This document shows, piece by piece, positions 1 through 64,000 of a DNA stretch of 64,000 bases. Numbering within the stretch: position 1 is the first letter of the stretch; each line of letters opens with the position of its first letter. Under the pieces are notes generated by a model that saw nothing but the letters and a program-made list of their open reading frames with translations, was not told where the DNA came from and searched no databases. The DNA is from Alphaproteobacteria bacterium. GTDB lineage: Bacteria; Pseudomonadota; Alphaproteobacteria; Caedimonadales; UBA9215. Both the position numbers and the translations under genes were made by a program. The DNA lies in the NCBI GenBank assembly GCA_009993885.1, contig JAACSN010000010.1, forward strand, positions 16,945-80,944, in the 5' to 3' direction.

Positions 1-54
1 TATGGGTAAAGTGGACGCCACAGAGCACTCTCTTATAGAACAAGGAATAACGCC

Positions 55-681
55 ATGTCCGATGATTTAATTAAAGAAATTAAGGAAGATATCCGAAACG
101 ATCAACTGGTTGCCTTTTGGAATGAGTACGGCAATATTGTTATCGGAACCGTTATAGCCGTTGTTTTAATGACCGTCGGTTATCTTTTTTGGCATAACCT
201 CCAAGAAAAAAAGATCTTGGAGCAAACACTTATGTATGAACGGAATCTGGAAACCGATCCTTCTAAAGGCGAAAAGGCCGATTACACCCCCCTTATTAAA
301 GACGGTTCGACAGGTTACCGCATTTTGGGATCTTTTGAACAAGCTCGCCTTGCATCTGGCACAAAAGAAGCCGAAGATTTACTAAAATCCATGGCCGACG
401 ACACCTCATATGATTCTTTTTACCGTGAAGCAGCCGCCCTTCAAGCCATCATGAGAAAATTTGATTCAACCCATGGAGCCGTGCTTTTAGAAGAGCTTGA
501 ACCCCTTGTCAATAAAGCTTCCCCCCTTCAAGCTGCCGCCCTTGAATTGCAAGCATTTTCCTACCTGAAACTTCAACAAACAAAAAAAGCATCCGACGTT
601 TTCCTATCCGTTGCAAAGCATCCTCAAGCACCGCAATCCATGCGAGTACGTGCACAGGCTATGCTGGAAACAATCAATTAA
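55..681 (+). CDS. Membrane-anchored YfgM-like helical protein (usual partner gene upstream of bamB)
   Basis: ATG preceded by an AAGGA RBS. One N-terminal TM helix (NIVIGTVIAVVLMTVGYLFW) followed by an Ala/Leu-rich helical part. Lies directly upstream of bamB. Family name comes from remembered architecture, not a search. Confidence 0.55.
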   Translation: MSDDLIKEIKEDIRNDQLVAFWNEYGNIVIGTVIAVVLMTVGYLFWHNLQEKKILEQTLMYERNLETDPSKGEKADYTPLIKDGSTGYRILGSFEQARLASGTKEAEDLLKSMADDTSYDSFYREAAALQAIMRKFDSTHGAVLLEELEPLVNKASPLQAAALELQAFSYLKLQQTKKASDVFLSVAKHPQAPQSMRVRAQAMLETIN

Positions 682-707
682 TTTATACACTTTAAAAAGG
701 TTTTTTC

Positions 708-2036
708 ATGATACGTACACTTTCGCATTTCTCGCTGCTTGTTGCAATCCTATCCGGATTGCTGCTAACTGCTTGTGATGATAAAAAAGGCCCCCCTATT
801 TTAGGAGATCGCGAAGCGATTTTTGTGGGAGATGACCCTTTAATAGCAGACCCCTCCCTAAAAAATACAAAAGTGACCCTTCCCCAAGCAAGGGTTAATA
901 AATCTTGGCCCTGTGCCGGCGGTTCCGTTGACCATTCCTTTGATCCCGTAGCCCTTGGTTCGAACTTGAAAAAAGTATGGTCCGAATCCATCGGAACAGG
1001 TTCGGGGGCTTCGGAAAGGCTTTTAAACGGTCCGGTCGCTGCTGACGGTCGTCTTTTTACCGTTGATACGCGAGGTTATGTCAGCGCTTTTGATATTCAA
1101 ACAGGTAAACAGTTATGGTCAAAAGACTCAACACCGGAAAACCTATCAACCCAAGCCTTCAGCGGCGGCCTTGCTTACGAAAACGGCTTTGTCTTTATCG
1201 TAACGCCTGCGGCTGAAATCGTCATGATGAAAGCGGAAGACGGTTCTATTGAAAAGCGTTTTTCTTTAACGGCTCCTGTTCGCGCTGCACCGACAGTTAA
1301 AAACGGTTATATCTATGCCGTCAATATTAATAACCAACTCGAAGCTATTAACTATCGCACGGGCGATCCCGCTTGGTCACACTCCGGTATCATGGAAATC
1401 GCCGGACTATTGGGTGGGGCGAGTCCTGCTTTAACACCTGATTTACTTATTGTGCCTTATACTTCCGGCGAAGTTTACGCCCTTCATCCGGGCAACGGCT
1501 TACCTCTCTGGAGTGAAAGTCTTGTGAGCCTAACAAAGCTTGATCCTATTTCTTCTTTGTTCCACATTAAGGCTCGTCCTGCTGTGAAAGGTAATCACGT
1601 CTACTTAATCGGAAACGGCGGCGTTATGAGCTGCCTTGATGCCAATTCCGGTAAAACCCTTTGGACGCACACCGTTGGCGGCATCAGAAGCCCCGCTGTT
1701 TCGGGAGACTACCTCTTTATGGCCACCAACAACAACGAGCTGGCGTGCTTTAATCGCTTTAGCGGTAAAGTTGTGTGGGTTAAGCAACTCCCGCGTTACC
1801 TTGATCCCACAGAAAAAAGCGATCCGATCTTATGGGCAGGCCCTATTCTTGTCGATAAATCCCTTGCGCTTTCCGGATCCACCGGAACGGCTTTAATTCT
1901 TTCCGTAGAAAACGGCGACATCGTACAAGAACTCGATCTTGGCGACCGCACGCTTCTTTCTCCCATTGCCGTTGAGAATACCCTTGTGTTTTTGACGGAT
2001 AACGGAGAGTTACTGGCTTACCGCGGCGGGTCTTAA
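708..2036 (+). CDS. bamB: Outer membrane protein assembly factor BamB (PQQ-like beta-propeller lipoprotein)
   Basis: Lipobox LLLTAC. Recurring propeller-blade motifs (YVSAFDIQTGKQLW, MSCLDANSGKTLW, LACFNRFSGKVVW). Length 442 aa. Confidence 0.85.
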   Translation: MIRTLSHFSLLVAILSGLLLTACDDKKGPPILGDREAIFVGDDPLIADPSLKNTKVTLPQARVNKSWPCAGGSVDHSFDPVALGSNLKKVWSESIGTGSGASERLLNGPVAADGRLFTVDTRGYVSAFDIQTGKQLWSKDSTPENLSTQAFSGGLAYENGFVFIVTPAAEIVMMKAEDGSIEKRFSLTAPVRAAPTVKNGYIYAVNINNQLEAINYRTGDPAWSHSGIMEIAGLLGGASPALTPDLLIVPYTSGEVYALHPGNGLPLWSESLVSLTKLDPISSLFHIKARPAVKGNHVYLIGNGGVMSCLDANSGKTLWTHTVGGIRSPAVSGDYLFMATNNNELACFNRFSGKVVWVKQLPRYLDPTEKSDPILWAGPILVDKSLALSGSTGTALILSVENGDIVQELDLGDRTLLSPIAVENTLVFLTDNGELLAYRGGS

Positions 2037-2073
2037 TAGACTCCGTCCGACTTTTTCCCTCGATCGACTTTAA

Positions 2074-2109
2074 ATGTCCCTTTTCTTTACGACAAAGGGC
2101 ATTTTTATA
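2074..2109 (+). terminator. Rho-independent terminator after bamB
   Basis: Stem atg(t)cccttt / aaagggcat with a 10-nt loop, followed by ttttata. Confidence 0.55.
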
Positions 2110-2280
2110 CAACCGACCCTATATTAATTTCTCTCTTCCAAGTGAGATTTGAAAAATCCAAAACTAAGGAGAATAATATGAAAGAGATACTCCCCCTCAA
2201 AAATATTTAGAGGCCGTTAAACTCCTTAGTTCCGAGGCAAGCCTTACGATGAGCCCTGCTTATAAACTTCCCCACAAAAA

Positions 2281-2310
2281 AAAAGACCCTGCGCTAACAG
2301 GGTCTTTTTA
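2281..2310. terminator. Bidirectional hairpin terminator, mainly serving the minus-strand gene 2332-3021
   Basis: gaccctg-cgctaa-cagggtc stem-loop flanked by an A-run (5') and a T-run (3'). Confidence 0.7.
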
Positions 2311-2331
2311 GTATTTCCTTTGAAGGGACTC

Positions 2332-3021
2332 TTATGATCCCCAAAAGTAGTTATAAGCACTTTTGGCATAACCGAAACCGGTAGAAACCGTTGATACGGC
2401 GGCCTTTGCAATGGCCGGTGCGTTGTTCACCAAGGGATCAACCACAAAGTTCTTTGTCAAAGGCGCATAAGTTCCTGCAATAAAGCCGTCAAACCCGGGA
2501 AGAACCCAACGAGCAAGCTTAATACCGCCTTTTGTGACATAGTAAGCCGCATCTCCTGCAACAGGTCCGCCAACTAGAGTTGCACCGGCATAAACACCAT
2601 AAGCTGTTAGCTCTTCAAGAGCATTCACACCATAATAGTTCAAGTTCCAAGCAAGAAGGTATTTTGCTGTTTCTGCGCCGCTTTCGACAAGCTTACCGCC
2701 GACATACTTTGTCGCGCCCACAGCTTTGTTTAAAACCCAACTCCCCCAACTTTCAGCTTCTTCTTGTGTTGTGCCAAGTTGCTTTGCTGCAAACTCTGCA
2801 TCATAAGGCACAAGGGCAAGCTCATTTTCAGACGCTTTATCTTCAATAAGAACCAATGCTTTCGAAAGGTTTAATTTGTCTTCGGAGACCTCATACTTTA
2901 CAAGAGAACGGGGCATTACCTGAGCTCCTTCATAAGGTACAAGGGCAAGCTCCTTTTCTGCAAAAGCGCTTGAGAGTGAAAGTGTTGTTCCCATCACAAG
3001 TGTTAATAAAGTTTTTTTCAT
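2332..3021 (-). CDS. Secreted hypothetical protein with duplicated ELALVPY motif and Gly/Ala/Tyr-rich C-terminal half
   Basis: AAGGAG RBS. Signal peptide MKKTLLTLVMGTTLSLSSAFA. A ~24-nt DNA repeat encodes ELALVPY twice. No recognisable family. Confidence 0.6.
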   Translation of the reverse strand: MKKTLLTLVMGTTLSLSSAFAEKELALVPYEGAQVMPRSLVKYEVSEDKLNLSKALVLIEDKASENELALVPYDAEFAAKQLGTTQEEAESWGSWVLNKAVGATKYVGGKLVESGAETAKYLLAWNLNYYGVNALEELTAYGVYAGATLVGGPVAGDAAYYVTKGGIKLARWVLPGFDGFIAGTYAPLTKNFVVDPLVNNAPAIAKAAVSTVSTGFGYAKSAYNYFWGS

Positions 3022-3447
3022 AATTTAACTCCTTATATATATGTCTTCGTTATTTCTTATAACTTATATATAGTGACAGCTTGGCAAAATTACAAATGTT
3101 AAAATAGCACAAGCCCATTGAGGATTACGCAACACGGAAAAAATTAATAAAAAAGAAATTATGCCTTCCCTCGCCTCAAATGATATTCCCCTCATTGTTG
3201 TCGGTTGCAGCCACCTCCAAAGCAAATACGGGATATTCGAAACGTTTGAAAAACTTGGATATAGCCTGGAGCGTTGCAATTAAGGCAGCACATTTGGTGA
3301 AGAGTCGCCTTTAAAACCTTAAAGTCTTTTCCATATAGCGCTGCTAACGCTACCTTTCCGTTGAGACGGACGGATATCTTTACGGTTCTATCCCCCCTTC
3401 TTGCTTTTTCTTATATCAATAAATAGGGTTCAAAAATTCCGTCCCGT

Positions 3448-3650
3448 TTTTTGGGGATTTCTCTCGGAGGATGACGGCAAAGAGGCTTGAATAAGAATAC
3501 ACACGCCTTGATCAAACAGTACTTTCCAAAAAAGATACGGTTTGATAAGATTACTCAACAGGGTGTGAAAAAAGCCGGAATGTTACTCGACACAAAACCA
3601 AGGCGCATCCTCAATTTTTAAACCTCAGCGGACGTTTTTTCGAAGACCAA
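3448..3650 (+). pseudogene. IS30-family transposase C-terminal remnant (stops and frameshifts)
   Basis: Translation *RQRGLNKNTHALIKQYFPKKIRFDKITQQGVKKAGMLLDTKPRRILNF*TSADVF matches the conserved IS30 C-terminus (W-E/Q-RG-x-NEN-x-NGL-I/L-RQYFPK ... LN-x-RPRK-x-LG-x-x-TP-x-E-x-F). It is interrupted by stops and no intact ORF remains. Confidence 0.6.
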
Positions 3651-3733
3651 GCCGGTCACGGCCTTGTCCAATGCCGTGTGGCCGAGCCGATCGGCGAAGA
3701 TGCCCTCGGTAACGGACAAGGAAAACAAAAATC

Positions 3734-5431
3734 ATGAGTACATTTACCCCCAAACTTTTTACCCTTCTCAAAAACCGCTATTCAAAATCAGATTTTCAAA
3801 GCGATGCGATAGCGGGCCTGACGGTGGCGATTGTTGCCTTACCGTTGGCCATGGCGTTGGCGATTGCCTCCGGCACTTCGCCTGATAAAGGTTTAATCAC
3901 GGCTGTCATTGCAGGATTCCTGATTTCTTTTCTGGGGGGATCTCGGGTGCAGGTGGGCGGGCCGACAGGGGCGTTCGTTGTTGTGATCTTCAATGTCATT
4001 GCTCAGCACGGCTATGACGGCCTTGTTTTAGCAACGCTCATGGCCGGTGTAATTTTGCTGGTGGCAGGATATGCGAGGATGGGACAAATCATCAAATTCA
4101 TCCCGCATCCGGTGGTGACCGGGTTTACGGCGGGCATTGCGGTTCTTATCGCCTCAAGCCAAGTAAAAGATTTTCTGGGCTTAAAAATTGAGAATGTACC
4201 TGCTGATTTCACCCCAAAATGGGCAGCCTATTTCGACGCACTGGATACGGTTAGTTTAGCAACCGTTGCTATTGGCTTTACAGCTTTATTTATCATCCTC
4301 TTTTTACGCCGCTTTGCCCCGAAACTACCCGGTTATCTGATTGCCGTTACCGTATCGGCAGTTGCCGTTGCTCTATTTCATATTCCTGTTGAAACCATCG
4401 GCTCGCAATTTCCGGAGCTTCCGACCGGCCTGCCGATGCCGCAGCTTCCTGCGTGGGATTTTGCCAAGGCGCAAAGTGTGATCCCTTCGGCCTTTACCAT
4501 TGCTTTTTTGGCGGGTATTGAAGCGTTATTGTCTGCCGTTGTAGCCGACGGTATGACGGGTTACAAGCACCGCTCTAATCAAGAATTGGTAGGTCAAGGT
4601 TTCGCCAATATTGCCTCAAGCCTATTTGGCGGCTTGCCGGCTACGGGAGCGATTGCCCGAACCGCCACCAACATCAAGGCCGGTGCTAAAACGCCGATGG
4701 CAAGTATATTTCATGCGTTATTTATTCTCCTCTTCATGCTCTTTGCGATGGATATTATGGCCTTTGTGCCCTTGGCAACACTGGCGGCGATTTTATTCAT
4801 CGTCGCATGGGGAATGAGCGAAATCGGCCGTTTCATTCATATTTTTCGCCTATCCCGCACAGATCGCGCTGTTATGCTCCTGACCTTTCTACTCACCGTT
4901 TTGGTGGATCTAACCGCAGCAATCGGCGTAGGCGTAACGCTGGCCTGTTTATTATTTATGAAACATATGAGTGAAGCCGTTGAGATTAAATCAGAATGGC
5001 GTAAATCCGGTATACTTTATGACGAAAACGCCGAAGATGAAACACAGCGTCATAATCTGCCAAAAGGTGTGGAAGTGTTTCAGATTACAGGGCCATTTTT
5101 CTTCGGCGTAGCAGGTGAGCTGGTGGATACGCTCAAAGCCATAGGTCGAATACCCAAAGTCCTAATTCTCAGGATGCGCCTTGTGCCTTATCTGGATGCG
5201 ACAGGGGAAAGCGAATTAGAATCCGTTATCAAACAATGCGGCAATAACGGCACACAGATTATCTTAAGCGGCCTTCAATCCCAACCCCTACAAATGCTTA
5301 AAAATGCTCATATCGAAGACGGCAAAGCCCATGTCATTTTTGCTTCAAATTATGAGGCTGCCCTTAAAGAAGCCGAGGCTATTCTCGCCCGAGAAGAAGG
5401 CAGTCATCTTGATTTTATTAAAGCCTATTAA
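3734..5431 (+). CDS. SulP-family anion (sulfate) permease with C-terminal STAS domain
   Basis: N-terminal signature DAIAGLTVAIVALPLAMALAIASG, polytopic membrane core, C-terminal STAS-like region (VEVFQITGPFFFG ... LILRMRLVPYLDATG). Confidence 0.9.
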   Translation: MSTFTPKLFTLLKNRYSKSDFQSDAIAGLTVAIVALPLAMALAIASGTSPDKGLITAVIAGFLISFLGGSRVQVGGPTGAFVVVIFNVIAQHGYDGLVLATLMAGVILLVAGYARMGQIIKFIPHPVVTGFTAGIAVLIASSQVKDFLGLKIENVPADFTPKWAAYFDALDTVSLATVAIGFTALFIILFLRRFAPKLPGYLIAVTVSAVAVALFHIPVETIGSQFPELPTGLPMPQLPAWDFAKAQSVIPSAFTIAFLAGIEALLSAVVADGMTGYKHRSNQELVGQGFANIASSLFGGLPATGAIARTATNIKAGAKTPMASIFHALFILLFMLFAMDIMAFVPLATLAAILFIVAWGMSEIGRFIHIFRLSRTDRAVMLLTFLLTVLVDLTAAIGVGVTLACLLFMKHMSEAVEIKSEWRKSGILYDENAEDETQRHNLPKGVEVFQITGPFFFGVAGELVDTLKAIGRIPKVLILRMRLVPYLDATGESELESVIKQCGNNGTQIILSGLQSQPLQMLKNAHIEDGKAHVIFASNYEAALKEAEAILAREEGSHLDFIKAY

Positions 5432-5439
5432 AAAAATAA

Positions 5440-5471
5440 GAGGGAAGTGCATTTAATTTTGCACTTCCCTC
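5440..5471. terminator. Hairpin terminator between convergent genes
   Basis: 12-bp stem gagggaagtgca / tgcacttccctc with an 8-nt loop. The T-run lies on the minus-strand side, so it best fits termination of the 5525-6736 gene. Confidence 0.6.
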
Positions 5472-5524
5472 AAGACAAGCCGGTCAGACAAATAAATTTC
5501 TAACCTGCCGATAAACACAGTCTG

Positions 5525-6736
5525 TTAGTTTAAATCAGACATGTTGATTAGTGTCTTTACGTCTTCGTACAACACACCCTTTTTATAGACAAGTTCTATA
5601 TAGGCCTCGAGTCTTTCTTGAGGTACATCGTTAAATCGATCCGAAAGGCCGCCGACCGCCACAATTGCTTTCGCATATCCTGACGCATCTTCCCAATGTA
5701 ATGCCCTGTTTGTTTGACCAATTGCCGCTGCCAAGTTTCCGACTTCCATTTGCCTCATCTCATCTATTGCAGGGAGTCCTACAACCTGAGTTATATAACC
5801 GTTATCAAGATGCCGATCAGCTAATAATTTTTCATAATACTGTTCTCTTAGAAGCTCTGCCCTTGAACGGAGTTCAGCAACTTTTGCTTCTTCCACTGCT
5901 AACAGCGCCTTAAAAGCTTTTGCTTCTGCTTCTCTTATTTTTACTTCTCTTATTCTTGTATCTAAGGTGCTTAAAGAATTTAGCCGACTATTTAAAAATT
6001 CCGTATCAAGAGGAGACGCGTTTTCAGAAGGATTAGAAACTTCTTTTCTCGACAAGCTGATTGTTTTAAGCGGTTTAGCCAAACTTTCTCCGGAGGACTT
6101 GCGTGAGCCTCTTTCAGAAGATGTGCTACTTTCGGAAGAAGAGTATTTAGGTTTACGCTCTTTCTTATTTTTGCGCCTTTCTGATTTTTTATGCTTACTC
6201 TTTCTGTAATCCTTTCCGTGCTTACTTGATTGCTTAGAGTACCTCTCCTCACGGCTATAGTCCGGGTCAATAGCGTGATAATTATTTATAGTCATTGAAG
6301 GCATTCCCGTCATCGCCGACCGTTGATAGGGCATACCGTGGTACGGTGGATTGTAGGTTGGGGCTGTGTTCATGCCATAACCATAATAAGGCGCTGTCGT
6401 AAAACCAAATTGAGAATTTGTCTCCTGATAGTGCATAGGAGCCGGGTGTCCGCTACCCCTATTGTTAGGGTACTGACTCGGATAGAACGGCCGGTCGAAC
6501 CCGTATTGACCCGGATTATAATAACTCTCTTGATTATAGTTTCCTTGTTGGTTCGGTAAGGACGTGTTCATCCCGTCATAGTAAGGGATATTTGTGTTTT
6601 GCGGCCGGTAAGTGTTTCTATTTTGTGTCGGAAAACCGCCGTAATAATCAAAGTCCTTATTATAAGAGGCCTCCGCTCCTGCAACAGCCATTGCGCTCGC
6701 CAAAATGGCAAAATTTTTAATATATTTATTCATCAT
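5525..6736 (-). CDS. Secreted hypothetical protein: Q/N/Y/P/G-rich low-complexity region, Lys/Ser-rich basic block, coiled-coil C-terminal domain
   Basis: The ORF-track start at 6757 is TTG. The ATG at 6736 follows a GGAGAAGGA RBS. Signal peptide ...FAILASAMAVAGAEA. No recognisable family. Confidence 0.65.
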   Translation of the reverse strand: MMNKYIKNFAILASAMAVAGAEASYNKDFDYYGGFPTQNRNTYRPQNTNIPYYDGMNTSLPNQQGNYNQESYYNPGQYGFDRPFYPSQYPNNRGSGHPAPMHYQETNSQFGFTTAPYYGYGMNTAPTYNPPYHGMPYQRSAMTGMPSMTINNYHAIDPDYSREERYSKQSSKHGKDYRKSKHKKSERRKNKKERKPKYSSSESSTSSERGSRKSSGESLAKPLKTISLSRKEVSNPSENASPLDTEFLNSRLNSLSTLDTRIREVKIREAEAKAFKALLAVEEAKVAELRSRAELLREQYYEKLLADRHLDNGYITQVVGLPAIDEMRQMEVGNLAAAIGQTNRALHWEDASGYAKAIVAVGGLSDRFNDVPQERLEAYIELVYKKGVLYEDVKTLINMSDLN

Positions 6737-7228
6737 AGTTCCTTCTCCATTTATCAATAATTCAGTAATGAACTATTTTTATATATGTACAAAATAATAT
6801 TTATTAATATAAAATAAATATAAAAAGAAAAAGCACGCTCACATGGAACGAGAATTATTTCTGATCCTACGAAGGCAAGAGTTCCAATACAGGGTTAGCT
6901 CTACGCTTTCCTGTGATTTCGTATGAAAAGCGTCACTAGAAAATTGTTCTACCGATAACGATTCTTTTAATGACGCAAGGGATAAACGAATAATTTCCAA
7001 ACAACAAGAAGTACCGCCTTCACACAGGCAAGCGAGAACTTATGATCCTTTTCGGCGCTTCTTGTTTGGGCCGGATACTTTCTTTGTAAAGATGTATTAC
7101 CCTCGGCTTCATTCAGTGTGTTAATCTGATGCCGAGGGTTTAAATTCGTAGCTCAAGGGCGTTCATGCCCGACTATCACGGTTTCTTATTCCCAAAACGC
7201 TTTTTACGATATTAAAGGTTGATCGGAG

Positions 7229-8749
7229 TTAAGATTTTACACCTTGGATTTTTAAGAGAACCGGAGCAATCTCCTTATTCAAATAATCTTGCACAGCTTT
7301 GTGGGGGAAATTTTCTTTATTAAAAGCTTTGCCGTCAGCTGTTCTCCAAAAATCAGGCAAATCAAGCTTCATTTCAAGAATCATTTGATAATAATCGTAG
7401 AGGACGTTCCGACTTTGTCTATAGTCCTCACCCAAACAATGCCAAGAGTCCAAACCATGGAAATGCTCTCGTAATTCAGGCGGCAACTCTATGACCTCAT
7501 TACCAAAGGGCGTTATTGTAAACAAACTATCATCAAGAGGCCTTGATCCTGCCAATAGTTCAATCTCAATTCCTTTTTCCTCTAAAAGATTCTCCCTATA
7601 AAATGCAATTTTTGAATCTTGACTATAGACAAATGCATTTGGATAAAAATAGACCTCTTCACCGACAACCCTTTGTCTTAAGTCTTTAAAGAAATCTGTT
7701 ACATTCGGGTATTGGTCCTGATAATACTCATTTTCATAACCGCCTTCATGAAATCCAAAAAAGAATGCAATTTCTGCCTTCTTTTTTTCATTTTCATCTT
7801 TGCAATCCTGAATAAGAGACCACAAAGGACGGAGGATTTGTAGGAGAGGATCATTCTTAAGCTCCAAACGTTCTAAGTCTTGAGCAATTGTAGATGATAA
7901 GAACAGCGATTTTGCATGCCTAAGGTCATGATCTCCGAAACTACGAGCCGAAGCCCTCTTTAAACCGCCGTCATATGCTGTTGGCTCTGTTGGGAACCCA
8001 AGCAAAGCGATACGGTGGGTCATAGCTTCATTAATCCCCGAAATTGGAAAAATAACCTGATCGGGTGTGCCGATATAAGGCAAGAAAAAAACATCCATAT
8101 ATAAAGAAGGTGATCTATCGAATTTTCCAAACGTGAACTTTAATGCCTCACCCTCCGTTCTAGAAAATAAATAGTCGCCTTTGCCACCTATAGCACCGTC
8201 ACGATCATACATTCTACTTCTCCGGCACATATCTGCTGCAAACCGGTCCCTAAGGGCACGCAAATGGTGCCGGCGCAAAAACAATTCACTTTCAAAATTT
8301 TCCACAACGCCGTCAAACTGTAATAAAGAGTCATAAGACAAACTGGAAAAATCTAAATTTTCACCCTCAACGGCATCATGGACTACTGTCAAAACCTCCC
8401 CCATTAGGCGGTGTAAAAAGAGATACCAATGGGTATCCATTTCACCTGCTTTAAATTTCTCTTGGCCAAAGTTATTCACACGGGTAAGCATCTCATGCAG
8501 CTCAACTTTGCGCGCGCCTGTGATAACCGGATCATCTGTTAACGCCTTGGAAACACGCCCGACGGCTTGATTAAAAAAGCCCTGCCACTCTTGGCTTAAA
8601 GGGGCATCAAAGGCAACGCCGGCTTTTTGGCGTTCTACAGCAACCCTTAGTTGATGATCTAAAGAGTACTCTCTCTCATCAAAAGCGCTGGCAAAAACAA
8701 CGTTCGAACAAAGCAACAGTACAAAAAACAATAAATTAATGATCTTCAT
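7229..8749 (-). CDS. Secreted hypothetical protein (506 aa)
   Basis: Trimmed from ORF 7229-9010 because the upstream part translates the orphan tRNA fragment. The ATG at 8749 has a GGAGA RBS and gives signal peptide MKIINLLFFVLLLCSNVVFASA. Confidence 0.7.
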   Translation of the reverse strand: MKIINLLFFVLLLCSNVVFASAFDEREYSLDHQLRVAVERQKAGVAFDAPLSQEWQGFFNQAVGRVSKALTDDPVITGARKVELHEMLTRVNNFGQEKFKAGEMDTHWYLFLHRLMGEVLTVVHDAVEGENLDFSSLSYDSLLQFDGVVENFESELFLRRHHLRALRDRFAADMCRRSRMYDRDGAIGGKGDYLFSRTEGEALKFTFGKFDRSPSLYMDVFFLPYIGTPDQVIFPISGINEAMTHRIALLGFPTEPTAYDGGLKRASARSFGDHDLRHAKSLFLSSTIAQDLERLELKNDPLLQILRPLWSLIQDCKDENEKKKAEIAFFFGFHEGGYENEYYQDQYPNVTDFFKDLRQRVVGEEVYFYPNAFVYSQDSKIAFYRENLLEEKGIEIELLAGSRPLDDSLFTITPFGNEVIELPPELREHFHGLDSWHCLGEDYRQSRNVLYDYYQMILEMKLDLPDFWRTADGKAFNKENFPHKAVQDYLNKEIAPVLLKIQGVKS

Positions 8750-8858
8750 TTCAATATTTTCTCCAAAAATTGTTTTATATTTAATAAACATAAAATCTAT
8801 ACTGAAAAATTTCTTCAGCCGAAAAGAGGAGGTCTCAATAAAACCTTTGATACCGTTG

Positions 8859-8912
8859 GGGATAGTGGTGGGCGCTACAGGATTCGAACCTGTGACCCGC
8901 TGATTAAGAGTC
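8859..8912 (-). repeat. ICE attachment repeat, integrase-proximal end: orphan copy of the 3' part of tRNA-Lys
   Basis: 54 nt identical to 55574-55627. Identity extends to 8852 with one mismatch. It stops inside the anticodon stem-loop, and no tRNA 5' half is present here. Confidence 0.9.
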
Positions 8913-9042
8913 GGTTTCTCTATAATTAAGAAATACCAATAAAATAGCCATGAAACCCAATAAAACAAAAGGATTTCGGAAATTTTATAATCCTGTTCGA
9001 CCACATTCAATCACGTTAAATACACCCTGAATTCGTTTCAAA

Positions 9043-9061
9043 TGCTTCCGAATTGCTTCCG
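9043..9061 (+). promoter_or_regulatory. Candidate integrase arm-type sites (2 x TGCTTCCG, 11-bp phasing)
   Basis: tgcttccga at 9043 and tgcttccg at 9054. The same motif pair with the same 11-bp spacing occurs at the other ICE end (55514, 55525). Confidence 0.35.
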
Positions 9062-9132
9062 TTTTTTGCTTTTCTTTTGCATGAATCTTCTTTAGATTGT
9101 ATCTCATAATATCTTTTAAAAATGAATAGCCT

Positions 9133-10293
9133 ATGACACAAAAACTAACCAAGCGCTTTGTAGAATCCATTATTCCCGTTGACGATAAAGAGCTCCTTTT
9201 ATGGGACTCGGAGGTGAAAGGTTTTGGCGTTCGTGTTTTTTCAACGGGCCGTAGGACTTATTTTGTTCAATACCGAAATGCAGCAGCCAGAACGCGGCGT
9301 CAAAAAATAGGACAACATGGTGTCATAACAGCAGATCAGGCTCGCGAAGAAGCTAAAATAATATTAGCAGATGTTTGCAAGGGAAGTGACCCTTCTGCAC
9401 TTCGTAAGGATAAAAGGGCAATGCCTACTTTTGAGAAGTTTGTAGAGGAATATTTAAGAGTCTACGCCAAAGGAGAGAAGAAAGAAAAGACATACAATGA
9501 AGAGGTAAAGCTTCTCAATACCATCTTGATCCCAAAAATAGGTCATGAGCTTTTGGATGCAATTAGCACAAGGGACCTTCAGAAAATTCACCATGAATTT
9601 AAAAATAGGCCATACCAAGCCAACCGAATACGATCTCTTCTTAATAAAATGTTTAACATGGCTATGCAGTGGGAAATAACCTCAAAAAATCCTGCGACAG
9701 CTGTACAAAAATATAGAGAAGAAAAGCGTAGCCGCTGGTTGGGTGATGCCGAGGTGCAGCACTTATGGGTCACCCTAGACTCTTATAGAAACCAAAATAT
9801 TGCTGATATTTTTCGCCTTTTGCTCTTAACAGGGGCACGGAAAAGTGAAGTTTTAAAAGCAACGTGGAATGAGTTCGATCTAAAAAAAGAGGTGTGGACA
9901 AAACCGTCTCATAATACGAAGCAGGCCAAAATGGAACACCTGCCTTTATCTTCACAGGCTGTTGAGCTATTAAAAAAAATGAAATTACAAGCAAGTGATA
10001 GCCCTTTTCTTTTCCCCGGAAAAGTTCAGGGACAACCTCTCAAGGAAATTAAGAAAGCTTGGGAAACAATCCGTCAGTCGGCTAATATTGCAGATGTGCG
10101 AATACATGACCTGCGACATACATATGCCTCTCACCTTGTTTCTAGCGGTTTAAGCCTTAGTATTGTAGGAAAGCTTTTAGGACATACTCAAGCCTCGACA
10201 ACACAAAGATATGCGCATTTGGCGGATGAACCTTTACGGAAAGCCACAGCAGTTTTTGGCGATAAGCTTACAATGCTTACTAAAGCTTCTTAA
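9133..10293 (+). CDS. int: Tyrosine recombinase/integrase, P4-like (N-terminal DUF4102-type arm-binding domain)
   Basis: N-terminus LTKRFVESI...LLLWDSEVKGFGVRVFSTGRRTYFVQYR. Catalytic-domain motifs LLLLTGARKSE, HDLRHTYASHLV and LLGHTQASTTQRYAHL. Confidence 0.9.
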   Translation: MTQKLTKRFVESIIPVDDKELLLWDSEVKGFGVRVFSTGRRTYFVQYRNAAARTRRQKIGQHGVITADQAREEAKIILADVCKGSDPSALRKDKRAMPTFEKFVEEYLRVYAKGEKKEKTYNEEVKLLNTILIPKIGHELLDAISTRDLQKIHHEFKNRPYQANRIRSLLNKMFNMAMQWEITSKNPATAVQKYREEKRSRWLGDAEVQHLWVTLDSYRNQNIADIFRLLLLTGARKSEVLKATWNEFDLKKEVWTKPSHNTKQAKMEHLPLSSQAVELLKKMKLQASDSPFLFPGKVQGQPLKEIKKAWETIRQSANIADVRIHDLRHTYASHLVSSGLSLSIVGKLLGHTQASTTQRYAHLADEPLRKATAVFGDKLTMLTKAS

Positions 10294-10321
10294 AGAAAAT
10301 GGAGTTGTTATTTTTTAAAAA

Positions 10322-11107
10322 ATGATTCATAATTATACTATGAGTATAAATATAGAACAAAAAATAAAAAACTTGCTAAAATTACACCGCCAAGGTGTAC
10401 CTTTTCTCGCACAGTGGATGGTAGCTCAGGAAATCTCACCTCAGCTTCAAGAGCGCTATGTTAAGGGTGGGTGGCTTGAGTCAATCGGACATGGCGCCTA
10501 TAAAAAATTCAGCGATGAAGTAAGTTGGCTGGGAGCTGTTTATGCCCTACAAAGCCAAGCGCATCTCAATATCTATGTGGGAGCGCTAACAGCTCTATCT
10601 TTGCATGGCCGGGAGCACTATTTGCGTTTTGGGGAAAGCGCCTCATACACCTTCTCTTCTAATTTACGGAAGCCTCCTTCTTGGTTTGTGAAGCATCCTT
10701 GGGAGACCAAAAACGTTCATATCTGTACTAAATTTTTACCCAACAATGTTGGTCTCACGAATTATTCAGAAGGCCATTTTGACGTCCAAGTAGCATCCTT
10801 AGAGCGGGCCTTTTTAGAATGCCTTTATTTAGCTCCTTCCTATATCAGCTATGTTGAGTGCTATCAAATCTTTGAAGGCTTAGGAAATTTACGTCCGGAT
10901 CTTCTACAACAACTTCTAGAAAATTGCGGCTCTGTTCGTGTAAAACGCCTGTTCTTATATATGAGCCAAAAAATGCAACACAGTTGGTCACCTTTTCTGG
11001 ATGTGAGTGGTATTACTTTGGGTAAGGGAACACGCTCCCTTGAAAAAGGTGGTGTGTACGTGCCTGAATTTAACTTAATGATCCCGAAAGACTTGTTTGA
11101 ATTATGA
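10322..11107 (+). CDS. AbiEi-family antitoxin/transcriptional regulator (type IV TA, abortive infection AbiE)
   Basis: N-terminal pattern GVPFLAQWMVAQEISPQLQERYVKGGWLESIGHGAYKK is typical of AbiEi. ATGA overlap with the downstream AbiEii gene. Confidence 0.75.
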   Translation: MIHNYTMSINIEQKIKNLLKLHRQGVPFLAQWMVAQEISPQLQERYVKGGWLESIGHGAYKKFSDEVSWLGAVYALQSQAHLNIYVGALTALSLHGREHYLRFGESASYTFSSNLRKPPSWFVKHPWETKNVHICTKFLPNNVGLTNYSEGHFDVQVASLERAFLECLYLAPSYISYVECYQIFEGLGNLRPDLLQQLLENCGSVRVKRLFLYMSQKMQHSWSPFLDVSGITLGKGTRSLEKGGVYVPEFNLMIPKDLFEL

Positions 11108-12036
11108 TCGAATCCATATATCGCGAAAGAGTAGATCTCTTACTGAAAATTATCCCCCATGTTGCCAAAGAAAAGATTTTTGGCTTGAAGGGCGGCACCG
11201 CAATTAACTTATTCCTGAGAGATTTTCCAAGACTCTCTGTTGATATTGACTTGGTGTATTTACCCTTTGATGCGCGCAACATTGCTTTGGAAAACATATC
11301 GTCTGCTCTAGATCGTCTTAACGCGTCGATATCAAAAGCTATACCAAATATTCACATCACCCCCATTCCCTTAACTGAGGGGCAAGATGTAAAGCTAATG
11401 TGTCAAGTGAACCGTGCACAAGTCAAGGTTGAGGTTAATGCGGTTAGCCGTGGCCACATGCTTCCCGTGACAACCAAAAGAATTTCAAAAAGTGTTGAGG
11501 ATGAGTTCGAGCTCTTTGCAGCTATGCAAATTCTCTCAGAGGGCGAAATATATGGTAGTAAGATTTGTGCTGCTTTTGACCGTCAGCATCCAAGAGACTT
11601 ATTTGATGTAAGGCTCATATTAGATTCAGAGGGGATAACAGATGAAATTAAGTTTGGTTTCCTATGCGCCCTTCTAAGTCATCCGAGACCTATACATGAA
11701 GTTTTAAAGCCACGTGTAGTTAATCAAAAAAATGCCTTTGAATCTCACTTTCAGGGAATGAGCTTTATTCCTTTTTCATACGATGATCACGAAAAAACAC
11801 GTACTCAACTTTTTACTGAAATGGAAAAAGTCCTAACGGAAACAGATAAGTTATTTTTACGTTCTTTCAAAACTGGAGAGCCCGACTGGCAGCTTGGTAA
11901 AGAATATGCGCTAATGGAAAATATGCCCGCTGTTCAGTGGAAACTGCTAAACATTCAACGCCTTAAAGAATCAAATCCATCTAAGCATCAGGATATGCTT
12001 GCTGACTTGGTCCGGAAGCTGGGTTTCTCAAAGTAG
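11104..12036 (+). CDS. AbiEii/AbiGii-family nucleotidyltransferase toxin (DUF1814)
   Basis: Motif GLKGGTAINLFLRDFPRLSVDIDLVY (GG-T-A..., DxD nucleotidyltransferase core). Translationally coupled to AbiEi. Confidence 0.85.
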   Translation: MIESIYRERVDLLLKIIPHVAKEKIFGLKGGTAINLFLRDFPRLSVDIDLVYLPFDARNIALENISSALDRLNASISKAIPNIHITPIPLTEGQDVKLMCQVNRAQVKVEVNAVSRGHMLPVTTKRISKSVEDEFELFAAMQILSEGEIYGSKICAAFDRQHPRDLFDVRLILDSEGITDEIKFGFLCALLSHPRPIHEVLKPRVVNQKNAFESHFQGMSFIPFSYDDHEKTRTQLFTEMEKVLTETDKLFLRSFKTGEPDWQLGKEYALMENMPAVQWKLLNIQRLKESNPSKHQDMLADLVRKLGFSK

Positions 12037-12079
12037 AGTGACAATACGTGAGACAACAGCCTGTTCTTGGAAGGCATTT

Positions 12080-12784
12080 TTAATGTCCCAAGCCATATTT
12101 GAAGAGTTCTCTTCCATTTTTCTTGAGCCATGCCTTTGAATCTTTGTATTCAGGGTGGAGGTCTTCGACGATTTTCCAAAAGGTTGGGCTGTGGTTCATT
12201 TCCTTTAGGTGTGCCACCTCATGAGCACAAACATATGCCGCAACAGACTTAGGGGCTAGCAAAAGACGCCAGCAAAGAGAAATATTACCTTCCTCGGAAC
12301 AGCTCCCCCATCTGGACTTTGTATCTCGTATGGTGACTTTATTCACTGCCATACCTATTGCGACAGCATATTGTTCACAATATCTCTCTAGTTCACTCTT
12401 TGCGTGGCGCTTGAGAAAAATAGTAACCATCATATTGATGCGTTCTTCAGGTCCATATACCGTAATAGATCCATCCTGCATTTTGACATCCAGCCGGCCG
12501 TAGAGGCTTTGGTGTTTAATTTTATAATCTATATCAAGTACTGAGATGACAGCATTTTTCTCAAATGGTACAGACGTTATTGCCCTTGAAACTTGCTTCA
12601 AAATCCAGCCCTCTGTTCTTTCCAGAAATCCCAGCATCTGTTTTTGAGAAACCCGCGGGGGAGCCGTTAGGTTTAAAACGTTTTTAATAGAATCAAACCT
12701 CAAGCTCATACGTTTTGACCTCTTGTTTCGAGAGAGACGTACGCTTATATTTTGATCATTAAGGCGGTGGATAAAATCAGTCAT
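12080..12784 (-). CDS. DUF45/YgjP-like M48-type zinc metallopeptidase
   Basis: SRWGSCSEEGNISLCWRLLLAP...CAHEVAHLKEMNHSPTFW (HExxH zincin signature of the YgjP family). Confidence 0.85.
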   Translation of the reverse strand: MTDFIHRLNDQNISVRLSRNKRSKRMSLRFDSIKNVLNLTAPPRVSQKQMLGFLERTEGWILKQVSRAITSVPFEKNAVISVLDIDYKIKHQSLYGRLDVKMQDGSITVYGPEERINMMVTIFLKRHAKSELERYCEQYAVAIGMAVNKVTIRDTKSRWGSCSEEGNISLCWRLLLAPKSVAAYVCAHEVAHLKEMNHSPTFWKIVEDLHPEYKDSKAWLKKNGRELFKYGLGH

Positions 12785-12815
12785 AAAATAATTCGGTTTA
12801 TTTAAGGTCTATTTT

Positions 12816-13457
12816 TTATCCTGGAGCGACGCGTTCCAGAATTGATTCTAGGAGCATAACCAAGAAGTCCATACACTTTTTACTCATTTTAATGAGCTCC
12901 TTTGGGTTATAGGCCATGCCGTGAACATAGTTAGCCATCACTCTATAGGTCACATAGAGTTTTTCCCAGCTGTCATCTGGACGGTCAAAGGCAATTTCTA
13001 ATTTCCGTTGAAAATTAAATCCTTTGACGTATTCAGGATCATTCTCCTCTAGGTCTCTCACTCTTATTTTATCTTTTTTCAGCTGGGACCCTGGAACTTT
13101 CTCTATCCCATAGGCCAATAAATCAGCGTCAGTCTGGATTTTCAATTTTTGCTTTAGCTCTTGGTATTCAAGTAATTTACAATAGTTTTCATCCTCAATG
13201 ATAAGGAACAGGTCAACTTGCGCTTCAAAAATAGCACGGAAAATCATCGGGATGGAGGCAGCAGATTTTTTTTCATCCAAAAGGCAAATATCTTCTGATA
13301 GTTGAACGATTCTTTTAAAAAGAAAATGCTCCCAAGAACTTTTTCCAGCCCCATCGTTATTCCAAGGGTGAGCTTGCATTTTTTCAAGAATTAACGCAAA
13401 ATTTGTTTCAGGTTCACTGATAGGCATAGTTAAAAATATTTTCCAAGTTGAGTTCAT
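12816..13457 (-). CDS. Hypothetical protein (213 aa)
   Basis: Clean ORF 31 nt upstream of the DUF45 gene on the same strand. No recognisable motif. Confidence 0.55.
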   Translation of the reverse strand: MNSTWKIFLTMPISEPETNFALILEKMQAHPWNNDGAGKSSWEHFLFKRIVQLSEDICLLDEKKSAASIPMIFRAIFEAQVDLFLIIEDENYCKLLEYQELKQKLKIQTDADLLAYGIEKVPGSQLKKDKIRVRDLEENDPEYVKGFNFQRKLEIAFDRPDDSWEKLYVTYRVMANYVHGMAYNPKELIKMSKKCMDFLVMLLESILERVAPG

Positions 13458-13555
13458 AAACCCTATAGGCTAGCAAAAAGAACCTTGCACCTTTTTAGAC
13501 ATTTTGGCCAATGAAAAACATCTTTTTTGCTCCTTCACAATGAAGAGACAAAAAG

Positions 13556-15031
13556 TTAAGTCCCACAAAAAGTTTGGTAAACGCGCTCCTCTGGTTTAGG
13601 AGGCTTTTGGAATTCCTTATATTCAGGTTTGTCTACATAAGGCTCCGAAAGAACCTCGAGCAACTTATGCAATTTGCTAAAATCACTTTGTTCTTCTGCA
13701 GCGAACAAAGCCTTCTCCACCTGGTGATTGCGCGGGATAAAAGCTGGATTACTGGCTCGCATCAGGCTGAAGGCGGACTCCGTTGACTCACTGTTCTGTT
13801 TAAGTCGGATTAACCACCGTTCCCACCAGTCCTGAAAATCCTCCGTTACATAATAGTCGCCTTTCGGAATGGTTTCAGAAATCAGATCACGAAATGTATT
13901 GGTGTAATCGGCGTGATGATGTTTCATCCACTTTAAGAGATCAGCAATCAATAACTCATCTGCTTTGTCTTCACCAAAAAAGCCCAACTTACGACGCATC
14001 ATAGATAACCATGCTGTTTGGAAAGGCGCATTAAATGACTGAATAACCTCTTCTGCCAGCGCAGCTGCCTGTTCGATATCTTTATGCAGTAATGGCATTA
14101 AGGATTCAGCAAAACGGGCTATATTCCACTGGGTAATATGTGGCTGGTTAGCATAAGCATAGCGCTTCATTTGATCGATGGAGCTGAAAACCGTTTCTGG
14201 ATCGTACGAATCCAAGAAGGCGCAGGGACCGTAATCAATGGTTTCACCAGAAATAGCCATATTATCCGTATTCATAACTCCATGGATAAAGCCAACTCGT
14301 AGCCAATTGACAAGCAAATCAATTTGCCGGTTCATTACGGCTTTGATCAACTCCAGATAGGGTTGTTCGGAACCCTTTAGCTCCGGATAGTGTCGGTCGA
14401 TGGCGTAATCAGCTAGTTGCTTTAGGCCTTTGCCATCTTTTTGCGTGGCTAAATATTGAAACGTCCCGACGCGCATGTGGCTGGAAGCTACACGTGTCAA
14501 AATCGCTCCTTGCAGCATGCTTTCCCGATAAACTTTTTCACCTGTTGTGACCACGGCAAGGCTCCGTGTTGTGGGAATACCCAGATTATGCATTGCTTCA
14601 CTGATAATGTATTCTCGAAGCATGGGGCCGAGCGCCGCCCTGCCATCCCCACGCTTGGCATAAGGTGTTTTACCGGAGCCTTTGAACTGGATATCTACAC
14701 GGGTTCCATCCGACGTAACATGTTCACCGATCAGATGTGCTCTTCCATCACCCAGTAGGGTGAAATGCCCGAACTGATGTCCAGCATAGGCCTGTGCTAG
14801 GGGTTCAGAGCCCTTGGGTAAAGCATTGCCGGAGAAAAGTTGGGCTAACTCCTTCTTAGAAGGCTTCTCAAGCATCAACCCCAATTTATTCGCTAATTTC
14901 TGATTTATGATGACAACATGTGGATCGCTAACCGGAATAGGATGCATCTTCGTGTAGAAATATCCCGGCAAGCGAAAATAGCTATTATCAAAATTCCAGC
15001 CTATTTGATTTTTATATGTGTCATCACTCAT
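13556..15031 (-). CDS. selO: Protein adenylyltransferase SelO (YdiU/UPF0061 pseudokinase-fold AMPylase/UMPylase)
   Basis: Family signatures AQAYAGHQFGHFTLLGDGRAHLIGE, HMRVGTF, GFIHGVMNTDNMAISGETIDYGPCAF. Length 491 aa. Confidence 0.9.
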   Translation of the reverse strand: MSDDTYKNQIGWNFDNSYFRLPGYFYTKMHPIPVSDPHVVIINQKLANKLGLMLEKPSKKELAQLFSGNALPKGSEPLAQAYAGHQFGHFTLLGDGRAHLIGEHVTSDGTRVDIQFKGSGKTPYAKRGDGRAALGPMLREYIISEAMHNLGIPTTRSLAVVTTGEKVYRESMLQGAILTRVASSHMRVGTFQYLATQKDGKGLKQLADYAIDRHYPELKGSEQPYLELIKAVMNRQIDLLVNWLRVGFIHGVMNTDNMAISGETIDYGPCAFLDSYDPETVFSSIDQMKRYAYANQPHITQWNIARFAESLMPLLHKDIEQAAALAEEVIQSFNAPFQTAWLSMMRRKLGFFGEDKADELLIADLLKWMKHHHADYTNTFRDLISETIPKGDYYVTEDFQDWWERWLIRLKQNSESTESAFSLMRASNPAFIPRNHQVEKALFAAEEQSDFSKLHKLLEVLSEPYVDKPEYKEFQKPPKPEERVYQTFCGT

Positions 15032-15131
15032 CGCTTACCTCAATCAATATATCGTTGCGCCGCATAAACGGAATTATCCATGGCGGGCTGTAAGGGTTCT
15101 GTCGCACGTTTACTGTGTATCTTTTTAAAAG

Positions 15132-15701
15132 TCATTTTTCAAAACGCCTAAACCATTCTAAACGATACGCTTGAGCAAACACCGCGTCTTGAATATAGAG
15201 CATATTCTCTGAATTCCTGCTATTTGCAGCTTTGCTAAAGTTATAGCTGCCAGTAATCAACCGTGCCCCGTCGACGATGATAGTCTTATTGTGGGCAATG
15301 CCTTGCACATCATCTATTTTGGTTTTTATGCCTGCTTTGCTAAGGCGATGGATTTGAGAGTATGGTGCTTTGAGTTGGCTTTTATCAAAGAGGATTTTTA
15401 CAGTGATCCCCTTTCTATGAGCCTCAATCAAAGCATCAGAAATAGGCAAGGAGGTAAAGCTGTAGGCCTGAACAAGGATTTCTTTCTTGGCTGATTGGAT
15501 GGCATGTAGGGCTAGCTTCTCGCATTGCCCCTCAGGAGAAAAACACACGTTAAGCGGAGGTGATTCCGTTTCAGAGGAAAACACCATTGGCAATTGGCCT
15601 TCGTAATACAGGTAGCCAGAGGCAAATCCAAATAGGAACAACAAAGGCATAACGCTTAGGGTAGATGTTGCTCTCTTGCGGTGTATTTTCTTAGATGTCA
15701 T
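15132..15701 (-). CDS. Phospholipase D-family endonuclease, Nuc-like (single HKD motif), with N-terminal signal/anchor
   Basis: HNKTIIVDGARLITGSYN matches HxKxxxxDxxxxxxGSxN. N-terminal hydrophobic segment LSVMPLLFLFGFASGYLYY. 11-nt overlap with the upstream gene. Confidence 0.85.
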   Translation of the reverse strand: MTSKKIHRKRATSTLSVMPLLFLFGFASGYLYYEGQLPMVFSSETESPPLNVCFSPEGQCEKLALHAIQSAKKEILVQAYSFTSLPISDALIEAHRKGITVKILFDKSQLKAPYSQIHRLSKAGIKTKIDDVQGIAHNKTIIVDGARLITGSYNFSKAANSRNSENMLYIQDAVFAQAYRLEWFRRFEK

Positions 15702-16692
15702 TTTTTTTGTCTATTTTATATTTTTTAGAATGGTCTTCTTGAGTGTTATTAATTCTAAAAACGCCATATTCTGAGTTTTGAAGTTTGTCATCTATGCATG
15801 CTACAAATAGAGCTTCAAAAAATACCGCCAAATTATATGTCATTGTATCCAAACTTGAACTTAAACATATTGGCCCTTCAGATTTAAAGTCTATTTTTTC
15901 AGTTAAATTATATTCCCAAGACGGCGCCATGAATTTGTTATCAGGCCCTATTGAAAAATTTTCTACGGTAACTCTATAATCTTCTTTGGGGTGTTCAATA
16001 GAATTTCTTAAGTTTGAAATTTTTCGATTATGTATATCTTCATTTTGAAGATATTGGACGATATTGTGATCTTCCCCAAGTTTTTTGGCCATCCATTCTA
16101 AAGCTTGTTTGAAATTAGACCCAGCATGTGGCGCATCATAAAAAAACTCTAACAGACGGTAGGATTGGATAAGAAAACGTTTTGCGTTGCTCAGATATGC
16201 CACAACATCATTATTCAGATTTTGAATTAGATTTAATGGCGGAATGACATTATTTATTTTATTTTGATTAATTAGGCGATCATTAGAAATTATTTTTTCA
16301 TTAAATTCTGTTTTTAATTTGGAAGAGAATGTTTCGCATTCAAAGAGTATCTGGCTGGTTTGCCATAAGTATAAAATGAAATCATTTAAGTCAAAAGAGT
16401 TTTTGAAAAATTGATGAGAAACTTTAATCATCTCTTCAGATTGGAGAAAACAGCGTGAGACTGAAATATTTTTCGTTCCTACTCTGTAGAGAAGTGCTGA
16501 ACTATGCCTTGTATCAGGCGCATTATTTTCAGGGTCTATAGTTTCAGCTGTTAAGGACCGAAATATATGATTACCACAGAAGATGATTAAATCATCGCCC
16601 ACCTTTTTAAAGTCCTGTGGGGCTGTATCAGCATCAGGATTTTCTGGATCTATTAGGTTAAAATTAAATGCATTGTCTCTGCCGAATGTCAT
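15691..16692 (-). CDS. Hypothetical protein with RNxxxH (HEPN-type) motif
   Basis: The ORF-track start at 16710 is TTG. The ATG at 16692 follows an AAGGA RBS. Motif LRNSIEH is encoded at 16008-15991. Overlaps the PLD gene start. Confidence 0.6.
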   Translation of the reverse strand: MTFGRDNAFNFNLIDPENPDADTAPQDFKKVGDDLIIFCGNHIFRSLTAETIDPENNAPDTRHSSALLYRVGTKNISVSRCFLQSEEMIKVSHQFFKNSFDLNDFILYLWQTSQILFECETFSSKLKTEFNEKIISNDRLINQNKINNVIPPLNLIQNLNNDVVAYLSNAKRFLIQSYRLLEFFYDAPHAGSNFKQALEWMAKKLGEDHNIVQYLQNEDIHNRKISNLRNSIEHPKEDYRVTVENFSIGPDNKFMAPSWEYNLTEKIDFKSEGPICLSSSLDTMTYNLAVFFEALFVACIDDKLQNSEYGVFRINNTQEDHSKKYKIDKKNDI

Positions 16693-16819
16693 AGTAGGAT
16701 TCCTTTGCAACTTGCCCTATTCATATGCAACCCCTCCAATAAAGAGGAGGGCATTATTCCTAGGGTCAATGTCGCTCTTTTACGGTATGTTTTTTTCATA
16801 ACAACTCAAAAGGCGCTAT

Positions 16820-17671
16820 TCAGTTATTGGAAAAAGTTATTATTCGAGTTGGCCATTCTGAAATTGGGGGTAAGCTAAGCAACTTTGCTTGAACCAATGC
16901 AGAAAAAGCTATTATTACAGTTAACCAGAAAATTCTATTTCTCCCCCTTTTAGCATCCTTGTGAGTACGCTCCTCTCTTTCATCCTCTTCTAGAGTCTTT
17001 AAAGCCTTCCCTTCAACAACGTAATATCCATCGGTCTCAGTTATATCTCCTGATGACACTAAGGATGCTAGATATAATTCAAATTTGTTTCTTATCTCTA
17101 TACGAAGCGGGTTTAAGATCCACCTATCTGTATAGATTTTGCTCATTAACTCCCATTTACCCACCCCATTAGATTTATTGTAGAAGGAAGTTTCAAGAGT
17201 CATTTGAAGTTCTAGCATAGATTTCAAAATATCCATTCGGCCTTTTGTAAAAGTCCCCTTTTTATTATGATAATAATTAGACAATCGATTAGTGAAAACA
17301 TCAAACTTCACTCTGAGCTTATCCCAAGACATTATGTAGCTTAAGAAAACGTAATATATATTTCTATAGTTAAATTCATGAAGACCAAGGTAATGCCTAA
17401 AATCGAAAATATATTCTTTTAAACCAATAACATCAATTGAATTTTCTACAGAAAATTCTTTCTTTTCCTCATTTAAAGATCGTACAAATAATTTGTTCTT
17501 CTTCAAATCTATACTGTCTATGAGGTGCTCTTCCTTGCCTTTTTTGTTAATGAGTGTGATTACATATAAATTTACAGCCTTTCCTTTCTCACCAGTTCTC
17601 GGGATATATTTAGGCACCTCGTGTGATAGTAACTTAGGGAGTAACCAGGTTAATATTTTTTGTTTTGGCAT
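16820..17671 (-). CDS. Hypothetical protein with C-terminal TM anchor (283 aa)
   Basis: Clean ORF with ATG start. C-terminal helix IFWLTVIIAFSALVQAKLL. No recognisable family. Confidence 0.55.
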   Translation of the reverse strand: MPKQKILTWLLPKLLSHEVPKYIPRTGEKGKAVNLYVITLINKKGKEEHLIDSIDLKKNKLFVRSLNEEKKEFSVENSIDVIGLKEYIFDFRHYLGLHEFNYRNIYYVFLSYIMSWDKLRVKFDVFTNRLSNYYHNKKGTFTKGRMDILKSMLELQMTLETSFYNKSNGVGKWELMSKIYTDRWILNPLRIEIRNKFELYLASLVSSGDITETDGYYVVEGKALKTLEEDEREERTHKDAKRGRNRIFWLTVIIAFSALVQAKLLSLPPISEWPTRIITFSNN

Positions 17672-17726
17672 TTTCTTATAGATTCCCTTAAAAGGTGCAT
17701 GAAACGCAACAAAACAAAATCTCAGG

Positions 17727-18011
17727 TTAGGAAGTTATGCCACGCTTATCTTGAAACAATTCTGCCCCTTTATTAGCTAGAAGGTCAATGTGGAATTCTT
17801 GATTTTGCATCATTTCTTTGAGCTCTAGGAGGCCACCTAGGATGGCGAAGATGTTCTCTTTTTTCTCAAGATTTTCTTGGAGGTTGTCGCCTGCTTGCAC
17901 ATCGAAGCTTTCCATAAGACCAGACTTTTCAAAGAGCCCTCCAAGCTGAATTAATGTTCTTGTTCGGGCCCGCCGAAAGGAGGTGTGTGTATGATGATTT
18001 TCTTGATTCAT
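17727..18011 (-). CDS. traD: Ti-type conjugal transfer protein TraD (small relaxosome accessory protein)
   Basis: Trimmed to the ATG at 18011. RRARTRTLIQLGGLFEKSGL resembles the conserved basic-IQLGGL-KAGL core of Ti/Rhizobium TraD. Position is traC-traD, divergent from traA. Confidence 0.7.
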   Translation of the reverse strand: MNQENHHTHTSFRRARTRTLIQLGGLFEKSGLMESFDVQAGDNLQENLEKKENIFAILGGLLELKEMMQNQEFHIDLLANKGAELFQDKRGITS

Positions 18012-18027
18012 TCTATATCTCTTTCTC

Positions 18028-18315
18028 TCAAACCGACTTAGCAACCGGCTGTGCTTTTTGATCAATACATTTAGTGTTTCGAGGCTTTGTAAATTGAAAG
18101 ATGGTTGCAGCTTGAAGCCACTTCTCCTTTTGATCTTTTGGTGAGCAGCTCCAAGAATCTTGCACAATGCACGCGGCTAGTTGCGGCGTGAATTTGTCAC
18201 CGATTTCTGAGGAGAGATATTTTAGAAGATGTTGAGCTTGTCGTTTTTCGAGGTCTTTCTTTTTCTCTTTAAGCTCTGCAATCTTAGAGTCGATTGCTTG
18301 TAGGGATTGAGGCAT
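18028..18315 (-). CDS. traC: Ti-type TraC-like relaxosome accessory protein
   Basis: Small coiled-coil N-terminus (IAELKEKKKDLEKRQAQ). First gene divergent from traA, immediately upstream of traD, as in Ti-plasmid traCD(G)/oriT/traA loci. Sequence-level similarity was not verified. Confidence 0.5.
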   Translation of the reverse strand: MPQSLQAIDSKIAELKEKKKDLEKRQAQHLLKYLSSEIGDKFTPQLAACIVQDSWSCSPKDQKEKWLQAATIFQFTKPRNTKCIDQKAQPVAKSV

Positions 18316-18430
18316 GATTGCTCCTTTTCATATTGAAACTAGAGCTTCCGATACCCACTTTTTAACCTAAGGCCAGAATATCAAGCCTCCCTGTAATGTA
18401 AATAAAAAAAATAATCCGTCTGTCCTAAAA

Positions 18431-18510
18431 GCATTTGCAAAATGCTTGAAAGGCGCGCAGATACGTTGCATAATGCAACTATACGCTTTGTCGCAAGCGA
18501 CGTACCCTCA
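18431..18510 (-). promoter_or_regulatory. Candidate oriT (inverted repeats plus a MOBQ-like nick motif on the minus strand)
   Basis: Inverted repeats at 18431-18445, 18465-18479 (gttgcat-a-atgcaac) and 18490-18501. On the minus strand the second repeat is followed directly by GTATCTGCGCGCCTTTC, which resembles remembered RSF1010/pTiC58 nick regions (...GTAAGTGCGCCCT / ACGTATAATTGCGCCCT). Confidence 0.45.
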
Positions 18511-18537
18511 CAATCCCCAGACTTTACACGGAGTTCA

Positions 18538-21500
18538 ATGGCCCTAGCCCACACCAGACTTAAGGTATTTTCACGTTCATCAAGGCGAACAGTTGGTTCT
18601 CTTGCCTATCGTGCAGGTGTGTGTTTGTTAGATAAAGAAACGGGCGAACTTCACGATTACAGCAAGAAACAAGTTCATTCCGTTGATTTATTGATTCCTG
18701 AAGATGCTCCACAGTGGGCACAGGATTTACAAAAGAAAATTGCTGAGAATCGAACAGCCGGCGTTCAAGAACTTTCCGATATCGCTGAAGCTGCCGAAAA
18801 AAGAAAAGACTCCCAAGTATATCGTGAATATGAGTTCTCTTTGCACCGTGAATTAACCGATGCTCAGAACAAAGAATTGGCTTTAAAGTTCCTTCAAGAA
18901 CAGTTCTGTTCCAGAGGGATGATGGTTAAAGCAAACTTTCATTTTGACGTTGATAAAGAGGGTAATAGAAAACCCCATTGTCATGCTGTGATGCTGACAA
19001 GGCGCCTTGAAGAACATGGTCCCTCCAAGTTGAAAGATCGGAGCTGGAATCATAAAGATCTAGCCACAGAATGGCGCAAAGAATTCTGTAATTATTCCAA
19101 TGAGGCTTTTAAAAAACTTGGCCTTGATATCGTGCTGGATCCCCGTACTTACGCAGAGCAAGGCATTAACATTGAACCCCAAACAAAACTGAGTCGAAAC
19201 ACCCTTGAAATCGAACAGCGTCATGGTGTAAATCCCAAAGATATTCTCTCCACACCGGTGACAACCAGAGGGCAAGATTTTCAACAAATCAGCTTGCGCA
19301 ACCTTTACAAAATCATCGATAACCCCAAGATCGTTTTGGAAGATATTTCAAAGCAACAAATGACTTTCATGTGGGGAGATGTTGTTAAGTTTTTGGCTCG
19401 TCATATTGATGACCAAGCCTTGTTTGAACGTGTGTGCTTAAAGCTTCAAAGCTCTGAAGAACTGGTTTGTGTTAAAGAAGGAGGCTCTTTATCCCAACGG
19501 GTCTTTACAACCAAGACACGCCTTGAGGAAGAAACACGCTTTGTTGAAAATGTTAGATCCTTAAAACATAGTCATACTCACAGCGTTGATCCTACTGTTG
19601 TTCAGTCTGTTATTGACTCAACCAACCACGCATTTCAAGAACGATCTAAAAAGCCTAAAGCCTCTTTATCCGATGATCAGGTACGCGCAATCCGTCACAT
19701 GGCTTCTTCAAATCAGCTCAGTTTTATAGAAGGCTATGCAGGGGCCGGTAAGACCACCGTGATGCGCGGCATGAAAGAAATCTGGGAAGCAAATGGTTAT
19801 AAAGTTTATGGACTTGCCCCGACAGGACGGGCAAGTGATAACCTTGCGGACTGTGGCATTAGCTCACAAACCGTTGATCGCTTTTTAAGATCCTATGAAC
19901 ATGGCCAAAACCAGCTCAACTCAAAGAGTATTCTTGTGCTCGATGAAGCAGGTATGGTGAGCAGTAAAAACTTTACGGCTCTTATTGAAGCCATAAAAGA
20001 ACTGGGTGTTAAGCTGGTGGCCTGTGGGGATCGAGGACAGCTCTCTCCCGTTGAAGCGGGGGCTCCTTTTAGGCTTGCCATTAATGAAATCGGCAAAGCA
20101 GATTTAACGACAGTTCTGCGCCAAAAAGTTCCCTGGCAATCACAGGCAACGTCTCTTTTCGGAGAAGGAAAAACAGAGGATGCTTTGCGCCTCTATGGTG
20201 AGCATGGGCGCATTAAAATTGTTGAGGAATCACTACCCGCAACTATTGTGGAACAATACAATATTTCCCGCCGTATTACGGGAAATATCGCTCACGAAAT
20301 GAATCAAGATATTGAGCGGGCGAAAGAACACGGCGAAGAGCTTCCTTTCAAAAAACATCATGACTATGGCTTATTCATAGACTGGAAGAACACTAGAGAC
20401 ACCTGCACAAAAGAAATCTTTCAGAACATAAAAACCTACAAAGACGTTATGAAAGAAATGGGTGTTGATGGTGTTGATTTCTGTAACAAGGTTATTAACC
20501 ACCCTCAAAAAATAACTCAAGAGTACGACAAATACCGCCTCGCCAAGAAACTTGAGGTAGATTGGCGTATTGATGTTACCCATACCTGTGATCCTCGCCT
20601 TGAAACCAAAAAAGAGCTTATAAGCGATTGGTTTAAATCCACCCAAGATCATCCAGAGGCAAAGCAAGCCATGATGGCTTATAGCAACAGGGATGTGCTT
20701 CACCTCAACATGATGGCCCGCCAGCTTAAAAAAGAATCTGGTGAAATTGGAAAAGACGAATTTACCTATACCATCGAGCGTAATGATGGCGAGGAACTAG
20801 GGACACGTAAAATTATCCTTGAAGAACGAACCTTTAGTAAAGGGGATCAAATTGTCTTCACAGAAAACAATACAGGCCTTGGGGTAAGAAATGGTACCTT
20901 GGGGCAAATCACGTCTCTGGATAAATCAAAGATCACAGCAACCTTTAAAGAAGAAGGCGTTGAGAAAGAGGTTTCCTTCTCTCCAAATCTTTATAAGCGA
21001 TTTGATAACGGTTGGGCTCTGACCATTCATAAAAACCAAGGGGCTACTGTTGATCTGGCATTTAAGCTCGCTAGTTTTGAAGAATATAAAAACTTAAGTT
21101 ATGTCGGTATGACCCGCCATGAAAAAGACGCTAAACTTTACGGATCCGATTTCGATTTCTACCGTGATGAAAAAATATATGATCGCTTGGGGCGCCACCA
21201 GGACAAATTGTCTTCTTTGGATTATCTCAGCCCTGAGGATTCTGAAAAGCTGCTCAAGTCCGAAAGAGATCGGCTCAATAAGACCTTTGAGGCTGTTGGT
21301 CGTAAGCTTGAAGCTGTTGGTTATGTGGGCGGCAGAGCATGGGGGCAGCTCTGCGACAAGTTCCTAGGGAGAACCCCAGAGAGTAACCTCATTAGAGTTG
21401 ACTACGAAGCCCTTCATTACCATAAGACAGAAGCCACCAGAGCCGATGAGGTTCTTCGAGGCATTAAATATGATGACTCTATCCTGTCTCGTGATGTTAT

Positions 21501-23637
21501 TCTCAAATTTGACGATCAAATTGAGGTGAAGAAAACAGAAGCTCCAGAGACGAAAGAGAAGCAGGAGACACTAGAAAAGCAAGTTGAAGCAGTCGTACCT
21601 ATATCTCCATTTGCTTCAGCATCAAAGAAAGCTGTTCAGCCTAAAGAAGAGCTGCCTACCACTAGCCCTCCAGTGGAGCCGGTTGTTGATACTATAGTTT
21701 CTGAGCCAGACAAAAAGACAGCTCCTGAGGCAGGAGAAAACAGAAAAGCGGATGTGCCCAAAGCTGAACAAACTGTTGTTGAGACTCCACTCAAACAACA
21801 AAAACAACGGCCAGACCGCAAGCAGAAACTACCCACGCAAGACTTCCAAAAGCTTATAAGAGATGTCGAAGGGGCCATCCGCATTGAAGATCTAGCAAAG
21901 GATGTTTTAGGGGCTCGAAATCTTAACACCAGCTTATCTAATTCTTCCCAACTAAGGTTTGGGCGTCAGGGAAGTTTGTCTATTGAGTTAAAGGGGCAAT
22001 ATGCAGGTTCTTGGAAAAACTGGGAAAATGATGAAAAAGGCGGCCCCTTAAAGCTCATTCAAAATGAAAAAGGATTAGATTTTAATGCGTCTCTTGCCTT
22101 TGCATCAAACTACTGCCGAGGAAGTATTGCAAAGGATATTGATAATTTCTTAAAGGGCAAAAAAGGGCGAGAGCTTTCTCCTGCTGAACGTAAAGCTCAA
22201 GAAGCAGCCTATAAAGCAGAATGCCTTAAACAAGAAGCAGAAACACTGCGTATTAGTGATGCAAAAGTTCAAGACATCCAAGCACTCGTTGCAAAGGCTC
22301 ATCCCCTTACGGGTACGCCCGCAGAAACTTATTTGCGAAAAGAACGCGGCATTCAAGGTGATCTACCAGAGTCCTTAAGGTACCTAGCGCCAAAAACCTC
22401 ATTTTCCTATAAAGGAAAAAGCATCCCAATAAAAAGTGGTGCGCTACTATCGGTTGCAACGGATCGTCACGGTGTGATTAAAGCTATTCAAATAACTCAG
22501 CTCACAGAAGATGGAAAAAAAGCTGTTGGATTTGATGGGGCTAAGCTACCAAAAAGAACCTATGGCGTTCAAAAAAGCTCTTTTGTAGAGCTTCAAAAAG
22601 GAAGTCTTAAAGATCCTATCATTCTATCTGAAGGCATTGAAACAGCGCTCTCGGTGAAAGAAACAGGAATTAAAGGAAGAATTTTGTGCTCCCTTGGAAC
22701 CTCTAATGTCGGTAATCTTGACGTGAAAGGTCGAGATATTGTTATCGCAGCAGATTGGGATGGCAGCTTTGAAGTGCAATCTTGGAAAGCAACAGAGAAA
22801 GCTAGGGTAGGTCTTGAAGCTAAAGGAAATGCTGTTTCTTATATTCTGCCCATAAAAGATCCATGGAAAACGCCAGAATTGACCTCCGAGTTAAGAAATG
22901 GAAAACTGGATTTTAACGATCTCTTAAAACAAGAAGGTGTAAACTCAGTAATAGATCGTGTATCAGATCGACTCCCCGGGGTTATTGGCACGATGTCATC
23001 CTCTAGGGAACTTCAAATTAAGGATTCCAATGAAAGACAAGAAAGTAATCCCCTTTCCGAAAAACAATCTACTGACCCTCGGGTTAACCTGTCAGCAGAT
23101 CACGCCAAGGACCCGGATCAGCTTTTGGCGCAAATGGACAAAGCAACTTCTCAAGAAGCGGCCTTAAAAGGCAATATCCTCGCTTACTTTGAGCAGGAAC
23201 TTTCGAAACCAGAAAATAGAAACTGGAACAAAGAACACGTCCTAGAGGACGTTCAGAAGAACCCTCTTGATGCCCTTAGCTGGTGGCATAAAGACTGTGG
23301 CGGCAGTGCGTTCGACCCTAACAAATCTCTGAATGATCAGCCTTCTAATTCACAGACTGGCAGCTCTTTGGACGATTCCCTAAAAATCCCTGAGGATGAT
23401 TTTGCAAAAGACTTCGCCAAAGAGCTTAAAATTTTGGATGACAGCATCGAACGCGTTTCTCATGAGCAAGGTTACCAAGGTGCTTTTGCCAATTATACCC
23501 AACAAAGAGAAAACCTTCTAAAGGGCCTTGATGGTGCTAAAATAGAAGAACTCAAAGCACACGAACCAGAGCTAGCTCATCGCATTGAAGAATGGCAAAC
23601 CTTAGAAAAAATTCGTGAGATAGGCTTAGGATTATAG
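18538..23637 (+). CDS. traA: Ti-type TraA: MobA/MobL (MOBQ) relaxase, RecD/TraA-like helicase and C-terminal primase-associated/Toprim domain
   Basis: Start trimmed to the ATG at 18538 (GGAG RBS; MALAHTRLKVFSRS...SLAYRAG with the relaxase Tyr). His motif HFDVDKEGNRKPHCHAVM. Walker A GYAGAGKTT (nt ~19732) and Walker B VLDEAG. C-terminal LRFGRQGSLSIELKGQYAGSWKNWENDEKGGPLKLI, then Toprim ILSEGIETALS ... IAADWDG (nt ~21860-22940). Confidence 0.9.
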   Translation: MALAHTRLKVFSRSSRRTVGSLAYRAGVCLLDKETGELHDYSKKQVHSVDLLIPEDAPQWAQDLQKKIAENRTAGVQELSDIAEAAEKRKDSQVYREYEFSLHRELTDAQNKELALKFLQEQFCSRGMMVKANFHFDVDKEGNRKPHCHAVMLTRRLEEHGPSKLKDRSWNHKDLATEWRKEFCNYSNEAFKKLGLDIVLDPRTYAEQGINIEPQTKLSRNTLEIEQRHGVNPKDILSTPVTTRGQDFQQISLRNLYKIIDNPKIVLEDISKQQMTFMWGDVVKFLARHIDDQALFERVCLKLQSSEELVCVKEGGSLSQRVFTTKTRLEEETRFVENVRSLKHSHTHSVDPTVVQSVIDSTNHAFQERSKKPKASLSDDQVRAIRHMASSNQLSFIEGYAGAGKTTVMRGMKEIWEANGYKVYGLAPTGRASDNLADCGISSQTVDRFLRSYEHGQNQLNSKSILVLDEAGMVSSKNFTALIEAIKELGVKLVACGDRGQLSPVEAGAPFRLAINEIGKADLTTVLRQKVPWQSQATSLFGEGKTEDALRLYGEHGRIKIVEESLPATIVEQYNISRRITGNIAHEMNQDIERAKEHGEELPFKKHHDYGLFIDWKNTRDTCTKEIFQNIKTYKDVMKEMGVDGVDFCNKVINHPQKITQEYDKYRLAKKLEVDWRIDVTHTCDPRLETKKELISDWFKSTQDHPEAKQAMMAYSNRDVLHLNMMARQLKKESGEIGKDEFTYTIERNDGEELGTRKIILEERTFSKGDQIVFTENNTGLGVRNGTLGQITSLDKSKITATFKEEGVEKEVSFSPNLYKRFDNGWALTIHKNQGATVDLAFKLASFEEYKNLSYVGMTRHEKDAKLYGSDFDFYRDEKIYDRLGRHQDKLSSLDYLSPEDSEKLLKSERDRLNKTFEAVGRKLEAVGYVGGRAWGQLCDKFLGRTPESNLIRVDYEALHYHKTEATRADEVLRGIKYDDSILSRDVILKFDDQIEVKKTEAPETKEKQETLEKQVEAVVPISPFASASKKAVQPKEELPTTSPPVEPVVDTIVSEPDKKTAPEAGENRKADVPKAEQTVVETPLKQQKQRPDRKQKLPTQDFQKLIRDVEGAIRIEDLAKDVLGARNLNTSLSNSSQLRFGRQGSLSIELKGQYAGSWKNWENDEKGGPLKLIQNEKGLDFNASLAFASNYCRGSIAKDIDNFLKGKKGRELSPAERKAQEAAYKAECLKQEAETLRISDAKVQDIQALVAKAHPLTGTPAETYLRKERGIQGDLPESLRYLAPKTSFSYKGKSIPIKSGALLSVATDRHGVIKAIQITQLTEDGKKAVGFDGAKLPKRTYGVQKSSFVELQKGSLKDPIILSEGIETALSVKETGIKGRILCSLGTSNVGNLDVKGRDIVIAADWDGSFEVQSWKATEKARVGLEAKGNAVSYILPIKDPWKTPELTSELRNGKLDFNDLLKQEGVNSVIDRVSDRLPGVIGTMSSSRELQIKDSNERQESNPLSEKQSTDPRVNLSADHAKDPDQLLAQMDKATSQEAALKGNILAYFEQELSKPENRNWNKEHVLEDVQKNPLDALSWWHKDCGGSAFDPNKSLNDQPSNSQTGSSLDDSLKIPEDDFAKDFAKELKILDDSIERVSHEQGYQGAFANYTQQRENLLKGLDGAKIEELKAHEPELAHRIEEWQTLEKIREIGLGL

Positions 23638-23778
23638 ATATCAATCTTTATGCTGTATACGTTTTCGCATTTCTTTTTTGTAGTCTTGTTGGCACATTTT
23701 GTCAAAAAACAATTATCTTGACGGTGCCCCCAGACAGCAGCTTATGATAACTTATAGAAAAATTGAAAAGAATATTAA

Positions 23779-26700
23779 ATGGTGAGAAGACTCTATTTCC
23801 AAAAATCAATTAAGGAGCTTGAAGATATTTTTGCACGGAAAAGTAGTGATTGTAATGTACTTGCCGACCTAAAAAGCGAGCTAGAGTTTCGAAACACCAA
23901 AAGAGCACTGTCGCTGAAGGTTAAAGTGATTGATATGCTTCAAAGCCTCAAAAAGGCAGTACCAAAAGGAGAAACATGGCATATCTCTGAAAAGCCAGCA
24001 CAAATGACCATAGAACATCCATCGACAGAGCCAACGAGTCCTGAAGTCAAAAGAACTACTTTAAAGCGCAATGATTTTGGTCCCAAACCAGCCATGGAAA
24101 ATGCCCCTTCAGATATACTTCAAGCATGGACTGCCCTCGAAGTACTGTCTCCGCAAGGCTACAAGAATGAAGCGGACTTAGCTGCTGGTGATAAATCTAG
24201 AATCGCACGTTTCGATGAAAGAGACCTACCTTGGAAGCTGGGCGAAAGATCGCGACCGAAGAAGCGACTTTATTACGAACTCATTTTAGGTTCTATCGCT
24301 CTTGCTCCTGCCGTTGAAGAACTCCTGAAACTCTACTCCGATGATAGACCAGATAAGCCAAGCATGAAAGGCTTTTGCCCGATTGCTACCATACTGCTAG
24401 ACAAGGAGGGTAGACCACTAGAGGAAGAAACCTCAGCTGCAATATCAAGTTTTGCATGGGGGGTGCCTATCGCTTTGCAAGGCGATTTGAAAAGCCTTGC
24501 TGATTGGCCACAAAAAGAAAAGCAAATCCTATCTACCTTTCGGAAGCATCTTATTAGGCGGGATAGCAATAACGAAATTATCCCTCTTACGAAAAGCCAT
24601 ATCACAGAGTTGTTTGATCATCTCGTTGCCGCTTTGAGTCTCGTAGGCCATGAGATAAAAGCTCCATACTTCGCATTGCGTCGCTTTGAATATTTTGCTA
24701 GCAAGACTCCGCCCGAGCCAGGACTGCTGAACTCGTTTTTTCTTGAAGATCTTTCACTCGCTCTAACATTGCACAACAATAATAATCTCCCACATGCCCT
24801 TAAGCATTATCTGGGAGTCTCCAGCCCCTTACAGCAAACGGACTTGCTGAAAGATGACGCAGGCTTGCAGCAATTACTACAGCCAGCTTATACGCCACTT
24901 GGAAGATGGCCCGGAAATGGACGCCATCCTCTCGCATTGCTTCAACAAGCAGCAGTCAACGCTTCAGATAAACGACTGTTGGACACCGGAATTTTGGCTG
25001 TGAATGGCCCGCCAGGTACAGGTAAAACTACACTGCTTCGGGACGTTGTGGCCGCGCGGCTAATTGAACGTGCAATGGTGATGAGCGAGTTCAAAAGGCC
25101 ATCTAGCGCATTTATCCCAACAAACCAAAGCTTCCAAAGAAGCGGAGCAAAGATTGTGCTTCACAAGTTAGATGATCGACTCAAAGGCTTTGAGATGGTG
25201 GTCGCATCATCCAACAATAAAGCGGTGGAAAACGTAAGTGCTGAGCTGCCTGCATTGGAAGCTATTGCACAAGATGCGACCAGCCTTCGGTATTTCAAAA
25301 GCATCTCAGATAAGATTCTTGGGCGTGAAAGCTGGGGTACAATCGCAGCTGTACTTGGCAACTCTTCTAATCGATACCTGTTTTCGCAGGCTTTCTGGCG
25401 CGACGAAGAGAACGGGCTTTCTACCTATCTTAATCACGCAAGTGGACTGCCACAGACTGTTTCGGAACTACAGGAAAATGGTCCGTCGATAATACGTAAC
25501 CGTGAAATCATAGATAGTGAACATCCTCCTGCGAACGCGCGCGAAGCACTGGTACGTTGGGAAACGGCGCGTGCAGATTTTCTCGGTGCGCACAAAGCAT
25601 CGACAGAGTCTCAAAAAACTCTTCAAGCCATTCACAAAAACCTTATTTTTCTAGCAAGGATCATTGCTGAGATGGAGGTTCTGGAAAAACAAATCGCATT
25701 ATCTGAAGAAGAAGCAAAAAGCCTTTCACCTTCGATTGCGGATGCGCAGGAACAGCTAGAGTGCGCAGATAAAGCACTCAAAGAAAGCGAACGAGCTCAG
25801 AAAAACAACCTTGTGCACCGTCCAGCTTTCTTTGCTCGCCTGTTTCGAACAGGGCAATTCAAATACTGGCGATCTCACCATGATGAGCTTTCAACGACTG
25901 CGCTCAAAGATAAAAATATAGCCGTATCGTACAAATTAGAGCTCGAAGAACTTCGAGCAAAATTATCAGAGAGGCATCGATCTATTGCCGAAGCAAAAGC
26001 TCAGCTTACAAGCCTCGAATCTGAAAAGACGAACCTGGAAGAAAAAATTGAAAGTGCTAAGGCTGATCTGGGCATCCCTATCCCTGATGCAGATTTTTTC
26101 GCTCTGGATCATGAAAATATCCAGATGGCCAATGTATGGTTTAACGCCGCTGAGCATCAATTGCGTGATCGGGTTTTCGAAACGGCCATTGCTTTGCACC
26201 GTGCATTCATCGACTGTGCGGCTGATCCGCTCAGACAGAATTTATCTATCTTCACAGAGAGTTTTTGTACACGCTCCTTTGGCACGTCGCAAAAGGATGA
26301 TCTGATTGCTGATTTGTGGTCGTCATTCTTCCTTGTCGTGCCAGTGGTCTCGACAACTTTTGCATCTGTCCACAGGATGTTTTCACGTCTACCCTCCGAA
26401 GCGCTTGGCTGGTTGTTGGTTGATGAAGCCGGTCAAGCCCTTCCTCAAGCTGCGGTCGGCGCGATGATACGAACAAAAAGATCAGTTGTAGTGGGTGACC
26501 CGTTGCAGATCGAGCCAGTAGTGACCCTTCCCAGAACCTTAACCGAAGAAGTTTGCAGGTTTTTCGGGATTGATCCTTTGAAGTACAATGCGCCCGACGC
26601 ATCGGTGCAGACGGTAGCAGATGCTTCGAGCATGTACTGCGCAAGATTTCCGATAGGAAGCGGGCATAGGGATGTGGGTGCTCCACTTCTTGTGCATCGC

Positions 26701-27279
26701 CGCTGCGAAAGTCCCATGTTCGATATCTCTAACGAAATTGCCTACGCAAACCTTATGGTGCAGGCGAAAAAACCAACCTCTGCGCATTCAATTCTAGGGT
26801 TTTCATGTTGGATAGATGTTGTGGGTAAGCCTGGGCCGGATAAATGGTGTGCTGATGAGGCAGTTGTCCTCATAGACATGCTTCGTAAACTTCGAGGTTC
26901 TGGGGCTAGATCTGATCTCTACATCGTGACACCATTTGTAATTGTGCAGAATAATCTCAGGCAAGAATTGCTCAAAAGCGGCGTTTTGGAGGGCTGGACG
27001 AAAAACCCCAAGGCATGGGTCTGGGAGCATGTTGGTACGGTCCACACCGTACAAGGACGGGAAGCTGAAATTGTCTTTTTCGTCCTTGGTGCCCAAGGTT
27101 CCTCACAAAATGGTGCGCGTGGATGGGCGGGTGGCAGGCCAAATCTCGTAAATGTAGCAGTAACTCGTGCGAAAGCTTCATTGTTTGTGATTGGTAACCG
27201 TCAGCTTTGGAAATCATCAGGGGTGTTCTCCGTGCTAGCCCGATTCTTACCTGAATCTTCGAAAGGTGGCGTGTCCTGA
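23779..27279 (+). CDS. Large SF1 (UPF1/DNA2-like) helicase with ~400-aa unknown N-terminal domain and coiled-coil insertion
   Basis: Motif I GPPGTGKTT (aa 410), Ia VVASSNNKAVENV, II LLVDEAGQA (aa ~880), VVVGDPLQIEP, VHTVQGREAEIVFF, NVAVTRAKASLFVIG. Heptad-rich aa ~600-770 between motifs Ia and II. Confidence 0.85.
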   Translation: MVRRLYFQKSIKELEDIFARKSSDCNVLADLKSELEFRNTKRALSLKVKVIDMLQSLKKAVPKGETWHISEKPAQMTIEHPSTEPTSPEVKRTTLKRNDFGPKPAMENAPSDILQAWTALEVLSPQGYKNEADLAAGDKSRIARFDERDLPWKLGERSRPKKRLYYELILGSIALAPAVEELLKLYSDDRPDKPSMKGFCPIATILLDKEGRPLEEETSAAISSFAWGVPIALQGDLKSLADWPQKEKQILSTFRKHLIRRDSNNEIIPLTKSHITELFDHLVAALSLVGHEIKAPYFALRRFEYFASKTPPEPGLLNSFFLEDLSLALTLHNNNNLPHALKHYLGVSSPLQQTDLLKDDAGLQQLLQPAYTPLGRWPGNGRHPLALLQQAAVNASDKRLLDTGILAVNGPPGTGKTTLLRDVVAARLIERAMVMSEFKRPSSAFIPTNQSFQRSGAKIVLHKLDDRLKGFEMVVASSNNKAVENVSAELPALEAIAQDATSLRYFKSISDKILGRESWGTIAAVLGNSSNRYLFSQAFWRDEENGLSTYLNHASGLPQTVSELQENGPSIIRNREIIDSEHPPANAREALVRWETARADFLGAHKASTESQKTLQAIHKNLIFLARIIAEMEVLEKQIALSEEEAKSLSPSIADAQEQLECADKALKESERAQKNNLVHRPAFFARLFRTGQFKYWRSHHDELSTTALKDKNIAVSYKLELEELRAKLSERHRSIAEAKAQLTSLESEKTNLEEKIESAKADLGIPIPDADFFALDHENIQMANVWFNAAEHQLRDRVFETAIALHRAFIDCAADPLRQNLSIFTESFCTRSFGTSQKDDLIADLWSSFFLVVPVVSTTFASVHRMFSRLPSEALGWLLVDEAGQALPQAAVGAMIRTKRSVVVGDPLQIEPVVTLPRTLTEEVCRFFGIDPLKYNAPDASVQTVADASSMYCARFPIGSGHRDVGAPLLVHRRCESPMFDISNEIAYANLMVQAKKPTSAHSILGFSCWIDVVGKPGPDKWCADEAVVLIDMLRKLRGSGARSDLYIVTPFVIVQNNLRQELLKSGVLEGWTKNPKAWVWEHVGTVHTVQGREAEIVFFVLGAQGSSQNGARGWAGGRPNLVNVAVTRAKASLFVIGNRQLWKSSGVFSVLARFLPESSKGGVS

Positions 27280-27303
27280 TGTTGGTCTCGTCGTATTCTT
27301 TCT

Positions 27304-27435
27304 GCCAAAGAGCTTAAAATTTTGGATGACAGCATCTAGCGCGTTTCTCATAAGAAAGATTACCAAGGCGTCCTCGCTAACTATACCCATCAAAACCAGC
27401 AAGCACAAACCCGTGGTGCTGAGTTAAAGTTTTAA
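27304..27435 (+). pseudogene. Degenerate extra copy (tail 2) of the traA 3' end
   Basis: 27304-27336 is identical to 23416-23448. Translation AKELKILDDSI*RVSHKKDYQGVLANYTHQNQQAQTRGAELKF* versus the TraA C-terminus AKELKILDDSIERVSHEQGYQGAFANYTQQ...; it has an internal deletion and an in-frame stop. Confidence 0.75.
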
Positions 27436-27559
27436 AGATCTAAATGAATTAGAGTTTAGCGCAAAGTTAAATCATGAACGCCAGAATAAGAAAAGTTTGG
27501 ACTAAGAGCTTGTCTTTAAAAAAGTGTTCAAGTTTGCCTGGGGTATCAACGCTAAATAT

Positions 27560-27587
27560 TTGACTTTTCCTTCCTTTAAATTATCAT
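27560..27587 (+). promoter_or_regulatory. Possible sigma70-type promoter for the 27612 gene
   Basis: TTGACT, 16-nt spacer, TATCAT, about 25 nt upstream of the ATG. Confidence 0.3.
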
Positions 27588-27611
27588 CTACATAAAAAAG
27601 AAGAATTTATT

Positions 27612-28418
27612 ATGGTTTCAAACAATCAAAATCAATCTAATTTAAATGAAAATTCCTTATATTTTCTTAATGAAAGGCTCGTCGCTGACGCATTCTGGGG
27701 TTTTGTTTATAAAAATAGCTTGAAAAAAACAGGTTTCCCCGAAAATATAAAAGACATCCCTAAAGATTTATGGTCACGTGAGCGTATAATTGATTTATTA
27801 AAAGAATATAAAATTACATTAAAAGCAGAGGGCGACCTAGAGGAGCTTATTGAGTCCATATATTTAGTAGGTTCTAATATAATTACTAAACATATGAAAG
27901 AAGGAAAAAACATAATAGGGCCTGTATATGTTGAGGACTTTAAAGAGTGCAAAGATCCATTTTTTAATTTTTCTCACCTTGTAAATCGGCTTAAAAGCGA
28001 CTCAAACGAAAACTGTGACTATTTACTGAAATTAAATGGTGACTATGAGCTATCAGGAGATTTCCTTTTGAGAACTCCATTACCCTCTGTGGTGCTATTA
28101 AAAGAAGAGCCTAAAAAAAAGATTAATATCATAATCCCAAATACAGAAAAGGCGTTAGGGTATCAGAAAACTCTTATTTTACCGATGCAAGAGTTATCAA
28201 CATTACCAAATAATAAAGAGGGGTATAAATACTTTGCAACAGGTATCTTTCATATTCCAACACAAATCCCTCATGATAAGTATTGGGCGAAATTAATTCC
28301 AAACAGTTTGTGCTTTTTAGAAGCCTTTAATGCAATCATAGCAAAAGGACAAATTGTGAAGAAAAAAAAGAAGAAAGACTTTTTTAAGAACGCTTTTTCA
28401 AGATTTTTTAAAAAATGA
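27612..28418 (+). CDS. Hypothetical protein (268 aa), visibly more AT-rich than its neighbours, Lys-rich tail
   Basis: Clean ORF with ATG start. No recognisable motif. Sits between two traA-tail remnants. Confidence 0.55.
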   Translation: MVSNNQNQSNLNENSLYFLNERLVADAFWGFVYKNSLKKTGFPENIKDIPKDLWSRERIIDLLKEYKITLKAEGDLEELIESIYLVGSNIITKHMKEGKNIIGPVYVEDFKECKDPFFNFSHLVNRLKSDSNENCDYLLKLNGDYELSGDFLLRTPLPSVVLLKEEPKKKINIIIPNTEKALGYQKTLILPMQELSTLPNNKEGYKYFATGIFHIPTQIPHDKYWAKLIPNSLCFLEAFNAIIAKGQIVKKKKKKDFFKNAFSRFFKK

Positions 28419-28452
28419 TGTATTTTACAAATCAGACTAACAAGGTGCCCTT

Positions 28453-28604
28453 GCAACTATATCCAATAACGCGAAGACCTCTTCAAAGGCCTTGATGACG
28501 CCAAGATAAAAGCACTCAAAACCCACGAGCCTGAACCAGCCCATCGTATCGAAGAATATCAAAATTCGCAAGCACAAGCCAGTGGGGTTGGTTTAGGAAT
28601 TTAA
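28453..28604 (+). pseudogene. Degenerate extra copy (tail 3) of the traA 3' end
   Basis: Translation NYIQ*REDLFKGLDDAKIKALKTHEPEPAHRIEEYQNSQAQASGVGLGI* aligns with the TraA end NYTQQRENLLKGLDGAKIEELKAHEPELAHRIEEWQTLEKIREIGLGL*. Confidence 0.8.
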
Positions 28605-28606
28605 GG

Positions 28607-29926
28607 TTACTCTTTTTTCTCAAAAATGCGTTTACCATTTTTATCTTCCCTTTTACTTGAGTACTGAAAGAATGAATAGAAACGTTGAGGGTGAGTTCCT
28701 ATAAATCCTCTGCAAATCACCTTGTTTTGAACAAACGCATCAACCGATAATTCGTTAGGATTTAGGTCTAAAGCAAAACTTTTTCTGTATGGACATAAGT
28801 ATATTATTTTTGTAATTCCAGCCGCTATGACTAATTTGCTGCATAGGTGACATGGAAAAGTTGTTGTATATAGAGTGCTACCGTGAAGCTTTACTCCTCT
28901 GCAAGCTGCTGTAGCAATCGCCGTTTGCTCTGCGTGGACATTTTGTGAAAATTCTAAAAGATCACCCAATCTGCTGTTTGTGAGGTAAGTCTTAACTTGT
29001 TCTTTATTGAGTTCAAATTTTTCTTCTAGTGAGGTGCTTAGATCTTCTATTAAGTCCTTTTTATGCCGTGCATTTGTATCATCGCCTTGTGTGTCACGAT
29101 AGACGCCACCATGGAATTTAGGCACATTATTGCAACCACTAGCCAACAATTCGCCATGTGAATCAACAATTGCAGATCCGACTTGGCGGGATTGATCAAC
29201 AGAACAACAAGCGGCTGTGTATGCCCAATTCATTGCTACTTCTTCTTCTGTCGGTGGCTCAAATAGGTTCTTTTTCAAAATCAGTTTCAAAAAACGTTTT
29301 ATTGGCTCTTTAAAATCATCACCTCTATAGTCATTGAGAAAATAGTCACAAAGAGGTAGTGTTTTAAGCATTTGTTGACCAATTCTACGATTTTCTTTTT
29401 TATCTGGAATAATAAGATCTTCTCCCTCATCTCGAATAATAAGATTTTGTATATACGCTTCTTTTAACGATTTTTCATCCAAGTCTTTTCTAAAAATAAA
29501 TTTTTTATTCTTCGTTTCTTTGAAATTTCCCCCTGTAAGCTCACCAAAAGTCTTTCTGCGCAAGCGTCGTCTTGCATCATTTCGAGAGGTGTGGACTCCC
29601 AATCCATAAAAATATTTGTTTTCATTTTTTAGCTCATTATATTCCTCTTCCCGTTTTAGATGACTTATGACTACAATGCTCTTCTCGCCTGTTTGCTCTT
29701 GCAGCTTTTCCTTAATTTTATTCAATAGATTAATATCGTTATTACCACTATCGATTTTCTCCTTTGTGCTAATGGGACTTCCTTTAATAAGTCCAGATAC
29801 TTTAACTTCCTGTACATTGTATCCAAGTTGTGATCCGCAAAATTCAATTTCAGAGTAGATATCATCAAAACGTGAGGCCACTCTTCCTACCAGTGCAATA
29901 ATAATAGGTTGTTCCGTTTTACTCAT
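28607..29926 (-). CDS. Anti-phage-type dCTP/dCMP deaminase (N-terminal kinase-like domain and C-terminal zinc cytidine deaminase; DcdV-like)
   Basis: The ORF-track start is TTG. The ATG at 29926 has an AAGGA RBS and an ATGA overlap with the upstream gene. N-terminus IIIALVGRVASRF..., central IIRDEGED...GQQMLKTLPLCDYFLN, deaminase core DQSRQVGSAIV...NVHAEQTAIATAA...TTFPCHLCSKLVIAAGITKIIY. Confidence 0.8.
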   Translation of the reverse strand: MSKTEQPIIIALVGRVASRFDDIYSEIEFCGSQLGYNVQEVKVSGLIKGSPISTKEKIDSGNNDINLLNKIKEKLQEQTGEKSIVVISHLKREEEYNELKNENKYFYGLGVHTSRNDARRRLRRKTFGELTGGNFKETKNKKFIFRKDLDEKSLKEAYIQNLIIRDEGEDLIIPDKKENRRIGQQMLKTLPLCDYFLNDYRGDDFKEPIKRFLKLILKKNLFEPPTEEEVAMNWAYTAACCSVDQSRQVGSAIVDSHGELLASGCNNVPKFHGGVYRDTQGDDTNARHKKDLIEDLSTSLEEKFELNKEQVKTYLTNSRLGDLLEFSQNVHAEQTAIATAACRGVKLHGSTLYTTTFPCHLCSKLVIAAGITKIIYLCPYRKSFALDLNPNELSVDAFVQNKVICRGFIGTHPQRFYSFFQYSSKREDKNGKRIFEKKE

Positions 29927-30225
29927 GATAAATCCTTCCAATAAAAATATGAAAATAAAGCAGCCGTCAGCACATTAAAGACCATCCAGATTTCTTTTGT
30001 TAAATGGATAGGGAGGAATGGATTAAAAAGAATAGCTACGGCAACACAAGACCAGAGTATCCAATCTTTTTCATCTGATATGTAGCGTAAATATGCGGTA
30101 AAGCCTCCTACTCCTGTGACGGCAATTCTTAAGAAAACATAATAACCATACGGCATTGGTAGCAAAGCAATTAAGGAAAGCGCTGCCACGAGTAGAAAAG
30201 GGATTTTGAGGTCAGAGATTTTCAT
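29923..30225 (-). CDS. Small polytopic membrane protein (100 aa)
   Basis: Three to four hydrophobic helices. Start overlaps the upstream gene by 14 nt, and its stop forms ATGA with the deaminase start. Confidence 0.65.
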   Translation of the reverse strand: MKISDLKIPFLLVAALSLIALLPMPYGYYVFLRIAVTGVGGFTAYLRYISDEKDWILWSCVAVAILFNPFLPIHLTKEIWMVFNVLTAALFSYFYWKDLS

Positions 30226-30916
30226 TTATTTGTTCTCCCCATATGAAGGGAATATCCAAATTTATTAATTCACCCTTTCGTTCTTTTGCAAAAATAGAAC
30301 TATAAATTTCTCTATAAATGCGATCATCTGGATCGACTTGCGATATTTCTTCTGGTGTAGCAACGCCTGATCTTGCATAGAACTCTTTCCCTGATACATA
30401 CCCTGGAAAGATTGAGTAATAAATTTTATCGTAAGCACTCTCCCTATCTCGGTGCTGTTCTAGGATATTCATAATGCTACAAACTCTTGGCCTTAGAGAG
30501 TTATAAAGAATCCCCGTGTAATAAAAATACATTAAATATGCCGTTAAAATTCTTAGGGCAAAAAACGCGCTCCACTGATTTATCTCTGTCAGAGAGTGTT
30601 TTAATAAGACATTACTATCTAAACATAGAAGTCTTTTTTTACCTCCCAGCCCCATTTTTTCTCTTCTCTTGCGCATGAGATCACAGTCTTGAGATTCAAA
30701 ATCCTTTAGTTGAAGATTATGCCAACGAACCATTGTTCCCATAAAATTCCCTAACTTATCTGCTGATATATCATTTGCTTCTAAAAGTGCAGGCATGTCA
30801 GCAAAAACTGACATTGCAAAGTTGGTTTCTAACAAACTAAGATCTTCAGGCGTTGCATTCTTTAAATAAGTTTCAAAGAATTTTAACCTTGATCTAGTTC
30901 TAAAATATTGAAACAT
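30212..30916 (-). CDS. Hypothetical protein (234 aa), first gene of the deaminase operon
   Basis: ATG with an AAGGGG RBS. One hydrophobic stretch (WSAFFALRILTAYLMYFYYTGILY). No recognisable family. Confidence 0.55.
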   Translation of the reverse strand: MFQYFRTRSRLKFFETYLKNATPEDLSLLETNFAMSVFADMPALLEANDISADKLGNFMGTMVRWHNLQLKDFESQDCDLMRKRREKMGLGGKKRLLCLDSNVLLKHSLTEINQWSAFFALRILTAYLMYFYYTGILYNSLRPRVCSIMNILEQHRDRESAYDKIYYSIFPGYVSGKEFYARSGVATPEEISQVDPDDRIYREIYSSIFAKERKGELINLDIPFIWGEQINENL

Positions 30917-30980
30917 CCCCTTATTTCCTAAAAAAAATTAAGCTGATAATCAAGGATATCAAAAACTTATTAAATAACTG

Positions 30981-31544
30981 TTAATTCTGCATAATCTCCT
31001 CATAGTACTCTTTCCAATATTCGCCCATTTTGCCCTTAAGGTTCTTTTGTTCCTGGGGCGATAGCTTTTTAAATGCATGGCGAAATAGGATGCCCTCACG
31101 TAGGTACTCAAAGTGGCGTTGGCTGAGGGAGTAGTTTACTTGTTGGGGGAAGAAATACCAGAGGATGGTTCCGCTGAGAAGACTCCCAAAGCAAAAGGCG
31201 AGGCAGATATATAGGCTCGCTTTTTTCATTTTTTTCTCTTGTTTTTGGTGGGAGGATTTGAGCTCTTGCATGAGGCCATCCACAGTCTCAGAAAGTTTTG
31301 AGAAGTGCTTTGAAAGGGATGTTGTCATCAACACCACCAACTCAGGATGGGAAGATTTTGTTGTTTCACGGATTGTATCCTCAACGTTCTTGCGGCACCC
31401 ATTGAGTTCGCTGATTTCATCTTGAAGTGATGTTTTTAACGCCTCCAATTCCTTTTTGAGCTGGATCGTTTCATCAACTTTATTTTGAAAAATTGTCGTG
31501 TTGCGATCAAATTTTCTCATGGCGTCTGTGAGGTCAGTTTCCAT
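30981..31544 (-). CDS. Hypothetical coiled-coil protein with one TM helix (187 aa)
   Basis: Heptad-rich N-terminal half, TM helix LYICLAFCFGSLLSGTILWYFF. Lies 12 nt downstream of the coupling-protein gene. Confidence 0.55.
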   Translation of the reverse strand: METDLTDAMRKFDRNTTIFQNKVDETIQLKKELEALKTSLQDEISELNGCRKNVEDTIRETTKSSHPELVVLMTTSLSKHFSKLSETVDGLMQELKSSHQKQEKKMKKASLYICLAFCFGSLLSGTILWYFFPQQVNYSLSQRHFEYLREGILFRHAFKKLSPQEQKNLKGKMGEYWKEYYEEIMQN

Positions 31545-31556
31545 AAAATGGGCTCC

Positions 31557-33263
31557 TTAGTTTTTTAAATCAAATGAGGAATGAAGGGATTTGCGATCGT
31601 GATAACTCATCTTGAGTTTTGAAATGGGGAACTTGCCTGGGAACTTTAGATAACAGGTCAGATCTGGCAATTGCGCCACCTCTGTTGGGAGTACAAGCCG
31701 ACGTCTGCTCTTTTGTTGATTAAGGGAAATTCCATCACGCATTTGGTGAGCACCATAAGAGAGACTTTCTTTTGCCTCTTCAATTTCTTCTTCCCCTAAC
31801 CATTTTGAAATTTGCTCACAGGCTTTTGATTCCTCGCTCCTAAAAAAGAACTTTGTGTTAAAGAGGTTAAGGATTGTTTTCGATCCGTTGTGGCCGTAAA
31901 TTTCATCGAACTGTGACATACTTTGAAGACCTGCAAATAGGCACGCTCCATATTTTCGTCCCTTGGATAAGAGAGCCTGAAGGGACTGTAGCTTCTGTAT
32001 GGCTGGCAACTCATCCATAATAAACCAAACACACCTTTCTTTTGATTCACTTTGTGACATTAAGAATGTGGATGCTGAATTAAAAACAGCGGCAATGAGA
32101 GGATTTAAGGTGTGGAGCATATCTTCATTGGCCGTCACGAAAATCCAGTTTTCTTTGCTCTCATCCCTGATCCAATCTGACAGAGAAAAACTTTTTTCTC
32201 CTTTTCCCAGATGTTTTAAAAACTGAACGCTACTGCTGAGGGTTGATCTGAAACTCAAAGTTGTTCGCTCACCCGCTGGGTCCGCAAAAGGATAAGCATC
32301 GGTTCCCCAGAAGAAGGCCCCAAATTCTTTCAAAGAAGATTTAATCAAAATGCGATGAAGTTCTTTCGGGGAAATATCCCGCTGTTGTGCTTTTTGAAGT
32401 CCTACGGAGAAGAGCTTTGCCGATCCATTTTGCCAGAGAGGATCTGAGTGCTCTCCGTTCTTGGGCACAATGGATTTAGCAAGGTGGTCAAATTGATATT
32501 CATGGGAACATTCATGGATTATATCCCACTTTGCTGATCGTCCATCAAAGGGATTGAGGATGACATCGCCCCGATCAGGGTTGTAATATTTTGAAATCAT
32601 ATCCCCTGTGGTATCTATCACGAAGGATCTTTGCTTCTCCTTTGCTATTTGCGGTAAGAGGTCATTATAGAGGTTTGTTTTACCTGAACCGGTCGTTCCA
32701 ACGGCGAGGATATGTTTTGTCTCAGAATTTTTTATGAGGGGGAGTTTTTCAACTTTCAAGTGAGAGGCTTTACGGCGTAATTTAATCATCCACTTCAGCC
32801 TAAAGGAAGAAACAAGACGTTGCCCTCGAAGGCGCTTGGATTTTAAACTTTTTCGTCCCTTTAGGCCCCAGAACAGCATCAGCAAAAGAAGGCATATAAT
32901 GGTTACATTGATAGAAGAAGTTACTTGCTTCTTAATGGTATCTTCCACATAAGATCGCATATTGTGGGTGTAAGGATGGTGGATAATATCGATTGCGCGT
33001 ACTTTTTGTGTGTAATACTCATCAGGCCAACTAACCATAAATCTATGACGCATTGAGTCACTTTTGTAAGGTAATATGAACTCAGCTTGATAGCTGGAGA
33101 GATACTGGCGCAAGATATAGCTTGGAATACTATTCCAAGTTTTCCAGGCCAAAACACTGCCGCCTATTAAAAAAGAAACAACAAGTCCAACACTGAGAAC
33201 TTGTTTAATCATCCTCAAGTTATGGATATGAAGTTGTCCGCCTCGAACTAAGTTTTTAGCCAT
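31557..33263 (-). CDS. traD: F-type type IV coupling protein TraD
   Basis: Two N-terminal TM helices, Walker A VGTTGSGKTN, Walker B WFIMDELP. Position downstream of traG. Confidence 0.85.
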   Translation of the reverse strand: MAKNLVRGGQLHIHNLRMIKQVLSVGLVVSFLIGGSVLAWKTWNSIPSYILRQYLSSYQAEFILPYKSDSMRHRFMVSWPDEYYTQKVRAIDIIHHPYTHNMRSYVEDTIKKQVTSSINVTIICLLLLMLFWGLKGRKSLKSKRLRGQRLVSSFRLKWMIKLRRKASHLKVEKLPLIKNSETKHILAVGTTGSGKTNLYNDLLPQIAKEKQRSFVIDTTGDMISKYYNPDRGDVILNPFDGRSAKWDIIHECSHEYQFDHLAKSIVPKNGEHSDPLWQNGSAKLFSVGLQKAQQRDISPKELHRILIKSSLKEFGAFFWGTDAYPFADPAGERTTLSFRSTLSSSVQFLKHLGKGEKSFSLSDWIRDESKENWIFVTANEDMLHTLNPLIAAVFNSASTFLMSQSESKERCVWFIMDELPAIQKLQSLQALLSKGRKYGACLFAGLQSMSQFDEIYGHNGSKTILNLFNTKFFFRSEESKACEQISKWLGEEEIEEAKESLSYGAHQMRDGISLNQQKSRRRLVLPTEVAQLPDLTCYLKFPGKFPISKLKMSYHDRKSLHSSFDLKN

Positions 33264-33345
33264 TTTTATATCCTTTTTACTTTGTGATGGGCGTTGAAAA
33301 TGTTAAACTGAGAGTAGAGCTAATAAGACTTTTCAGGGAAGTTAG

Positions 33346-33915
33346 ATGTCTAAATATGCACACTCCAAACAGAAACGTACTTGGATCCCAAAGTGGTTTA
33401 TCAAGGCCTTTGAAAATAGCGAGGCTTTTCACCCTTTGAAGACCATCAGCCGATTGACAGGGCTTATGTTTCTGCTGTTTGCCTTCCTGGTGATCAAGGA
33501 TCCCTTTATCACATTGATTGCCTTCCCCACAGGGATTCTGCTGATGGATGCAATTTTCTTTATTTTTAAAATGAAAGAATCTACCTATAAGTCTCAAGTA
33601 TTTTTTCGTATAGCTAAAACAACTCCAAAAAGTATGGATAAATATAATCTTTGGATGTTTTTGATTAGAAGCATTTCTTTTGCTATCTTCATTCCGTTCG
33701 GACAAATTTATGGCTATGGAGCGATTTGTTTCCTCTTCCCTCTCCTCGTAGCTCCCATCACAAGATTTGGGCGATTTGAACTCGCTTCTAGCCCTAAAAA
33801 TAATATTCCAGAGGCAAATTTGAACCAAGCTTCCATTGATGATCATATTAGAACATCGCCTGGAAATTTGGCTTCGCCTCTTTATGGATTGGCTGGTATT
33901 TTTCCAACGCGATAG
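33346..33915 (+). CDS. Polytopic membrane protein encoded antisense to the tra operon between traG and traD
   Basis: AGGGAAG RBS and four to five hydrophobic helices. The competing minus-strand ORF 33277-33924 has a Cys/His/Arg-rich antisense-type composition. Confidence 0.5.
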   Translation: MSKYAHSKQKRTWIPKWFIKAFENSEAFHPLKTISRLTGLMFLLFAFLVIKDPFITLIAFPTGILLMDAIFFIFKMKESTYKSQVFFRIAKTTPKSMDKYNLWMFLIRSISFAIFIPFGQIYGYGAICFLFPLLVAPITRFGRFELASSPKNNIPEANLNQASIDDHIRTSPGNLASPLYGLAGIFPTR

Positions 33916-33929
33916 TAAGTGCATCTACT

Positions 33930-36704
33930 TCATCCTCTGTTGCTCAGCTTTTTGAACTCTCGTTCTTCGGCAGTTTGTTCTCCAGATAATGATTTGACAG
34001 TTCCGCCAATATCACCAGCTCCTTTTTCAAATTGACGTCTAACGTTGGTTTGATTATTCCTGAATTGAAATTCCCCATTTCGTTGCTTATTATGCTCTGA
34101 CATGACAGCTCTTTGATTATCAATAGATCTATCTTGGAACTTTATTTGGTCTCTTGCCTCTGCTTTAATAACATTAACTTCCCCTGCTAATTGTGGAGCC
34201 GTTTTAAACCCTGCCATATCAATTTTGTTTTGCACAACATCTCGTCCAGTTTTGTTAATGGTAGGAACATCTGACATAAACTTTTGGATTTCCCCCTTAT
34301 CCAATACATGGTCGATATTACCAACCCTTGCACGTAACATTTCCTCTTTTCCTTTCATGAATCCACTTTTAAGACCATCGACTTCTCGCCCCCCCTTGTT
34401 TAAGAACGGTACGATGTCAGCCTTAGATAGACCTGTTTGCTTAGATACATAATTAAGGAAAGGATCGTTTTCATTTGCCATCCTTCCCACTTGTTTTTGA
34501 TCATTATAACTTTTCATATTTTCTAAATTCTTTGTTTTTGTATAAGAATGGTTATAAGCTTCAGAAGCTGCTTGTGTTTTATTAAAGCTGTGGGTCAAAC
34601 TATCTGTCATCTCATTTCCAGAAGAGTCTGTTATTTGTCCTCGATGATCCGTGGCGTATTGCGTTAGGGTTGAGAGGTTCTCAGCAAGTTGCTTTCCTTG
34701 TGTAGAGTTTTGAATTTTAGCAATCACCTCATTATTTGCTGCGCTTGTAGATGTGCTAGCAGATGCTCCTAATTCAAAACCAAGAATACTGCCACCAAAT
34801 CCACCGCGCGCAGTGGCATCAACAACTGTTTGAGCACTCACACCATGGTTCTTTGCAATATCGTTTATAAGGTTTTGAGTATCTGCGGCTGTCTTTTGGA
34901 TACTTGCTTGAGAGCTGGTGCTGGCTCCATTTGTTATTGTATTCCCATTGGCAAGTTTCTTGTTAAAAGAGAGGAGTTCACCTGACGTATCAGAAAGCGC
35001 ATCATTAAAGTTGTGAGATTTTTGCTCTGTTAACGCTTCAGAATCGCGGAGAGTATTTCCGATAGCAGAAGACATAACACCTGAACTTGAATAGCTCTCC
35101 CTTAAGGTGCTGGAATTTTCCGCAATATAATCATTGCCGTTAGCAGCATTTGTTATGGTCTGGCTTCCTGTGTTAAGACTACCTGCAAAGCCACTGCTAC
35201 CCACATGATTTTGTTGAGCAACAGACCTTGACGCAACACTTTCATTAAAGAAGTTTTGATTGCCCATGGAGATATTACCATCAGCGGCCTCTCCAGCATA
35301 CTTACTAGAAAGTCCTTGAAGGCCTGACGTTAAGCCACCAACAATTGTTGACATCACATAGGGAGATCCACTCACAACACCCCACGCTAAGACTGGAACC
35401 ATGAGTTGCATTCCAGCGGCCCAAGTTCCTACAGAAAACGCAGAATCAGAAAGACCAGATATTGTGGCGATCGTAAATCCCTCAACACCTTGCAAAGCAT
35501 CTTCTGATGATTTTCTAAGCCAAAACAAAGAGAGTGAATTAAGCATAGAGGACAGCACTGGCCAAAGTTGAAAACTGAACATCAGTTTTACAAACAACCA
35601 AAATTTGTTAATTCCTCCAGGCATGAAGTAAAAACCAACAATGATCACAAACAACAGACACAATAAGCCTAACATGGTGGCTTGAAGAAGAGGCATGGTC
35701 ACTGAGGACGTAAATGCATTCATCATGCCTGTCATTCCCTGTGTTTCCAAAGCTCTTGCGGCGTTAATAGAAACAAGCTCCGGATGAAGTCTTGGATATT
35801 TAAACTTTTCCCTAGAATCATCAAAGGCTTCTTTTTGAGCGTTCACCACCATCATTTGTTGGACTTGCTGTGAGGCTGATTTCGTTGACTTGGAAATCAT
35901 TTGCCACGCTTCTTGCATTATGGGTTTAAAGCCATCCATATCGACACCTTTTGGTCTAAAGCCAAAAAGCTTTGCCCCAAGGGCACTAAAACCTCGTTGG
36001 CCTTGTGCTGTCATGGCCTCTCGAATAAGAGGAGCTGACACTTTACAGGTTCTATAAGTCTGAGACCCGTCTTCATTTCGCCAATAGGTTCCAAGGGAGG
36101 GATGTCCATTTTCTTCAACCCAAGAAATAAGGTCATCACTTGTCCTGGCTGATTCTCTTTTCCCTCCAATGTTTGTTTTCAAATAGGGTAGCCAAATACA
36201 TTGGTCCGTCCAATCTTTTATGTTCTGACGAATCCGCGGATCGGCAATACGCAGGGTTCGAGCTTCTTTAGTTAATCTTGATGAAAAGGCAAAGCCTGTC
36301 TTTGTAAAACGCGACAAGTCAGCGGTCTGAAAAACATCTTCATAGGCTTCAACTAATGCTCTTGAAAACAGTGAAGACGCCCCAAGAATAGCCACAAGCC
36401 CAACGGGGAGATTATCAACGCGATCAGCCCCAAAAGTTGGATCAACTTCATCAACAATATTGAGAGTCGTGCGCGGAATAAGAAGGACATTTAAAAGGAG
36501 GAAAGAAGGAATGAACCATTTCTTTGCAAACAACCCAATGTCAACTTTTGCAAGAGCAATCATAGAGGCCCACATTAAGCCAATAAGAGTCGAGAAGCCC
36601 AACATTTTTCCCCAAAAGGGAAGCTCTGGATTGGTAAGATAGGCAACACCATTAAAGACATTATAAAGGAGATGGCCACCACCATATGTATGAAGAGTAT
36701 CCAT
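33930..36704 (-). CDS. traG: F-type TraG (mating-pair stabilisation; TraG_N membrane domain and long periplasmic C-terminal half)
   Basis: Polytopic N-terminal half, Ser/Asn/Thr/Gly-rich C-terminal half, 924 aa. TAATG coupling to traH. Gene order matches F. Confidence 0.8.
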   Translation of the reverse strand: MDTLHTYGGGHLLYNVFNGVAYLTNPELPFWGKMLGFSTLIGLMWASMIALAKVDIGLFAKKWFIPSFLLLNVLLIPRTTLNIVDEVDPTFGADRVDNLPVGLVAILGASSLFSRALVEAYEDVFQTADLSRFTKTGFAFSSRLTKEARTLRIADPRIRQNIKDWTDQCIWLPYLKTNIGGKRESARTSDDLISWVEENGHPSLGTYWRNEDGSQTYRTCKVSAPLIREAMTAQGQRGFSALGAKLFGFRPKGVDMDGFKPIMQEAWQMISKSTKSASQQVQQMMVVNAQKEAFDDSREKFKYPRLHPELVSINAARALETQGMTGMMNAFTSSVTMPLLQATMLGLLCLLFVIIVGFYFMPGGINKFWLFVKLMFSFQLWPVLSSMLNSLSLFWLRKSSEDALQGVEGFTIATISGLSDSAFSVGTWAAGMQLMVPVLAWGVVSGSPYVMSTIVGGLTSGLQGLSSKYAGEAADGNISMGNQNFFNESVASRSVAQQNHVGSSGFAGSLNTGSQTITNAANGNDYIAENSSTLRESYSSSGVMSSAIGNTLRDSEALTEQKSHNFNDALSDTSGELLSFNKKLANGNTITNGASTSSQASIQKTAADTQNLINDIAKNHGVSAQTVVDATARGGFGGSILGFELGASASTSTSAANNEVIAKIQNSTQGKQLAENLSTLTQYATDHRGQITDSSGNEMTDSLTHSFNKTQAASEAYNHSYTKTKNLENMKSYNDQKQVGRMANENDPFLNYVSKQTGLSKADIVPFLNKGGREVDGLKSGFMKGKEEMLRARVGNIDHVLDKGEIQKFMSDVPTINKTGRDVVQNKIDMAGFKTAPQLAGEVNVIKAEARDQIKFQDRSIDNQRAVMSEHNKQRNGEFQFRNNQTNVRRQFEKGAGDIGGTVKSLSGEQTAEEREFKKLSNRG

Positions 36705-38059
36705 TAAATAGTCCCCTCCAAATCATAATTGGCTCGAATCTCATCTTCCTTGGACCGAATGAGCTTATCGATCATCCAGATCTCACGGCCATCTAAGGTT
36801 GCTATCTTTTGTTGAAGACGCGTCCTTGCTAACTCTAAGCGCTTCTTAAACTCTTGTGTGATTGTTGTGTCAAATTGAACTGACTCTAGGACAGAGACAG
36901 CTTGTAAGACTTCTGCTGCAACCTCTTCAAACTGTTTTAACAGAATGGCAAAGGCGAAATACTGAGAGGCTTTTTGAAGGGGCCAATGAGCTCCAGAAGA
37001 CGCTGTAATTTGAATATATTTGTAAACGGGGAGATTAACCGAATCACTTAAAAATACCAGCTCCTGAGTGCTAAAAGGTTCTTCACTCAAGTACTTTGAC
37101 TTCATAGAATTAATGTTTTTCATGATGAGATTAGAAAGAGAGTTTTCAGGGGTGATAACATGCTGACTATTTGTTAAAGACAGGCATTTTGAGGTCTCAT
37201 CACAGACGAGTTTGCTTGTAGTTCCTCCCTGAAGATACGCTTCTAAATACCCATCTTCATCAGCCTTTGGATCAATGAAAGTGACCTTATAGTTTTCTTT
37301 ATTTAACGGCCCTTCTTTCTTAGAAATCACCGTTCCCACAAGAGACATAATCATTTCTGCAAGTTCCGTATCATTTTCATATCGAGGAAGTTTTTTAAGA
37401 GCTGTCCACACAAGATTGAACTCACCCACGAGAAGATCAGGATACCTTTCGCGGGCTTCATCGATTTTCGCATTCACTTTATCCTTTCCTTGGCAACGTT
37501 TTCTGGTACCAAAGAAATCGTGGTTTCCTCCACCAGATTTTGTAATATCCTCACAAACCTTTTCATGCATCGCTGTTCCCGTCGGAATAACAGCCTCAAG
37601 CATCTGTTGTCTTGAATGACAGTCCCCTAGAAGCAAGGCATTCATATCCTCTAGGACTTTTTGAATACTCCGCATAGTGCCTTCGCACTGAGGACACGTA
37701 GTCTTCAGTGCCAGTTGAAGGGCATAAGCAGGAACACCCTGAGCGGTTGCTTTGAGCGTATCCACAAGCTGATCTGTTTGAATAAAGCTAATACCACCGA
37801 AACGCATATCAAAATCACCACAGGACATACCCATTTGAGGAAGCCGGATATTGAGAGGATTTATGGTACGATTCCGTTGACGAACCATCATACCGCCAGC
37901 GGTATAATGACCCGTTGATTGATCTCTAAAAGATCCCGCAGCATTAAAATTACTTGCATTCCCTAGATGAGAAATCATATCAGACATTTTGCTACCAAAA
38001 AGAGGCTGGCCACAAAGGGAAAGTACAGAGATGACAAAATAAGTGGTTAGTTTTTTCAT
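36704..38059 (-). CDS. traH: F-type TraH
   Basis: Signal peptide and N-terminal pattern NAAGSFRDQSTGHYTAGGMMVRQRN...LPQMGMSCGDFDMRFGGISFI typical of TraH. TAATG coupling on both sides. Confidence 0.85.
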   Translation of the reverse strand: MKKLTTYFVISVLSLCGQPLFGSKMSDMISHLGNASNFNAAGSFRDQSTGHYTAGGMMVRQRNRTINPLNIRLPQMGMSCGDFDMRFGGISFIQTDQLVDTLKATAQGVPAYALQLALKTTCPQCEGTMRSIQKVLEDMNALLLGDCHSRQQMLEAVIPTGTAMHEKVCEDITKSGGGNHDFFGTRKRCQGKDKVNAKIDEARERYPDLLVGEFNLVWTALKKLPRYENDTELAEMIMSLVGTVISKKEGPLNKENYKVTFIDPKADEDGYLEAYLQGGTTSKLVCDETSKCLSLTNSQHVITPENSLSNLIMKNINSMKSKYLSEEPFSTQELVFLSDSVNLPVYKYIQITASSGAHWPLQKASQYFAFAILLKQFEEVAAEVLQAVSVLESVQFDTTITQEFKKRLELARTRLQQKIATLDGREIWMIDKLIRSKEDEIRANYDLEGTI

Positions 38060-38829
38060 TAGAACTGTCCTTCATTTTTTAAGTAGGAAATAACGTATTT
38101 CATATTCGTCATCAGTGCATCAAGACCGATATAACCATGCGCAACAGGAATCACTTCATTGGTTTTAGGATTGGCCAAATACAGCATGGGGAACTCAAGT
38201 TTAGGATTTACAGCTAAAAGGGCGGATTCGTTTTTGCTACAGGTCATCGCCTCAAAACACTCATCCCCTTTTGAGAGACCTTGGACATCAAAGCCATGTT
38301 CTACGGCGAACTGTTTTACAAGAGGGGCAAATTGATGGCAATAAGGACAATCCGGCTTAAAGGCAAAGATAAGGCCAAACTCTTTTGAAAGAATCTTGAG
38401 ATCATTTGATAGGGAAGCCTCATCCTGTTCTTCCTTGATTTTTAAAGACCCGGGGCTTGTTACAATTTTTTCATATCCTGGATTAATAAGCTCTGCTGTC
38501 GTCCAACTTTTTTGGAAATCACTAGCTTGAGCCATAATAAAATTATGATGCCTTTGTGCATTGGCTACATTCTCTAATGTCGGTTCAAGAATGGCTAAAG
38601 CCTTAGCCTCTTCAAAAGCCTTCTTTTGTTCTTCCAAACGCTCTGTTGCACTGAGGGGTTTTTGACTAACAGATGGAGAAGACTCCTTCTTCTCAAGGGG
38701 TTTTTCAATCTTCTCCTTAGGCATTACGGGGTCTTGGTACCAAAGCCATCCTTTGGGTTTATCCATCTCTGATGCATGAACGCTGCTTAAACTCAGCAAA
38801 AGGACACAAGGTATTTTATAAAGAGACAT
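38059..38829 (-). CDS. traF: F-type TraF/TrbB-like thioredoxin-fold pilus assembly protein
   Basis: Trimmed to the ATG at 38829 (signal peptide MSLYKIPCVLLLSLSSVHA). GWLWYQDP N-terminal motif. Thioredoxin-like GLIFAFKPDCPYCHQFAP. Confidence 0.8.
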   Translation of the reverse strand: MSLYKIPCVLLLSLSSVHASEMDKPKGWLWYQDPVMPKEKIEKPLEKKESSPSVSQKPLSATERLEEQKKAFEEAKALAILEPTLENVANAQRHHNFIMAQASDFQKSWTTAELINPGYEKIVTSPGSLKIKEEQDEASLSNDLKILSKEFGLIFAFKPDCPYCHQFAPLVKQFAVEHGFDVQGLSKGDECFEAMTCSKNESALLAVNPKLEFPMLYLANPKTNEVIPVAHGYIGLDALMTNMKYVISYLKNEGQF

Positions 38830-40681
38830 CGGATTTTTCCTTTGTTTGATGGAGGTCAGATGCTTTGACCTTTCCGTTTTCTTTCTTCGCAGCCTTAATT
38901 TTTGATTGCCAATTTTCACCAAGGTTTCTGGCAGCCTTAGCCACATTATCGATATTTGTTTTGGCTCGAATTTCGCTATAAAGCTCGCTAAGATCAATTT
39001 TGCTGAAATCAATATTTTGAAGTTCGGTAACAGTAAAAGGTCGGCAATCGGGATGTTCCGCATCACCCAACCCAATACCGAGCTGGCTTCTTCCTTGCTC
39101 ATGTACGATTTTAGCTAGCTTTGATCCGAAGCAACAAAAAGACGTTTTTTTGGTTAAACAAATTTTTGTGACATCTTCTTTTTGAGAGCAGTACGTTCCA
39201 ACACGAATACATTTATTGGCATCACGCTCTTTTTTGAGATTCTTTTCATCTTCAGAGCAGTTTTGACCCAACCCAACAGAGCGGCCCCAGCCTCCACTGC
39301 CACAACAATCTTGAAAGCTCATGGTTGATTTAGAGCATTTCATGCCGGTGCCTCGAAATACTGTGGCATTCTCAGCATCCATATCTTTAGATATTTCACG
39401 AAACACAGACATCTTTGACATAGCTTCGGCAAAATCTGTGTTGGCTGACCAACTGCGATCATCACAGTTTCCGTCCAAACAAAAAGGAACATCGCCGCCA
39501 ATTTTAGTAATGCCATTGCCGAGTTTTTCAGAACGGCATAAGAATGTTTTTTGATGTTCTACGCAAAAATCTCCAACACGGGTTTTGCAGTTCGCTTTTG
39601 TTTGCTCACAACCAGCAGATCTAAAAGGGCCACAATTGTCTTTGGATGGGTGTTTACAATGATAGGTTCGCTGGCGTTTCCACCAGTCTCTTGCTACAGA
39701 AATGCAGTCATCTCCATCGCAGAACTCCCTTGTTTCAGCCCCTTCAAAAATTTCTTCTTCTCCGTAACGGCAAAGACCTTGGTTAGAGATAGCTTCGTAA
39801 GACGCACAACCATCCTCAACTCGTTCAATCATGTCTTCTTCTGTTAAAGGTGCGTGGTAGCTAATAATTGCTGTGCCGATATGGGTGCGATGGTGGTTTC
39901 CTGCGCCACATCCTCCACGGTAATAAAAGTTTCCCTTCGCATCAAAACTCATGCTCCCCCCACCACATGGATTGCTCAGGGCAGATTTTAACTTAATGGA
40001 GATAATGCGATCACGGAGTTCTGATGGAAAGGGGTTTGAAACACCGCCACTCATGTCTTTTGCACGGGGGCTTCCGCCTTGATTCCACTGATTGCCATAA
40101 AGAGCCGTATCCGTGATGATGTTCATATTGAGCATGGGGCTGAAATCCTGAGGTCGGTACCAGAAGTTTAATTCATACTCAGCAACGTCTCTGTCTTTAA
40201 GCTCAATACTGCGTGTTTGATCACAGGTATAGATCGCTTCTTCAGCACTCTCCTCACACACATGGGTAGTTTCAACGACCTCTTTTGTTCCGCCAGTTTT
40301 TCTCTCAGCTTCGCCACCAATTACTGAAAGGGGGTTTCTATTAATTTCATTGGAATGTTGGATGAGAGGGTCATCTTCCGTAATACGGAAATCGTGCTCT
40401 AACCTTTCCTTTTGGCTATTTATGACCGCTGCCCCTGTTTGATTTTCAGGATCGTGAGTCATTTCTGTAGCGGCATCACCCATTTTGTGAAAGTTCTCTT
40501 GATAATCAGTTTCGGGAACATCTGCCCCTTGATACTCAGGAACATCCTCCGTTTTAAGAGCATTAGGGCCCTGTATTAAACTTTCTCCAAGACCCTTACC
40601 GTCAGCATAAGAAAGCTCATCGTTTGCCAGGGAAACAAAAGGGACAGACAAGACTGCAACCAAGGCCATAAACCGATTCAT
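38816..40681 (-). CDS. traN: F-type TraN (Cys-rich outer-membrane mating-pair stabilisation protein)
   Basis: Signal peptide and many conserved Cys residues, especially in the C-terminal third (CCGSGGWG, CSEDE, CIRVGTYCS, SFCCFGSKLA). Confidence 0.8.
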   Translation of the reverse strand: MNRFMALVAVLSVPFVSLANDELSYADGKGLGESLIQGPNALKTEDVPEYQGADVPETDYQENFHKMGDAATEMTHDPENQTGAAVINSQKERLEHDFRITEDDPLIQHSNEINRNPLSVIGGEAERKTGGTKEVVETTHVCEESAEEAIYTCDQTRSIELKDRDVAEYELNFWYRPQDFSPMLNMNIITDTALYGNQWNQGGSPRAKDMSGGVSNPFPSELRDRIISIKLKSALSNPCGGGSMSFDAKGNFYYRGGCGAGNHHRTHIGTAIISYHAPLTEEDMIERVEDGCASYEAISNQGLCRYGEEEIFEGAETREFCDGDDCISVARDWWKRQRTYHCKHPSKDNCGPFRSAGCEQTKANCKTRVGDFCVEHQKTFLCRSEKLGNGITKIGGDVPFCLDGNCDDRSWSANTDFAEAMSKMSVFREISKDMDAENATVFRGTGMKCSKSTMSFQDCCGSGGWGRSVGLGQNCSEDEKNLKKERDANKCIRVGTYCSQKEDVTKICLTKKTSFCCFGSKLAKIVHEQGRSQLGIGLGDAEHPDCRPFTVTELQNIDFSKIDLSELYSEIRAKTNIDNVAKAARNLGENWQSKIKAAKKENGKVKASDLHQTKEKSDVSL

Positions 40682-41352
40682 ATGTTCCCCTCTTTTTTTG
40701 ATTGAAGAAGGCTTTGAGCCGCCTCTAGGAGTTCCCCTTCCACGGCAAATAACTCAAGGGCTGATTGTACCGAAACATTCCCCGTCACCTTGTCATAGGG
40801 TCCTTTAATGTCTCCATCCTTGATTTCCGTTAACACAAAGGTCGGAATACGCTTTACCTCGAAACGCTCAAACAACGTTGGGTCGATATCAATGGGGATA
40901 CCAAGAGTTCTGAGCCGAGCTTGTGTTTCCTTGAAAGAATTATTCACCAGCCCTTGAATAACGAGGTTGCCACCCATAGCTTTTGCTTGCTGAGATAGAG
41001 CTTTAAGGATTTCATCGGACAAAGAGAAACTGACAAAGATATAAAGCCCACTGTCCCCTTGGTACCGTGCCTTGGGTGAATTGGGTTCTATTTTTGAGGC
41101 ATGACATGTTTTTCCCTTTTCTTTAAGCGGAACAACGTCATTGGTTTTAAAAACAGGCTCCTTGGTTTCTTCAGCAAAGCCAAAAAAGGAGGGGTACTTT
41201 TCATTTTTTGTGTTTTCGATAAGATGTTGGGCATCGCCTAGGGCAGATTCCCGTTGAGAAACCGACTCACGAGCAATGTCTTGGGCCATTCGGGTGTAAT
41301 CCGTTGCTTGCATGGGTGAGATAATAGACAGGAAGATAAGAAGATATTTCAT
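40678..41352 (-). CDS. trbC: F-type TrbC pilin-assembly protein
   Basis: Start set to the ATG at 41352 (ATGA overlap with the traU stop; signal peptide MKYLLIFLSIISPMQA). LYIFVSFSLSDEILKALSQQAKAMGGNLVIQGL is typical of TrbC. Confidence 0.75.
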   Translation of the reverse strand: MKYLLIFLSIISPMQATDYTRMAQDIARESVSQRESALGDAQHLIENTKNEKYPSFFGFAEETKEPVFKTNDVVPLKEKGKTCHASKIEPNSPKARYQGDSGLYIFVSFSLSDEILKALSQQAKAMGGNLVIQGLVNNSFKETQARLRTLGIPIDIDPTLFERFEVKRIPTFVLTEIKDGDIKGPYDKVTGNVSVQSALELFAVEGELLEAAQSLLQSKKEGNI

Positions 41353-42347
41353 AATAAACAGCAGTCCCTTTTTCGCCAAATGAGGTAACCAAAGTCTTCC
41401 CCTTTAAAGGGATATTCATGCCCTGGCTGCCAGAACATTTCCGTTGCCCCAAAGGCTTGACATTTATTAGTTTGAGGAATGGGATAGGTCATTTGAGTGC
41501 GATATTGTGATTTCTTAATGATAGGCATCGGGTATTTATCACAAAGGCCTTGAATACCGATGTAGCCTTTTAAAAGCCCCTCTCGATGAAGCTTGGCCAT
41601 AAAGCGACCCATAACAAGAAGACTTGCTTGAACACCCCCAGAGTGATCATTTACCGTTCCTGTAAAAGGGTAAATGCTACCTTGGCAGCCATTGCACCAA
41701 AACAATATATCCAATGGCATGCCAACGGATGAGGTAACGCAATCCACAACACAAGCCGCTTGTGCAATGGGGTTACCAAAAAGAATAGCTTCGGGATTTA
41801 AAATGGCATTCTTTTCGTCATCATTCCAAAAGGGATCAATCTCTGTTAGATAACCGACATCAATACTGCCAGACTCAATGCACACAAAATCCGTTAGAAC
41901 TTCAAGGATGTAAAGAATGGGATAGATATACCAATGTACGTTATAAAAGCTACGCTTTTGACCATCGCCATCATCATCACTGGTGTGTCCCCGATCAATG
42001 ACACCCGTATTCATTAACTGAACGCCGCCAAGATTAATAAAGCAATAAGGCGTTCTCGTGACATCAACGAGACGAGCAGGTTCCCAATAGGAAATTGGAA
42101 TGCCGGGAATATCATAGGGAATAGGAGGCCGTTTGCACCAGCAAATGATCGGCTGTTGCCCTTCCTCGGGGTCAGACACATCCCCTCCGACCACAGTGAG
42201 ACTTGCAATCTTGAGCGGAAAAATACAGCTCCAGCAAACATCACTTATGGGGTTTAAAAAACGCCCAACACAATTAGCTTTAGCAGAGCTTATTGGAGAC
42301 GTTCCAACCCAAATAATAGTAGTAAGAAAGAAGATTAGCCGCATCAT
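41349..42347 (-). CDS. traU: F-type TraU
   Basis: Hallmark CVGRFLNPISDVCWSCIFPLKIA and other conserved Cys/Trp positions. Confidence 0.9.
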   Translation of the reverse strand: MMRLIFFLTTIIWVGTSPISSAKANCVGRFLNPISDVCWSCIFPLKIASLTVVGGDVSDPEEGQQPIICWCKRPPIPYDIPGIPISYWEPARLVDVTRTPYCFINLGGVQLMNTGVIDRGHTSDDDGDGQKRSFYNVHWYIYPILYILEVLTDFVCIESGSIDVGYLTEIDPFWNDDEKNAILNPEAILFGNPIAQAACVVDCVTSSVGMPLDILFWCNGCQGSIYPFTGTVNDHSGGVQASLLVMGRFMAKLHREGLLKGYIGIQGLCDKYPMPIIKKSQYRTQMTYPIPQTNKCQAFGATEMFWQPGHEYPFKGEDFGYLIWRKRDCCLL

Positions 42348-42353
42348 GAAACC

Positions 42354-42776
42354 CTAACTAGATTTTCTCTTAAGGTTTTTAAGATGGTTTATGATGAACT
42401 TTTGAGCCGCTTCAACGTGATAAGCTGAACGACTTTTTGTTGAATCATAAAGGTGCTCCAAAGCCATGGTTAAATCACAACCAAGTTCCCAATCTAAAGC
42501 GATATCGAGGATCTTAAATTCATTAGGTGTTGTTATATAACTTTCTGAAACACCTTGCACACAGCGCCTTAAAAAACGATCTAAGTACCACAAAGCCTTT
42601 TGCAGGTCTTGCGCTTCACAGTCCTTGTGACCGGCTCTGCAAATATATTTTAAAGTGCACGCAAGGTGGTGGTTGAGCCCCCATGATTCGATAACATCAA
42701 TGGGTTCAATGACACGTCCCCCAACATAATGAGATGGTGTGTCAATTTGGTTGTTGTTTATAAAAGCTAAGTTCAT
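42354..42776 (-). CDS. DUF3310-like phage-type protein inserted between traW and traU
   Basis: TPSHYVGGRVIEPIDVIESWGLNHHLACTLKYICRAGHK matches the remembered DUF3310 core (HY..g.E.idvie.w.l...gNa.KYi.R.g.K). ATGA coupling to traW. Confidence 0.65.
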   Translation of the reverse strand: MNLAFINNNQIDTPSHYVGGRVIEPIDVIESWGLNHHLACTLKYICRAGHKDCEAQDLQKALWYLDRFLRRCVQGVSESYITTPNEFKILDIALDWELGCDLTMALEHLYDSTKSRSAYHVEAAQKFIINHLKNLKRKSS

Positions 42777-43375
42777 TTTATTTCCTTTAGTTCTTGGATT
42801 AATAGATTGAGTCCATCCTGGCTAATGCGTGCAGGAACGTGATGAATTTGAAATTTCTCGATGATCTTACCGCCCTGATCAAAGTAAAAACGACGGCCCG
42901 TTTTTCGGTAAAGCTCTATGGGAGACCCTTTAACTAAAACCACCTTACCTGTTTGAGCTAACGCCCAAGAAACTTGTTCTGAATCAGAGCCATCAATGAG
43001 CAATAAAGGGATACCCCAAGAAAAGGTTTTAAGGGGATTCACCTTCGTTCCTTTGGCATGGATGATGGCTCCTTTGTGATCCCTAATATCACTCTCGACC
43101 GTGATGGAGGGATCAAAATAATATGATCTTTCCTCTTGGGTTTTTTCTATTCCCTCAACGGGAAGTGGATTTAGCACACGTTCTTTTACGCGCTTTTTAA
43201 TATCCTCTTCCATACCTTCCAATTTTCCAGCACTAGTAGCCTGCTGAACACGTCGTTGAATCATGGTTAAGAAGCTCTCTTCAGCAATGTCAAAAGAGTG
43301 ACCAATATCAGCAAATGTTTTTGCTTCAATAGAGGTGGAGAGAAGAAAGGCTAAAAATGGATAACGCTTGATCAT
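42773..43375 (-). CDS. traW: F-type TraW
   Basis: Signal peptide. IGHSFDIAEESFLTMIQRRV...VKERVLNP resembles the TraW N-terminal motif. Position between traC and traU. Confidence 0.8.
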   Translation of the reverse strand: MIKRYPFLAFLLSTSIEAKTFADIGHSFDIAEESFLTMIQRRVQQATSAGKLEGMEEDIKKRVKERVLNPLPVEGIEKTQEERSYYFDPSITVESDIRDHKGAIIHAKGTKVNPLKTFSWGIPLLLIDGSDSEQVSWALAQTGKVVLVKGSPIELYRKTGRRFYFDQGGKIIEKFQIHHVPARISQDGLNLLIQELKEIK

Positions 43376-45948
43376 TAAGAAGCCTCTTTCTCTCGACTAT
43401 CTAAAACACACCGGATACTCTCATCTAGGTTTTTACCTGAAGCTTGAAGATCCCTCAAAAGAGCGACCTCGTCGGAATCCGTACTATAAAGGAGGGTGCT
43501 ATAATCATCGCAGTACAAGCGACAAGGAACCCCCTGAACTAATGAATGATGCAAAACCATTTCACTGAAACCTTCAGCCGGTTTTAAGGATCTCAACATC
43601 GTTTCCCGATAAGAGTCCTTTAAGAGCTCTTTCAGTTGTGGGTGTTCTTTGAGGCCTGAAAGAGTATCTGCCGCTTGGTTAAAGATGATTTTCCAGGCGC
43701 TATTTTCCCATGCAGCTTTGGGTCCCGTTAAACCATCCTTAAAAAAGTGCTCTAAGGATTGAGTGGCAACCCCAAGGGAAAAGCGATACTTCCTTGACGT
43801 TAAGGCCATGGCCTCTAAAAAGTCTCCCGTTGCTTTACCGCGCAATAAATCCCAGCCTTCATCAATTAGGACGAGGAAGGGGAATTTCCGGCTTGAGTTG
43901 ATCATCCGTTGCCAAACTTGAACCATCATCATCATGACCATGACGCTTTTTAAGGGCTCTTTTAAGTTGTGAGTTTCAATAACAACAAAATCTGAGTTCA
44001 CATCAATATTTGCGGGAGGGTTAAAGAAATTTCCATAAATACCTTTGGACGTAAAATCTAGCAAGCACCGGGCAATGTCTTGAGCTCTCATATCCTTATG
44101 AGCATTCAAAAGCTCATAAATATCATCTATGCATCCCTGTGATTTTTTTTCATTCCAAATTTGATATAAGGATTCTTTTAAGAAACTTTCCTCCGCATCG
44201 GATTGTTTCCCGGAAGGAAAAGCCATTTGGCGTAAGATACTTTGAAAGCCGGACATAAGCTCAGTACGTGAGTCAATTTCGTCTGTTGTATGGCCTTCCG
44301 GAATATGGGTAAAAGGATTCAAGGAAAAATCCGTTGTATGGTCAAAGTTAATATGATGGCCACCAAGGGAAAGGCAGAGGTTTTTAAAGGACTCCCCTTT
44401 GTCGAGAATAAAAGCTTTACCACCAACAGCGATGGTGTTCATGATCAGCTCATTACACAAAAAGCTTTTCCCAGATCCCGGAACGCCTGTAATACAAAAG
44501 TTAAAATCACCAGGTGTTTTGTACATGGCCTTTCCCGGAATAAAACGCCCATCAAAGGGACTCCAGAAGGCTAGCTGACCGCGTCGTCCTACAAGGGGAA
44601 TACCTGGTGCTCTTTGACCTGTCCATTCAGCCACAACGGGCAAAAGATTTTGAGGCTCTTTCGTGATGGTTTTTCGGGTGACCCCCAGACCCTTTAAGGT
44701 AGATCCAGCCCCTACAATTTGTTTCTTTAATCCAAAGACATTAGAGACCGTATCCGTTGTCCATGTCATGGGCAGAGAGGCTAGGAAGAGATTCAAATGA
44801 TTGTAGCTGGCACTTTCAGAAGACCAACCATATTCGTTCCAGATGGATTCAACGGTACTTTTGATCTTTGACAGGTCTTTTGATTCTGAAAAAGTCGTAA
44901 GGGACAAGCATGCATCAATGACACGTTCCCCTTTTTGAATCTCTTTTAACACTTCATTTGCTTCTGCAAAATCGTTCTCAATGCCAACTTGCCACTTTGC
45001 AAGGGGACTCTTTAAAGTCTTCCCAAGACTCTCTCGTTTAAGTTCAGCACGCCTTTTTTGAATCGTTTGATCCTTACAAACCGTAAAACCATAGTGCATA
45101 AGAAAGGAACAAGGGATTGTTTCACCGCCCCGCAAAACATCTCCAAAAAGCTTATCCATATGCCCCAAAGCCCACATCTTGGGCGTAGCTCGAGGCAAAA
45201 ACGTATGGGCAACGAATTTATTATCTTTAAGGTACAAGCCATCCTTTCGGAGACGTCCATCTATATCAAAGGAAGGAATGAGCCTTGAAATTTCTTCATG
45301 TTCCGAATACCAAGACTCTTCATCTTGGGTCTTTTGATCAAAGTTCAAGATATTCCCAACTTCTTGAATGAGCTCTTTATCATCTAGCGGCTTGGTATAA
45401 AGGCCAATTTTTTCAAGGGAGCCTTGAAGGTTTTCACGCAGACGAACGAGTTCTTCTTTTTCAATGGGAGATGTAATAACTTCTGGCAGTGTGTATGAAA
45501 TTAAGACCTTAAAATCACGAACAGGATCCTTCTTATCAAAGGCTTTTGAAGTGAGATAATCGTAACGTCTTTGTGTGAGTGCCTGAAACTTAGGGTTGGT
45601 TCGATAGCTCTTCCAATAATCTAATTTTTTTTCAATGCGAGGCGTTGCCACAAGCAGGAACTGCATGGAGCATCCTTCAGGTAAATTCCCCTTTTGCGTA
45701 AAGAACTTATCGATTTTATTTTGATCGTTCAAGCTTGCCCCAGCAATAGGCGTGCCCAATAGAACAAAACCTGTAGCGCCACGATTCAAAAAAAGTTGTG
45801 TTTCTGAATCATAGGTATCATAAGGAAGGTACTTCCAAAACTTATCGACATAAACATTCATAGATCCCAAGGGTACATGTTCTGTATTAATACCTTGAGT
45901 GCCTTCACCGAAAACTTTTGCTACTTTTTCACCGAGCTCTTTAAACAT
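43375..45948 (-). CDS. traC: F-type TraC (VirB4-family T4SS ATPase)
   Basis: 857 aa. Walker A GVPGSGKSF and Walker B FLVLIDEGW. Confidence 0.9.
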   Translation of the reverse strand: MFKELGEKVAKVFGEGTQGINTEHVPLGSMNVYVDKFWKYLPYDTYDSETQLFLNRGATGFVLLGTPIAGASLNDQNKIDKFFTQKGNLPEGCSMQFLLVATPRIEKKLDYWKSYRTNPKFQALTQRRYDYLTSKAFDKKDPVRDFKVLISYTLPEVITSPIEKEELVRLRENLQGSLEKIGLYTKPLDDKELIQEVGNILNFDQKTQDEESWYSEHEEISRLIPSFDIDGRLRKDGLYLKDNKFVAHTFLPRATPKMWALGHMDKLFGDVLRGGETIPCSFLMHYGFTVCKDQTIQKRRAELKRESLGKTLKSPLAKWQVGIENDFAEANEVLKEIQKGERVIDACLSLTTFSESKDLSKIKSTVESIWNEYGWSSESASYNHLNLFLASLPMTWTTDTVSNVFGLKKQIVGAGSTLKGLGVTRKTITKEPQNLLPVVAEWTGQRAPGIPLVGRRGQLAFWSPFDGRFIPGKAMYKTPGDFNFCITGVPGSGKSFLCNELIMNTIAVGGKAFILDKGESFKNLCLSLGGHHINFDHTTDFSLNPFTHIPEGHTTDEIDSRTELMSGFQSILRQMAFPSGKQSDAEESFLKESLYQIWNEKKSQGCIDDIYELLNAHKDMRAQDIARCLLDFTSKGIYGNFFNPPANIDVNSDFVVIETHNLKEPLKSVMVMMMMVQVWQRMINSSRKFPFLVLIDEGWDLLRGKATGDFLEAMALTSRKYRFSLGVATQSLEHFFKDGLTGPKAAWENSAWKIIFNQAADTLSGLKEHPQLKELLKDSYRETMLRSLKPAEGFSEMVLHHSLVQGVPCRLYCDDYSTLLYSTDSDEVALLRDLQASGKNLDESIRCVLDSREKEAS

Positions 45949-45950
45949 AA

Positions 45951-46169
45951 TTACCCCTTTAACCCTGCTGAAAAATCATAACCAAGGTACGTTGTGTTTG
46001 CTTGTAGAGAAGCTTCTTCTACTTGAATTTCTCCCTTGGTCATTTTAGTGTTGATCGTAGATAAAGAGGCACATCGCACGCCTTCTCCCACAGGGCAGTC
46101 AAAGGTTTCTTGATAGGTAGAACAGGCTGAAAGAGATAACAGGGATAATATAGCTATGGTTCGGGACAT
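45951..46169 (-). CDS. traV: F-type TraV lipoprotein
   Basis: Lipobox LSLSAC, then CPVGEGVRCASL conserved-Cys pattern. Position between traB and traC. Confidence 0.75.
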   Translation of the reverse strand: MSRTIAILSLLSLSACSTYQETFDCPVGEGVRCASLSTINTKMTKGEIQVEEASLQANTTYLGYDFSAGLKG

Positions 46170-46170
46170 A

Positions 46171-47436
46171 TTAATTTCCTCCTTGAGAATTTGATGATGT
46201 GCTAACGGGACGAAGATTTTTATTTGTTACAGGATTTAAGTCAAAACCCTTTTTAAAGACCACATCCACTACACGGCCTGGATGAACCACAAGAACCGGA
46301 CTCATGGATTCTGCCCGTTTGATGCTAAAGTCAGCTAGTTTTTCAAGGGCATTAGACGCGCCATCTCCAATACTACTCTTGATAACACCTTCTGTTTTAA
46401 GGGCATTAGTTTGCCCAAAAGGGGAGACAGGAAAGACAGCGCTTTGTGCTTGAGATTTTACGAAATTACTCATGCCGGAGAGCATGCCGGCAACAAAGGC
46501 CTCTCGGACAACTTTTCCAGCTTTATCTACAACGAGTCCTCGAAGGCCCGGTGCGCCATCTTCGCCAATAACCCAGCCCTCAACTTGCTTTTCAACAGTA
46601 CGGCCATTGGCCTCAACAAAAGAAAGGGTGTGGATACGGCACATGGCACGTTCCGAGGAAAGATCCCCATAACAACTACCAATCATCACGGCATCTTTGA
46701 GCTTGGATTTCCAGCCACGGGGAAGATTTCCTTGATCACCCAAACGCATCATAATAGGTTGCGGATTTCCTTGGGCAGAAATAGATGTGGAAGCCACAAC
46801 ACCAGAGGTTAAGACAGCTTTGGAATATGTTCCTGCAACCACATAGTCATTAGCATTATGAAAATGATCATGAGATCCTATGCTGAAGTGCAATATTTTC
46901 TTAAGGGTTGGCATTCCTTTACCTGAAGGAACTGTTTTACTTTCATGGGGGAAGGTGTTTTCGATAACAGGCGCACTCTGGGGTTTTTCTGGTGAGATAC
47001 TTGAGGTGTTAAACCCCATAGAGCCAACAGTCTTTCCACTGGGTTTGAGCGTATTATGCTTCTCTGTTCTTTTTGCAAGGTTCTGACCTTTTGTTTTTTC
47101 TCTGGAAATGAGGGCGTCTTCCAAGTTTTTAAGGCGCTCTTCCTGAAGGTCGTTTTGTTGTTTAAACCTCTGCGCAATCTCAGCCATTTTAAGGACCTGA
47201 CCTTCAAGACGTGCTGCCCAAATATCTTTTTCGCTGACAAGATTACCAATGACCACTCGCTTAGACTTTTCTGCAACGTCTTTACCCTGTGTCACTTTTG
47301 AAAAGCCAGAAAACAGAAAATAGACCACCCCGAGAACACACAGAACCGCAAAGAGGAGAATAAGGAGCTGTTTCTTTTTTACCTCTTTAGAGCTGTCCTG
47401 TTCCTTCAAGCGAAGAAAGTTGAATAGTTTTTTCAT
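46171..47436 (-). CDS. traB: F-type TraB (VirB10-like)
   Basis: Start at the ATG at 47436 (track start is GTG). One N-terminal TM helix, coiled coil, and conserved C-terminal beta domain (CRIHTLSFVEANGRTVEKQVEGWVIGEDGAPGLRG). Confidence 0.85.
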   Translation of the reverse strand: MKKLFNFLRLKEQDSSKEVKKKQLLILLFAVLCVLGVVYFLFSGFSKVTQGKDVAEKSKRVVIGNLVSEKDIWAARLEGQVLKMAEIAQRFKQQNDLQEERLKNLEDALISREKTKGQNLAKRTEKHNTLKPSGKTVGSMGFNTSSISPEKPQSAPVIENTFPHESKTVPSGKGMPTLKKILHFSIGSHDHFHNANDYVVAGTYSKAVLTSGVVASTSISAQGNPQPIMMRLGDQGNLPRGWKSKLKDAVMIGSCYGDLSSERAMCRIHTLSFVEANGRTVEKQVEGWVIGEDGAPGLRGLVVDKAGKVVREAFVAGMLSGMSNFVKSQAQSAVFPVSPFGQTNALKTEGVIKSSIGDGASNALEKLADFSIKRAESMSPVLVVHPGRVVDVVFKKGFDLNPVTNKNLRPVSTSSNSQGGN

Positions 47437-47448
47437 CACAGTATCCCT

Positions 47449-47757
47449 TTAGCCGCCAAAGAATTGTTGAATTAGGTGATCGGCAAGGAAAGCTATACCA
47501 AAGCCTAGCCCCATAAAGGCCATCCCTAGTTGAACACTGATATTATCGATAATTTTATAAGCCCCAAAAGCAAAGGCCGCCAAAACGCCTGTACCAACTA
47601 CTTTTCCCATCATACCCGCATCAATTTTGTCTACTTCAGCCCCAAATTTCTCAACGAGCGAGCAATAGGCAGAGGTGCTATAGACGCAGCCTGCAAGGAA
47701 GAGAACTGTTTTGAAGGTATTAACTTTTCTTTTTGTAAGGTTTATAAATTGTTTCAT
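47449..47757 (-). CDS. Small membrane protein with propilin-like layout (candidate F-type pilin or lipoprotein)
   Basis: 102 aa. Basic leader of ~30 aa (contains LAGC), then a polar segment and two hydrophobic helices (VVGTGVLAAFAFGAYKII; LGMAFMGLGFGIAFLADHLI). TAATG coupling to traK. Confidence 0.5.
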   Translation of the reverse strand: MKQFINLTKRKVNTFKTVLFLAGCVYSTSAYCSLVEKFGAEVDKIDAGMMGKVVGTGVLAAFAFGAYKIIDNISVQLGMAFMGLGFGIAFLADHLIQQFFGG

Positions 47758-48413
47758 TATTTTTTCCCTGTTGTTTTTTTGATGATTGCCAATGTGGCTT
47801 CCCCATAAGAAGTAATTTGAGGTATGGAAACTCGCCCCCCTTCATCTTGATCAATGAAAAGCTCAGGGGTAATAGTTATCGTTTCTGGGTTTTTAGATAT
47901 GATTTTGCAAAGTGATATTTCATAGGAGCCGTTTGAAAACCTGTCGATTTCTCGGGCTGTGGCATATTCACTCACACGCTTATCGTGCTTTGGACTTTCA
48001 CGCCGGAACCCCCTTGGTGTTTCCCCAAGCAGAGCAACAGATAACCACCTATCAATCTGCTCCTTAGAAGCCCTTTTTTCATCTTTGTGTTTTAGAATTA
48101 ACGGACGTGGTGCTTTGCGAGCAAAGTCCAGTTTCAAGTCCTGCGTTTCCCCGGAGTTTAGAATCATTGTTAAATAAATAGGCTCACTAATACCTGCCGG
48201 AGCAACAAATAGGTGCCCTGATTCATGCAGGTTTAAGCTGTCATAAGCAGTTGATGGATATGCAAACATGTCTTTGATAGCGTCATTCTCAATGGAAATG
48301 CGCGTGAGTCCTGTATTGCTAATAGTATAATGCTGGACTTTAGACGAATCTATATCCGATGCAGCTTGCACTGCTGTGCTGCATAACAAGAGAGTTAGTA
48401 GTTTATTTTTCAT
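47757..48413 (-). CDS. traK: F-type TraK (secretin-like periplasmic ring component)
   Basis: Signal peptide. TGLTRISIENDAIKDMF ... GHLFVAP ... IYLTMILNSGETQDLKL pattern. Position between traE and traB. Confidence 0.7.
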   Translation of the reverse strand: MKNKLLTLLLCSTAVQAASDIDSSKVQHYTISNTGLTRISIENDAIKDMFAYPSTAYDSLNLHESGHLFVAPAGISEPIYLTMILNSGETQDLKLDFARKAPRPLILKHKDEKRASKEQIDRWLSVALLGETPRGFRRESPKHDKRVSEYATAREIDRFSNGSYEISLCKIISKNPETITITPELFIDQDEGGRVSIPQITSYGEATLAIIKKTTGKK

Positions 48414-48966
48414 CTTTAATCTCCTTGAGAGTTCTAACGGCTACTTGTCCCCTTGATAGGATCTTCCAACCAAGGGCAAATTTCTTTTTAGTCACGACTG
48501 GCTTTTGACTGCGACCAAAATAAGATAAGAAGTTTCCTTCAATAATGAGTTCATGATGAGAGCGATCGATGTGAGCTTTTTCAGGGTAAAAGGCGGTGCT
48601 GATATTATCTTTTTTTAAGGCCTTCTCTGTGTTCTCTAAATTTTCTGCTAATCCAGAGGAACTAATGGCCATTTGCAAAAAGGTTTGGTTTTTCTTTTGA
48701 ATGGTCTTGGGATTCGCTGTGAAAAGATCTCCTAGTAAAGTAAAACCCCAGTCCACAAGGTAGTTATCTGGGATGTGTTTGCCATCAAGATGGTATTGTT
48801 TTTGAGGCTCATTTAAAGAAGGCACAATAATGACCTTTTCATTCTTGCTCAGAGCTTTTGATAGCAAAATTAATGTGACTACCATTAGAAAGCCACACAT
48901 GACGTAAGCAAAGTTTCTTTGCTTTAAAACATGCTCTGTGACTTTGTTTTTGATATCTAAATGCAT
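48403..48966 (-). CDS. traE: F-type TraE
   Basis: Start at the ATG at 48966 (TAATG overlap with the traL stop). N-terminal TM helix FAYVMCGFLMVVTLILL. Size and position are typical of TraE. Confidence 0.8.
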   Translation of the reverse strand: MHLDIKNKVTEHVLKQRNFAYVMCGFLMVVTLILLSKALSKNEKVIIVPSLNEPQKQYHLDGKHIPDNYLVDWGFTLLGDLFTANPKTIQKKNQTFLQMAISSSGLAENLENTEKALKKDNISTAFYPEKAHIDRSHHELIIEGNFLSYFGRSQKPVVTKKKFALGWKILSRGQVAVRTLKEIKDEK

Positions 48967-49256
48967 TAATTGATGATCCTTGTTGATGAAGGAGGAAGAC
49001 TGGAGCGTCCGCTGGACAGACCCGTATGCCACCAAATAAGAGTTCCCATACGAAACCCTCCGGTCGCCTTTTTAAAGCGCTTAATAAAAATGATGGCGGC
49101 AACACATGCAAAGACAGCAATAATACCGATGAGCTTATTGTCACTGAGTGCATAGACAATAATGCCGACAAAGAGCAATCCAAGCTCATCCTTGGTCATA
49201 CCTAGGAATTTAATGGGGGCTTCGAGATCGAAACCAATACGATGTTTTGAACTCAT
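48966..49256 (-). CDS. traL: F-type TraL
   Basis: Trimmed to the ATG at 49256. The 96-aa product has LGMTKDELGLLFVGIIVYAL and a second TM helix, typical of TraL. Confidence 0.8.
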   Translation of the reverse strand: MSSKHRIGFDLEAPIKFLGMTKDELGLLFVGIIVYALSDNKLIGIIAVFACVAAIIFIKRFKKATGGFRMGTLIWWHTGLSSGRSSLPPSSTRIIN

Positions 49257-49297
49257 ATTTTCATTCCTTGTTTTAGGCCTAAATAGCCAATCAAATT

Positions 49298-49352
49298 CCC
49301 AGGCACCTCGGAGGTTAAAAAGTGGGCGGAAGCCACATGAGTGGTGCCTGGG
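49298..49352. other. Nested hairpin in the GC-richer traL leader region
   Basis: 10-bp outer stem cccaggcacc / ggtgcctggg. It encloses gtgggc-GGAA-gccac, which is a GNRA-type loop when read on the plus strand. Confidence 0.4.
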
Positions 49353-49571
49353 CAAGAGGGACTACGCAATGCAAGAGAAGGGACACCATCACGCAGGGTT
49401 TTTGCAGGAAAAGCTGAGGGATGTTTCTCTGCAAAGCTTTGGGCAGCAGATAACGCTGCTGAAAACTGTCTTGATTTTTTTGATGAAATGAGTGATATGT
49501 TATGCATATCTATTCCTTTCTGTTAAAAGGGGGAGTTGATACGAAGGAACGGATTTATCCGTTTATCTTCC

Positions 49572-49617
49572 GATCAATTAGGTGCCGCGCCGCCAAGCAT
49601 TGGATACCTAATTGATC
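49572..49617. repeat. 12-bp perfect inverted repeat with GC-rich 22-nt spacer
   Basis: gatcaattaggt ... acctaattgatc, 20 nt downstream of the stop of the 49637-50917 gene. No U-run on either strand. Confidence 0.6.
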
Positions 49618-49636
49618 ACTCTTTGGATTGAATCAT

Positions 49637-50917
49637 TTATTTGTTTGGTCCTTTAATTTCTAATTTCATACTGCTATTTTCCTTCAGAAAATCCCTCAAA
49701 GTCATACCAAAATCTTGTTCGATTTTGTCGCGGCAGAATCCATTGGGGTGGATGATATATAAACAGCTCCCTTTAACCTCAATCTCAGCCTGACGAATAT
49801 AACCGTGGTAAAAACCCGGGTTCCTCTTAAAAACAAAGTGACGGACTTTCTTGCATATTTCAGGCTCATTGATTGATTCGATGCTGCTTTCAATTTCATC
49901 AAAATCCAAGGAGGACTTGCCGAAGGATTCACGGTCATCAAACGTCCATTGACTCTTTGAAAATACATTGGCCACACGGGGTTCTTTTGGACTTACGAGC
50001 CAAGAAAGATTCGGCTTAAAGGCAACTTTATCAGCTTCACCCATGAGAAACTTTGATGATTTAAAATTATTACAAACGGTCTCCCAGTTCTGGAGGTCCC
50101 CTTCCAGCTGGTCATGCAATGCAGCCTCCAATTGTTTCGATAAAAACTTATTGGCTGTGGTGATGGATTTTTCTGAAACAAGCTTATTCCAGATTGAAAG
50201 CATTTTTCCTGAAAGAGATTCTTCCCCTCCCTCATTTTTCAATTCCGCTTGACTAGGTACTTCAGAATCATCTTTTGAAGAGGAGAGAGAAGAAATATTT
50301 GAAGTAGTATTTGTATCCTTTATATGATGTGGAGCTTGATCTCCATAGGGGGGTCTTTCTACGTCATCACCTATGGAGTTTGAATTCCATACCTGTGGAG
50401 CCTGATCTCCATAGGGGGGTATCTCATCTTCCATAGGGGCGGCTTCCTTTGAAAACACAGGTGTTTCATGGGTCATCGTCGTTAGTCTTTGAACAACAGA
50501 AGGAACGAGGTCGATATACATAACGTTATTTAAGCGCCCTGCTCTGCTATGAAGGGTCCTAAAAATACGTTTAATGACACCTAAATTTTCAAGACGGCGC
50601 AGACATTCTTGGCATTGTTTTTTAGAGAGACCAAATTGCACTTCAAAATCGGCGTATGAGCGCCTTAACAAATCTTCCTGGAACTTCTTGCGGTAACCAA
50701 TTACAAATCCTGTATGTTCATTACGAAGCTCAGTCGGACGATACCAGTACAAAATATCAGAGAGAATAAGGATTGAATTTGTATCAGGCTTTCCTGACTC
50801 AAAGGTAATGGTCTTAAACCATAAAGGCGGAACAATATTACCAGTGATGGATATCTTCCCGATCTCAGCAACAGCCTTTGGTAATTCGCTACTTACTTCA
50901 CTGTTCAAACGTGCCAT
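49637..50917 (-). CDS. Hypothetical DNA-binding/replication-organiser-like protein with tandem PPYGDQAP repeat
   Basis: The N-terminal third is conserved-looking with a winged-helix-like stretch (KKQCQECLRRLENLGVIKR). 27-bp direct repeats at 50328-50354 and 50394-50420. The functional label is a guess. Confidence 0.5.
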   Translation of the reverse strand: MARLNSEVSSELPKAVAEIGKISITGNIVPPLWFKTITFESGKPDTNSILILSDILYWYRPTELRNEHTGFVIGYRKKFQEDLLRRSYADFEVQFGLSKKQCQECLRRLENLGVIKRIFRTLHSRAGRLNNVMYIDLVPSVVQRLTTMTHETPVFSKEAAPMEDEIPPYGDQAPQVWNSNSIGDDVERPPYGDQAPHHIKDTNTTSNISSLSSSKDDSEVPSQAELKNEGGEESLSGKMLSIWNKLVSEKSITTANKFLSKQLEAALHDQLEGDLQNWETVCNNFKSSKFLMGEADKVAFKPNLSWLVSPKEPRVANVFSKSQWTFDDRESFGKSSLDFDEIESSIESINEPEICKKVRHFVFKRNPGFYHGYIRQAEIEVKGSCLYIIHPNGFCRDKIEQDFGMTLRDFLKENSSMKLEIKGPNK

Positions 50918-50949
50918 GTCATCTTCCTTTTAAGAAGTTTTGCTAACTG

Positions 50950-51150
50950 TTACGCTAAGAAATCTTCTGCTGTATGGAGACGAAGCCTCCTCTCTTCAAA
51001 AGACTCAATGTCTTGGAGACGATATAGTATTTTTCTACCTATTTTAAGATAAGCAGGCCCCTTGCCATTGCACCTCAGTTGAGCCAAATAACGTGTTGTT
51101 TTGCACCAACGTTCTGCCAAGATATCGGGTGTTACGATACTGTTTTGCAT
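50950..51150 (-). CDS. AlpA/excisionase-family helix-turn-helix protein (candidate Xis/activator)
   Basis: 66 aa. ILAERWCKTTRYLAQLRCNGKGPAYLKIGRKILYRLQDIESFE fits the AlpA/Xis MerR-like HTH pattern. Confidence 0.7.
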   Translation of the reverse strand: MQNSIVTPDILAERWCKTTRYLAQLRCNGKGPAYLKIGRKILYRLQDIESFEERRLRLHTAEDFLA

Positions 51151-51214
51151 GTTTACCTCTCTTCAAAGTGATACCCCATACTTCAAATGACGTGTAAGTC
51201 CTACGAAGGTGTGA

Positions 51215-51279
51215 TATTGTTATAATTATAGATACACACGTGTAACCATTAATTACACATTTGTAACACTTTAATTACA
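51215..51279. promoter_or_regulatory. Divergent promoter/operator region between the Xis-like and XRE genes
   Basis: tataattata -10-like element, and two direct repeats TGTAAC-n-TTAATTACA (51241-51257 and 51262-51279) just upstream of the XRE start. Confidence 0.4.
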
Positions 51280-51297
51280 TACTGTCAACGGAAAAAG

Positions 51298-51720
51298 ATG
51301 TCGGATATTCTTTTAAAAAACATTCAGAGCCACATTAACTACAAATCCCTTTCTGTGTCTGCGGTTGAGCGCATGGCTGGGTTGAAGAAAAATGCAGTTT
51401 ATAACATACTTAAAGGTATTTCTAAAAAACCTTCTTTAGAAACCATCCAAGCAATTTCAGTAGCTTTAGATTGCTCTATTAATGATTTAATTGAAGATAA
51501 AGGGGTAGATATAAGTCATGCCTCCGCAATTTTAGAAGACCCAAGTTTTTTTATTGAGTCGGCCAAAATGATAACAATTATTTTAAAAGAATCAGGTAAA
51601 AAAGTATCTCTAGATATTTTTTGTTCTATGGCACAAGAGCTGTATCTCTTTTCTTTCAAAAAGAAACTGCAAACACCAGATAGAGATTTTGCAGAGTGGA
51701 TCGTTGATAAAAAAGACTAA
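51298..51720 (+). CDS. XRE/Cro-C1-family HTH transcriptional regulator
   Basis: LSVSAVERMAGLKKNAVYNILKGISKKPSLETIQAISVALDCSINDLI is a canonical XRE HTH. Extra C-terminal domain. Confidence 0.8.
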   Translation: MSDILLKNIQSHINYKSLSVSAVERMAGLKKNAVYNILKGISKKPSLETIQAISVALDCSINDLIEDKGVDISHASAILEDPSFFIESAKMITIILKESGKKVSLDIFCSMAQELYLFSFKKKLQTPDRDFAEWIVDKKD

Positions 51721-51744
51721 AAAAAACATGCGCTTACCAATATT

Positions 51745-54015
51745 TTAAATGTCTTTATCTAAAGATACCAGGAGATCTGAATAGCGAGTACTTTCTATCC
51801 CAAAAAGATTTTTATAATGCTGAAGGTAATCAACGGCAACTCTATGAGAGTTGTTTTTTATAGATGAATCAATAATTTGAAAATAAAGAAGCTCAACATC
51901 AGGAATATTGAGATTTTTAAAGACTGCCTTATATATCTTTTCGGATTTTAAGAAAGCTGCAAATGCTTCGGGTATCTTCTTCTGTATCAACAAAGCTTGC
52001 CCCATTACACGCCAAGCAAGTGCTTGCAAACGATGTTTTTCGTCGCTTTTATACGTGGTTTGAAAAAGATCAATAAGTCTTTCTAGTTGAGTAACATTTC
52101 CTTTTTGATTCTTTTGCGTGTTCAATGAAACCGTTGATAACAAAAGATAGGTGATGGCAGATAAAGAGGTAGTGTCTCCTCCAAAAAACTTAATTTGGTC
52201 CTCTATATTTGTTAAAAGGAGTTTCTCGGCTTCAATGAATCTATCAGTTTTAATATAAAAATCCGCTTGAATATTTTTTCTTATGAGTTCAAGTGTCCCA
52301 TAATCTTCCACCAGTTTAATTTCCTCAGAAAGCTGATCAAGTGCATTTTCAGCTTCTTCTAAATTACGGTCATCTAGATGGATCATACTTTTGATGCAAA
52401 GAAATAGGCTCTTGTAGGTTGCTGATACTGATCGATGGTAATAGCCAGTGCATTTCTGGATATAACCTTCTGCCTTCCTTAGGTTTCCCTGCAAATATTC
52501 ATATTGGGCGAGGTTTGTGAGACACCTTAGACAATCATCTGCATATTGATAATCGAAGGCCTCTAAGTTTTGCAGAGCTTCCTTCATTAATTTGATAGCC
52601 AAGTCATATCCTGAATCTTTTATAGAAGACAAATAGCCTATGTTGATTTTGTTAAGAGCATCATAATACGACGTAGAAAATTCATTCTTAGCATTTTGTA
52701 AATCTTTTTTGATCGAGTCTTTGACTTTAGAAGCGCTGTCGAAGTTTCTTACGCCCCCCATGTAATAATCAAATAACATAGCTTTAATGGATAAGAGCTT
52801 CGGGTTTGAATAATTATAGTGCTCACAAAAGGCGATAAGACTTTCAGCGTGCGTGACCATTTCATTCTCTTTAAGCAAAATGTTGGTAGAGCTTACAGAC
52901 TCTTTATCAAGAGAAGTATACAAGATATCAATGGCTAATTTAATTATATCCTGACGCTTGGGTGCGGGGATGAAAAACCTTATAAGCTTGTGAATAATGT
53001 CATGAAAATGAAACGACATCTTTTCTCCTCCTGTGTTAAGGGAAATTAGAGAGGTTGAGCTAATACTAGAGAGTATGCCATATAAATTATCATTTTCATT
53101 CTTTTCTAAGTGCTTAAACAATATATTTCGGTCTATCTTTGTGGGACCATACAAACATAGGGCTAAGAGATATTCAGATGCTCTTGGGTTCTTTTTGGAA
53201 AAGTCATTAAAAAGTATTTCTAGAAGGGGTAGGAACCCTTTGTAATTATCCAATATCTCGGGATTAAAAAGGTTCTTAGGTTCTAAGAACGAACCAAATA
53301 TTCTTTGTATTTCCTGCAAAATTTCTTTTGTTGTCCCAGTGTTCATCAAATATTCTTTTATAATAGACAACATAAATGGATATCCAGAGAACATATTAGA
53401 AATATAAGTTAAATTTATGTCCTCTTTGAAGGATAAGCCCAGACTCAAATATTGACTTGATTCCTTTGGTTCAAATCCACCAATTTCTATTCTGTTTGCA
53501 TGCAAAGATTTATCTTGAGATGTTATGAGAAAGTAGGATGAATTTTTTTGCGCCAGAGAAATATAATTTTGAATTTCTTTATAATCATTACAATTGTCAA
53601 AAACGAGTAATATCTTTTGCTTTTTTTCTGAAAAAAAATCATAAAGAAGAGATAAAGAATTATTTAAAGATAATTTCTTGAAGTCAAATGGAATCTGGAA
53701 TTTTTGCTGGAGAAGATTGAACATTTCTTTGATCTGCTGGGTCACATTATGGCGACAGTCAATCCAATAAATCAAAGCGTACTCTTGCATTTGACCCTGA
53801 GCATAAAGTGCAGCTAATGCTGTCTTTCCAATACCAGGTAAGCCATAGAGTAAAACAGTAGAATTATTTTCAAATTGATCATGAATTTGCGTTTGATACT
53901 TTTCTCGAGAGATAAATTGATCAGGGGAATAAGGGATATAAGTGAATTTAGTAGCGCTGACATCGTTAGAAATTAGTAAAAGAAGGACAAGTAAGTGTTG
54001 AGCAATGCGCATCAT
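51745..54015 (-). CDS. STAND/NB-ARC-like P-loop NTPase with C-terminal TPR-like repeats and N-terminal signal-like segment
   Basis: Walker A GLPGIGKTALA, Walker B-like KILLVFDN, long helical-repeat C-terminus. N-terminus MMRIAQHLLVLLLLISNDVSA. ATGA coupling to the upstream gene. Confidence 0.7.
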   Translation of the reverse strand: MMRIAQHLLVLLLLISNDVSATKFTYIPYSPDQFISREKYQTQIHDQFENNSTVLLYGLPGIGKTALAALYAQGQMQEYALIYWIDCRHNVTQQIKEMFNLLQQKFQIPFDFKKLSLNNSLSLLYDFFSEKKQKILLVFDNCNDYKEIQNYISLAQKNSSYFLITSQDKSLHANRIEIGGFEPKESSQYLSLGLSFKEDINLTYISNMFSGYPFMLSIIKEYLMNTGTTKEILQEIQRIFGSFLEPKNLFNPEILDNYKGFLPLLEILFNDFSKKNPRASEYLLALCLYGPTKIDRNILFKHLEKNENDNLYGILSSISSTSLISLNTGGEKMSFHFHDIIHKLIRFFIPAPKRQDIIKLAIDILYTSLDKESVSSTNILLKENEMVTHAESLIAFCEHYNYSNPKLLSIKAMLFDYYMGGVRNFDSASKVKDSIKKDLQNAKNEFSTSYYDALNKINIGYLSSIKDSGYDLAIKLMKEALQNLEAFDYQYADDCLRCLTNLAQYEYLQGNLRKAEGYIQKCTGYYHRSVSATYKSLFLCIKSMIHLDDRNLEEAENALDQLSEEIKLVEDYGTLELIRKNIQADFYIKTDRFIEAEKLLLTNIEDQIKFFGGDTTSLSAITYLLLSTVSLNTQKNQKGNVTQLERLIDLFQTTYKSDEKHRLQALAWRVMGQALLIQKKIPEAFAAFLKSEKIYKAVFKNLNIPDVELLYFQIIDSSIKNNSHRVAVDYLQHYKNLFGIESTRYSDLLVSLDKDI

Positions 54016-55364
54016 CGAACGACCTTGAGGGGCAGTCTTTGGGTAGCCAAGACTTTAGCCTCTCCAAGTTGAGCAATATGTGAATCATTTTCTAGGTAAA
54101 ACTCTAAATGCAAAGCATTTGCAGATGCCATTGTTTTTAAGAAATTTTGATCTAATGAAAATAAAGTTTCTCCTCGTGTAAATGAGGCCTTGGGATCAGG
54201 CAGTTTTAATCTGTACCCATTATCCTTAATTTTTAAGAACCCTTTTTGCTCAGCATTTAAGTAAATATCAATTTTTCCTTGCTTCGGAAGTCGCTCAATG
54301 GATTGATTTAGAAGGTTCGCAATTAAAAGCAACACTACGTTTTGATGAGGGCTTTTTAAATAAATATCGCAACCTTCAAAATGCGTTTGAATATTTATCC
54401 CTTTTTGGAAAACTTTTTGATAAAGGCTTGTAGTCGCTTTTTCCACACATTCCTTCAAAGTAAATTCGTCGGTATCTAATGTTGAAAGATTAAGTGATTG
54501 AAGCCCATCTAAGGTCTGATTGATTTTATCGATGAGCTCCTTCTGGGAAAAGGCCGGATCGTTGCTATCAAGCAGCTCTTTATATATTTTTATTTGTTCT
54601 ATTAAGGAAGAGTGGTGCTGAAATATATGGTTATGAATAGCTTCTTTCTGCTGATGCATCTCATTTGTCTTTTTATTATCCTGTAATAAGATTTTTTGTT
54701 TGTGGTCGTAGTCATCCAGAGCCTTCAATGTCCCCCTCTGAAAGAGGATATAAATTCCAAATAGCAAAAGGATAATAAGGAGGTGATCATAAATTGACTC
54801 ATCAAATAGGCTGAGCAACCTCTTTTTCATGTTTAAGGAGATATTAACTTCTAGACGATCTTGCAGTTTTTCGCTCACAATCATGTTATAGCCCAAATCT
54901 CTAACTTCTTCTGTAAAGCCATCTAAGGAGATAACGACAGTTAGTTTTCCGGTGAATAGGTTGTTAGTCCTCACTGTAGACAGAATCTCAATTTCATTGG
55001 ATTTGGAAAAAATTGGCAAAGTTTGTTGAGCCTTTGAAATGCCAATGGGGGTGATTTTATGATTTTCGTCAAGATAGCTGAGGGTTGAAATGAAGATTTT
55101 TTCTTTAGGGGAGAGTCCATGCTGCAATGTATTTCTGATCAGACTTAAGATCAAAGCGGGCTTATCCTGTATTGCTTTGTTCTCAATATACTGGCTCAGA
55201 GATTTTGAAATGGCCTTCCCGCTAATATAGGCATTTGTAATGTTTGCTTCAACTTTTTCCAAGCAATCTTGGTCTGACTTGTATGACTTAAGAAAGAACA
55301 GAAACAGCCATATGAAAAAAACTAAAAAAAGGCTCCCTATAAATTTACTTCTCAACGCTACCAA
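54012..55364 (-). CDS. Degenerate sensor histidine-kinase-like membrane protein
   Basis: Two TM helices flank a ~170-aa extracytoplasmic region. His-rich DHp-like helix (EAIHNHIFQHHSSLIEQ). N-box-like LLLIANLLNQSIE and G1-like IKDNGY, but no clear G2 box. Start codon is TTG (uncertain). Confidence 0.55.
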   Translation of the reverse strand: MVALRSKFIGSLFLVFFIWLFLFFLKSYKSDQDCLEKVEANITNAYISGKAISKSLSQYIENKAIQDKPALILSLIRNTLQHGLSPKEKIFISTLSYLDENHKITPIGISKAQQTLPIFSKSNEIEILSTVRTNNLFTGKLTVVISLDGFTEEVRDLGYNMIVSEKLQDRLEVNISLNMKKRLLSLFDESIYDHLLIILLLFGIYILFQRGTLKALDDYDHKQKILLQDNKKTNEMHQQKEAIHNHIFQHHSSLIEQIKIYKELLDSNDPAFSQKELIDKINQTLDGLQSLNLSTLDTDEFTLKECVEKATTSLYQKVFQKGINIQTHFEGCDIYLKSPHQNVVLLLIANLLNQSIERLPKQGKIDIYLNAEQKGFLKIKDNGYRLKLPDPKASFTRGETLFSLDQNFLKTMASANALHLEFYLENDSHIAQLGEAKVLATQRLPLKVVR

Positions 55365-55513
55365 CCTGTTTATTTTGATAGAGCTGCTTTAAACAGCAAT
55401 ACCCTATCTTTTTGAAGCCTTAATTACCTTAATACATGATTTTATTTAATAAATAAAGCAAATTGAGCTAAGTGGGTAAGAGGTGAGAAAGAGTAAAATG
55501 AAATTCTTTCTTG

Positions 55514-55533
55514 TGCTTCCGATATGCTTCCGA
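55514..55533 (+). promoter_or_regulatory. Candidate integrase arm-type sites (2 x TGCTTCCGA, 11-bp phasing)
   Basis: Same motif, orientation and spacing as at 9043-9061. Lies 41-60 bp inside the tRNA-proximal att repeat. Confidence 0.35.
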
Positions 55534-55573
55534 AGATGTTTTGGTTTCTTTTAGAAAAACCCGCAAACCGTTT

Positions 55574-55656
<83 letters not shown>

Positions 55657-55773
55657 CAAAAAAATATTTTTCTTTCAATACGGAAAAATAAGATTGGAAA
55701 TTGTATCTCTTGTTTAGCAAAACAGTACCGAGCTGTCGATAAAAAAAACAAATTCCCTACAAAAAAGAATGCC

Positions 55774-57339
55774 CTAAGGCGCTTCTTTAATCTCAAGAAT
55801 CTGATGAACTTGGAAAATGATTTGTTTTTCAGCCAATTGACAATAGGCCTTAACACCTTGATAGGGCTGCCCCTGATAAGTCATTTCCTTTACTTCTTGA
55901 GGTTCTATGCGGCGCGCGGTTTTAATGCCGTTGCTTTGCAAGTAAATAATAGAGAGAGTTTTCTTTTGATCGGCGGCTTGACCTAAGATGTGCATTTTAT
56001 GATTAACGGGCAAGGTTTTATTGGCGACTTTGTATTGATGAGCCGTGAGAAACTCAACAACACGCGGATCTGTCCGGATATGCTTTTTTAATACGGGTTG
56101 GCGAAGACTTAGACCCTCAAGGGAAGTACAACGACTCAAAGCCACATAAGTTTGTCCCGAAGAAAAAACATTGTCTCCAAGATCAATGACCGCTTTATCA
56201 AAGGTTTTACCTTGACTTTTATGAACGGTAATACCCCAAGCAAGAGTCAAGGGATACTGTCTGAATCCGCCGGCAATTTCTGAAACAATACTTTCGTTTT
56301 TGAGTTTATAGTTATAAAGCTCCCACTTATAAGGGGTCACATTGGCTTTTCGACCGTTCTCGAGCTCGACTTGAACAATGGTTTCGTAATCGTCGGTATC
56401 TTGAAATATGCGTAAAACTCGCGCCATAGTCCCGTTGATCCATCGTTGTTTGGCGTCATTGTTAAGCATCATGACCTGAGACCCGATTTTAAGCTGTAAC
56501 TCTTTAGGAGCCGGCAAGTGCCCGTTATCAAAACTCCCCGATGTTATACCGTCAAAAAAGTGATATTTTCCCTCAAGGCGCTTAAGCTGTTCGTCATTAA
56601 TAGCTTGGGCGGCTTTGTTAGTGGGTGTAAGAAAGACGGACAGACCTTCATTACTTGGTTGAAGATCGGGGACATAACGCCTGTTTAAAATATCAAGCTG
56701 CCCTTGAGTGACGGTGTTATTGCGAACGGCATTCAGAATTTCGATAAACGTCGTGTCTTTTTGGCGATAAATTTGATCAAGTTCAACGAGAGTCAGATCG
56801 ATCTCGTTAAAAACGTTGGCGCTAAAAAAATAAGGGCTACTATAACGGGTTTGGAAAATTTCTCGCGCTTGGGTCGAGACAACGGGTGCCAACTGATAAA
56901 GATCTCCGAAGAAAATAAGCTGCAGCCCCCCAAAGGGCTTACTCGGATCTCTACCGTTTAAGCGCAAAAAGCGATCCATACAATCCATCAGATCTGCTCG
57001 TACCATGGAAATTTCATCAATAATTAAGGTATCAAGCTTTTGGTAGATGTTTTTTTTACCGTCGGGTTGTGCTTTTTGCTTTTTAATAGAACCGACGGTA
57101 ACATCGGGTTTAAAACGAAAGAAAGAATGAATGGTTTGACCTTTTACGTTGACTGCTGCAACGCCTGTCGGCGCAAGAACAACGATAGATTTTTGGGTAT
57201 GGTCGCGAAAATATTGTAAAAGAGTAGATTTTCCCGTACCCGCTTTACCCGTAATAAAGATATTTTGAGAGGAGCCGTCCATGAGTCGCAAAGCTTGCTT
57301 AAAGCTTTCATTCATTTCTAAAACAGGTGTATCGGTCAT
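55774..57339 (-). CDS. Pif1/RecD-like SF1 DNA helicase with extra C-terminal domain
   Basis: Walker A GKAGTGKST, Walker B LIIDEISMV, ITVHKSQG and YVALSR motifs. Confidence 0.8.
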   Translation of the reverse strand: MTDTPVLEMNESFKQALRLMDGSSQNIFITGKAGTGKSTLLQYFRDHTQKSIVVLAPTGVAAVNVKGQTIHSFFRFKPDVTVGSIKKQKAQPDGKKNIYQKLDTLIIDEISMVRADLMDCMDRFLRLNGRDPSKPFGGLQLIFFGDLYQLAPVVSTQAREIFQTRYSSPYFFSANVFNEIDLTLVELDQIYRQKDTTFIEILNAVRNNTVTQGQLDILNRRYVPDLQPSNEGLSVFLTPTNKAAQAINDEQLKRLEGKYHFFDGITSGSFDNGHLPAPKELQLKIGSQVMMLNNDAKQRWINGTMARVLRIFQDTDDYETIVQVELENGRKANVTPYKWELYNYKLKNESIVSEIAGGFRQYPLTLAWGITVHKSQGKTFDKAVIDLGDNVFSSGQTYVALSRCTSLEGLSLRQPVLKKHIRTDPRVVEFLTAHQYKVANKTLPVNHKMHILGQAADQKKTLSIIYLQSNGIKTARRIEPQEVKEMTYQGQPYQGVKAYCQLAEKQIIFQVHQILEIKEAP

Positions 57340-57609
57340 ATTGGTTTTGCATCGTTAAAGAATCACAAGGTTAACTTAACCCATTGTTGAGTCCGTTGCC
57401 TAGCCCTCTTTAGGGAGCTTTTAAAGACACAAGAACTTGCATGTTTTTAAAAAGTTTGTCATAATATGTATAGGTTCTTTTGGAATCTGTTGTTTTAATC
57501 CGGCTCGTGCTTCCGTTTAAAAGGCTTGCAGGATTAAGTTATTTAATGAAAATGGAATTTGAAAAGCGCCTTATGGGCTTTTGAAATTTGCAAAAGAAGG
57601 AATAGAATT

Positions 57610-59562
57610 ATGTCTAAAGTCATTGGAATCGACTTAGGAACTACAAACTCTTGTGTTTCCGTCATGGACGGCAAAGAAGCTAAAATCATCGAAAACGCCG
57701 AAGGTGTAAGAACAACACCGTCAATGGTTGCCTTTACAAAAGATGATGAAAAACTCGTTGGCCAAGCTGCCAAACGCCAAGCTGTTACAAACCCTGAAAA
57801 CACTCTTTTCGGTATTAAACGCCTTATCGGTCGAACATTTGACGACCCTGCTACACAAAAAGATATCGGCTTGGTTCCCTACAAAATTATTAAATCAAAA
57901 AGCAATGATGCTTGGGTTCAAGCAAACGGTAAAGAATACAGCCCCAGCCAAATTAGCGCGTTTATTCTTCAAAAAATGAAAGAAACCGCCGAAGCTTACT
58001 TAGGGGAAAAAGTCACACAAGCCGTTGTGACCGTGCCTGCTTACTTTAATGATGCCCAACGTCAAGCTACAAAAGACGCCGGAAAAATTGCCGGTCTCGA
58101 AATTTTACGTATTATCAACGAACCGACCGCGGCGGCACTTGCCTATGGTCTTGATAAAAACAAAACAGGCACAGTTGCTGTTTATGACCTTGGAGGCGGT
58201 ACGTTCGATGTGTCCATCTTGGAAATTGGCGATGGGGTTTTCGAAGTTAAATCAACCAACGGCGATACGTTCCTCGGCGGTGAAGATTTTGATCTTCATA
58301 TTATTGATTATTTAGCCGATGAATTTAAAAAAGAACACGGTATTGATCTTCGTCAAGATAATCTTGCATTGCAACGTTTGAAAGAAGGCGCGGAAAAAGC
58401 AAAGATTGAACTTTCCAGCGCCCAACAAACCGATGTTAATTTGCCCTTTATTACAGCCGATGCTTCGGGTCCCAAGCACCTTAATGTAACGCTATCTCGT
58501 TCAAAACTTGAAAATATCATTGACGATCTTATTAAGCGAACTGTCAAACCTTGTAAGGATGCCATTAAAGATTCGGGTCTTAAAGTCAGCGAAATTGATG
58601 AAGTGATTCTTGTTGGCGGCATGACCCGTATGCCGAAAATTATTGAAACCGTTAAGGAAATTTTTGGTCGTGAACCGCATCGTGGCGTAAACCCTGACGA
58701 AGTTGTTGCGATGGGCGCTGCAATTCAAGGCGGTATTTTACAAGGCGATGTTAAAGATGTTCTTTTGTTGGATGTTACGCCTCTTTCTCTCGGTATTGAG
58801 ACGCTCGGCGGTGTATTCACACGCTTGATAGATCGCAACACAACCATCCCTGCAAAGAAAAGCCAAACCTTTTCAACGGCCGATGATAATCAATCCGCTG
58901 TAACCATTCGTGTTTTCCAAGGAGAGCGTGAAATGGCTGCAGATAACAAAATTCTCGGGCAATTTGATCTTGTCGGTTTGCCTCCTGCTCCCCGTGGCGT
59001 GCCTCAAATCGAGGTAACCTTTGATATTGATGCGAACGGTATTGTGCATGTTTCCGCAAAGGATAAGGCCACCGGCAAAGAACAGCAAATTCGCATTCAA
59101 GCCTCCGGCGGCCTGGATGATGCTGAAATTGATAAAATGGTAAAAGATGCCGAGGCTCATGCGGAAGAAGATAAAAAACGCCGAGAAGCTATTGAAGCTA
59201 AAAACCAAGCCGAAGCTCTTGTGAATGCAACGGAAAAGCAACTTTCCGAACATGGCGATAAGCTTGAAGACGCTGATAAAACAGCCATTGAAAACGCCAT
59301 AACAGCTGTAAAAGAGGCCATGGAGAAAGAAGCCTTGGATGCGGCTGATGTAAAAGCGAAATCCGATGCTTTGATGCAAGTTTCTATGAAGCTCGGTGAG
59401 ATCCTTTATAGGGAGGCACAAGAGGCAGAAGCTGCGAATACTGACGGAGCCTCTTCTTCTGAGAGTGCCGATTCAAAGCCGGAGGATGCCGATATCGTTG
59501 ATGCAGACTATGAAGACGTCAAAGACGATGAAGAAAATGATGAAAAAAAAGCCGCTAAATAA
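57610..59562 (+). CDS. dnaK: Molecular chaperone DnaK (Hsp70)
   Basis: Start trimmed to [15 protein letters not shown] (GAAGG RBS). Canonical Hsp70 signatures throughout ([21 protein letters not shown]) and an acidic C-terminus. Confidence 0.97.
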
Positions 59563-59579
59563 GGCTTTTTAAAAATGTG

Positions 59580-59647
59580 CCCTTGGATGGTCTTTTTGTT
59601 TAGTGACGGGATGTAATTAAACAAGAACGAAACCAAGGGTTTTTTTT
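59580..59647 (+). terminator. Possible long imperfect hairpin/attenuator between dnaK and dnaJ
   Basis: cccttgg ... ccaaggg followed by T8. The loop is long (46 nt) with partial internal pairing. Confidence 0.35.
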
Positions 59648-59667
59648 ATTTCTATAGGATGATGCCC

Positions 59668-60825
59668 ATGTCTAAGCGTGATTATTATGAGGTTCTTGGT
59701 GCTCAAAAAGGGGCTTCTGCCGATGAGTTAAAAAAGGCTTATCGAAAATTAGCCATGAAATACCACCCCGATCAAAATCAGGGGGATGCGTCTGCGGAAA
59801 AAAAATTTAAAGAGCTTAATGAAGCTTATGAAGTTTTAAAAGATCCCCAAAAACGGGCAGCCTATGACCAACTCGGCCATAGTGCGTTTGACGGCTCCGG
59901 AGGCTTTGGCGGCGGTCGCTCGCATTCCGGTTTCCACGGTGGCGGCGCTGCCGGTTTTGGTGATATCTTTGAAGAAATGTTTGGCGATTTCATGGGCGGC
60001 GGCCAAACGGCTTCCGGGCGCTCTCGGGCGCAAAAAGGAAATGATTTGCGCTATGATCTGGACTTAAGCCTTGAAGAGGCTTTTTCCGGTATTCAAAAAA
60101 CTATTTCCATTAGAGCAGCCGTTTCCTGTGAGGATTGTAACGGAAGCGGTGCAAAAAAAGGTTCCGGTTCGACAACGTGTCCCCAATGTCACGGAGCCGG
60201 CGTTCAAAGAACACAGCAAGGTTTTTTTACTATGGAACGTCCGTGCTCGGCTTGTCAGGCAACCGGACAAATTATCAAAGATCCTTGCGTGACGTGCCAT
60301 GGTCAAGGCCGCACCATGAAGTCGCGAAAAATAAAAGTATCTGTTCCGGCAGGTGTCGAAGACGGTACCCGCATTCGCTTGACCGGTGAAGGAGAAGCAG
60401 GACTCCATGGAGCTCCGGCAGGAGATCTTTATGTTTTTATTTCTATTCAACCTCACCGTCTTTTCCGGCGTTCGGGAGAACACTTAAGTTTTCAAGTAAC
60501 CATTCCCATGGCAACAGCTATTATTGGCGGTGAGGTTGAAGTGCCCACCATTGAAGGCGGCAAGACAAAGGTTAAGATTCCGGAGGGAACTCAATCCGGT
60601 AAGCAGTTCCGTTTGAAGGAAAAGGGGATGAGCATTATGCGCCAGTCAAAACGCAGAGGCGACCTTTATATTAAGATTGATGTTGAAACACCTGTGAATT
60701 TGACCCTCAAACAAAAAGAGCTTATAAAGGAATTTGATACGCTTTCTAAAGAGCACAACAATAGCCCGAGCTCACAAAGTTTTTCAAAAAAACTAAAAGA
60801 TTTTTGGAAGACTTTTAAAGGTTAA
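59668..60825 (+). CDS. dnaJ: Co-chaperone DnaJ (J domain, G/F region, four CxxCxGxG zinc motifs, C-terminal domains)
   Basis: [11 protein letters not shown] ... [39 protein letters not shown]. The ATG at 59668 has the best AGGA spacing, but ATGs at 59659 and 59662 are possible. Confidence 0.95.
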
Positions 60826-60842
60826 AATCAAGGAATCTGCCA

Positions 60843-61682
60843 ATGAAATCGCTAACGGTAAGGAAAATCCTAAAATTAGGCATATTAGGATTTGCTATCT
60901 TTTCAGGATGGTACGTCGGATCGCGCCTTGAATTTGAGGATCCTTTTGCACCGTCTCCTCATTTTGAAGGAACCTATATGACGAAAGAGGCTATTCAAGA
61001 AGATCCTCTTCGGGCTATTAGTTTGACCCAAGACGCCGCAAAACAACAGTACGCTGCCTTTGCGAATTTAATAAAAATATTGGATCAAAACGGGATCGAT
61101 TATTGGATTACCTGCGGCACCTTACTTGGGGCTGTGCGCCATGAAGGCCTTATTCCCTATGATGACGACGTTGATATTTTTATAAAAGAAGCAGATACGA
61201 AAAAGCTTTTTGCCCTTAAATCAGACCTTAAAACAGTCGGACTCGGTATTTATCAAGATCGCCCGAGTATTAAGATTTACCAACTTAACGGTTCTCATGT
61301 GCGCCCTAAAAAGAAGAGCTTCAAAATTATGGACGGTCTTTGGTTTGTGCGCCGAAAGACCGAGCGCTTTCCCACTATCGATGTATATCCGACAAAAGAA
61401 GAAAACGGCCTGATCGTGCATGCCAATCGTCGGGCAAGACTTAACTTCTCTCATAAATATTACCGGGTTCAAGATGTCTTTCCCTTAAGGGGTTACCAAT
61501 TTGGCCCCTTGTACGTTAAGGGCCCTAACTTCCCTGATTTTCATTTGGAAAAAGCCTATGGCCCGAAATGGCGGGAAGAACTTGTTTATGTCGGAACTCA
61601 TATTGCCGGCGGTAATGAAAAACTTTTGATCCCTTTAACACCCGAGCTTGAAAAACGTTTGTTTCGTTTCGGCACTCCTTAA
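60843..61682 (+). CDS. LicD-family (phosphocholine/ribitol-phosphate type) transferase
   Basis: CGTLLGAVRHEGLIPYDDDVDIFI is the LicD nucleotidyltransferase-fold signature. N-terminal TM anchor. Confidence 0.8.
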   Translation: MKSLTVRKILKLGILGFAIFSGWYVGSRLEFEDPFAPSPHFEGTYMTKEAIQEDPLRAISLTQDAAKQQYAAFANLIKILDQNGIDYWITCGTLLGAVRHEGLIPYDDDVDIFIKEADTKKLFALKSDLKTVGLGIYQDRPSIKIYQLNGSHVRPKKKSFKIMDGLWFVRRKTERFPTIDVYPTKEENGLIVHANRRARLNFSHKYYRVQDVFPLRGYQFGPLYVKGPNFPDFHLEKAYGPKWREELVYVGTHIAGGNEKLLIPLTPELEKRLFRFGTP

Positions 61683-61700
61683 GGCAGAGTATAAATTACT

Positions 61701-62210
61701 ATGAGAAAATGGTTTGTTGCCCAAACTCAACCCGGTAAAGAAACACTTGCGGAATCCCATTTACGGCGGCAAAACTTTCAAATTTTCTTGCCTCTTTATC
61801 GCAAAACCGTTTCTCATGCTCGTCGCACCCAAGACGTCTTACGACCTCTTTTTCCCGGTTATATATTTGTGAATCTTGATCCGGATACGGATCGGTGGCG
61901 CTGCATTAACGGCACACGGGGGGTTTCTCATCTTCTAACCCAGGAAAATCATAAACCTCTTTCCGTACCGGAAGGAATCGTTGAAACCTTACAAAAAGAG
62001 CAAGAGCAACAAGGTGCCATTGCTCTGGGATCTCTTGCCGATGTTTTTAAAGAAGGAGATACAATTCGTATTACAAAGGGCGCTTTTGCAGATTATGTGG
62101 GAACGGTTGAGGCACTAAGTGATAAAGATCGGGTTCAACTTCTGCTTAATTTTATGAATCGCCCGTTAAAAATTAATGTGCCCCTTACCTCAATGGAGAA
62201 ATTGGATTAG
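61701..62210 (+). CDS. NusG-family paralog (RfaH-like operon-specific antiterminator)
   Basis: WFVAQTQPGKETLAESHLRRQNFQIFLP...LFPGYIFV (NGN domain) and a C-terminal KOW-like EGDTIRITKGAFADYVGTV. Confidence 0.8.
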   Translation: MRKWFVAQTQPGKETLAESHLRRQNFQIFLPLYRKTVSHARRTQDVLRPLFPGYIFVNLDPDTDRWRCINGTRGVSHLLTQENHKPLSVPEGIVETLQKEQEQQGAIALGSLADVFKEGDTIRITKGAFADYVGTVEALSDKDRVQLLLNFMNRPLKINVPLTSMEKLD

Positions 62211-62215
62211 AGCCT

Positions 62216-63313
62216 ATGCGTCTTTGTTTTATGATACACGCTTTAACGGCCGGCGGAGCAGAACGGGTTTTAAGTGAGCTGGCGAATCACTATGCCCGAA
62301 AAGGTACCCATGATGTTCACCTTATCACCTTTCAACCTGAAGGTGCGCCCTCTTTTTACCCTTTAGAGCCCTCTATTACCTTGCATCAACCGGGTTTAAA
62401 CCAAACGGGTCCGGGAGGATTGAGCAAAGTAAAAAGAATTCTCAAACGCCTTTATGCTATGAGAAAAATACTTAAAACCCTCAGGCCCCATAAAATTATT
62501 TCTTTTGTGGATGAAATGAATATTGCAACATTGCTGGCCGGTTTAGGCTTAAAAATCCCCGTTGTGATTTCAGAACGCATTGATCCTCGTTATCATAATA
62601 TAAATTTTATCAGTAAGATTTTAAGAAGATTTCTTTACCCTTTTTCCCATAAACTTGTTGTACAAGGAGAATATATTTCCTCCTTCTTTCCTTATTTAAA
62701 AAAACGTATCTCGGTCATTCCAAATTCTGTGCTTATGCAGCCCTCCAAAAAACAGTTAACAGGTAAATTAAGAAAAATAATTACAGTGGGGCGTTTAGCC
62801 TTTCAGAAAGATCATGAAACTCTCTTAAAAGCTTATGCAAAAACTCGAGAACAATTTCCTGATTGCTCGCTTGATTTTTATGGGGAGGGGCCGGAAAAAG
62901 ATATTTTAGAAGCTTTGGTGAAAGACTTAAAAATACGAGATAGTGTTATTTTTCAGGGCACTGCCAAGGACATTCAAAAAAAATTATTAAAAGCAGACCT
63001 CTTTGTATTTTCCTCTCGTTTTGAAGGATTTCCTAATGCTCTGGCGGAAGCAATGGCCGTCGGTTTGCCGGTCATTGCCTCAAATTGCGACGGTAATTTA
63101 GAGCTCGTTGAACACGAAAAAAATGCCCTTGTCTTTCCCGTTGGAGATGTTGATAAGCTTGCAGAACACCTGTCACTTTTGATGTCGCATTCCAAAAAAC
63201 GGGTACAACTGGGCAATGCTGCTCGCAACTCTATTAAAAGATTTGCACCGGAAAAAATCTATGAGATGTGGGATGAGATAATAGAGGATCAAAAGGGAGA
63301 GGAGCAAACATGA
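62216..63313 (+). CDS. Glycosyltransferase family 4 (GT-B fold)
   Basis: AGGAERV N-terminal motif and C-terminal EGFPNALAEAMAVGLPVIASN signature. Confidence 0.85.
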   Translation: MRLCFMIHALTAGGAERVLSELANHYARKGTHDVHLITFQPEGAPSFYPLEPSITLHQPGLNQTGPGGLSKVKRILKRLYAMRKILKTLRPHKIISFVDEMNIATLLAGLGLKIPVVISERIDPRYHNINFISKILRRFLYPFSHKLVVQGEYISSFFPYLKKRISVIPNSVLMQPSKKQLTGKLRKIITVGRLAFQKDHETLLKAYAKTREQFPDCSLDFYGEGPEKDILEALVKDLKIRDSVIFQGTAKDIQKKLLKADLFVFSSRFEGFPNALAEAMAVGLPVIASNCDGNLELVEHEKNALVFPVGDVDKLAEHLSLLMSHSKKRVQLGNAARNSIKRFAPEKIYEMWDEIIEDQKGEEQT

Positions 63314-64000
63314 AGCTTCTCTTTGTGATATCCTCCCTTGAAGCAGGCGGAGCAGAGCGCGTTTTAACACAACTGGCAACTCATTGGGCAGATAACAAGG
63401 GTCACGAAGTGCACATTGTGATCTTTCGCCCCCAAGGATCTTGCTCGTTTTACCCTTTGTCCTCAAAAATTACCGTTCACACTTTAGGAGACCTTAAACG
63501 TAACGGTGCTTCTTTTCTGTCTTGGATAAAGCGTTTTGTGTCGTCGCTCTGTTCCTTAAGATCTCTTGTTAAAAAGCTAAATCCGGATCATGTGATTTCT
63601 TTTGTTAACGTCATCAATATCGTGACTTTATTAACAACGGCGGGTTTAAAAAAATCTCGAATCATTTCAGAGCGGGTTGACCCTCGCCATCACAATATTA
63701 CTCTTTTGGGAAATTGTTTGAGGCGCGTTTTGTATCCCTTTGCAACAAAGCTGGTTGTGCAAGGCAATTATATAGCCTCCTATTTTCCTTACCTAAAAGG
63801 GCGAATCCATGTAATTCCAAACCCTATTTCAGTTCCCGATCGGGCTCTTTTAAAAAAAGAGTCTAAAAAACTGATTCACGTCGGACGATTAGCCCCTCAA
63901 AAAGCTCAAGATATTCTTCTTAAAGCCTTTGCTCGAGCCCTTGAAAGTGCCCCCGATTGGCACCTTGATCTTTATGGTCAAGGTGCGGAAAAAGAAGCTT
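63310..64000 (+). CDS. Glycosyltransferase family 4, paralog of the preceding gene (3'-truncated by the window end)
   Basis: ATGA overlap with the previous stop. MKLLFVISSLEAGGAERVLTQLATHW... is collinear with the 62216 product. The frame stays open to the window edge. Confidence 0.8.
   Translation, partial: MKLLFVISSLEAGGAERVLTQLATHWADNKGHEVHIVIFRPQGSCSFYPLSSKITVHTLGDLKRNGASFLSWIKRFVSSLCSLRSLVKKLNPDHVISFVNVINIVTLLTTAGLKKSRIISERVDPRHHNITLLGNCLRRVLYPFATKLVVQGNYIASYFPYLKGRIHVIPNPISVPDRALLKKESKKLIHVGRLAPQKAQDILLKAFARALESAPDWHLDLYGQGAEKEA

What the first reader, a model, noticed from the sequence alone, without database searches (positions are those of the whole stretch)
15132..17671. RNxxxH (HEPN-motif) protein translationally coupled to a Nuc-type PLD nuclease, preceded by a membrane-anchored orphan
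Seen: the 333-aa orphan carries LRNSIEH (16008-15991), an exact R-[N]-x-x-x-H HEPN-type motif, in its helical C-terminal half. Its stop overlaps by 11 nt the start of a 189-aa single-HKD protein (HNKTIIVDGARLITGSYN) that has an N-terminal signal/anchor. A 283-aa orphan with a C-terminal TM helix lies 110 nt upstream on the same strand. Established: Nuc-type PLD endonucleases occur on conjugative plasmids (e.g. pKM101 Nuc, periplasmic), and PLD and HEPN domains are both recurrent defence effectors. Inference: this may be a two- or three-gene RNase-plus-DNase module. The predicted export of the PLD protein versus a cytoplasmic HEPN partner is an unresolved oddity.
Basis: partly seen in the sequence, partly recalled or inferred. 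Interest (0 to 1): 0.65.

Follow-up and report, generated by a model that had tools for sequence, protein, structure and literature searches.

The report
Unannotated HEPN-type protein beside plasmid nuclease
The 333-aa protein belongs to a widespread family with no annotation whose hallmark is a HEPN-type RNase motif, but it lies next to an ordinary exported plasmid nuclease only because cargo genes have piled up at that nuclease's start, not because the two work together.

Summary
The sequence features are real. The 333-aa protein is not an orphan. It belongs to a family of about 330-aa proteins (270 clusters at 50% identity) with no Pfam, NCBIfam or PADLOC match.

Some members have an Rx6H spacing instead. 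In a confident AlphaFold model (pLDDT 95) the motif ends the third helix of a four-helix bundle, where HEPN domains carry it. Fold matches to solved HEPN toxins rank top but are not significant.

The 189-aa protein is a standard Nuc-type single-HKD nuclease with an N-terminal export signal (E 7e-24 to pKM101 Nuc, 1BYR). Relatives occur on at least 5000 plasmids.

The pairing is not conserved. None of about 30 loci with a family member has a PLD or any shared neighbour. The HEPN gene and the 283-aa gene are an AT-rich insert (32-33% GC against 43%).

Three copies of the nuclease gene's 5' end lie in this stretch. One precedes the HEPN gene, one is the real start, and one precedes SelO. The 11-nt overlap is therefore most likely a recombination junction.

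Verdict: a new HEPN-like family, an ordinary Nuc, and no dedicated RNase-plus-DNase module.

The parts
16820..17671 (-). 283-aa protein with a C-terminal membrane helix. It is a member of a plasmid and phage family of unknown function.
   Evidence: ORF. Hydropathy peak at residues 247-265. PHROG 7611 at E 8e-12 over residues 35-259. Full-length homologues of 25-30% identity on 17 plasmids, all solitary genes. GC 33.5%.
16689..16799 (-). 36-aa ORF, a displaced remnant of a nuc (PLD) 5' end (copy 3). Its TGA overlaps the ATG of the 333-aa gene in an ATGA.
   Evidence: The peptide MKKTYRKRATLTLGIMP... resembles the PLD N-terminus MTSKKIHRKRATSTLSVMP.... The local DNA alignment scores 34, above all 100 shuffles (maximum 31).
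15691..16692 (-). 333-aa member of an unannotated family. It has a small N-terminal beta/alpha domain and a C-terminal HEPN-like four-helix domain, and is a predicted RNase.
   Evidence: 270 representative relatives. No Pfam, NCBIfam or PADLOC hit. AlphaFold pLDDT 95.3, pTM 0.92. GC 32.3%, GC3 26.6%.
15991..16008 (-). RNSIEH, the Rx4H HEPN-type motif (residues 229-234), at the C-terminal end of helix 210-233.
   Evidence: R kept in 114/117, N in 109/117, E in 106/117, H in 117/117. Rx6H variants (RNALDxxH) occur in relatives. The position matches the published HEPN description.
15132..15701 (-). 189-aa Nuc-type single-HKD PLD-superfamily nuclease with an N-terminal signal or anchor (nuc 5' copy 2, the intact gene).
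   Evidence: PLDc_2 at 5.6e-27. 1BYR Nuc at 6.6e-24 over residues 48-186. At least 5000 plasmid records match, 4284 of them conjugative. GC 43.2%.
15240..15293 (-). HKD motif HNKTIIVDGARLITGSYN (HxK-x4-D-x6-GSxN).
   Evidence: Sequence. Aligns with the active-site motif of Nuc 1BYR.
15040..15135 (-). 31-aa ORF, a second displaced nuc 5' remnant (copy 1). Its ATG overlaps the PLD stop in an ATGA, and it ends 8 nt before the SelO start.
   Evidence: MTFKKIHSKRAT... against MTSKKIHRKRAT.... 26 of 36 nt are identical (shuffle maximum 23), and most differences are synonymous.
13556..15031 (-). SelO (491 aa), the next cargo gene. It lies behind nuc 5' remnant copy 1.
   Evidence: Pfam SelO in the precomputed gene lists.
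17727..18315 (-). traC-like (18028-18315) and traD-like (17727-18011) DNA-transfer genes. They are divergent from the Ti-type relaxase traA (18442-23637, + strand).
   Evidence: Pfam TraD at 4.9e-11 and a weak TraC hit. TraA domains.

Best explanation
The stretch is a stack of independently acquired cargo genes. It lies next to the DNA-transfer genes (traA / oriT / traC-traD) of a roughly 100-kb conjugative element with an F-type secretion system. It is not a dedicated module.

(1) The 333-aa protein belongs to an unannotated, widely scattered family of stand-alone proteins of about 330 aa.
- Shown: the family exists, the RNxxEH(P) motif (Rx4-6H) is invariant or nearly so, the predicted fold is confident, the motif lies at the end of the third core helix, and the gene is solitary.
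- Inferred: it is a HEPN-superfamily, metal-independent endoribonuclease that acts as a homodimer. The N-terminal domain of about 95 aa and the beta-sheet insert would sense a signal or hold the enzyme inactive. It would serve as a single-gene abortive-infection, defence or addiction factor of mobile elements, as other one-gene HEPN proteins do.

(2) The 189-aa protein is the usual exported Nuc-type single-HKD nuclease of conjugative elements.
- Shown: its homology to Nuc and its N-terminal signal-like segment.
- Inferred: periplasmic location and non-specific nuclease activity.

(3) The 283-aa protein is a tail-anchored member of a plasmid and phage family of unknown function.

(4) The 11-nt overlap is most likely a recombination junction. 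The AT-rich HEPN gene lies between a displaced remnant of a nuc 5' end and the intact nuc gene, and a further nuc 5' remnant precedes SelO. This suggests that cargo entered repeatedly by recombination at the start of nuc. Co-transcription and some translational coupling may still occur as a by-product.
For: Family and motif:
- 270 representatives at E<=1e-3.
- R229, N230, E233 and H234 are kept in 114, 109, 106 and 117 of 117 members. The 107-member alignment gives the same picture.
- Rx6H variants occur in close relatives.

Fold:
- pLDDT 95.3 and pTM 0.92. Helices at 102-143, 159-185, (194-205), 210-233 and 277-303, with the motif at the end of 210-233. The domain-only model agrees.
- This matches the published HEPN description: motif at the end of helix 3, inserts between helices 2 and 3.
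- Foldseek's best PDB matches are HEPN proteins: Csx1, SO_3166 (5yep) and HepT (7bxo, 6m6w, 6m6u, 8xeh). In the domain-only search, 10 of the top 50 are HEPN chains, with target-normalised TM-score up to 0.51.
- HEPN_Apea is the only Pfam family hit by more than one member (5 of 107, best E 1e-3). The family consensus gives weak hits to HEPN_Cthe2314 and HEPN_Apea.

Solitary gene in mobile or variable regions.

PLD.

Mosaic origin:
- GC of 32-33% against 43%.
- Three copies of the nuc 5' end at gene junctions.

Element context.
Against: - No curated HEPN model reaches its threshold, and no structural match is significant (best E 0.087). HEPN membership therefore rests on the motif, the topology and weak top-ranked hits.
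- No RNase activity, dimer or phenotype has been shown for any family member.
- No RNA data could be found for the locus.
- The repeat copies are short (about 40-50 nt). Their shuffle support is modest: scores of 34 and 30 against a shuffle maximum of 31.
- The window protein departs from the family at P154 (N) and in the C-terminal CPxxY motif.
- The 11-nt overlap could still give real translational coupling in this element.
Confidence: 0.7

Rival explanations
1. One reading: the HEPN-like protein and the PLD nuclease, with or without the 283-aa membrane protein, form one co-evolved RNase-plus-DNase defence module, expressed through translational coupling.
For: The genes are on the same strand, overlap by 11 nt, and no terminator-like site lies between them on the minus strand. 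Both domains recur in defence systems, and HEPN-HKD fusions are known. The arrangement is identical in every copy of this element.
Against: No PLD and no shared neighbour occurs at 29 loci with family members, nor in the Pfam-annotated contexts. PLD relatives on plasmids lack a HEPN partner. GC3 is 27% in the HEPN gene against 45% in the PLD gene. The junction lies in a repeated nuc 5' unit. The two proteins are predicted to be in different compartments.
Confidence: 0.06
2. The 333-aa family is not a catalytic HEPN RNase. Either it is a helical bundle that carries a convergent R-N-x-x-E-H motif, or it is a HEPN-like domain used for binding or regulation.
For: No significant hit to any HEPN profile or solved structure. 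The long helices, the N-terminal domain and the beta insert are unlike minimal HEPN proteins.
Against: An invariant H with nearly invariant R and N, and Rx4/Rx6 spacing variants, are what catalytic HEPN families show. The motif is at the canonical position. HEPN chains lead the weak structural matches.
Confidence: 0.15
3. The 333-aa protein is an establishment or anti-defence factor of the leading region. It would be made early in the recipient cell after transfer to disable host RNA-based functions, rather than to protect the host from phage.
For: The gene string traC-traD-283-333-nuc-SelO points away from the presumed oriT, on the side opposite the relaxase gene. One family member lies near the oriT side of a mobilisable plasmid. 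That leading regions concentrate anti-defence genes is from my own knowledge and was not checked here.
Against: Many family members are chromosomal or far from any transfer genes. The direction of transfer was not determined.
Confidence: 0.08
4. In this host the exported PLD acts on lipids rather than DNA. Earlier notes place the host among intracellular Holosporales-type bacteria. The PLD would then resemble the small single-HKD Pld described in Rickettsia (from my own knowledge), not a plasmid nuclease.
For: The fold and size are the same as in small exported single-HKD proteins. The second-best PDB matches are mitochondrial cardiolipin hydrolases. The intracellular lifestyle comes from earlier notes and was not tested here.
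Against: The best match by far is the Nuc endonuclease (6.6e-24 against 1.6e-14). The gene lies among conjugation genes, as nuc does on thousands of conjugative plasmids.
Confidence: 0.1

Closest known systems
HepT / SO_3166 (HEPN toxins of HEPN-MNT toxin-antitoxin pairs; PDB 5YEP, 7BXO, 6M6W)
   Same: Single HEPN domain with an R-N-x-x-x-H type motif at the end of helix 3. These are the best-ranked structural matches to the model.
   Different: They are about 130 aa and are always paired with an MNT antitoxin gene. The family here is about 330 aa and solitary. It also has an N-terminal domain of about 95 aa, very long helices 1 and 2, and a beta-sheet insert between helices 3 and 4.
ApeA (single-gene HEPN defence protein; Pfam HEPN_Apea PF18739; bioRxiv 10.64898/2026.03.20.713152)
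   Same: One gene with an N-terminal non-catalytic domain and a C-terminal HEPN domain carrying an RN...H motif (RNKITH in Ec1ApeA). It is found on mobile elements and defence islands. HEPN_Apea is the only Pfam family hit by several members of the family here.
   Different: ApeA is about 470-600 aa with a beta-rich N-domain of about 300 aa. The protein here is 333 aa with an N-domain of about 95 aa. The Pfam hits are far below threshold, and the window protein has none. PADLOC gives no consistent hit.
Single-gene HEPN abortive-infection proteins AbiD/AbiF, AbiJ, AbiU2, AbiV (Anantharaman et al. 2013, PMC3710099)
   Same: Stand-alone HEPN proteins on plasmids and mobile elements, with variable N-terminal domains.
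   Different: No profile match to any of them. The abortive-infection function is only inferred for the family here.
Nuc endonuclease of IncN plasmid pKM101 (PDB 1BYR/1BYS)
   Same: Single HKD motif, about 155-aa mature domain, N-terminal export signal, encoded on a conjugative element. E 6.6e-24 over residues 48-186.
   Different: Moderate sequence identity only. There are two cysteines (C52, C59) near the mature N-terminus. The NCBIfam NucT equivalog cut-offs are not reached.
Displaced gene-end arrays (rhs and cdiA C-terminal orphans), and the stacked traA 3' tails reported for this same element
   Same: Short diverged copies of one gene end mark successive cargo insertions, in the same orientation, each copy next to a different cargo gene.
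   Different: Here it is the 5' end of an exported nuclease gene that is repeated, not the 3' end of a toxin or relaxase gene. The remnants are only about 40-50 nt.

Membership tests
HEPN superfamily | Conserved Rx4-6H motif, usually with a polar residue (N/H/D) after R | tested here: met
   R kept in 114/117, N in 109/117, H in 117/117. Both Rx4H and Rx6H spacings occur in the family.
HEPN superfamily | [quoted passage not shown] | tested here: met
   The AlphaFold secondary structure and helix order match the description read in PMC3710099. This was judged from topology, not by superposition.
HEPN superfamily | Significant 3D similarity to a solved HEPN domain | tested here: inconclusive
   HEPN chains rank at the top (10 of the top 50 in the domain-only search; target-normalised TM-score up to 0.51, probability up to 0.57). 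All E-values are 0.087 or higher.
HEPN superfamily | Match to a curated HEPN sequence profile | tested here: not met
   The window protein has no hit. 5 of 107 members hit HEPN_Apea at 1e-3 or worse. The family consensus gives HEPN_Cthe2314 at E 0.15 and HEPN_Apea at E 0.24. A profile search of PDB sequences finds nothing.
HEPN superfamily | Metal-independent RNase activity from a dimer with a composite active site | not testable with these tools
   Needs biochemistry or a multimer prediction.
ApeA family | Protein of about 470-600 aa with a beta-rich N-terminal domain of about 300 aa and a PF18739 match above threshold | tested here: not met
   333 aa with an N-domain of about 95 aa. No PF18739 hit for the window protein. 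PADLOC gives no consistent hit to any defence-protein model across the 107 members.
Nuc-type PLD-superfamily nuclease | Single HxK(x)4D(x)6GSxN motif in a domain of about 150 aa | tested here: met
   HNKTIIVDGARLITGSYN at residues 137-154. PLDc_2 at 94.6 bits against a cut-off of 27.
Nuc-type PLD-superfamily nuclease | Closest solved relative is the Nuc endonuclease | tested here: met
   1BYR at E 6.6e-24. The next match is cardiolipin hydrolase at 1.6e-14.
Nuc-type PLD-superfamily nuclease | N-terminal signal for export | tested here: inconclusive
   A basic n-region followed by a hydrophobic segment at residues 13-33, with the Nuc domain starting at about residue 48. No signal-peptide predictor was available and there is no localisation experiment.
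DISARM (DrmC as its PLD component) | PLD gene lies with drmA, drmB and a methylase | tested here: not met
   DrmC models are hit (1e-14), but no DISARM partner genes lie within 10 kb on either side.
   0 of 29 loci with a family member have a PLD or any shared neighbour. The Pfam-annotated contexts agree. Plasmid PLD loci have no HEPN gene.

The most novel reading that the evidence does not exclude
The RNxxEH family of about 330 aa is a previously unrecognised, widespread single-gene HEPN RNase immunity system. Its small N-terminal domain would sense infection, by a route unrelated to ApeA's sensor. Carried beside the transfer genes of an element that makes F-type pili, it could protect the host against pilus-dependent phages, including RNA phages. 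The repeated nuc 5' ends would mark a cargo-capture hotspot that mirrors the stacked traA tails on the other side of oriT.
Probability: 0.3. Interest if true: 0.55.

Novelty: new member of a known kind. Interest (0 to 1): 0.35.

Why it matters
If the prediction holds, a few hundred clusters of "hypothetical proteins" would gain a function as stand-alone HEPN RNases. These occur in Pseudomonas, Photobacterium, Alcaligenes, spirochaetes, many metagenomes and several plasmids. That would add one more single-gene candidate to the anti-phage and addiction repertoire, with a compact architecture that is easy to test.

The negative result matters too. Gene overlap and a plausible domain pairing are not enough to call a defence module. 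Here the overlap is best explained by how cargo was inserted.

The repeated nuc 5' ends, together with the traA tails noted earlier, suggest that this element gains cargo by recombination at the ends of conserved backbone genes.

Tried and rejected
- Pfam, NCBIfam, PADLOC and PHROGs scans of the 333-aa protein gave nothing usable.
- PADLOC on all 107 members gave only scattered single hits. One was to PD-T4-4_B, which the literature describes as an ABC-ATPase/PD-(D/E)XK system, so the hit is spurious.
- A profile search of PDB sequences found nothing.
- Foldseek against the viral structure library found nothing.
- The weak DUF5677 hit of the family consensus (E 0.02) was checked against the DUF5677 protein in the window by profile comparison. 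There is no relation.
- A word-based homologue search made both proteins look like orphans. The exhaustive search and tblastn corrected that.
- Alignments A1 and A2 were too divergent for locus retrieval. A narrower alignment, A3, worked.
- The search for a conserved partner gene found none outside closely related Pseudomonas loci.
- The search for a variant of the element without the insert showed the same arrangement in every copy.
- No close plasmid relative of the element was found.
- No RNA runs hold the locus.
- No paper mentions the assembly accession.
Full report
**1. What is there**

On the minus strand the gene order is as follows:
- traC-like, 18028-18315
- traD-like, 17727-18011
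- a 283-aa gene, 16820-17671
- a 36-aa ORF, 16689-16799
- the 333-aa gene, 15691-16692
- the 189-aa PLD gene, 15132-15701
- a 31-aa ORF, 15040-15135
- SelO, 13556-15031
- then DUF5677 and YgjP genes

The Ti-type relaxase traA (18442-23637) is divergent from traC. Further along, the window holds a full F-type secretion system: TraC, TraU, TrbC, TraN, TraF, TraH, TraG and a coupling protein. An integrase with an AbiE pair lies at the other end.

The same contig of about 100.4 kb recurs in many aquifer metagenomes and in one NCBI assembly. Earlier notes of this scan place the genome in a Holosporales-type intracellular bacterium. I did not test that.

**2. Check of the observation**

RNSIEH is at 16008-15991 (residues 229-234). 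The overlap with the PLD gene is 11 nt. The HKD motif is HNKTIIVDGARLITGSYN. The PLD has a basic-then-hydrophobic N-terminus. The 283-aa protein has a C-terminal hydrophobic helix.

The ATG at 16692 is the likely start of the 333-aa gene. It follows an AAGGA sequence, and the family N-terminus (conserved R5, A8) begins there. The long form of the PLD is the right one, because plasmid homologues align from residue 13.

**3. The 333-aa protein is not an orphan**

A word-based search found only two relatives. An exhaustive HMMER search of 1.84 billion representatives found 270 at E<=1e-3 and 95 at E<=1e-10. Nearly all are 300-350 aa and align end to end.

A profile search returned 119 more. All were named "hypothetical protein" or unnamed, and none had a Pfam domain. 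Sources include Pseudomonas fluorescens, Alcaligenes and Zhongshania, among others.

- R229 in 114
- N230 in 109
- E233 in 106
- H234 in all 117
- P235 in 86

Other highly conserved residues are D53-P54, G72, R80, P257 and E293. Several close relatives read RNALDxxH, an Rx6H spacing, in place of RNxxEH. A variable spacing of 4 to 6 residues is the signature of HEPN active sites.

**4. Fold**

AlphaFold2 with the 107-sequence alignment gives a very confident model (pLDDT 95.3, pTM 0.92). A domain-only model agrees (pLDDT 94.4). The elements are:
- a small beta region (25-69) and a helix (76-95)
- long helices at 102-143 and 159-185
- a short helix at 194-205
- a helix at 210-233 that ends in RNSIEH
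- a beta-sheet insert at 239-263
- a last helix at 277-303

The reference analysis of the superfamily (PMC3710099) describes a four-helix up-down bundle. [quoted passage not shown] The model fits this description point by point.

Foldseek finds no significant match. Even so, HEPN proteins lead the lists: Csx1 6qzt (E 0.087), SO_3166 5yep, HepT 7bxo, 6m6w and 6m6u, and HEPN-MNT 8xeh. They are 10 of the top 50 for the domain-only model, with target-normalised TM-score up to 0.51.

Sequence profiles give only sub-threshold hints. HEPN_Apea is hit by 5 of 107 members. The family consensus hits HEPN_Cthe2314 and HEPN_Apea at E 0.15-0.24.

I put the chance that this is a true HEPN-superfamily domain at about 0.8-0.85. 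It is not a member of any curated HEPN family.

**5. The PLD is an ordinary Nuc**

It scores 94.6 bits against PLDc_2. Its best solved relative is the pKM101 Nuc endonuclease, 1BYR, at E 6.6e-24, aligned over residues 48-186. That leaves about 47 N-terminal residues, which hold the signal-like segment.

tblastn reaches the limit of 5000 matching plasmid records, and 4284 of them are typed conjugative. In the two plasmid loci I inspected, the PLD gene has no HEPN gene beside it, and in one of them it lies among transfer genes.

**6. The 283-aa protein**

It matches PHROG 7611 (E 8e-12, nearly full length). It has full-length homologues on 17 plasmids in Enterobacter, Klebsiella, Salmonella, Shewanella, Agrobacterium and Burkholderia. 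In the three loci I inspected, each is a lone hypothetical gene with different neighbours. Its function remains unknown.

**7. Is the pairing conserved? No**

I collected about 30 loci that hold a family member:
- the nearest relatives
- five genomes
- fifteen metagenome contigs
- a Photobacterium plasmid
- long contigs

A phmmer search with the PLD and with the 283-aa protein found nothing in any of them. An all-against-all comparison of the neighbours at 29 loci found no shared gene, except among closely related Pseudomonas loci.

The family gene is typically flanked by non-coding DNA on both sides. It lies in variable or mobile settings:
- between a relaxase/NikA pair and RepA on a mobilisable plasmid
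- near a transposase, a resolvase and a GIY-YIG gene
- next to qnrS on a Photobacterium plasmid
- beside ATPase and DUF4238-like genes in Pseudomonas

**8. Why the genes touch**

Composition changes sharply at the junction. The HEPN gene has 32.3% GC (GC3 26.6%) and the 283-aa gene 33.5%. The PLD has 43.2% (GC3 44.7%), traD, traC and traA have 42-43%, and SelO has 45.5%.

A repeat search then showed three same-orientation copies of the first 40-50 nt of the PLD gene:
- The real start at 15701 encodes MTSKKIHRKRATSTLSVMP.
- A copy at 15135 encodes MTFKKIHSKRAT. Its ATG overlaps the PLD stop, and its 31-aa ORF ends 8 nt before SelO.
- A copy at 16799 encodes MKKTYRKRATLTLGIMP. Its 36-aa ORF ends in the ATGA that starts the 333-aa gene.

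The copy at 15135 shares 26 of 36 nt with the real start, against a shuffle maximum of 23. The local alignment scores are 34 and 30, against a maximum of 31 in 100 shuffles. By my own codon-by-codon reading of the two sequences printed, most differences between the copy at 15135 and the real start are synonymous. Such a pattern would be expected if the remnant came from a diverged but once functional nuc allele.

The last codons of the 333-aa ORF and its stop lie inside the repeat unit. The simplest reading is that cargo entered more than once by recombination at the 5' end of nuc, each time leaving a displaced 5' remnant. On that reading the 11-nt overlap is a junction by-product. This mirrors the stacked traA 3' tails that an earlier agent described on the other side of oriT. 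How these insertions happened is inferred, not shown.

**9. How it most likely works**

The 333-aa protein is predicted to be a cytoplasmic, dimeric, metal-independent endoRNase. Its N-terminal domain and beta insert would keep it silent until a trigger arrives. Like other one-gene HEPN proteins (ApeA, AbiD/F, AbiJ, AbiU2, AbiV), it would act in abortive infection, defence or addiction for the element that carries it.

The Nuc-type PLD would be exported and would degrade nucleic acid in the periplasm, as described for pKM101 Nuc (from my own knowledge). The two need not interact.

No RNA data exist to test co-transcription.

**10. Novelty and verdict**

The module hypothesis is not supported. 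What remains is a new, sizeable, unannotated family in the HEPN mould (a new member of a known kind), an ordinary Nuc, a plasmid and phage protein of unknown function, and a small structural curiosity in the repeated nuc 5' ends.

Interest is moderate (0.35). New HEPN families are found regularly. This one is compact, widespread and directly testable.

Noticed in passing
window 15040-15135, 15666-15705 and 16689-16809 (minus strand): Three same-orientation copies of the 5' end of the nuc/PLD gene. Two are short remnant ORFs (31 and 36 aa), coupled by an ATGA overlap or an 8-nt gap to the cargo genes behind them (SelO and the HEPN-like gene). This looks like a cargo-insertion hotspot at the start of nuc. 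It mirrors the stacked traA 3' tails reported earlier for this element.
   Followed up: partly
window 12816-13457 (minus strand): The DUF5677 protein (Pfam 1.5e-08) contains YRVMANYVH, which has an Rx6H spacing. The consensus of the 333-aa family weakly hit DUF5677 (E 0.02), but a profile comparison showed no relation. Whether DUF5677 is itself HEPN-like was not examined.
   Followed up: partly
window 15132-15701, PLD residues 52 and 59: Two cysteines flank the FSPEGQ segment at the start of the mature Nuc-like domain (NVCFSPEGQCEKL). pKM101 Nuc has none there (alignment). A disulfide would fit a periplasmic location.
   Followed up: no
L010 4882-5838 and L009/L011/L020 downstream genes (Pseudomonas loci): In Pseudomonas the family gene lies beside a large ATPase-like gene, a DUF4238-like gene (MSRKDLETKKRHHYVWANYL...) and a 318-aa helical protein. 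This resembles a defence island. These neighbours are shared only among close relatives.
   Followed up: no
L002 1429-2443: One close relative of the 333-aa protein (34% identity) is split into a 199-aa N-terminal part and a 79-aa C-terminal part, with the motif region missing. It is apparently a decayed copy.
   Followed up: no
contig length: Independent assemblies give contigs of nearly the same length (100353, 100462, 100468 and 100505 bases). This could mean a circular replicon of about 100 kb rather than an integrated element, despite the integrase gene.
   Followed up: no

Follow-up and report, generated by a model that had tools for sequence, protein, structure and literature searches.

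Downstream of the relaxase gene traA, in the 64,000-nucleotide stretch of DNA that we analysed (the window), the end of the gene appears two more times, with cargo genes in between, which raises the question of how a conjugation gene came to have three tails and how the cargo among them arrived. The copies lie in a 46.7-kb RAGE-like ICE that sits in tRNA-Lys. At one end of the ICE is a displaced partial 3' copy of tRNA-Lys (8852-8922, reverse strand), and at the other (55567-55656, reverse strand) is an intact tRNA-Lys(CTT) gene (55581-55656) with the second copy of the repeat; the two 71-nt direct repeats (8852-8922 and 55567-55637) are 94% identical and cover the 3' part of the tRNA. A tyrosine integrase (9133-10293) beside the tRNA-Lys repeat is the only integrase of the element. 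Pfam searches revealed F-type T4SS genes and a coupling protein (TraG_N, TraH, TraF, F_T4SS_TraN, TraC_F_IV, TrbI and TrwB_AAD_bind), along with a Ti-type relaxosome comprising TraA (MobA_MobL and AAA_30) and TraD (PF06412, in ORF 17727-18167). The host is a Holosporales-like aquifer bacterium. Because the source is an aquifer metagenome contig and the MAGs with the closest elements bear the labels Holosporales or Alphaproteobacteria, we regard RAGE-like as the safer label.

The intact traA gene (18442-23637, forward strand) encodes a Ti-type relaxase of 1731 aa, as judged from Pfam, NCBIfam and an AF2 model. Its Pfam domains are, in order, MobA_MobL, an AAA_30 helicase, DUF7146 and Toprim, and its match to NCBIfam TraA_Ti (TIGR02768, E 2e-168) scored 562 bits, which is below the curated cutoff of 590 bits. 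In the AF2 model of the last 299 aa (pLDDT 60), the region after Toprim is predicted to form a disordered linker and then a C-terminal helical module, and the duplicated tail unit corresponds to this discrete predicted module. A BID-like or other known fold for the module was without support, as Foldseek searches of the model against the PDB gave no match with E<1.

We observed just two additional matches when traA was compared with the whole window by blastn: 23416-23506 against 27304-27394 (85.7% over 91 nt, E 6e-25) and 23473-23599 against 28438-28563 (75.6% over 127 nt, E 5e-19). This confirmed the original prediction of two further copies, downstream and in the same orientation, of the final 222 nt of traA (23416-23637). 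Tail 1 consists of a head (23416-23463) and a remainder (R1, 23464-23637), which is the presently translated end of traA and completes the intact 1731-aa ORF. The tail 1/tail 2 pair was the largest direct repeat of the window in a repeat search. Tail 2 (27304-27435), identified by blastn and alignment, has a head at 27304-27351 with an in-frame TAG at 27337-27339, a middle part up to about 27389, a 90-nt in-frame deletion and an end part (about 27390-27435, stop at 27433-27435), the last 41 nt of which match the end of the other tails. The predicted features of this tail, namely 33 initial nucleotides identical to tail 1, an in-frame stop and an absent centre, were all present. Tail 3, found by blastn and with sister-tail queries, had been placed at 28453; its recurrence is real, and its homology starts further upstream, so that the tail spans 28427-28604, with its 5' side cut off at -179 nt. 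Its lesions are a deletion of 1 nt at 28454/28455 and an in-frame TAA at 28467-28469, and its own stop lies at 28602-28604. All three tails are on the forward strand, and tails 2 and 3 are both dead, damaged by stop, deletion and frameshift lesions. Further traA fragments were found neither in the window nor in the cargo bays of relatives, and longer upstream traA homology elsewhere, which the original prediction had named as the mark of whole degraded traA genes, was looked for and not found.

Independent JGI assemblies had the same arrangement. In Logan unitigs from 12 public runs, every junction was crossed, and breaks occurred solely at the exact 33-nt repeat, with approximately equal depth on the three arms. 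The layout is therefore not an assembly artefact. Alternative joints were absent among 16 public runs, searched as Logan contigs rather than reads. The unitig depth of the helicase gene was about 0.92x that of its flanks (range 0.81-1.08 across the 12 runs), a difference for which GC bias could account.

The interval between traA and the coupling-protein gene traD_F (31557-33263, reverse strand, Pfam), which forms its conserved right border, is the cargo bay of the element and is variable in every relative. From the left, a forward-strand spacer (23638-23740) that contains a promoter-like site (23689-23716) runs from the traA stop to a helicase cargo segment (23741-27279, forward strand), which was defined by Pfam and by homology to free-living Alphaproteobacteria. 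The helicase ORF (23779-27279) encodes 1166 aa and is an SF1 protein with AAA_11/AAA_12 domains, MkoC-like, and a 24-nt forward-strand spacer (27280-27303) separates its stop from tail 2 at the right-hand junction of the youngest insertion. An AT-rich orphan module (27436-28426, forward strand) follows tail 2 and consists of a spacer with a promoter-like site (27560-27587) and an ORF (27612-28418) whose 268-aa product had no homologues outside its own contig family. These coordinates place the helicase ORF between tails 1 and 2 and the orphan ORF between tails 2 and 3, as predicted. None of the spacers (23638-23778, 27256-27303 and 27436-27611) had a match among related loci. Beyond tail 3, domain and homology searches identified convergent resident cargo (28607-31544, reverse strand), made up of an anti-phage dCTP-deaminase-like gene (28607-29941) whose stop is 2 nt from that of tail 3, a DUF6804 gene (29923-30225) and genes for proteins of 234 aa and 187 aa.

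The helicase is foreign to the element. Copies in free-living Alphaproteobacteria share DNA homology with it only across 23741-27255, which covers the gene together with a leader of 38 nt, and at the protein level it is 65-79% identical to helicases of Ruegeria, Celeribacter and Roseibium, which lie in defence-island or mobile-element surroundings. Its GC content is 46-49%, compared with about 40%.

Additionally, tail 1 contains a mosaic breakpoint at about 23463. The heads of tails 1 and 2 are identical at 33 of 33 positions and then at 46 of 48 overall, whereas other tail pairs are 69-81% identical. In the 43 nt 3' of the head, identity between the same two tails was about 74% whichever way it was measured (32/43 ungapped, 28/38 in a MAFFT alignment). 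The difference between head and following segment (46/48 against 32/43) gave a Fisher p of 0.005, and the run of 33 matches at the boundary a hypergeometric P of 0.0016. R1 is an outlier, with 67-72% identity to its sister tails, which are 74-84% identical among themselves. The identity patch was limited to the youngest junction: tail 2 has kept the near-identical upstream piece, which is lacking in tail 3 (73% identity in its overlap with tail 2) and in the remnant of a related element, L012 (54-63%). A sliding identity scan along traA against three relatives (L005, L006 and L012) gave no clear upstream breakpoint.

Genome and metagenome scans yielded 27 loci, just four of which are close relatives; a protein search with the last 299 aa of TraA returned only 4 matches, and the donor of R1 was unsampled. 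Bay content was mosaic among nine elements. The window shares DUF6804 with L006, which has an 87% identical copy, and the 234-aa and 187-aa genes with L005 and L012. In relatives, the distance from the traA stop to the neighbouring gene is 0-30 nt. The position of tail 3 is where traA ends in L005, L006 and L012, against convergent cargo that, as in L006, has DUF6804 beside it. Of the related elements, 14 have 2 kb or more of sequence downstream; two of these had remnants, and the other 12 had cargo in the bay and no remnant. Another locus, L025, had been considered as a third displaced tail and turned out to be exon 2, which follows a group II intron that lacks an ORF. In L012, traA with its own tail (tail A) is followed by two lipase genes, lipase-1 and lipase-2, and then by a remnant, AHRVEEHQNQPVQTRGLNL*. 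This remnant is identical to the tail 2 end at 28 of 30 nt and only 54-63% identical to tail A, and the cargo is different. Because lipase-2 is 91% identical in nucleotide sequence to the lipase adjoining the tail in L005, the same ancestral tail type was displaced independently in L012 by a block from a sister element.

We conclude that the three tails probably form a stratigraphic record in which C-terminal displacement struck the ICE relaxase gene twice in succession. The anatomy of the array, the decay of its remnants, the mosaic breakpoint, the foreign helicase and the independent L012 case are established by the comparisons above; the pathway and the order of events, as we infer them, would be as follows. 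In the ancestor, tail 3 would have been the end of traA, directly beside the deaminase/DUF6804 cargo. A piece with tail 2 and the orphan gene would then have entered, followed by a piece with the R1 part of tail 1, the 104-nt spacer and the helicase. Entry would have been by general, not site-specific, recombination anchored in conserved traA: the incoming DNA would have brought its own traA 3' end and a neighbouring cargo gene, and its far end would have joined inside the fast-diverging last ~220 nt of the resident gene, so that the relaxase would have stayed intact. The resident end would have moved downstream as a silent 5'-truncated fragment and then decayed. The last event would have left the near-identical head duplication of 33-48 nt, which, by analogy with the rhs model, would point to one crossover within a short stretch of identity through a circular intermediate, or else to later gene conversion. 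All three right-hand junctions fall within the last 222 nt of the 5.2-kb traA gene, and homology decay, lack of intergenic space and long-repeat instability are candidate reasons for this clustering.

The original prediction had proposed serial gain of cargo at the traA 3' end, with each piece bringing a surrogate end. That part holds, because tail 3 stands where traA ends in relatives and L012 has different cargo between its live tail and its remnant; the accompanying idea of site-specific cassette capture with a recurrent core does not. The alternative offered alongside it, that the tails are scars left when diverged elements recombined, fits the evidence better than site-specific capture does.

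A rival scenario is tandem accretion followed by deletion, in which two or three related ICEs, in tandem or in one genome, were fused by large deletions that left traA 3' ends behind. SXT/R391 and ICESt1/3 are established cases of tandem arrays and of hybrid formation, and related MAGs contain 3-6 RAGE-like loci each. It would be rare, however, for all three of a set of random deletion end-points to land in the final 222 nt of traA. Each remnant is indeed followed by its 'own' downstream gene, but no further parts of the backbone (traD_Ti, T4SS or integrase) lie in the bay, and the helicase comes from outside the element family. Deletion would also leave the 33-nt identity at the exact boundary unexplained. 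We therefore consider this scenario unlikely.

Site-specific capture would instead involve an att-like site in the surrogate traA end, a recombinase and a fixed core, as in tRNA islands, phage 21 or e14 in icd, or integron cassettes. The perfect 33-nt repeat lies exactly at both ends of the helicase insert, as such a system would leave it, but the orphan and L012 inserts lack identical flanking repeats, so that only one of three junction pairs has one. The remnants start at three positions relative to the stop (-222 nt, -179 nt for tail 3 and about -70 nt) and share no core or motif; the sequence AACTATAYCCA, which had been put forward as the junction core, only precedes the secondary deletion in tail 2, between CAACAA and CATCAA repeats. 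The surrogate end does keep traA intact, the ICE itself follows the same logic at tRNA-Lys with its 71-nt repeat, and the inserts are very compact, each being one gene with a short leader. However, when every ORF in 23638-28431 was scanned with Pfam, PADLOC and NCBIfam, no recombinase was detected; the sole integrase is the one by the tRNA-Lys repeat, and no integron integrase lies beside the array. Palindromes or inverted repeats at the junctions were merely chance-level ones of 10-16 nt, none of them attC-like, and the 12 of 14 relatives with remnant-free cargo and the lack of alternative joints in contigs of the 16 public runs also count against it. A dedicated site-specific capture system, which we regard as very improbable, is thus not supported, and the pattern fits general recombination. 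That the remnants were kept for a function (as a regulatory RNA, terminator, promoter context or small peptide) rather than as neutral scars is hardly credible: the tail 2 deletion is in frame and the remnants lie directly upstream of cargo genes or spacers, but they carry stop and frameshift lesions and diverge at the rate seen between elements, Rfam matched only a tRNA in the window and no family in the tails, and promoter- and terminator-like sites were not above shuffled expectation, with none convincingly placed in the tails.

If C-terminal displacement at traA is general, stacked relaxase-tail remnants would record the order in which ICEs of intracellular bacteria acquired their cargo, and would be a simple means of marking where cargo modules begin and end. 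A process hitherto seen at the loci of polymorphic toxins would then extend to a core gene of conjugation, and we would see how single defence genes of free-living Alphaproteobacteria, such as the Mokosh-like helicase, reach ICEs without transposases or integrases. A bolder reading, which we put forward only tentatively and think rather unlikely, is that RAGE-type ICEs load cargo by a reusable rhs-like mechanism, in which tail-plus-passenger units circulate and insert at the relaxase tail by recombination. Such units may be circles or fragments of sister elements, each with a C-terminal module and one passenger gene, here defence genes. The relaxase tail would then be a built-in site of cargo acquisition, with the stacked remnants dating the acquisitions. 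If the remnants are only two or three chance scars, they are an ordinary by-product of mosaic ICE evolution.

Among known systems, surrogate-3'-end integration is used by tRNA-targeting islands, by phage 21 or e14 in icd and, with accretion, by ICESt1/3 in fda. As in the traA array, the target gene is kept functional and its displaced original end lies downstream, and the ICE does so itself at tRNA-Lys; those elements, however, encode their recombinase and use a fixed core, whereas the inserts behind traA contain no recombinase and have no fixed position. In the hotspots of SXT/R391, variable DNA lies between conserved backbone genes. The 'piggybacking' cargo of RAGEs likewise occupies a fixed interval between conserved backbone genes, with content that differs and is rich in defence and accessory genes (PMC10732058). 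The fixed traA-traD_F interval, with its variable defence and accessory content, resembles both, but stacked remnants of a flanking backbone gene end are not reported in the papers examined.

The closest likeness is to C-terminal displacement arrays, described for rhs genes (Jackson et al. 2009, PMC2935791) and, with the same pattern and models, for T6SS effector-immunity arrays (Kirchberger et al. 2017, PMC5361080), so that a pattern of this kind has been described before. In rhs, cdiA-CT orphan and T6SS arrays, as here, an intact gene is followed by silent 5'-truncated copies of its 3' end on the same strand, each with a gene of its own behind it. The youngest copy lies closest to the intact gene and retains a short near-identical upstream piece, displaced copies decay through frameshifts and stops, and in related strains the same ancestral tip has been displaced by different tips on independent occasions. 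Integrases play no part, and the proposed routes are homologous recombination through circular intermediates or homology-facilitated illegitimate recombination. In contrast to the rhs and T6SS cases, the gene here is a conjugative relaxase in an ICE rather than a toxin, its tips are homologous forms of a single helical module (57-86% nucleotide identity) rather than unrelated toxin domains, the passengers are defence-type or orphan cargo rather than immunity genes, and the arrays are short and rare (2/14). Because the tails are homologous to each other and domain scans of the passengers (helicase and ORFan) found no toxin or immunity domains, the traA tail array is no member of a polymorphic-toxin system, but it works like the C-terminal displacement family.

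We found the 3' end of traA (18442-23637, plus strand) in three successive copies, tails 1 to 3, the first of which is live and finishes the intact traA ORF. Comparison of traA with the window by blastn gave exactly two additional matches, pairing 23416-23506 with 27304-27394 (85.7%, E 6e-25) and 23473-23599 with 28438-28563 (75.6%, E 5e-19). Tail 2 (27304-27435) opens with 33 nt identical to tail 1, meets a TAG at 27337-27339 and continues through a diverged middle and a 41-nt end piece to a stop at 27433-27435; its internal gap of 90 nt is in frame and flanked by the short repeats CAACAA and CATCAA. Tail 3 is without the first ~43 nt, carries a 1-nt deletion (28454/28455) and an in-frame TAA (28467-28469), and ends 2 nt from the stop of a convergent deaminase gene. 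The original prediction had this tail begin at 28453; the homology held up, but with sister tails as queries the start moved to 28427 (28427-28604). The three-tail layout was recovered again in independent assemblies, and unitigs of the public Logan resource break only at the exact 33-nt repeat, with near-equal depth on every arm, which together with the blastn matches confirms that the twofold recurrence is real and non-random. The tails had also been considered as possible leftovers of whole degraded traA genes, but tblastn searches with whole TraA, covering the window and, across 31 related loci, the cargo regions, turned up no further fragments. The Logan unitig spanning 23419-27333, which holds the last part of tail 1 (R1, 23464-23637) and the helicase gene, had a k-mer depth ~8% below its two flanking unitigs on average (12 runs, ratio 0.81-1.08), a deficit that GC bias could produce, as could the absence of the cassette from a minority of genomes.

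Segment-wise identities show that the tails are mosaic. Over the first 48 nt, the head (23416-23463), tails 1 and 2 match at 46/48 positions, against 69-81% for the other nine pairs; in the 43 nt that follow, their identity falls to 74%, comparable to that of any other pair (head versus rest, Fisher p = 0.005). The hypergeometric probability of the 33-match run at the exact homology boundary is 0.0016. Past 23464, tail 1 is the family outlier, with 67-72% identity to sister tails compared with 74-84% among the sister tails. The shared head and the outlying remainder of tail 1 (R1, 23464-23637) thus suggest that the youngest event fused a distant R1, spacer and helicase gene to the resident head, and the same mosaic that it placed a second, near-identical head copy before the resident's old tail. 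The event bears the signature that a crossover within a short stretch of identity, or gene conversion at a later time, would be expected to leave.

The inserted helicase gene (23779-27279; SF1 AAA_11/AAA_12, top PADLOC match MkoC, 1e-71) has homologues of 65-79% protein identity in free-living Alphaproteobacteria (Ruegeria, Celeribacter, Roseibium and Hoeflea among them), where they lie in defence-island or mobile-element contexts beside Gabija-like, NACHT and DUF4238 genes. DNA homology to these copies is restricted to 23741-27255, where GC is 46-49% compared with about 40% in the surroundings, suggesting that the imported unit was essentially a single gene with a 38-nt leader. Between tails 2 and 3, the orphan ORF (27612-28418, 268 aa) had no homologue beyond its own contig family. 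The anti-phage dCTP-deaminase-like gene past tail 3 (28607-29941; PADLOC 3e-94; NCBIfam NF041025 1.5e-82, under its cutoff) is followed by a DUF6804 gene, 87% identical to its copy in the related locus L006, and by two genes also found in sister elements. In X24, a 2025 hot-spring metagenome run, contigs matching only 29866-30309 (~440 nt; DUF6804 gene 29923-30225) reached a depth of about 40, compared with 1-3 over the rest of the element, and each of the four runs examined had loose ends at 29866 and 30309. This places a near-identical DUF6804 segment in a second genome or element, more abundant and with other flanks.

The ICE that carries the tails is 46.7 kb long and ends in a 71-nt direct repeat (8852-8922 and 55567-55637, 94% identical) overlapping the 3' part of tRNA-Lys(CTT) (55581-55656). 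From the end distant from the intact tRNA, it encodes its sole integrase, a tyrosine integrase (9133-10293), then AbiEi/AbiEii (10322-12036), YgjP, DUF5677, SelO (13556-15031), a PLD-family gene (15132-15701), traD_Ti (17727-18167, minus strand), traA, the variable cargo bay, traD_F (31557-33263, minus strand), an F-type T4SS (traG, H, F, N, C, B and others) reaching about 51 kb, an HTH gene, a STAND/NACHT-TPR NTPase (51745-54015) and, beside the tRNA, a 450-aa ORF (54012-55364) that had no Pfam or NCBIfam match. This gene order is the RAGE architecture, and we call the element RAGE-like because its nearest relatives sit in MAGs labelled Holosporales or Alphaproteobacteria; its host is presumably a bacterium living host-associated. 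The ICE is rich in defence-type genes (AbiEi/AbiEii, the MkoC-like helicase, the dCTP-deaminase-like gene and the STAND/NACHT-TPR NTPase). The window is itself a metagenome contig obtained from an aquifer. The 1,731-aa TraA with identical neighbours was present on 20 contigs. Of the 24 public runs listed for the region, 23 are aquifer metagenomes and one comes from hot springs.

In all relatives the bay runs from traA through variable genes to a conserved 187-aa gene and traD_F, with a gene content that is mosaic from element to element. The traA stop lies 0-30 nt from the adjoining convergent gene in L005, L006 and L012, and tail 3 is likewise at what appears to be the ancestral traA-end position. 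Sequence of 2 kb or more beyond traA was available for 14 distinct elements, of which two bear remnants: the window and L012. Downstream of its traA, which ends at 3179, L012 has two convergent Lipase_3 genes and then a remnant at about 6125-6195, which translates as AHRVEEHQNQPVQTRGLNL up to its stop and matches the end of tail 2 at 28/30 nt. The second lipase shares 91% nt identity with the lipase directly adjoining the L005 tail, suggesting that a block derived from a sister element displaced the same ancestral tail type as R1 and helicase did in the window. L012 is an independent case of displacement. Its lipases (3201-6104) are tandem, diverged paralogues (58% aa identity), of which the distal one matches the single L005 lipase (10909-12383), and a 22-nt stretch is common to both upstream regions. 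The degraded sister element L004/L005 (JAJSAD010000096.1, MAG Dive96_bin4.281) has traA broken into three ORFs, its C-terminal GLGI motif removed by a 1-nt deletion, truncated traD_F and traG, and a group II intron reverse transcriptase just upstream of traA. We rejected the more distant L025 as a further displaced tail: an ORF-less group II intron (L025:4566-5498, Ga0115000_10009720; RF01999, 98 bits at 4879-4996; RF00029, 44 bits at 5408-5484) splits its traA 22 codons before the stop, so that the last exon, ending NKENEAQIDKGPCLER, comes about 930 nt after the point where the ORF seems to end. In each of three MAGs or assemblies there are 3-6 separate RAGE-like traA loci, which belong to different subfamilies (L005, L007, L009 and L010; L006, L008 and L011; L012, L014, L015, L019, L020 and L026), suggesting that co-resident diverged elements able to recombine are the rule in these bacteria.

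The last 299 TraA residues were modelled with AF2 (5-sequence alignment, mean pLDDT 60), which predicted a disordered linker and then a confident C-terminal module of four helices (fragment residues 222-298, pLDDT about 80-85); a Foldseek search of the PDB returned no match at E below 1. The duplicated tail begins at fragment residue 226, so the entire predicted module would be the replaced unit. On general grounds of relaxase biology, this module may be the recognition signal for the T4SS or coupling protein. Live subfamily tails (tail 1, L006 and L012), as well as tail 3, end in G(L/V)GLG(I/L), a motif that displaced tail 2 (ending AELKF) and the remnant in L012 (ending GLNL) have lost. In subfamilies further removed, the ending is KGPSLER or HGIAL. 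The very C terminus may be a subfamily-specific functional motif.

Tandem ICEs followed by deletion could also have left traA ends behind, but this does not explain why 3/3 junctions fall within the last 222 nt, the boundary identity or the absence of other backbone fragments. The original prediction favoured site-specific cassette insertion at a core in the traA tail. Serial insertion with a surrogate gene end is right as a description, but a dedicated capture system finds no support: the stretch 23638-28426 encodes no recombinase, the remnants are rare and start at differing positions (-222, -179 and, in L012, about -70 nt from the stop), no motif common to the three junctions was found, and contigs from public runs showed no alternative joints. 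Searches for attC-like palindromes flanking the inserts and for Rfam matches in tails and inserts were likewise negative. Retention of the remnants for a function has no support. The alternative first offered, recombination scars, lies nearer to the evidence than a hotspot.

These observations fit C-terminal displacement. At rhs loci, silent fragments that are degenerating lie behind an intact gene; each retains a near-identical core piece with its own tip and downstream gene, and a common ancestral tip was displaced independently by differing tips across strains; RecA-type single crossovers of circular intermediates were proposed (Jackson et al., PMC2935791). An equivalent pattern at T6SS effector loci was ascribed to homology-facilitated illegitimate recombination anchored in conserved upstream sequence (Kirchberger et al., PMC5361080). 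The older window event and the L012 event resemble one-ended homologous plus illegitimate joins, and their junction pairs lack the identity of the youngest (tails 2 and 3, 73% in the overlap; L012 remnant and its tail A, 54-63%). Junctions may cluster in the tail because inter-element homology decays there (57-80% versus 80-90% in the gene body), because practically no intergenic space follows traA and because recombination would remove longer repeats. No description of C-terminal displacement in the relaxase gene was found in the RAGE paper (PMC10732058). Unlike the rhs and T6SS cases, the pattern observed here is a variant of C-terminal displacement that lies in a relaxase gene, at an ICE cargo hotspot.

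Follow-up and report, generated by a model that had tools for sequence, protein, structure and literature searches.

The gene at 23779-27279 (+) of the window, as we call the 64,000-nucleotide stretch of DNA analysed here, encodes an intact 1166-amino acid UPF1-like SF1B helicase of the MkoC type which lacks the PLD nuclease of MkoC and carries in its N-terminal part a conserved core (N-core) with no detectable known fold. We consider it best explained, with a probability of roughly 55%, as a mobile protein, N-core plus PLD-less MkoC-like helicase, carried as cargo at the traA tail of an ICE and acting as a single-gene immunity or exclusion factor. Phages or rival mobile DNA are what it would most likely act against.

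The reading frame contains no internal stops, and all six helicase motifs quoted in the original prediction were located: Walker A (GPPGTGKT, aa 410-417, 25006-25029; the longer GPPGTGKTT covers aa 410-418, and its lysine is K416), VVASSNNKAVENV (aa 474-486), motif II (LLVDEAGQA, aa 879-887, 26413-26439), VVVGDPLQIEP (aa 903-913), VHTVQGREAEIVFF (aa 1088-1101) and NVAVTRAKASLFVIG (aa 1125-1139). The protein thus possesses Walker A and motifs Ia, II (DEAGQ), III, V and VI, together with the Pfam domains AAA_11 (45.8 bits) and AAA_12 (42.5 bits), both above the gathering cut-off of 27. The PADLOC model for MkoC (PDLC03924) matches aa 380-1161 (24916-27261) against profile positions 244-967 of 1136 with an E-value of 1.1e-71, and together with AAA_11/AAA_12 this agrees with the earlier view of a UPF1-like SF1B helicase; the nearest known one is that of Mokosh. 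Since LLQQAAVN (aa 387-394) is by inference the Q-motif, the helicase begins at about residue 380, and the N-terminal part is shorter than the 400 residues first assigned to it; that it belongs to no recognized family has held.

Among PDB sequences the only relatives are UPF1, IGHMBP2 and DNA2 (2XZO, 4B3F, 5EAW), which share the motifs of RecA2 and of the Walker A region as well as AAA_11/AAA_12. The similarity is local only (17-25 bits; for DNA2, a 17-bit match at motif II only), and no CH domain, R3H domain, DNA2-type nuclease or Fe-S domain was detected in the protein; its insert is also longer than the UPF1 spacing by what we take to be some 250-300 amino acids. Hhe and Nhi, defence proteins that unite helicase and nuclease in one gene, resemble it as UPF1-like SF1 helicases carried as single-gene island cargo, but matches to the Hhe models are confined to the surroundings of motif II (E ~1e-4; NCBIfam Hhe scores 19 bits, its cut-off being 2000), with no Pfam hit to DUF4011 and no Vsr or PD-(D/E)xK nuclease, and no PADLOC model for Nhi matches at E ≤ 0.01.

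Mokosh type II consists of the single anti-phage protein MkoC, and mutations in the PLD active site abolish Mokosh defence (Millman et al. 2022, preprint, 10.1101/2022.05.11.491447), so that the same manner of defence may be closed to a form without the nuclease. MkoC and the window protein have in common the UPF1-like SF1B core, the long insert that parts motif I from motif II, and their occurrence as one large gene in islands and mobile elements; they differ at both ends. MkoC terminates in a PLD nuclease, placed at profile positions ~980-1132 because stand-alone Nuc-type PLDs match there, and the true MkoC proteins L047 and L048 carry its HxKxxxxD motif at 1082 and 1120, respectively. The window protein ends five residues past the helicase match, with no PLDc Pfam hit, no HxKxxxxD and profile positions 968-1136 unmatched. 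Nor did Pfam or PADLOC reveal a nuclease family in aa 1-380, and the earlier remark that no nuclease signature is obvious there stands. In place of profile positions 1-243 it has an unrelated N-terminus of 380 amino acids: hhalign gave 0.1% for the N-domain profile against the N-terminus of L047, and the N-core HMM found nothing in L047 or L048, although these, being sequence-level comparisons with single proteins, allow for very remote homology. A PLD nuclease supplied in trans was looked for with an HMM of the PLD segment in ORFs of ≥70 amino acids within ~10 kb at 29 homologue loci, and was rejected. The sole match is the window's own Nuc-type PLD (15132-15701), an unlikely cytoplasmic partner since its hydrophobic N-terminal leader gives it the look of an exported plasmid nuclease.

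Motifs Ia and II are separated by a long insert (aa 487-878, 25237-26412), aligned with MkoC profile positions 402-644. The interval of about 470 amino acids originally given for Ia to II fits instead the stretch between Walker A and DEAGQ (472 aa), Ia to II being 392 aa; the Walker A-DEAGQ spacing is 402-430 aa in canonical MkoC proteins and 465 aa in a PLD-bearing relative. Of the heptad-rich stretch formerly placed at aa ~600-770, a crude home-made score retains aa 698-766 (25870-26076) as heptad-like, while aa ~596-680 only looks helical. The coiled coil matches those of LmuB/JetC and PUMA_CC weakly. An insert with a coiled coil had been singled out, but it is common to MkoC-type helicases and ordinary among them.

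New in this analysis is a minority of relatives which combine N-core, helicase and PLD and are basal to the PLD-less clade. These proteins (L050 and P0277-P0287, from Azospirillum and relatives), annotated as “phospholipase D-like domain-containing protein”, agree with the window protein in helicase, insert and N-core-to-Walker A spacing, and the N-core is the same domain (hhalign against L050, 99.6%, E 4e-24; N-core identity ~28%). Unlike the window protein they retain a C-terminal PLDc_2 with HxKxxxxD. When canonical MkoC is used to root the tree, they are basal and the PLD-less proteins form a derived clade (SH-aLRT 89/97), deep inside which the window protein is placed. From this topology, loss of the nuclease is the most likely origin of the large PLD-less clade.

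The N-terminal region has three parts. Residues 1-60 (23779-23958) comprise a three-helix bundle (aa 10-60; helices at 11-20, 25-35 and 41-59) modelled with a pLDDT of 89-98, showing 41% mean identity among homologues and a weak PADLOC match to the N-terminus of DruH3 (E 1.2e-5). It is followed by a disordered, variable linker (aa 61-105, 23959-24093; pLDDT 42-62, 17% mean identity) and by the alpha/beta N-core (aa 106-379, 24094-24915), which when modelled alone gave a pLDDT of 90.9 and a pTM of 0.82. Over 96 full-length homologues the mean identity of the N-core is 66%, compared with 77-79% for the RecA domains, and its invariant residues include W117, E121, W152, G211, S319, D324 and W377.

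HMM comparison and structure prediction, the checks proposed at the outset, connect the N-domain with no housekeeping family. Pfam gave no match to it, no family recurred when 47 members were scanned leniently against Pfam, and its profile matched none of the PDB sequences. Foldseek searches of the PDB with two N-terminal models gave best E-values of 0.13-0.43, the lower being that of the N-core; VIA-align wide returned nothing at Z ≥ 5 for the N-core alone and, for the full N-terminus, only trivial helical bundles at aa 3-65, which were set aside. A protein-atlas search for the fold returned only the same family. The DUF4011 domain of Hhe, suggested by an atlas feature search (0.81), was ruled out, since Pfam gave no hit and hhalign gave 0.2% against the DUF4011 of the window genome itself. 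None of the fold searches returned a nuclease, a result which leaves room for one. Since the N-core is also present in the relatives that keep their PLD nuclease, it is likelier to be a sensor or regulator than an effector.

The gene lies in a cassette bordered by copies of the 3’ end of traA, whose product contains MobA/MobL, AAA_30 and Toprim domains. The first tail copy (23416-23637, +) forms the left border and is directly repeated at 27304-27394 (86%) and 28454-28563 (75%). The second (27304-27435, +), a remnant with an in-frame TAG, begins 24 nt past the helicase stop codon and forms the right border. The next cassette carries an orphan gene of 268 amino acids (27612-28418, +) without a Pfam, PADLOC or NCBIfam match, and the third tail copy (28454-28604, +) is followed by a dCTP-deaminase-type defence gene (P0126, 28607-29941, -; PADLOC dCTPase, E 3.1e-94; Pfam dCMP_cyt_deam_1). 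The repeats and the dCTPase match thus corroborate the proposal of ICE cargo in a traA-tail hotspot beside a deaminase defence gene; the same ICE also bears AbiE. A promoter of its own, credited to the gene at first, could not be sustained: the 141-nt spacer upstream (23638-23778, +) contains a 9/12 promoter-like match (TTGGCA-16-AATTAT, 23689-23716), but such matches occur in this region at chance frequency. Downstream of traA no terminator was found, the matches again being at chance level.

The N-domain occurs, with a patchy distribution, in 802 representative clusters at 50% identity. More than 100 proteins from several phyla are collinear with the window protein at 50-79% identity over 99-100% of its length, and in this unnamed family of N-core plus MkoC-like helicase, to which it belongs, the N-core lies directly N-terminal of Walker A. 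Matches to the MkoC model were present in 12 of 301 genomes of the class at E ≤ 1e-40, true MkoC included, and in 5 of 21 relatives at E ≤ 1e-55, and the Holosporales copies show no conserved synteny. Full-length copies reside on 24 plasmids. A phage-borne family was considered and discarded, a match of any kind being found in just 6 of 50,697 phage records.

The neighbourhoods of the homologues are, as the original prediction would have them, accessory, often in defence islands or mobile elements and without conserved core synteny. They include ICE/IME backbones with ArdA/ArdC, relaxase and resolvase; at about ten loci the gene adjoins ArdA or ArdC in divergent orientation with a relaxase, T4CP or resolvase nearby. 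Gabija occurs directly adjacent, and other neighbours are Hachiman, pAgo+SIR2, PD-Lambda-4/5 and IetA. The E. coli homologue is located in an integrase island with an HNH gene and a pair consisting of an AAA_15/AAA_21 ATPase and DUF4435, which we read as PARIS-like; that of Enterobacter is in an island beside smpB together with AbiH, and a Klebsiella plasmid carries in this region an HNH endonuclease, an ATP-binding protein, DUF4145 and DUF2441. Some homologues are found among housekeeping genes, such as RuvX/RF/PBP1 (G009) and, in Nitrospira, purine genes.

One might ask whether the gene once belonged to a two-gene module and was orphaned when recombination at the traA tail removed its downstream effector, which would leave it incomplete and possibly inactive. 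A same-strand gene follows closely (-4/-1 nt overlap, or a gap of <45 nt) at 13 of ~29 homologue loci. A DUF4238 gene follows the closest relative (P0005, 79% identity) at 30 nt and another (L007, 73%) at 6 nt, and the traA remnant in the window starts just 24 nt beyond the stop codon. The candidate effectors are the DUF4238 protein, a ~450-aa membrane protein, a 1525-aa protein and others. A conserved partner was rejected because none emerged when the neighbours were clustered: the coupled genes come from six or more families unrelated to one another, IetA is part of a separate known system and a DUF4238 protein defends alone, for which reasons they resemble island neighbours rather than partners. 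Highly conserved copies without a coupled gene are, moreover, common (e.g. an Enterobacter cluster of 1417 sequences, Serratia, E. coli). We hold such a module to be improbable. The description of the gene as stand-alone is accordingly accepted in part: no conserved partner exists at the window locus, but the DUF4238 gene of its closest relatives is missing here, and its isolation may be partly a product of how the cassette was cut.

It is also unlikely, in our estimation, that the protein serves the mobile element itself, as an accessory helicase in the processing or establishment of transferred DNA or as a counter-defence factor. Such service would explain the position beside relaxases and anti-restriction genes, and the adjoining traA, the ArdA/ArdC loci and the plasmid copies all fit it. 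The gene is, however, absent from most related elements and variable in position, is transcribed divergently from ardA/ardC, and is also found in integrase islands that are not conjugative and at plain chromosomal sites; its nearest characterized relative, furthermore, is an anti-phage protein.

That it is a Mokosh type II gene which, having lost its nuclease, drifts as a relic without function is very unlikely. The PLD on which Mokosh defence depends is indeed missing and broken copies are known, the one in a genome of the same genus (G001) having an internal TAG; yet the frame is complete with every motif intact, full-length identity remains at 50-79% across several phyla, and the conservation of N-core and RecA domains (66-79%) against that of the linker (17%) is the pattern of purifying selection. 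A housekeeping function for the host, as an RNA or DNA helicase in RNA quality control or repair, to which the distant UPF1/IGHMBP2/DNA2 similarity and the few homologues amid housekeeping genes might point, is highly improbable for a gene so rare among the genomes of its class and its relatives, devoid of synteny in Holosporales and situated in an ICE cargo hotspot.

For the preferred reading, a single-gene immunity or exclusion factor, we infer a defence role, a substrate and the following sequence of steps. The cassette would have entered a Holosporales conjugative element when recombination took place at the 3’ end of traA, the relaxase gene. The N-core would sense a foreign cue, nucleic acid or protein, or be regulated by it, and the ATP-driven helicase (K416) may translocate on foreign RNA or ssDNA; the invader would then be blocked, being either remodelled or stripped, or passed to a nuclease supplied in trans. 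A bolder and rather doubtful version holds that the N-core is a fold without a solved relative, that its invariant acidic and serine residues E121, D208, S223/S224 and D324 form either a new catalytic (effector) site or the sensor gating a helicase that would halt invaders purely by translocating, and that the family represents a nuclease-independent single-protein immunity which radiated widely after the loss of the PLD. The literature searched contains no reported phenotype for any PLD-less member. The host, reportedly an intracellular endosymbiont, is under uncertain phage pressure, and this counts against a defence role. Two features of the loci have been counted on the same side, namely that some homologues lie among housekeeping genes and that the downstream gene coupled at about half of the loci is missing here.

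Mokosh is among the commoner of the recently described defence systems. It now has a much larger sister group without the nuclease that the only genetic data call essential, yet highly conserved and spreading on ICEs, plasmids and islands, those of E. coli, Klebsiella, Serratia and Enterobacter included. The PLD-less family must either defend by another route or do something else entirely; it offers a clean test of what a Mokosh-type helicase can do alone, and with it a domain of ~275 residues having no detectable structural relative. Lastly, the MkoC model matches PLD-less proteins with E-values of about 1e-70, and annotation pipelines without a coverage rule could therefore mislabel them “Mokosh type II”.

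The helicase gene (23779–27279, forward strand) is an ORF of 1,166 codons without internal stops. The motif set for which it was first singled out is complete, the six quoted motifs lying at aa 410–418, 474–486, 879–887, 903–913, 1088–1101 and 1125–1139, and the Walker lysine was correctly named as K416. AAA_11 and AAA_12, covering aa 395–1141, are its sole Pfam families. The sequence HPLALLQQAAVN (aa 383–394), ca. 16 residues ahead of the start of Walker A, is by inference the equivalent of the Q-motif of UPF1-type helicases, which would place the start of the motor near aa 380. The 470 residues formerly assigned to the interval between motifs Ia and II (392 aa) correspond to that between Walker A and DEAGQ (472 aa). 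Of the heptad-rich stretch described at aa ~600–770, a crude heptad score flags aa 698–766 only; the SMC-like coiled-coil models LmuB, JetC and PUMA_CC give weak matches across aa ~590–780.

The PADLOC model (PDLC03924) for MkoC, the single helicase-nuclease protein of Mokosh type II anti-phage defence, matches the protein with an E value of 1.1e-71, limited to profile positions 244–967 of 1,136. Positions ca. 980–1132 are the PLD nuclease; many genomes contain stand-alone Nuc-type PLD genes that match this segment, one of them in the window (15132–15701). Two true MkoC proteins from the same class, of 1,140 aa (L047; Walker A at 277) and 1,182 aa (L048; Walker A at 292), carry the HxKxxxxD motif at 1082 and 1120, respectively. 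The helicase studied here lacks HxKxxxxD, ends only five residues past the helicase match, and contains no Pfam domain beyond AAA_11 and AAA_12, and the original note saw no obvious nuclease signature in its N-terminal 400 aa. The MkoC N-terminus shows no relation to its N-domain in a comparison with single sequences (hhalign 0.1%), and an HMM of the N-core (the alpha/beta part of that domain) finds nothing there. A coiled-coil insert is indeed present, but is no peculiarity of this protein, since MkoC also has a long insert (402–430 aa from Walker A to DEAGQ), with profile positions 402–644 of which ours aligns. Mokosh is defined as a COG1112 helicase plus a PLD nuclease, and mutation of the helicase or the PLD active site abolishes defence (Millman et al., 10.1101/2022.05.11.491447). 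A 2025 preprint describes Mokosh type II as a 132-kDa monomer which, in its panel, was protective only against an ssDNA phage. Because the PLD part of the definition is absent, the sequence places our protein outside Mokosh type II, but as the nearest relative of its motor.

An AlphaFold2 model of aa 1–400, built on 47 family sequences (mean pLDDT 87.9), comprises a three-helix bundle (aa 10–60), a disordered linker (aa 61–105) and the N-core (aa 106–~379); aa 100–400 modelled on their own gave a pLDDT of 90.9 and a pTM of 0.82. With this second model Foldseek found no match in the PDB (best E 0.13), and an exhaustive VIA-align search of the PDB yielded nothing at Z≥5. The family profile of the N-domain found no PDB sequence, a Pfam scan of 47 family members (E≤1) revealed no recurring family in the N-core, and no PADLOC model matched it. 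A fold search of the ESM atlas returned only the N-termini of other AAA_11 helicases, from Pseudomonadota and Bacillota. Invariant N-core residues include W117, E121, W152, G211, S319, D324 and W377, while D208 and S223/S224 are near-invariant. The bundle (23806–23970, aa 10–64), searched alone, shows weak yet specific similarity in PADLOC (E 1.2e-5) to the first ~55 residues of the Druantia type III protein DruH3, and may be an N-terminal module common to several defence proteins.

The N-domain is without detectable relatives, yet it also precedes PLD-bearing motors. One such protein (L050, genome G076; 1,390 aa) combines the N-core and helicase with a C-terminal PLD (HSKTLVVD at aa 1326), and its N-terminus aligns with our N-domain profile over 286 columns (hhalign 99.6%, E 4e-24). 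A database search with L050 recovered ten more clusters, from Azospirillum among others, in which N-core and helicase are joined to Pfam PLDc_2; ranked below these were hundreds of proteins lacking the PLD, found in Serratia, Enterobacter, E. coli, Klebsiella, Salmonella, Pantoea, Clostridium and Paenibacillus, one Enterobacter cluster holding 1,417 sequences. The N-core HMM matches 395 of 403 proteins compared, among them all PLD-bearing forms and excluding canonical MkoC. A maximum-likelihood tree built quickly from 50 helicase cores, with canonical MkoC as the root, places those N-core forms that bear a PLD in a basal grade and the PLD-less ones in a derived clade (SH-aLRT 89 and 97), with our protein deep inside; one PLD-bearing protein, P0287, is nested within this clade. 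The simplest reading of this quickly searched tree with its long outgroup branch would be one or two nuclease losses and then a large radiation. Since the basal relatives have a PLD effector alongside the N-core, we favour sensing or regulation over an effector function for this domain.

The gene is intact, selected and mobile, and has an MkoC-like motor from which the nuclease is absent. We infer, with a probability of about 0.55, that its product is a stand-alone immunity or exclusion factor, which would act alone with the N-core as sensor or regulator. It is rather unlikely that it represents the orphaned half of a two-gene module. At 13 of ~29 informative loci the helicase is followed on its own strand by a gene that overlaps it by 4 or 1 nt or lies a short gap away, and the closest relative (79% identity) has a DUF4238 gene downstream; but no conserved partner was found across the 31 loci, from genomes and metagenomes, whose gene order was examined. 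The coupled genes belong to at least six unrelated families: a ~450-aa membrane protein (five loci), a 1525-aa protein (two loci), DUF4238 proteins, a 397-aa protein, a STAND-like protein of 1313 aa, and IetA. Some must be island neighbours rather than partners, since a DUF4238 protein gives defence by itself and IetA is part of a different known system, and at the remaining loci and in the enterobacterial copies the helicase is solo. A search of the ORFs of at least 70 aa found no PLD gene within ~10 kb at any of 29 homologue loci.

A ~340–460-aa family overlapping the helicase stop by 1–4 nt (L001:11513-12856, L011:13498-14853, L013:6012-7343, L024:13501-14511, L028:13501-14886) is a candidate for a partner or effector coupled to the helicase; the L001 member has N-terminal membrane helices and the L028 member matched nothing in Pfam or PADLOC. 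The 1525-aa protein, with a 4-nt overlap in two Rhizobiales genomes (L008:13528-18105, L029:13519-18108), has no significant match in either. A 124-aa ORF that matched no family runs 4 nt into the start of the helicase gene in two Nitrospirota genomes (L005:7624-7998, L017:2008-2382).

That the helicase serves the mobile element itself is similarly doubtful. ArdA (5 proteins of 140 neighbours scanned at 27 loci), ArdC, resolvases, relaxases and T4CP recur around the homologues and are ICE or IME backbones. So do defence genes, namely PD-Lambda-4 (three loci), Hachiman, pAgo with SIR2/REase, PD-Lambda-5, PDC-S51, Gabija, AbiH, HNH and an AAA_15/AAA_21 plus DUF4435 pair, PARIS-like by our own reading. 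Both contexts are frequent, not exclusive. At one locus (L066:12189-16449) a homologue with 77% identity is followed after ~700 nt by a Gabija-like pair, an OLD-type TOPRIM ATPase and a UvrD helicase, in an element also having ArdC and a relaxase. Full-length copies occur on 24 plasmids, and six of 50,697 phage records have a family match. The MkoC model matches (E≤1e-40) in 12 of 301 sampled genomes of the class, a count taking in three true-MkoC genomes and one PLD-bearing N-core genome.

A housekeeping helicase is very improbable: some copies sit among housekeeping genes, but their synteny is not shared. In other genomes of the host's order the homologues are 37–39% identical and at unrelated sites; one, in a same-genus genome (L042:8833-12507; 37%), is interrupted by an internal TAG that leaves ORFs of 832 and 345 aa, and represents either a pseudogene or an error of assembly. 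Nor is there much chance that the gene in the window is a relic. Mean identity to it among 96 full-length homologues is 77–79% for the RecA parts, 66% for the N-core, 46% for the insert, 41% for the bundle and 17% for the linker, a pattern which indicates purifying selection on N-core and motor and speaks against decay.

The element in the window, from a 1.53 Mb genome in 19 contigs, is an ICE with genes for an integrase, AbiEi/AbiEii, a Nuc-type PLD, TraD(Ti), the relaxase-helicase-primase TraA, T4CP, TraG_N and TraC. The proposed traA-tail hotspot was borne out by degenerate repeats of the last 222 nt of traA, flanking first the helicase gene and second a 268-aa orphan: copy 2 (27304–27435, 86% identity, with an in-frame TAG) and copy 3 (28454–28604, 75%). 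The dCTP-deaminase defence gene (PADLOC, 3e-94) follows the cassettes, as first noted. The arrangement fits cargo exchange through recombination at the traA tail. Copy 2 is a hybrid, its 5' part like the resident traA (86%) and its 3' part like copy 3 (72%), which with the in-frame TAG suggests a series of recombination events involving different traA alleles. It starts 24 nt past the helicase stop codon, where the closest relative has its DUF4238 gene, and a neighbour may thus have been lost here. The orphan (27612–28418) is AT-rich with a lysine-rich C-terminus, and has no match in Pfam, PADLOC or NCBIfam. The Nuc-type PLD nuclease of the ICE, on the reverse strand, is the sole PLD within reach of the helicase; it has a hydrophobic N-terminal leader and is probably exported.

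Follow-up and report, generated by a model that had tools for sequence, protein, structure and literature searches.

A divergent AvcD/DcdV-type deaminase gene in a three-gene transcript, probably a mosaic of mobile cargo genes in an integrated conjugative element

In the window, the 64,000-nucleotide stretch of alphaproteobacterial DNA analysed here, three minus-strand genes form one transcript that starts upstream of the gene for a 234-aa protein and carries a deaminase gene last. I consider it reasonably probable that this operon is a mosaic of three independently mobile genes, in which a divergent deaminase of a known family serves as the defence cargo of an element integrated at a tRNA-Lys gene. 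Most likely, a known defence gene was captured behind a pre-existing pair made up of the 234-aa gene and a gene of the Pfam family DUF6804. The first gene would move with the TraD-187 end of the element, the second would be a promiscuous small gene for a four-helix membrane protein, and the deaminase gene would be an independent cassette.

The three open reading frames are in place (Table 1), and, as a preliminary description of this locus had it, they overlap first by 14 nt and then by an ATGA; both overlaps can be read directly from the sequence. The stop of the 234-aa gene and the start of the 100-aa gene share ATGAAAATCTCTGA (30212-30225), and the ATGA at 29923-29926 joins the stop of the latter to the ATG of the deaminase gene. 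An alternative TTG start at 29941 would yield a deaminase of 444 aa; the 439-aa form is the one that gene callers also picked on public contigs (P0001). Each of the three genes is preceded by a Shine-Dalgarno-like purine run. Their G+C content is 35-38% throughout, versus 41-43% in the backbone of the element, and this common low value, compatible with a common origin, counts against the mosaic reading.

Table 1. Features of the operon and of the element that carries it (L001 and L002 are the loci of the two close homologues of the 234-aa gene)
Feature	Position	Strand	Evidence
Leader, intergenic, upstream of the 234-aa gene	30917-30983	minus	Conserved in L001 and L002
234-aa protein gene, very narrow orphan family, first in the transcript	30212-30916	minus	2 homologues
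100-aa DUF6804 four-helix membrane protein gene	29923-30225	minus	Pfam 8.5e-24, AlphaFold, codon pattern
439-aa divergent AvcD/DcdV-type deaminase gene (predicted)	28607-29926	minus	Pfam, PADLOC, NCBIfam, alignment
3' untranslated end of the transcript	28446-28606	minus	RNA contig ends in three runs
TraD/TrwB-type coupling protein gene, element backbone	31557-33263	minus	TrwB_AAD_bind 2.3e-119
187-aa coiled-coil/TM protein gene, element backbone	30981-31544	minus	TraD-187-234 order also in L001
Integrated conjugative element (~46.7 kb), the operon being its cargo	8852-55637	.	att repeats, tRNA-Lys, integrase

Assembled RNA contigs from three aquifer metatranscriptomes cover 28446-30851 as a single block across the three genes and bridge both gene junctions, and in the same metatranscriptomes almost no other RNA contigs are found within 18001-38000; the TraD/TrwB-type and 187-aa genes have none in the three runs. 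The contigs end at 28446, 28450 and 28475 in the three runs, and the transcript end thus lies ~130-160 nt past the stop codon of the deaminase gene. At the other side they extend to 30851, and the 5' end of the transcript therefore lies at or beyond this position. The leader probably provides the three-gene transcript with its promoter and its ribosome-binding region. Its sequence, TTAACAGTTATTTAATAAGTTTTTGATA...AGGA.ATAAG.GGATG, is kept in L001 and L002, where conservation sets in exactly at the stop codon of the 187-aa gene, and L001 holds a 51-nt copy of it upstream of the next cargo gene. A strong sigma-70 consensus was not found, and the scan for sigma-70 promoters and terminators performed no better than on shuffled sequence. 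The operon stands out as the expressed block of its section of the element and is tightly coupled, which also counts against the mosaic reading.

The 439-aa protein is predicted to be a divergent two-domain anti-phage deaminase of the AvcD/DcdV type, and its earlier assignment to the defence deaminases, with their two-domain layout, was right in substance. The match to the PADLOC dCTPase model spans residues 4-429 (4.5e-94, 314.5 bits), and along its full length the protein aligns with entries named anti-phage dCTP deaminase by NCBI, the title also borne by its best named matches. Every motif quoted previously was recovered (IIIALVGRVASRF, RDEGED, GQ, LPLCDYFLN, HAE and PCHLC). H331-A332-E333 and P358-C359-H360-x-C362 fall in invariant columns of the deaminase alignment, as expected of a zinc-deaminase domain, and dCMP_cyt_deam_1 (PF00383) is matched at 2e-17; SRQVG is invariant as well in the full-length alignment. 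The N-terminal kinase-like domain aligns over its whole length and retains D175, G183 and Q184. The gene lies in conjugative-element cargo and adjoins a gene for a Mokosh MkoC-like helicase (1.1e-71, PADLOC), a location that agrees with the mobile elements and defence islands in which the family occurs.

The score against NCBIfam NF041025, 277.9 bits in two stretches, is under the 400-bit equivalog cut-off. The nearest relative, P0002, is 53% identical, and among 5.8 billion protein clusters these are just two branch members that are >35% identical to each other. Their sub-branch carries an insertion of ~35 residues and ends without the C-terminal tail. Its N-terminal nucleotide-binding motif has Ala17 in the window protein and Thr in P0002 at the place where at least 90% of the members have Gly. 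As the sub-branch is without the near-invariant Gly and the C-terminal tail and scores under the NCBIfam cut-off, its regulation may differ from that of the characterised members. A housekeeping dCMP deaminase of the ComEB/Dcd type, a single-domain protein of ~150-190 aa that reaches the equivalog score, is ruled out by domain architecture and scores: ComEB TIGR02571 reaches 41.9 of the 219 bits required and matches residues 329-388 only, and the N-terminal domain of 225 residues is common to the defence family.

The family was described beforehand as a single protein gene with an upstream small RNA, in agreement with published work (Hsueh et al.; Tal et al.). In Vibrio cholerae and three tested homologues, the AvcI/DifV-type inhibitor is located immediately 5' of the deaminase gene, in the same orientation, and is co-transcribed with it; such inhibitors sit in a small ORF-like region of ~170-300 nt and show no sequence conservation between systems (Hsueh et al.). 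The deaminase of the window and AvcD/DcdV with AvcI/DifV (V. cholerae VSP-1, V. parahaemolyticus, ETEC) have a common two-domain build, P-loop-kinase-like plus zinc deoxycytidylate deaminase (HAE, PCxxC), and in both cases the gene is on a mobile island and is co-transcribed with a short same-strand 5' element. However, the two are only ~30% identical, and the window protein is shorter (439 aa versus roughly 500-580 aa), lacks the C-terminal tail and has Ala for the near-invariant Gly in its N-terminal motif. Moreover, the 5' position is taken by a DUF6804 gene overlapping the start codon instead of a non-coding ORF-like RNA gene, and the transcript, unlike that of AvcD/DcdV, includes a further gene upstream. 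[quoted passage not shown] By analogy with the family, shut-off of host transcription by a phage would release the deaminase from inhibition, the freed enzyme would turn dCTP/dCMP into deoxyuridine nucleotides, and this loss would starve phage DNA synthesis.

The 100-aa protein scores 84 bits against Pfam DUF6804, above the gathering threshold of 27, and its AlphaFold model confidently shows four helices (3-19, 26-49, 55-66 and 77-99; pLDDT 92.6), so that its earlier description as a polytopic membrane protein is borne out. With its PYGYY and FNP motifs and four helices it is a typical member of the family. Compared with relatives of 77-79% identity, 16-19 codons differ synonymously and 22-25 non-synonymously, a pattern that fits a protein-coding gene. 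A fold search of the model in PDB and BFVD returned generic four-helix bundles alone, none at E <= 0.001, and in a literature search I found no paper that names the family and no function described for it.

The mosaic reading is carried by the related loci. L001 is 85% identical at the DNA level to 32771-30232 of the window, which comprises the TraD, 187-aa and 234-aa genes in their common order. The homology stops 7 nt short of the DUF6804 ATG and restarts at 28605, right after the deaminase stop, and the slot between the two stretches is occupied in L001 by four unrelated genes. In L002, the 234-aa homologue is followed by a frameshifted, truncated DUF6804 gene, and the deaminase is absent. 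DNA homology with L004 is limited to 30234-29954; there the flanks are TerB and DUF4238, and the DUF6804 gene precedes the DUF4238 gene. The homology breakpoints coincide with gene junctions.

Neighbourhood scans of the best 80 loci each (for DUF6804, the best 80 of >500 genomic matches), with neighbours called by a crude ORF caller, point in the same direction. Neither DUF6804 (by HMM, which finds the gene in the window at 2.7e-44 as a positive control) nor the 234-aa gene was found in any of the 80 best metagenomic deaminase loci, whose upstream neighbours are heterogeneous and in 26 cases divergently oriented. Conversely, deaminase genes and the 234-aa gene are absent from the best 80 genomic DUF6804 loci and from 31 viral ones. 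The 354 nt upstream of P0002, all that its 1.8-kb contig offers, contain no DUF6804 and have no sequence in common with the window. Elsewhere, DUF6804 follows TerB, SNase or other first genes and precedes unrelated genes; the TerB-DUF6804 and SNase-DUF6804 pairs recur with differing downstream genes, and any one Pfam family beside DUF6804 is found in at most 2 of 33 upstream neighbours and at most 1 of 32 downstream ones. Among the >110 loci examined, DUF6804 is paired with a deaminase in this lineage alone, and the trio is confined to contigs with an identical protein in an identical context. Judged from these comparisons, the three genes do not appear to be a conserved defence system whose same set recurs in independent lineages.

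The 234-aa protein has no match in Pfam, NCBIfam, PADLOC or PHROG and, in 5.8 billion clusters, just 2 homologues. When 1.84 billion representatives were searched exhaustively with a profile, a fragment and a distant relative came in addition; the distant relative precedes a defence-type gene (short DUF4238) with an 11-nt overlap. Both close homologues (L001, L002) are found without a deaminase. The protein was previously taken to be membrane-associated on account of a hydrophobic stretch; the stretch is there (~residues 117-137), but membrane association is not clear, as the Kyte-Doolittle maximum of the stretch (over 19 residues) is 1.25, whereas ~1.6 is the usual threshold for a membrane segment. 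Of the two partners, DUF6804 alone is clearly a membrane protein. The AlphaFold model of the 234-aa family, built on 3 sequences, is all-helical but unreliable (pLDDT 45.6) and too poor for a fold search. A protein of equal length downstream of the DUF6804 gene in L177 was checked as a relative and rejected, and a 268-aa protein has no match in Pfam, NCBIfam, PADLOC or PHROGs.

The preliminary description proposed instead a single three-protein defence system, in which the deaminase is gated by one or both membrane proteins, either as sensors of envelope perturbation or as a protein antitoxin. Co-transcription and translational coupling speak for it, as do the absence of an intergenic gap that could house a separate small-RNA gene, the degenerate N-terminal motif and missing C-terminal tail of the deaminase sub-branch, and the 234-like and DUF6804 genes that precede DUF4238-type genes elsewhere, which hint at a loose functional network. 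However, none of the 80 deaminase loci sampled has either partner, nor has the P0002 contig, DUF6804 has unrelated neighbours in >110 loci, the 234-aa homologues occur without a deaminase and one of them with a decayed DUF6804, recombination breakpoints lie at each gene junction, and one of the supposed membrane partners is not clearly such a protein. The description had itself named lack of conservation beside deaminase homologues as the finding that would speak against a control or sensing arrangement with two partners; as they are not conserved there (0/80, 0/80 and 0/31), the proposal fails its own test, and I regard it as unlikely. In the mosaic reading, the 14-nt and ATGA overlaps would be junctions left by the insertion of cargo without a promoter downstream of an expressed pair, and they would couple expression without marking a co-evolved protein complex.

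An improbable reading to about the same degree is that of a hidden RNA, a type III toxin-antitoxin system like AvcID in which the DUF6804-coding mRNA or another part of the transcript inhibits the deaminase, and decays after phage-induced shut-off of transcription to set it free. The position of the RNA antitoxin 5' of the deaminase gene is indeed filled, with zero intergenic space, by the DUF6804 coding sequence, a co-transcribed ORF of 303 nt exactly where an AvcI/DifV-type inhibitor would be. Against this, DUF6804 is a genuine family of proteins, which is subject to purifying selection and also occurs where there is no deaminase, and its region shows no excess RNA fold stability (z = +0.70) and no excess RNA depth, contig depth being a poor measure of this. 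Rfam has no match in 28400-31100 at the gathering or a permissive threshold; as the known antitoxins share no sequence, computation cannot show the absence of an RNA antitoxin. The locus poses the question of how the deaminase is restrained when a protein-coding gene fills the RNA-antitoxin slot, and whether an RNA antitoxin can be hidden in a coding sequence.

It is likewise improbable that DUF6804 and its variable first genes (the 234-aa family, TerB, SNase) constitute a reusable accessory module, linked to the membrane and carried by mobile elements, by which various downstream defence effectors are gated or localised. If so, the effector would be an AvcD-like deaminase without its usual N-terminal motif and C-terminal tail here and short DUF4238 proteins elsewhere, and the window would present a protein- or membrane-controlled version of nucleotide-depletion defence. 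Least probable is a deaminase that mainly serves the element and stabilises it, through addiction (post-segregational killing) or through a modified nucleotide pool, with phage defence incidental: AvcID has been presented as a toxin-antitoxin system, a type of module that stabilises mobile elements (Hsueh et al.), and the gene is part of the cargo of an integrative conjugative element, next to transfer genes, but all characterised relatives protect against phages (Tal et al.; Hsueh et al.), the neighbouring MkoC-like helicase suggests a defence cluster, and no cognate unstable antitoxin was identified.

With this locus, the defence deaminases that deplete dCTP gain a short and divergent branch that is transcribed in an aquifer community. 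Read as a mosaic, it would also illustrate clearly how an operon forms as cassettes accumulate in the cargo slot of a conjugative element, and would caution that tight gene overlap by itself is no sign of a functional system. The element is bounded by a 71-bp direct repeat (8852-8922 and 55567-55637, 94% identical), the second copy of which overlaps the 3' part of tRNA-Lys(CTT) at 55581-55656; it has a tyrosine integrase at 9133-10293, encodes an F-type T4SS and a MobA/MobL relaxase, and is flanked by chromosomal genes for BamB and SulP on one side and DnaK on the other. The arrangement of the operon is explained by the frame of a cargo hot spot. In F-type integrative conjugative elements, such hot spots likewise occupy the variable stretch from the TraD end of the transfer operon to a convergent relaxase gene, with contents that vary among related elements (L001, L004) and with duplication scars, and the window shows nothing unusual in this respect. 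The 3' end of the transcript includes a degenerate duplicate of the relaxase gene's 3' end (28438-28563, 76% identical to 23473-23599), and relaxase-end scars are found on both sides of the cargo modules.

The three overlapping minus-strand genes, encoding a 234-aa orphan, a 100-aa DUF6804 protein and a 439-aa deaminase, are expressed as one transcription unit. The overlapping arrangement is borne out by the sequence itself: the open reading frames are present, the 234-aa stop and the 100-aa start have 14 nt in common (ATGAAAATCTCTGA, minus strand read directly), the 100-aa stop and the deaminase start have ATGA in common (read likewise), and a purine-rich ribosome-binding stretch precedes each of the three starts. 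The G+C content of the three genes is 35-38%, against 41-43% in the flanking transfer genes. The exact sequence of the locus recurs in many metagenomes from aquifers, and three aquifer metatranscriptomes also contain it; of the RNA contigs of these three runs that map to 18001-38000, almost all fall within 28446-30851. The 234/DUF6804 junction is spanned by contigs 30030-30514, 30153-30653 and 29963-30254, and the DUF6804/deaminase junction by contigs at 29635-30055. Transcript 3' ends are grouped at 28446-28475; the 5' end is bounded only, at or beyond 30851. As no RNA contigs lie over the flanking TraD, 187-aa, 268-aa and helicase genes in the three runs, DNA carry-over is an unlikely explanation. 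This evidence consists of assembled contigs, not reads, and expression level is poorly reflected by contig depth.

An integrative conjugative element of ~46.7 kb, inserted at the 3' end of tRNA-Lys(CTT), carries the operon as cargo. This follows from the direct repeats and the integrase, from the chromosomal genes that lie beyond the repeats (BamB and SulP to one side, DnaK to the other), and from the F-type transfer system (TraG_N, TraD/TrwB) and the 1731-aa MobA/MobL relaxase inside them. Only ~100-kb contigs carry the identical deaminase, in an identical context; given these chromosomal genes, the contigs are chromosome fragments, not a plasmid. Within the element, the deaminase operon has the end of the transfer operon (TraD and a 187-aa coiled-coil/TM gene) on one side and the convergent relaxase gene on the other. 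Degenerate copies of the relaxase end flank the cargo modules, namely the 1166-aa helicase, a 268-aa gene and the deaminase operon, and look like scars of successive cargo insertions at the same spot. Residues 380-1161 of the helicase match the PADLOC Mokosh MkoC model (1.1e-71), and its first ~380 residues have no Pfam or PADLOC match except a weak one to PADLOC DruH (E 6.9e-4, residues 10-63). The helicase could be a further defence gene of the cargo region.

Features of the element and its cargo slot (window coordinates)
Feature	Position	Strand	Remarks
Direct repeat, 71 bp	8852-8922 and 55567-55637		copies 94% identical
Tyrosine integrase	9133-10293	plus	
SF1 helicase (AAA_11/AAA_12), 1166 aa	23779-27279	plus	neighbour of operon
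Degenerate relaxase 3'-end copy	27304-27394		86% identity to 23416-23599 region, direct
Degenerate relaxase 3'-end copy	28438-28563		76% identity, direct; just downstream of deaminase
Deaminase gene	28607-29926	minus	439 aa counted from ATG
100-aa gene (DUF6804)	29923-30225	minus	ORF
234-aa gene	30212-30916	minus	ORF
tRNA-Lys(CTT)	55581-55656	minus	3' part overlapped by direct repeat

The assignment of the 439-aa protein to the defence dCTP deaminases stands on the PADLOC dCTPase model (residues 4-429, 4.5e-94) and on the alignment, and falls short at one curated threshold, the NCBIfam 'anti-phage dCTP deaminase' equivalog (278 bits, cut-off 400). Its C-terminal dCMP/cytidine deaminase domain matches PF00383 (2e-17). 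Among 5.8 billion protein clusters, only P0002, a protein on a 1.8-kb contig, exceeds 35% identity (53%); the remaining relatives lie at ~27-43%, and many carry the NCBI name anti-phage dCTP deaminase. Alignment of 25 sequences shows the catalytic HAE and PCHxC to be conserved, as are SRQVG and, in the N-terminal domain, D...GQ. The window protein and P0002 differ from the other aligned members by a ~35-residue insertion, by the absence of a C-terminal tail of ~40 residues, and in the N-terminal G-x-x-G-[SC] motif, where the Gly of at least 90% of members is Ala17 in the window and Thr in P0002. Given the conserved motifs and these three differences, the deaminase is a divergent short branch of the known anti-phage family. 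In the E. coli AW1.7 enzyme, G29A/C30A in the nucleotide-binding motif abolished defence, and Ala17 would map to that motif. A housekeeping dCMP deaminase was rejected (ComEB model 42 bits, cut-off 219). The sole contig of the X25 metatranscriptome over 29395-29401, a T6 run on the plus strand within the deaminase gene, has one extra T, which would frameshift the protein between its two domains; it could be an assembly/RT error, transcriptional slippage or a real variant.

Both partners had been taken for membrane-associated proteins. This holds for the 100-aa protein, which matches Pfam DUF6804 (8.5e-24) and has a confident four-helix model (pLDDT 92.6). For the 234-aa protein it is not secure, as the Kyte-Doolittle peak of its single hydrophobic stretch is 1.25, under the usual membrane threshold. 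No family match was found for it in Pfam, NCBIfam, PADLOC or PHROGs. Its family is tiny: a word-indexed search gave two homologues (in loci L001 and L002, neither with a deaminase downstream), and when 1.84 billion representatives were searched exhaustively with a profile, no more than one fragment and one distant relative came in addition. The latter (201 aa, profile E 1.9e-11; marine metagenome loci L172-L174) overlaps by 11 nt the next gene, whose 124-aa product matches the N-terminal part of DUF4238, and the pair adjoins a HigBA-like pair, a RelB/ParE pair and a Tn3 transposase. A variant contig, L175 (JGI 3300025020), is identical to window 30540-30046, comprising the 3' half of the 234-aa gene and the start of DUF6804, and is joined upstream to an unrelated opposite-strand metallo-beta-lactamase-fold gene; either this copy was rearranged and its 234-aa gene truncated, or the contig is an assembly chimera.

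The preliminary description proposed a three-component defence arrangement, which is not borne out by conservation. In the best 80 loci kept from a deaminase-alignment scan of metagenome contigs, neither the DUF6804 HMM (positive control in the window, 2.7e-44) nor phmmer with the 234-aa protein gave a match. Their upstream neighbours are heterogeneous: 26 are in divergent orientation, none is a multi-helix membrane protein, and some are short ORFs of the kind that AvcI-like regions would give (AvcI being an RNA antitoxin of characterised deaminases). P0002 likewise has no DUF6804 and no similarity to the window in the 354 nt upstream on its short contig. Conversely, a DUF6804-alignment scan of one genome per species gave >500 relatives across many phyla, and the best 80 of these loci (±6 kb), as well as 31 viral DUF6804 contigs, contain neither a deaminase nor a 234-aa homologue. 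With neighbour genes called by a simple longest-ORF rule, any one Pfam family occurs in at most 2 of 33 closely spaced upstream neighbours of DUF6804 and in at most 1 of 32 downstream.

Comparison with related elements suggests that the operon is a mosaic with its breakpoints at gene junctions. L001 is 85% identical to window 32771-30232 (TraD, the 187-aa gene and the 234-aa gene); the homology ends 7 nt ahead of the DUF6804 ATG and restarts at 28605, directly past the deaminase stop codon, and the slot holds four unrelated genes (129, 167 and 201 aa, and a lipase). L004 has only 30234-29954 in common with the window, which is DUF6804 itself (85% DNA identity), with TerB upstream (4-nt overlap) and a short DUF4238 gene (125-aa protein) downstream. 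In L002, the DUF6804 directly behind the 234 homologue (60%) is frameshifted and truncated by a convergent gene, and no deaminase follows. Among close DUF6804 relatives, the TerB-DUF6804 pair recurs in L176, again with a 4-nt overlap and with a different downstream gene, and a staphylococcal-nuclease-like gene precedes DUF6804 in L005 and L006 (4-nt overlap) and in L178 and L180 (43-nt gap). As TerB or the nuclease recurs upstream while the gene after DUF6804 changes between these loci, DUF6804 seems to pair with its upstream rather than its downstream gene. In the simplest history, the 234-DUF6804 pair, present in the window and L002, is the older part; the deaminase cassette would have been added behind it, and L001 would later have swapped everything past the 234-aa gene. 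The locus can be classed as a defence gene of known kind, in a new and divergent form, that sits in an accreted operon.

By analogy with its family, the enzyme would act when an infecting phage halts host transcription, deaminating dCTP/dCMP and so depleting a DNA precursor. The systems of V. cholerae and of three tested homologues are inhibited by an RNA of ~150-300 nt, which is encoded immediately 5' on the same strand, within a small ORF-like region, and is co-transcribed; its sequence is not conserved from one system to another. In the window, exactly this position is occupied by the 303-nt DUF6804 ORF, which makes an embedded RNA antitoxin possible; it is however unsupported, since DUF6804 is a real protein family under purifying selection, and its region shows no excess RNA structure (z = +0.70) and no Rfam match. 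Restraint or sensing by the two protein partners, in this one lineage, has a low probability. In its favour are the degeneration of the N-terminal motif and the loss of the C-terminal tail in the deaminase, the low G+C common to the three genes, and the occurrence of both a distant 234-like protein (with the 11-nt overlap) and, in L004, DUF6804 ahead of a short DUF4238 gene; the lack of a conserved association with the deaminase argues against it.

Between TraD and TraG, two long ORFs overlap on opposite strands (33346-33915, plus; 33277-33924, minus). Public gene calls differ as to which of the two is real, with 189 aa on one strand (L090) and 215 aa on the other (L091), and short RNA contigs lie inside the pair at 33379-33730. 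The leader of the 234-aa gene also stands, amid different surroundings, before the 234 homologue of L002, and L001 has a 51-nt copy (84%) of its stretch 30957-31007 at 8537-8587, before the next cargo gene. The leader might serve as a portable promoter or mark a cassette boundary.
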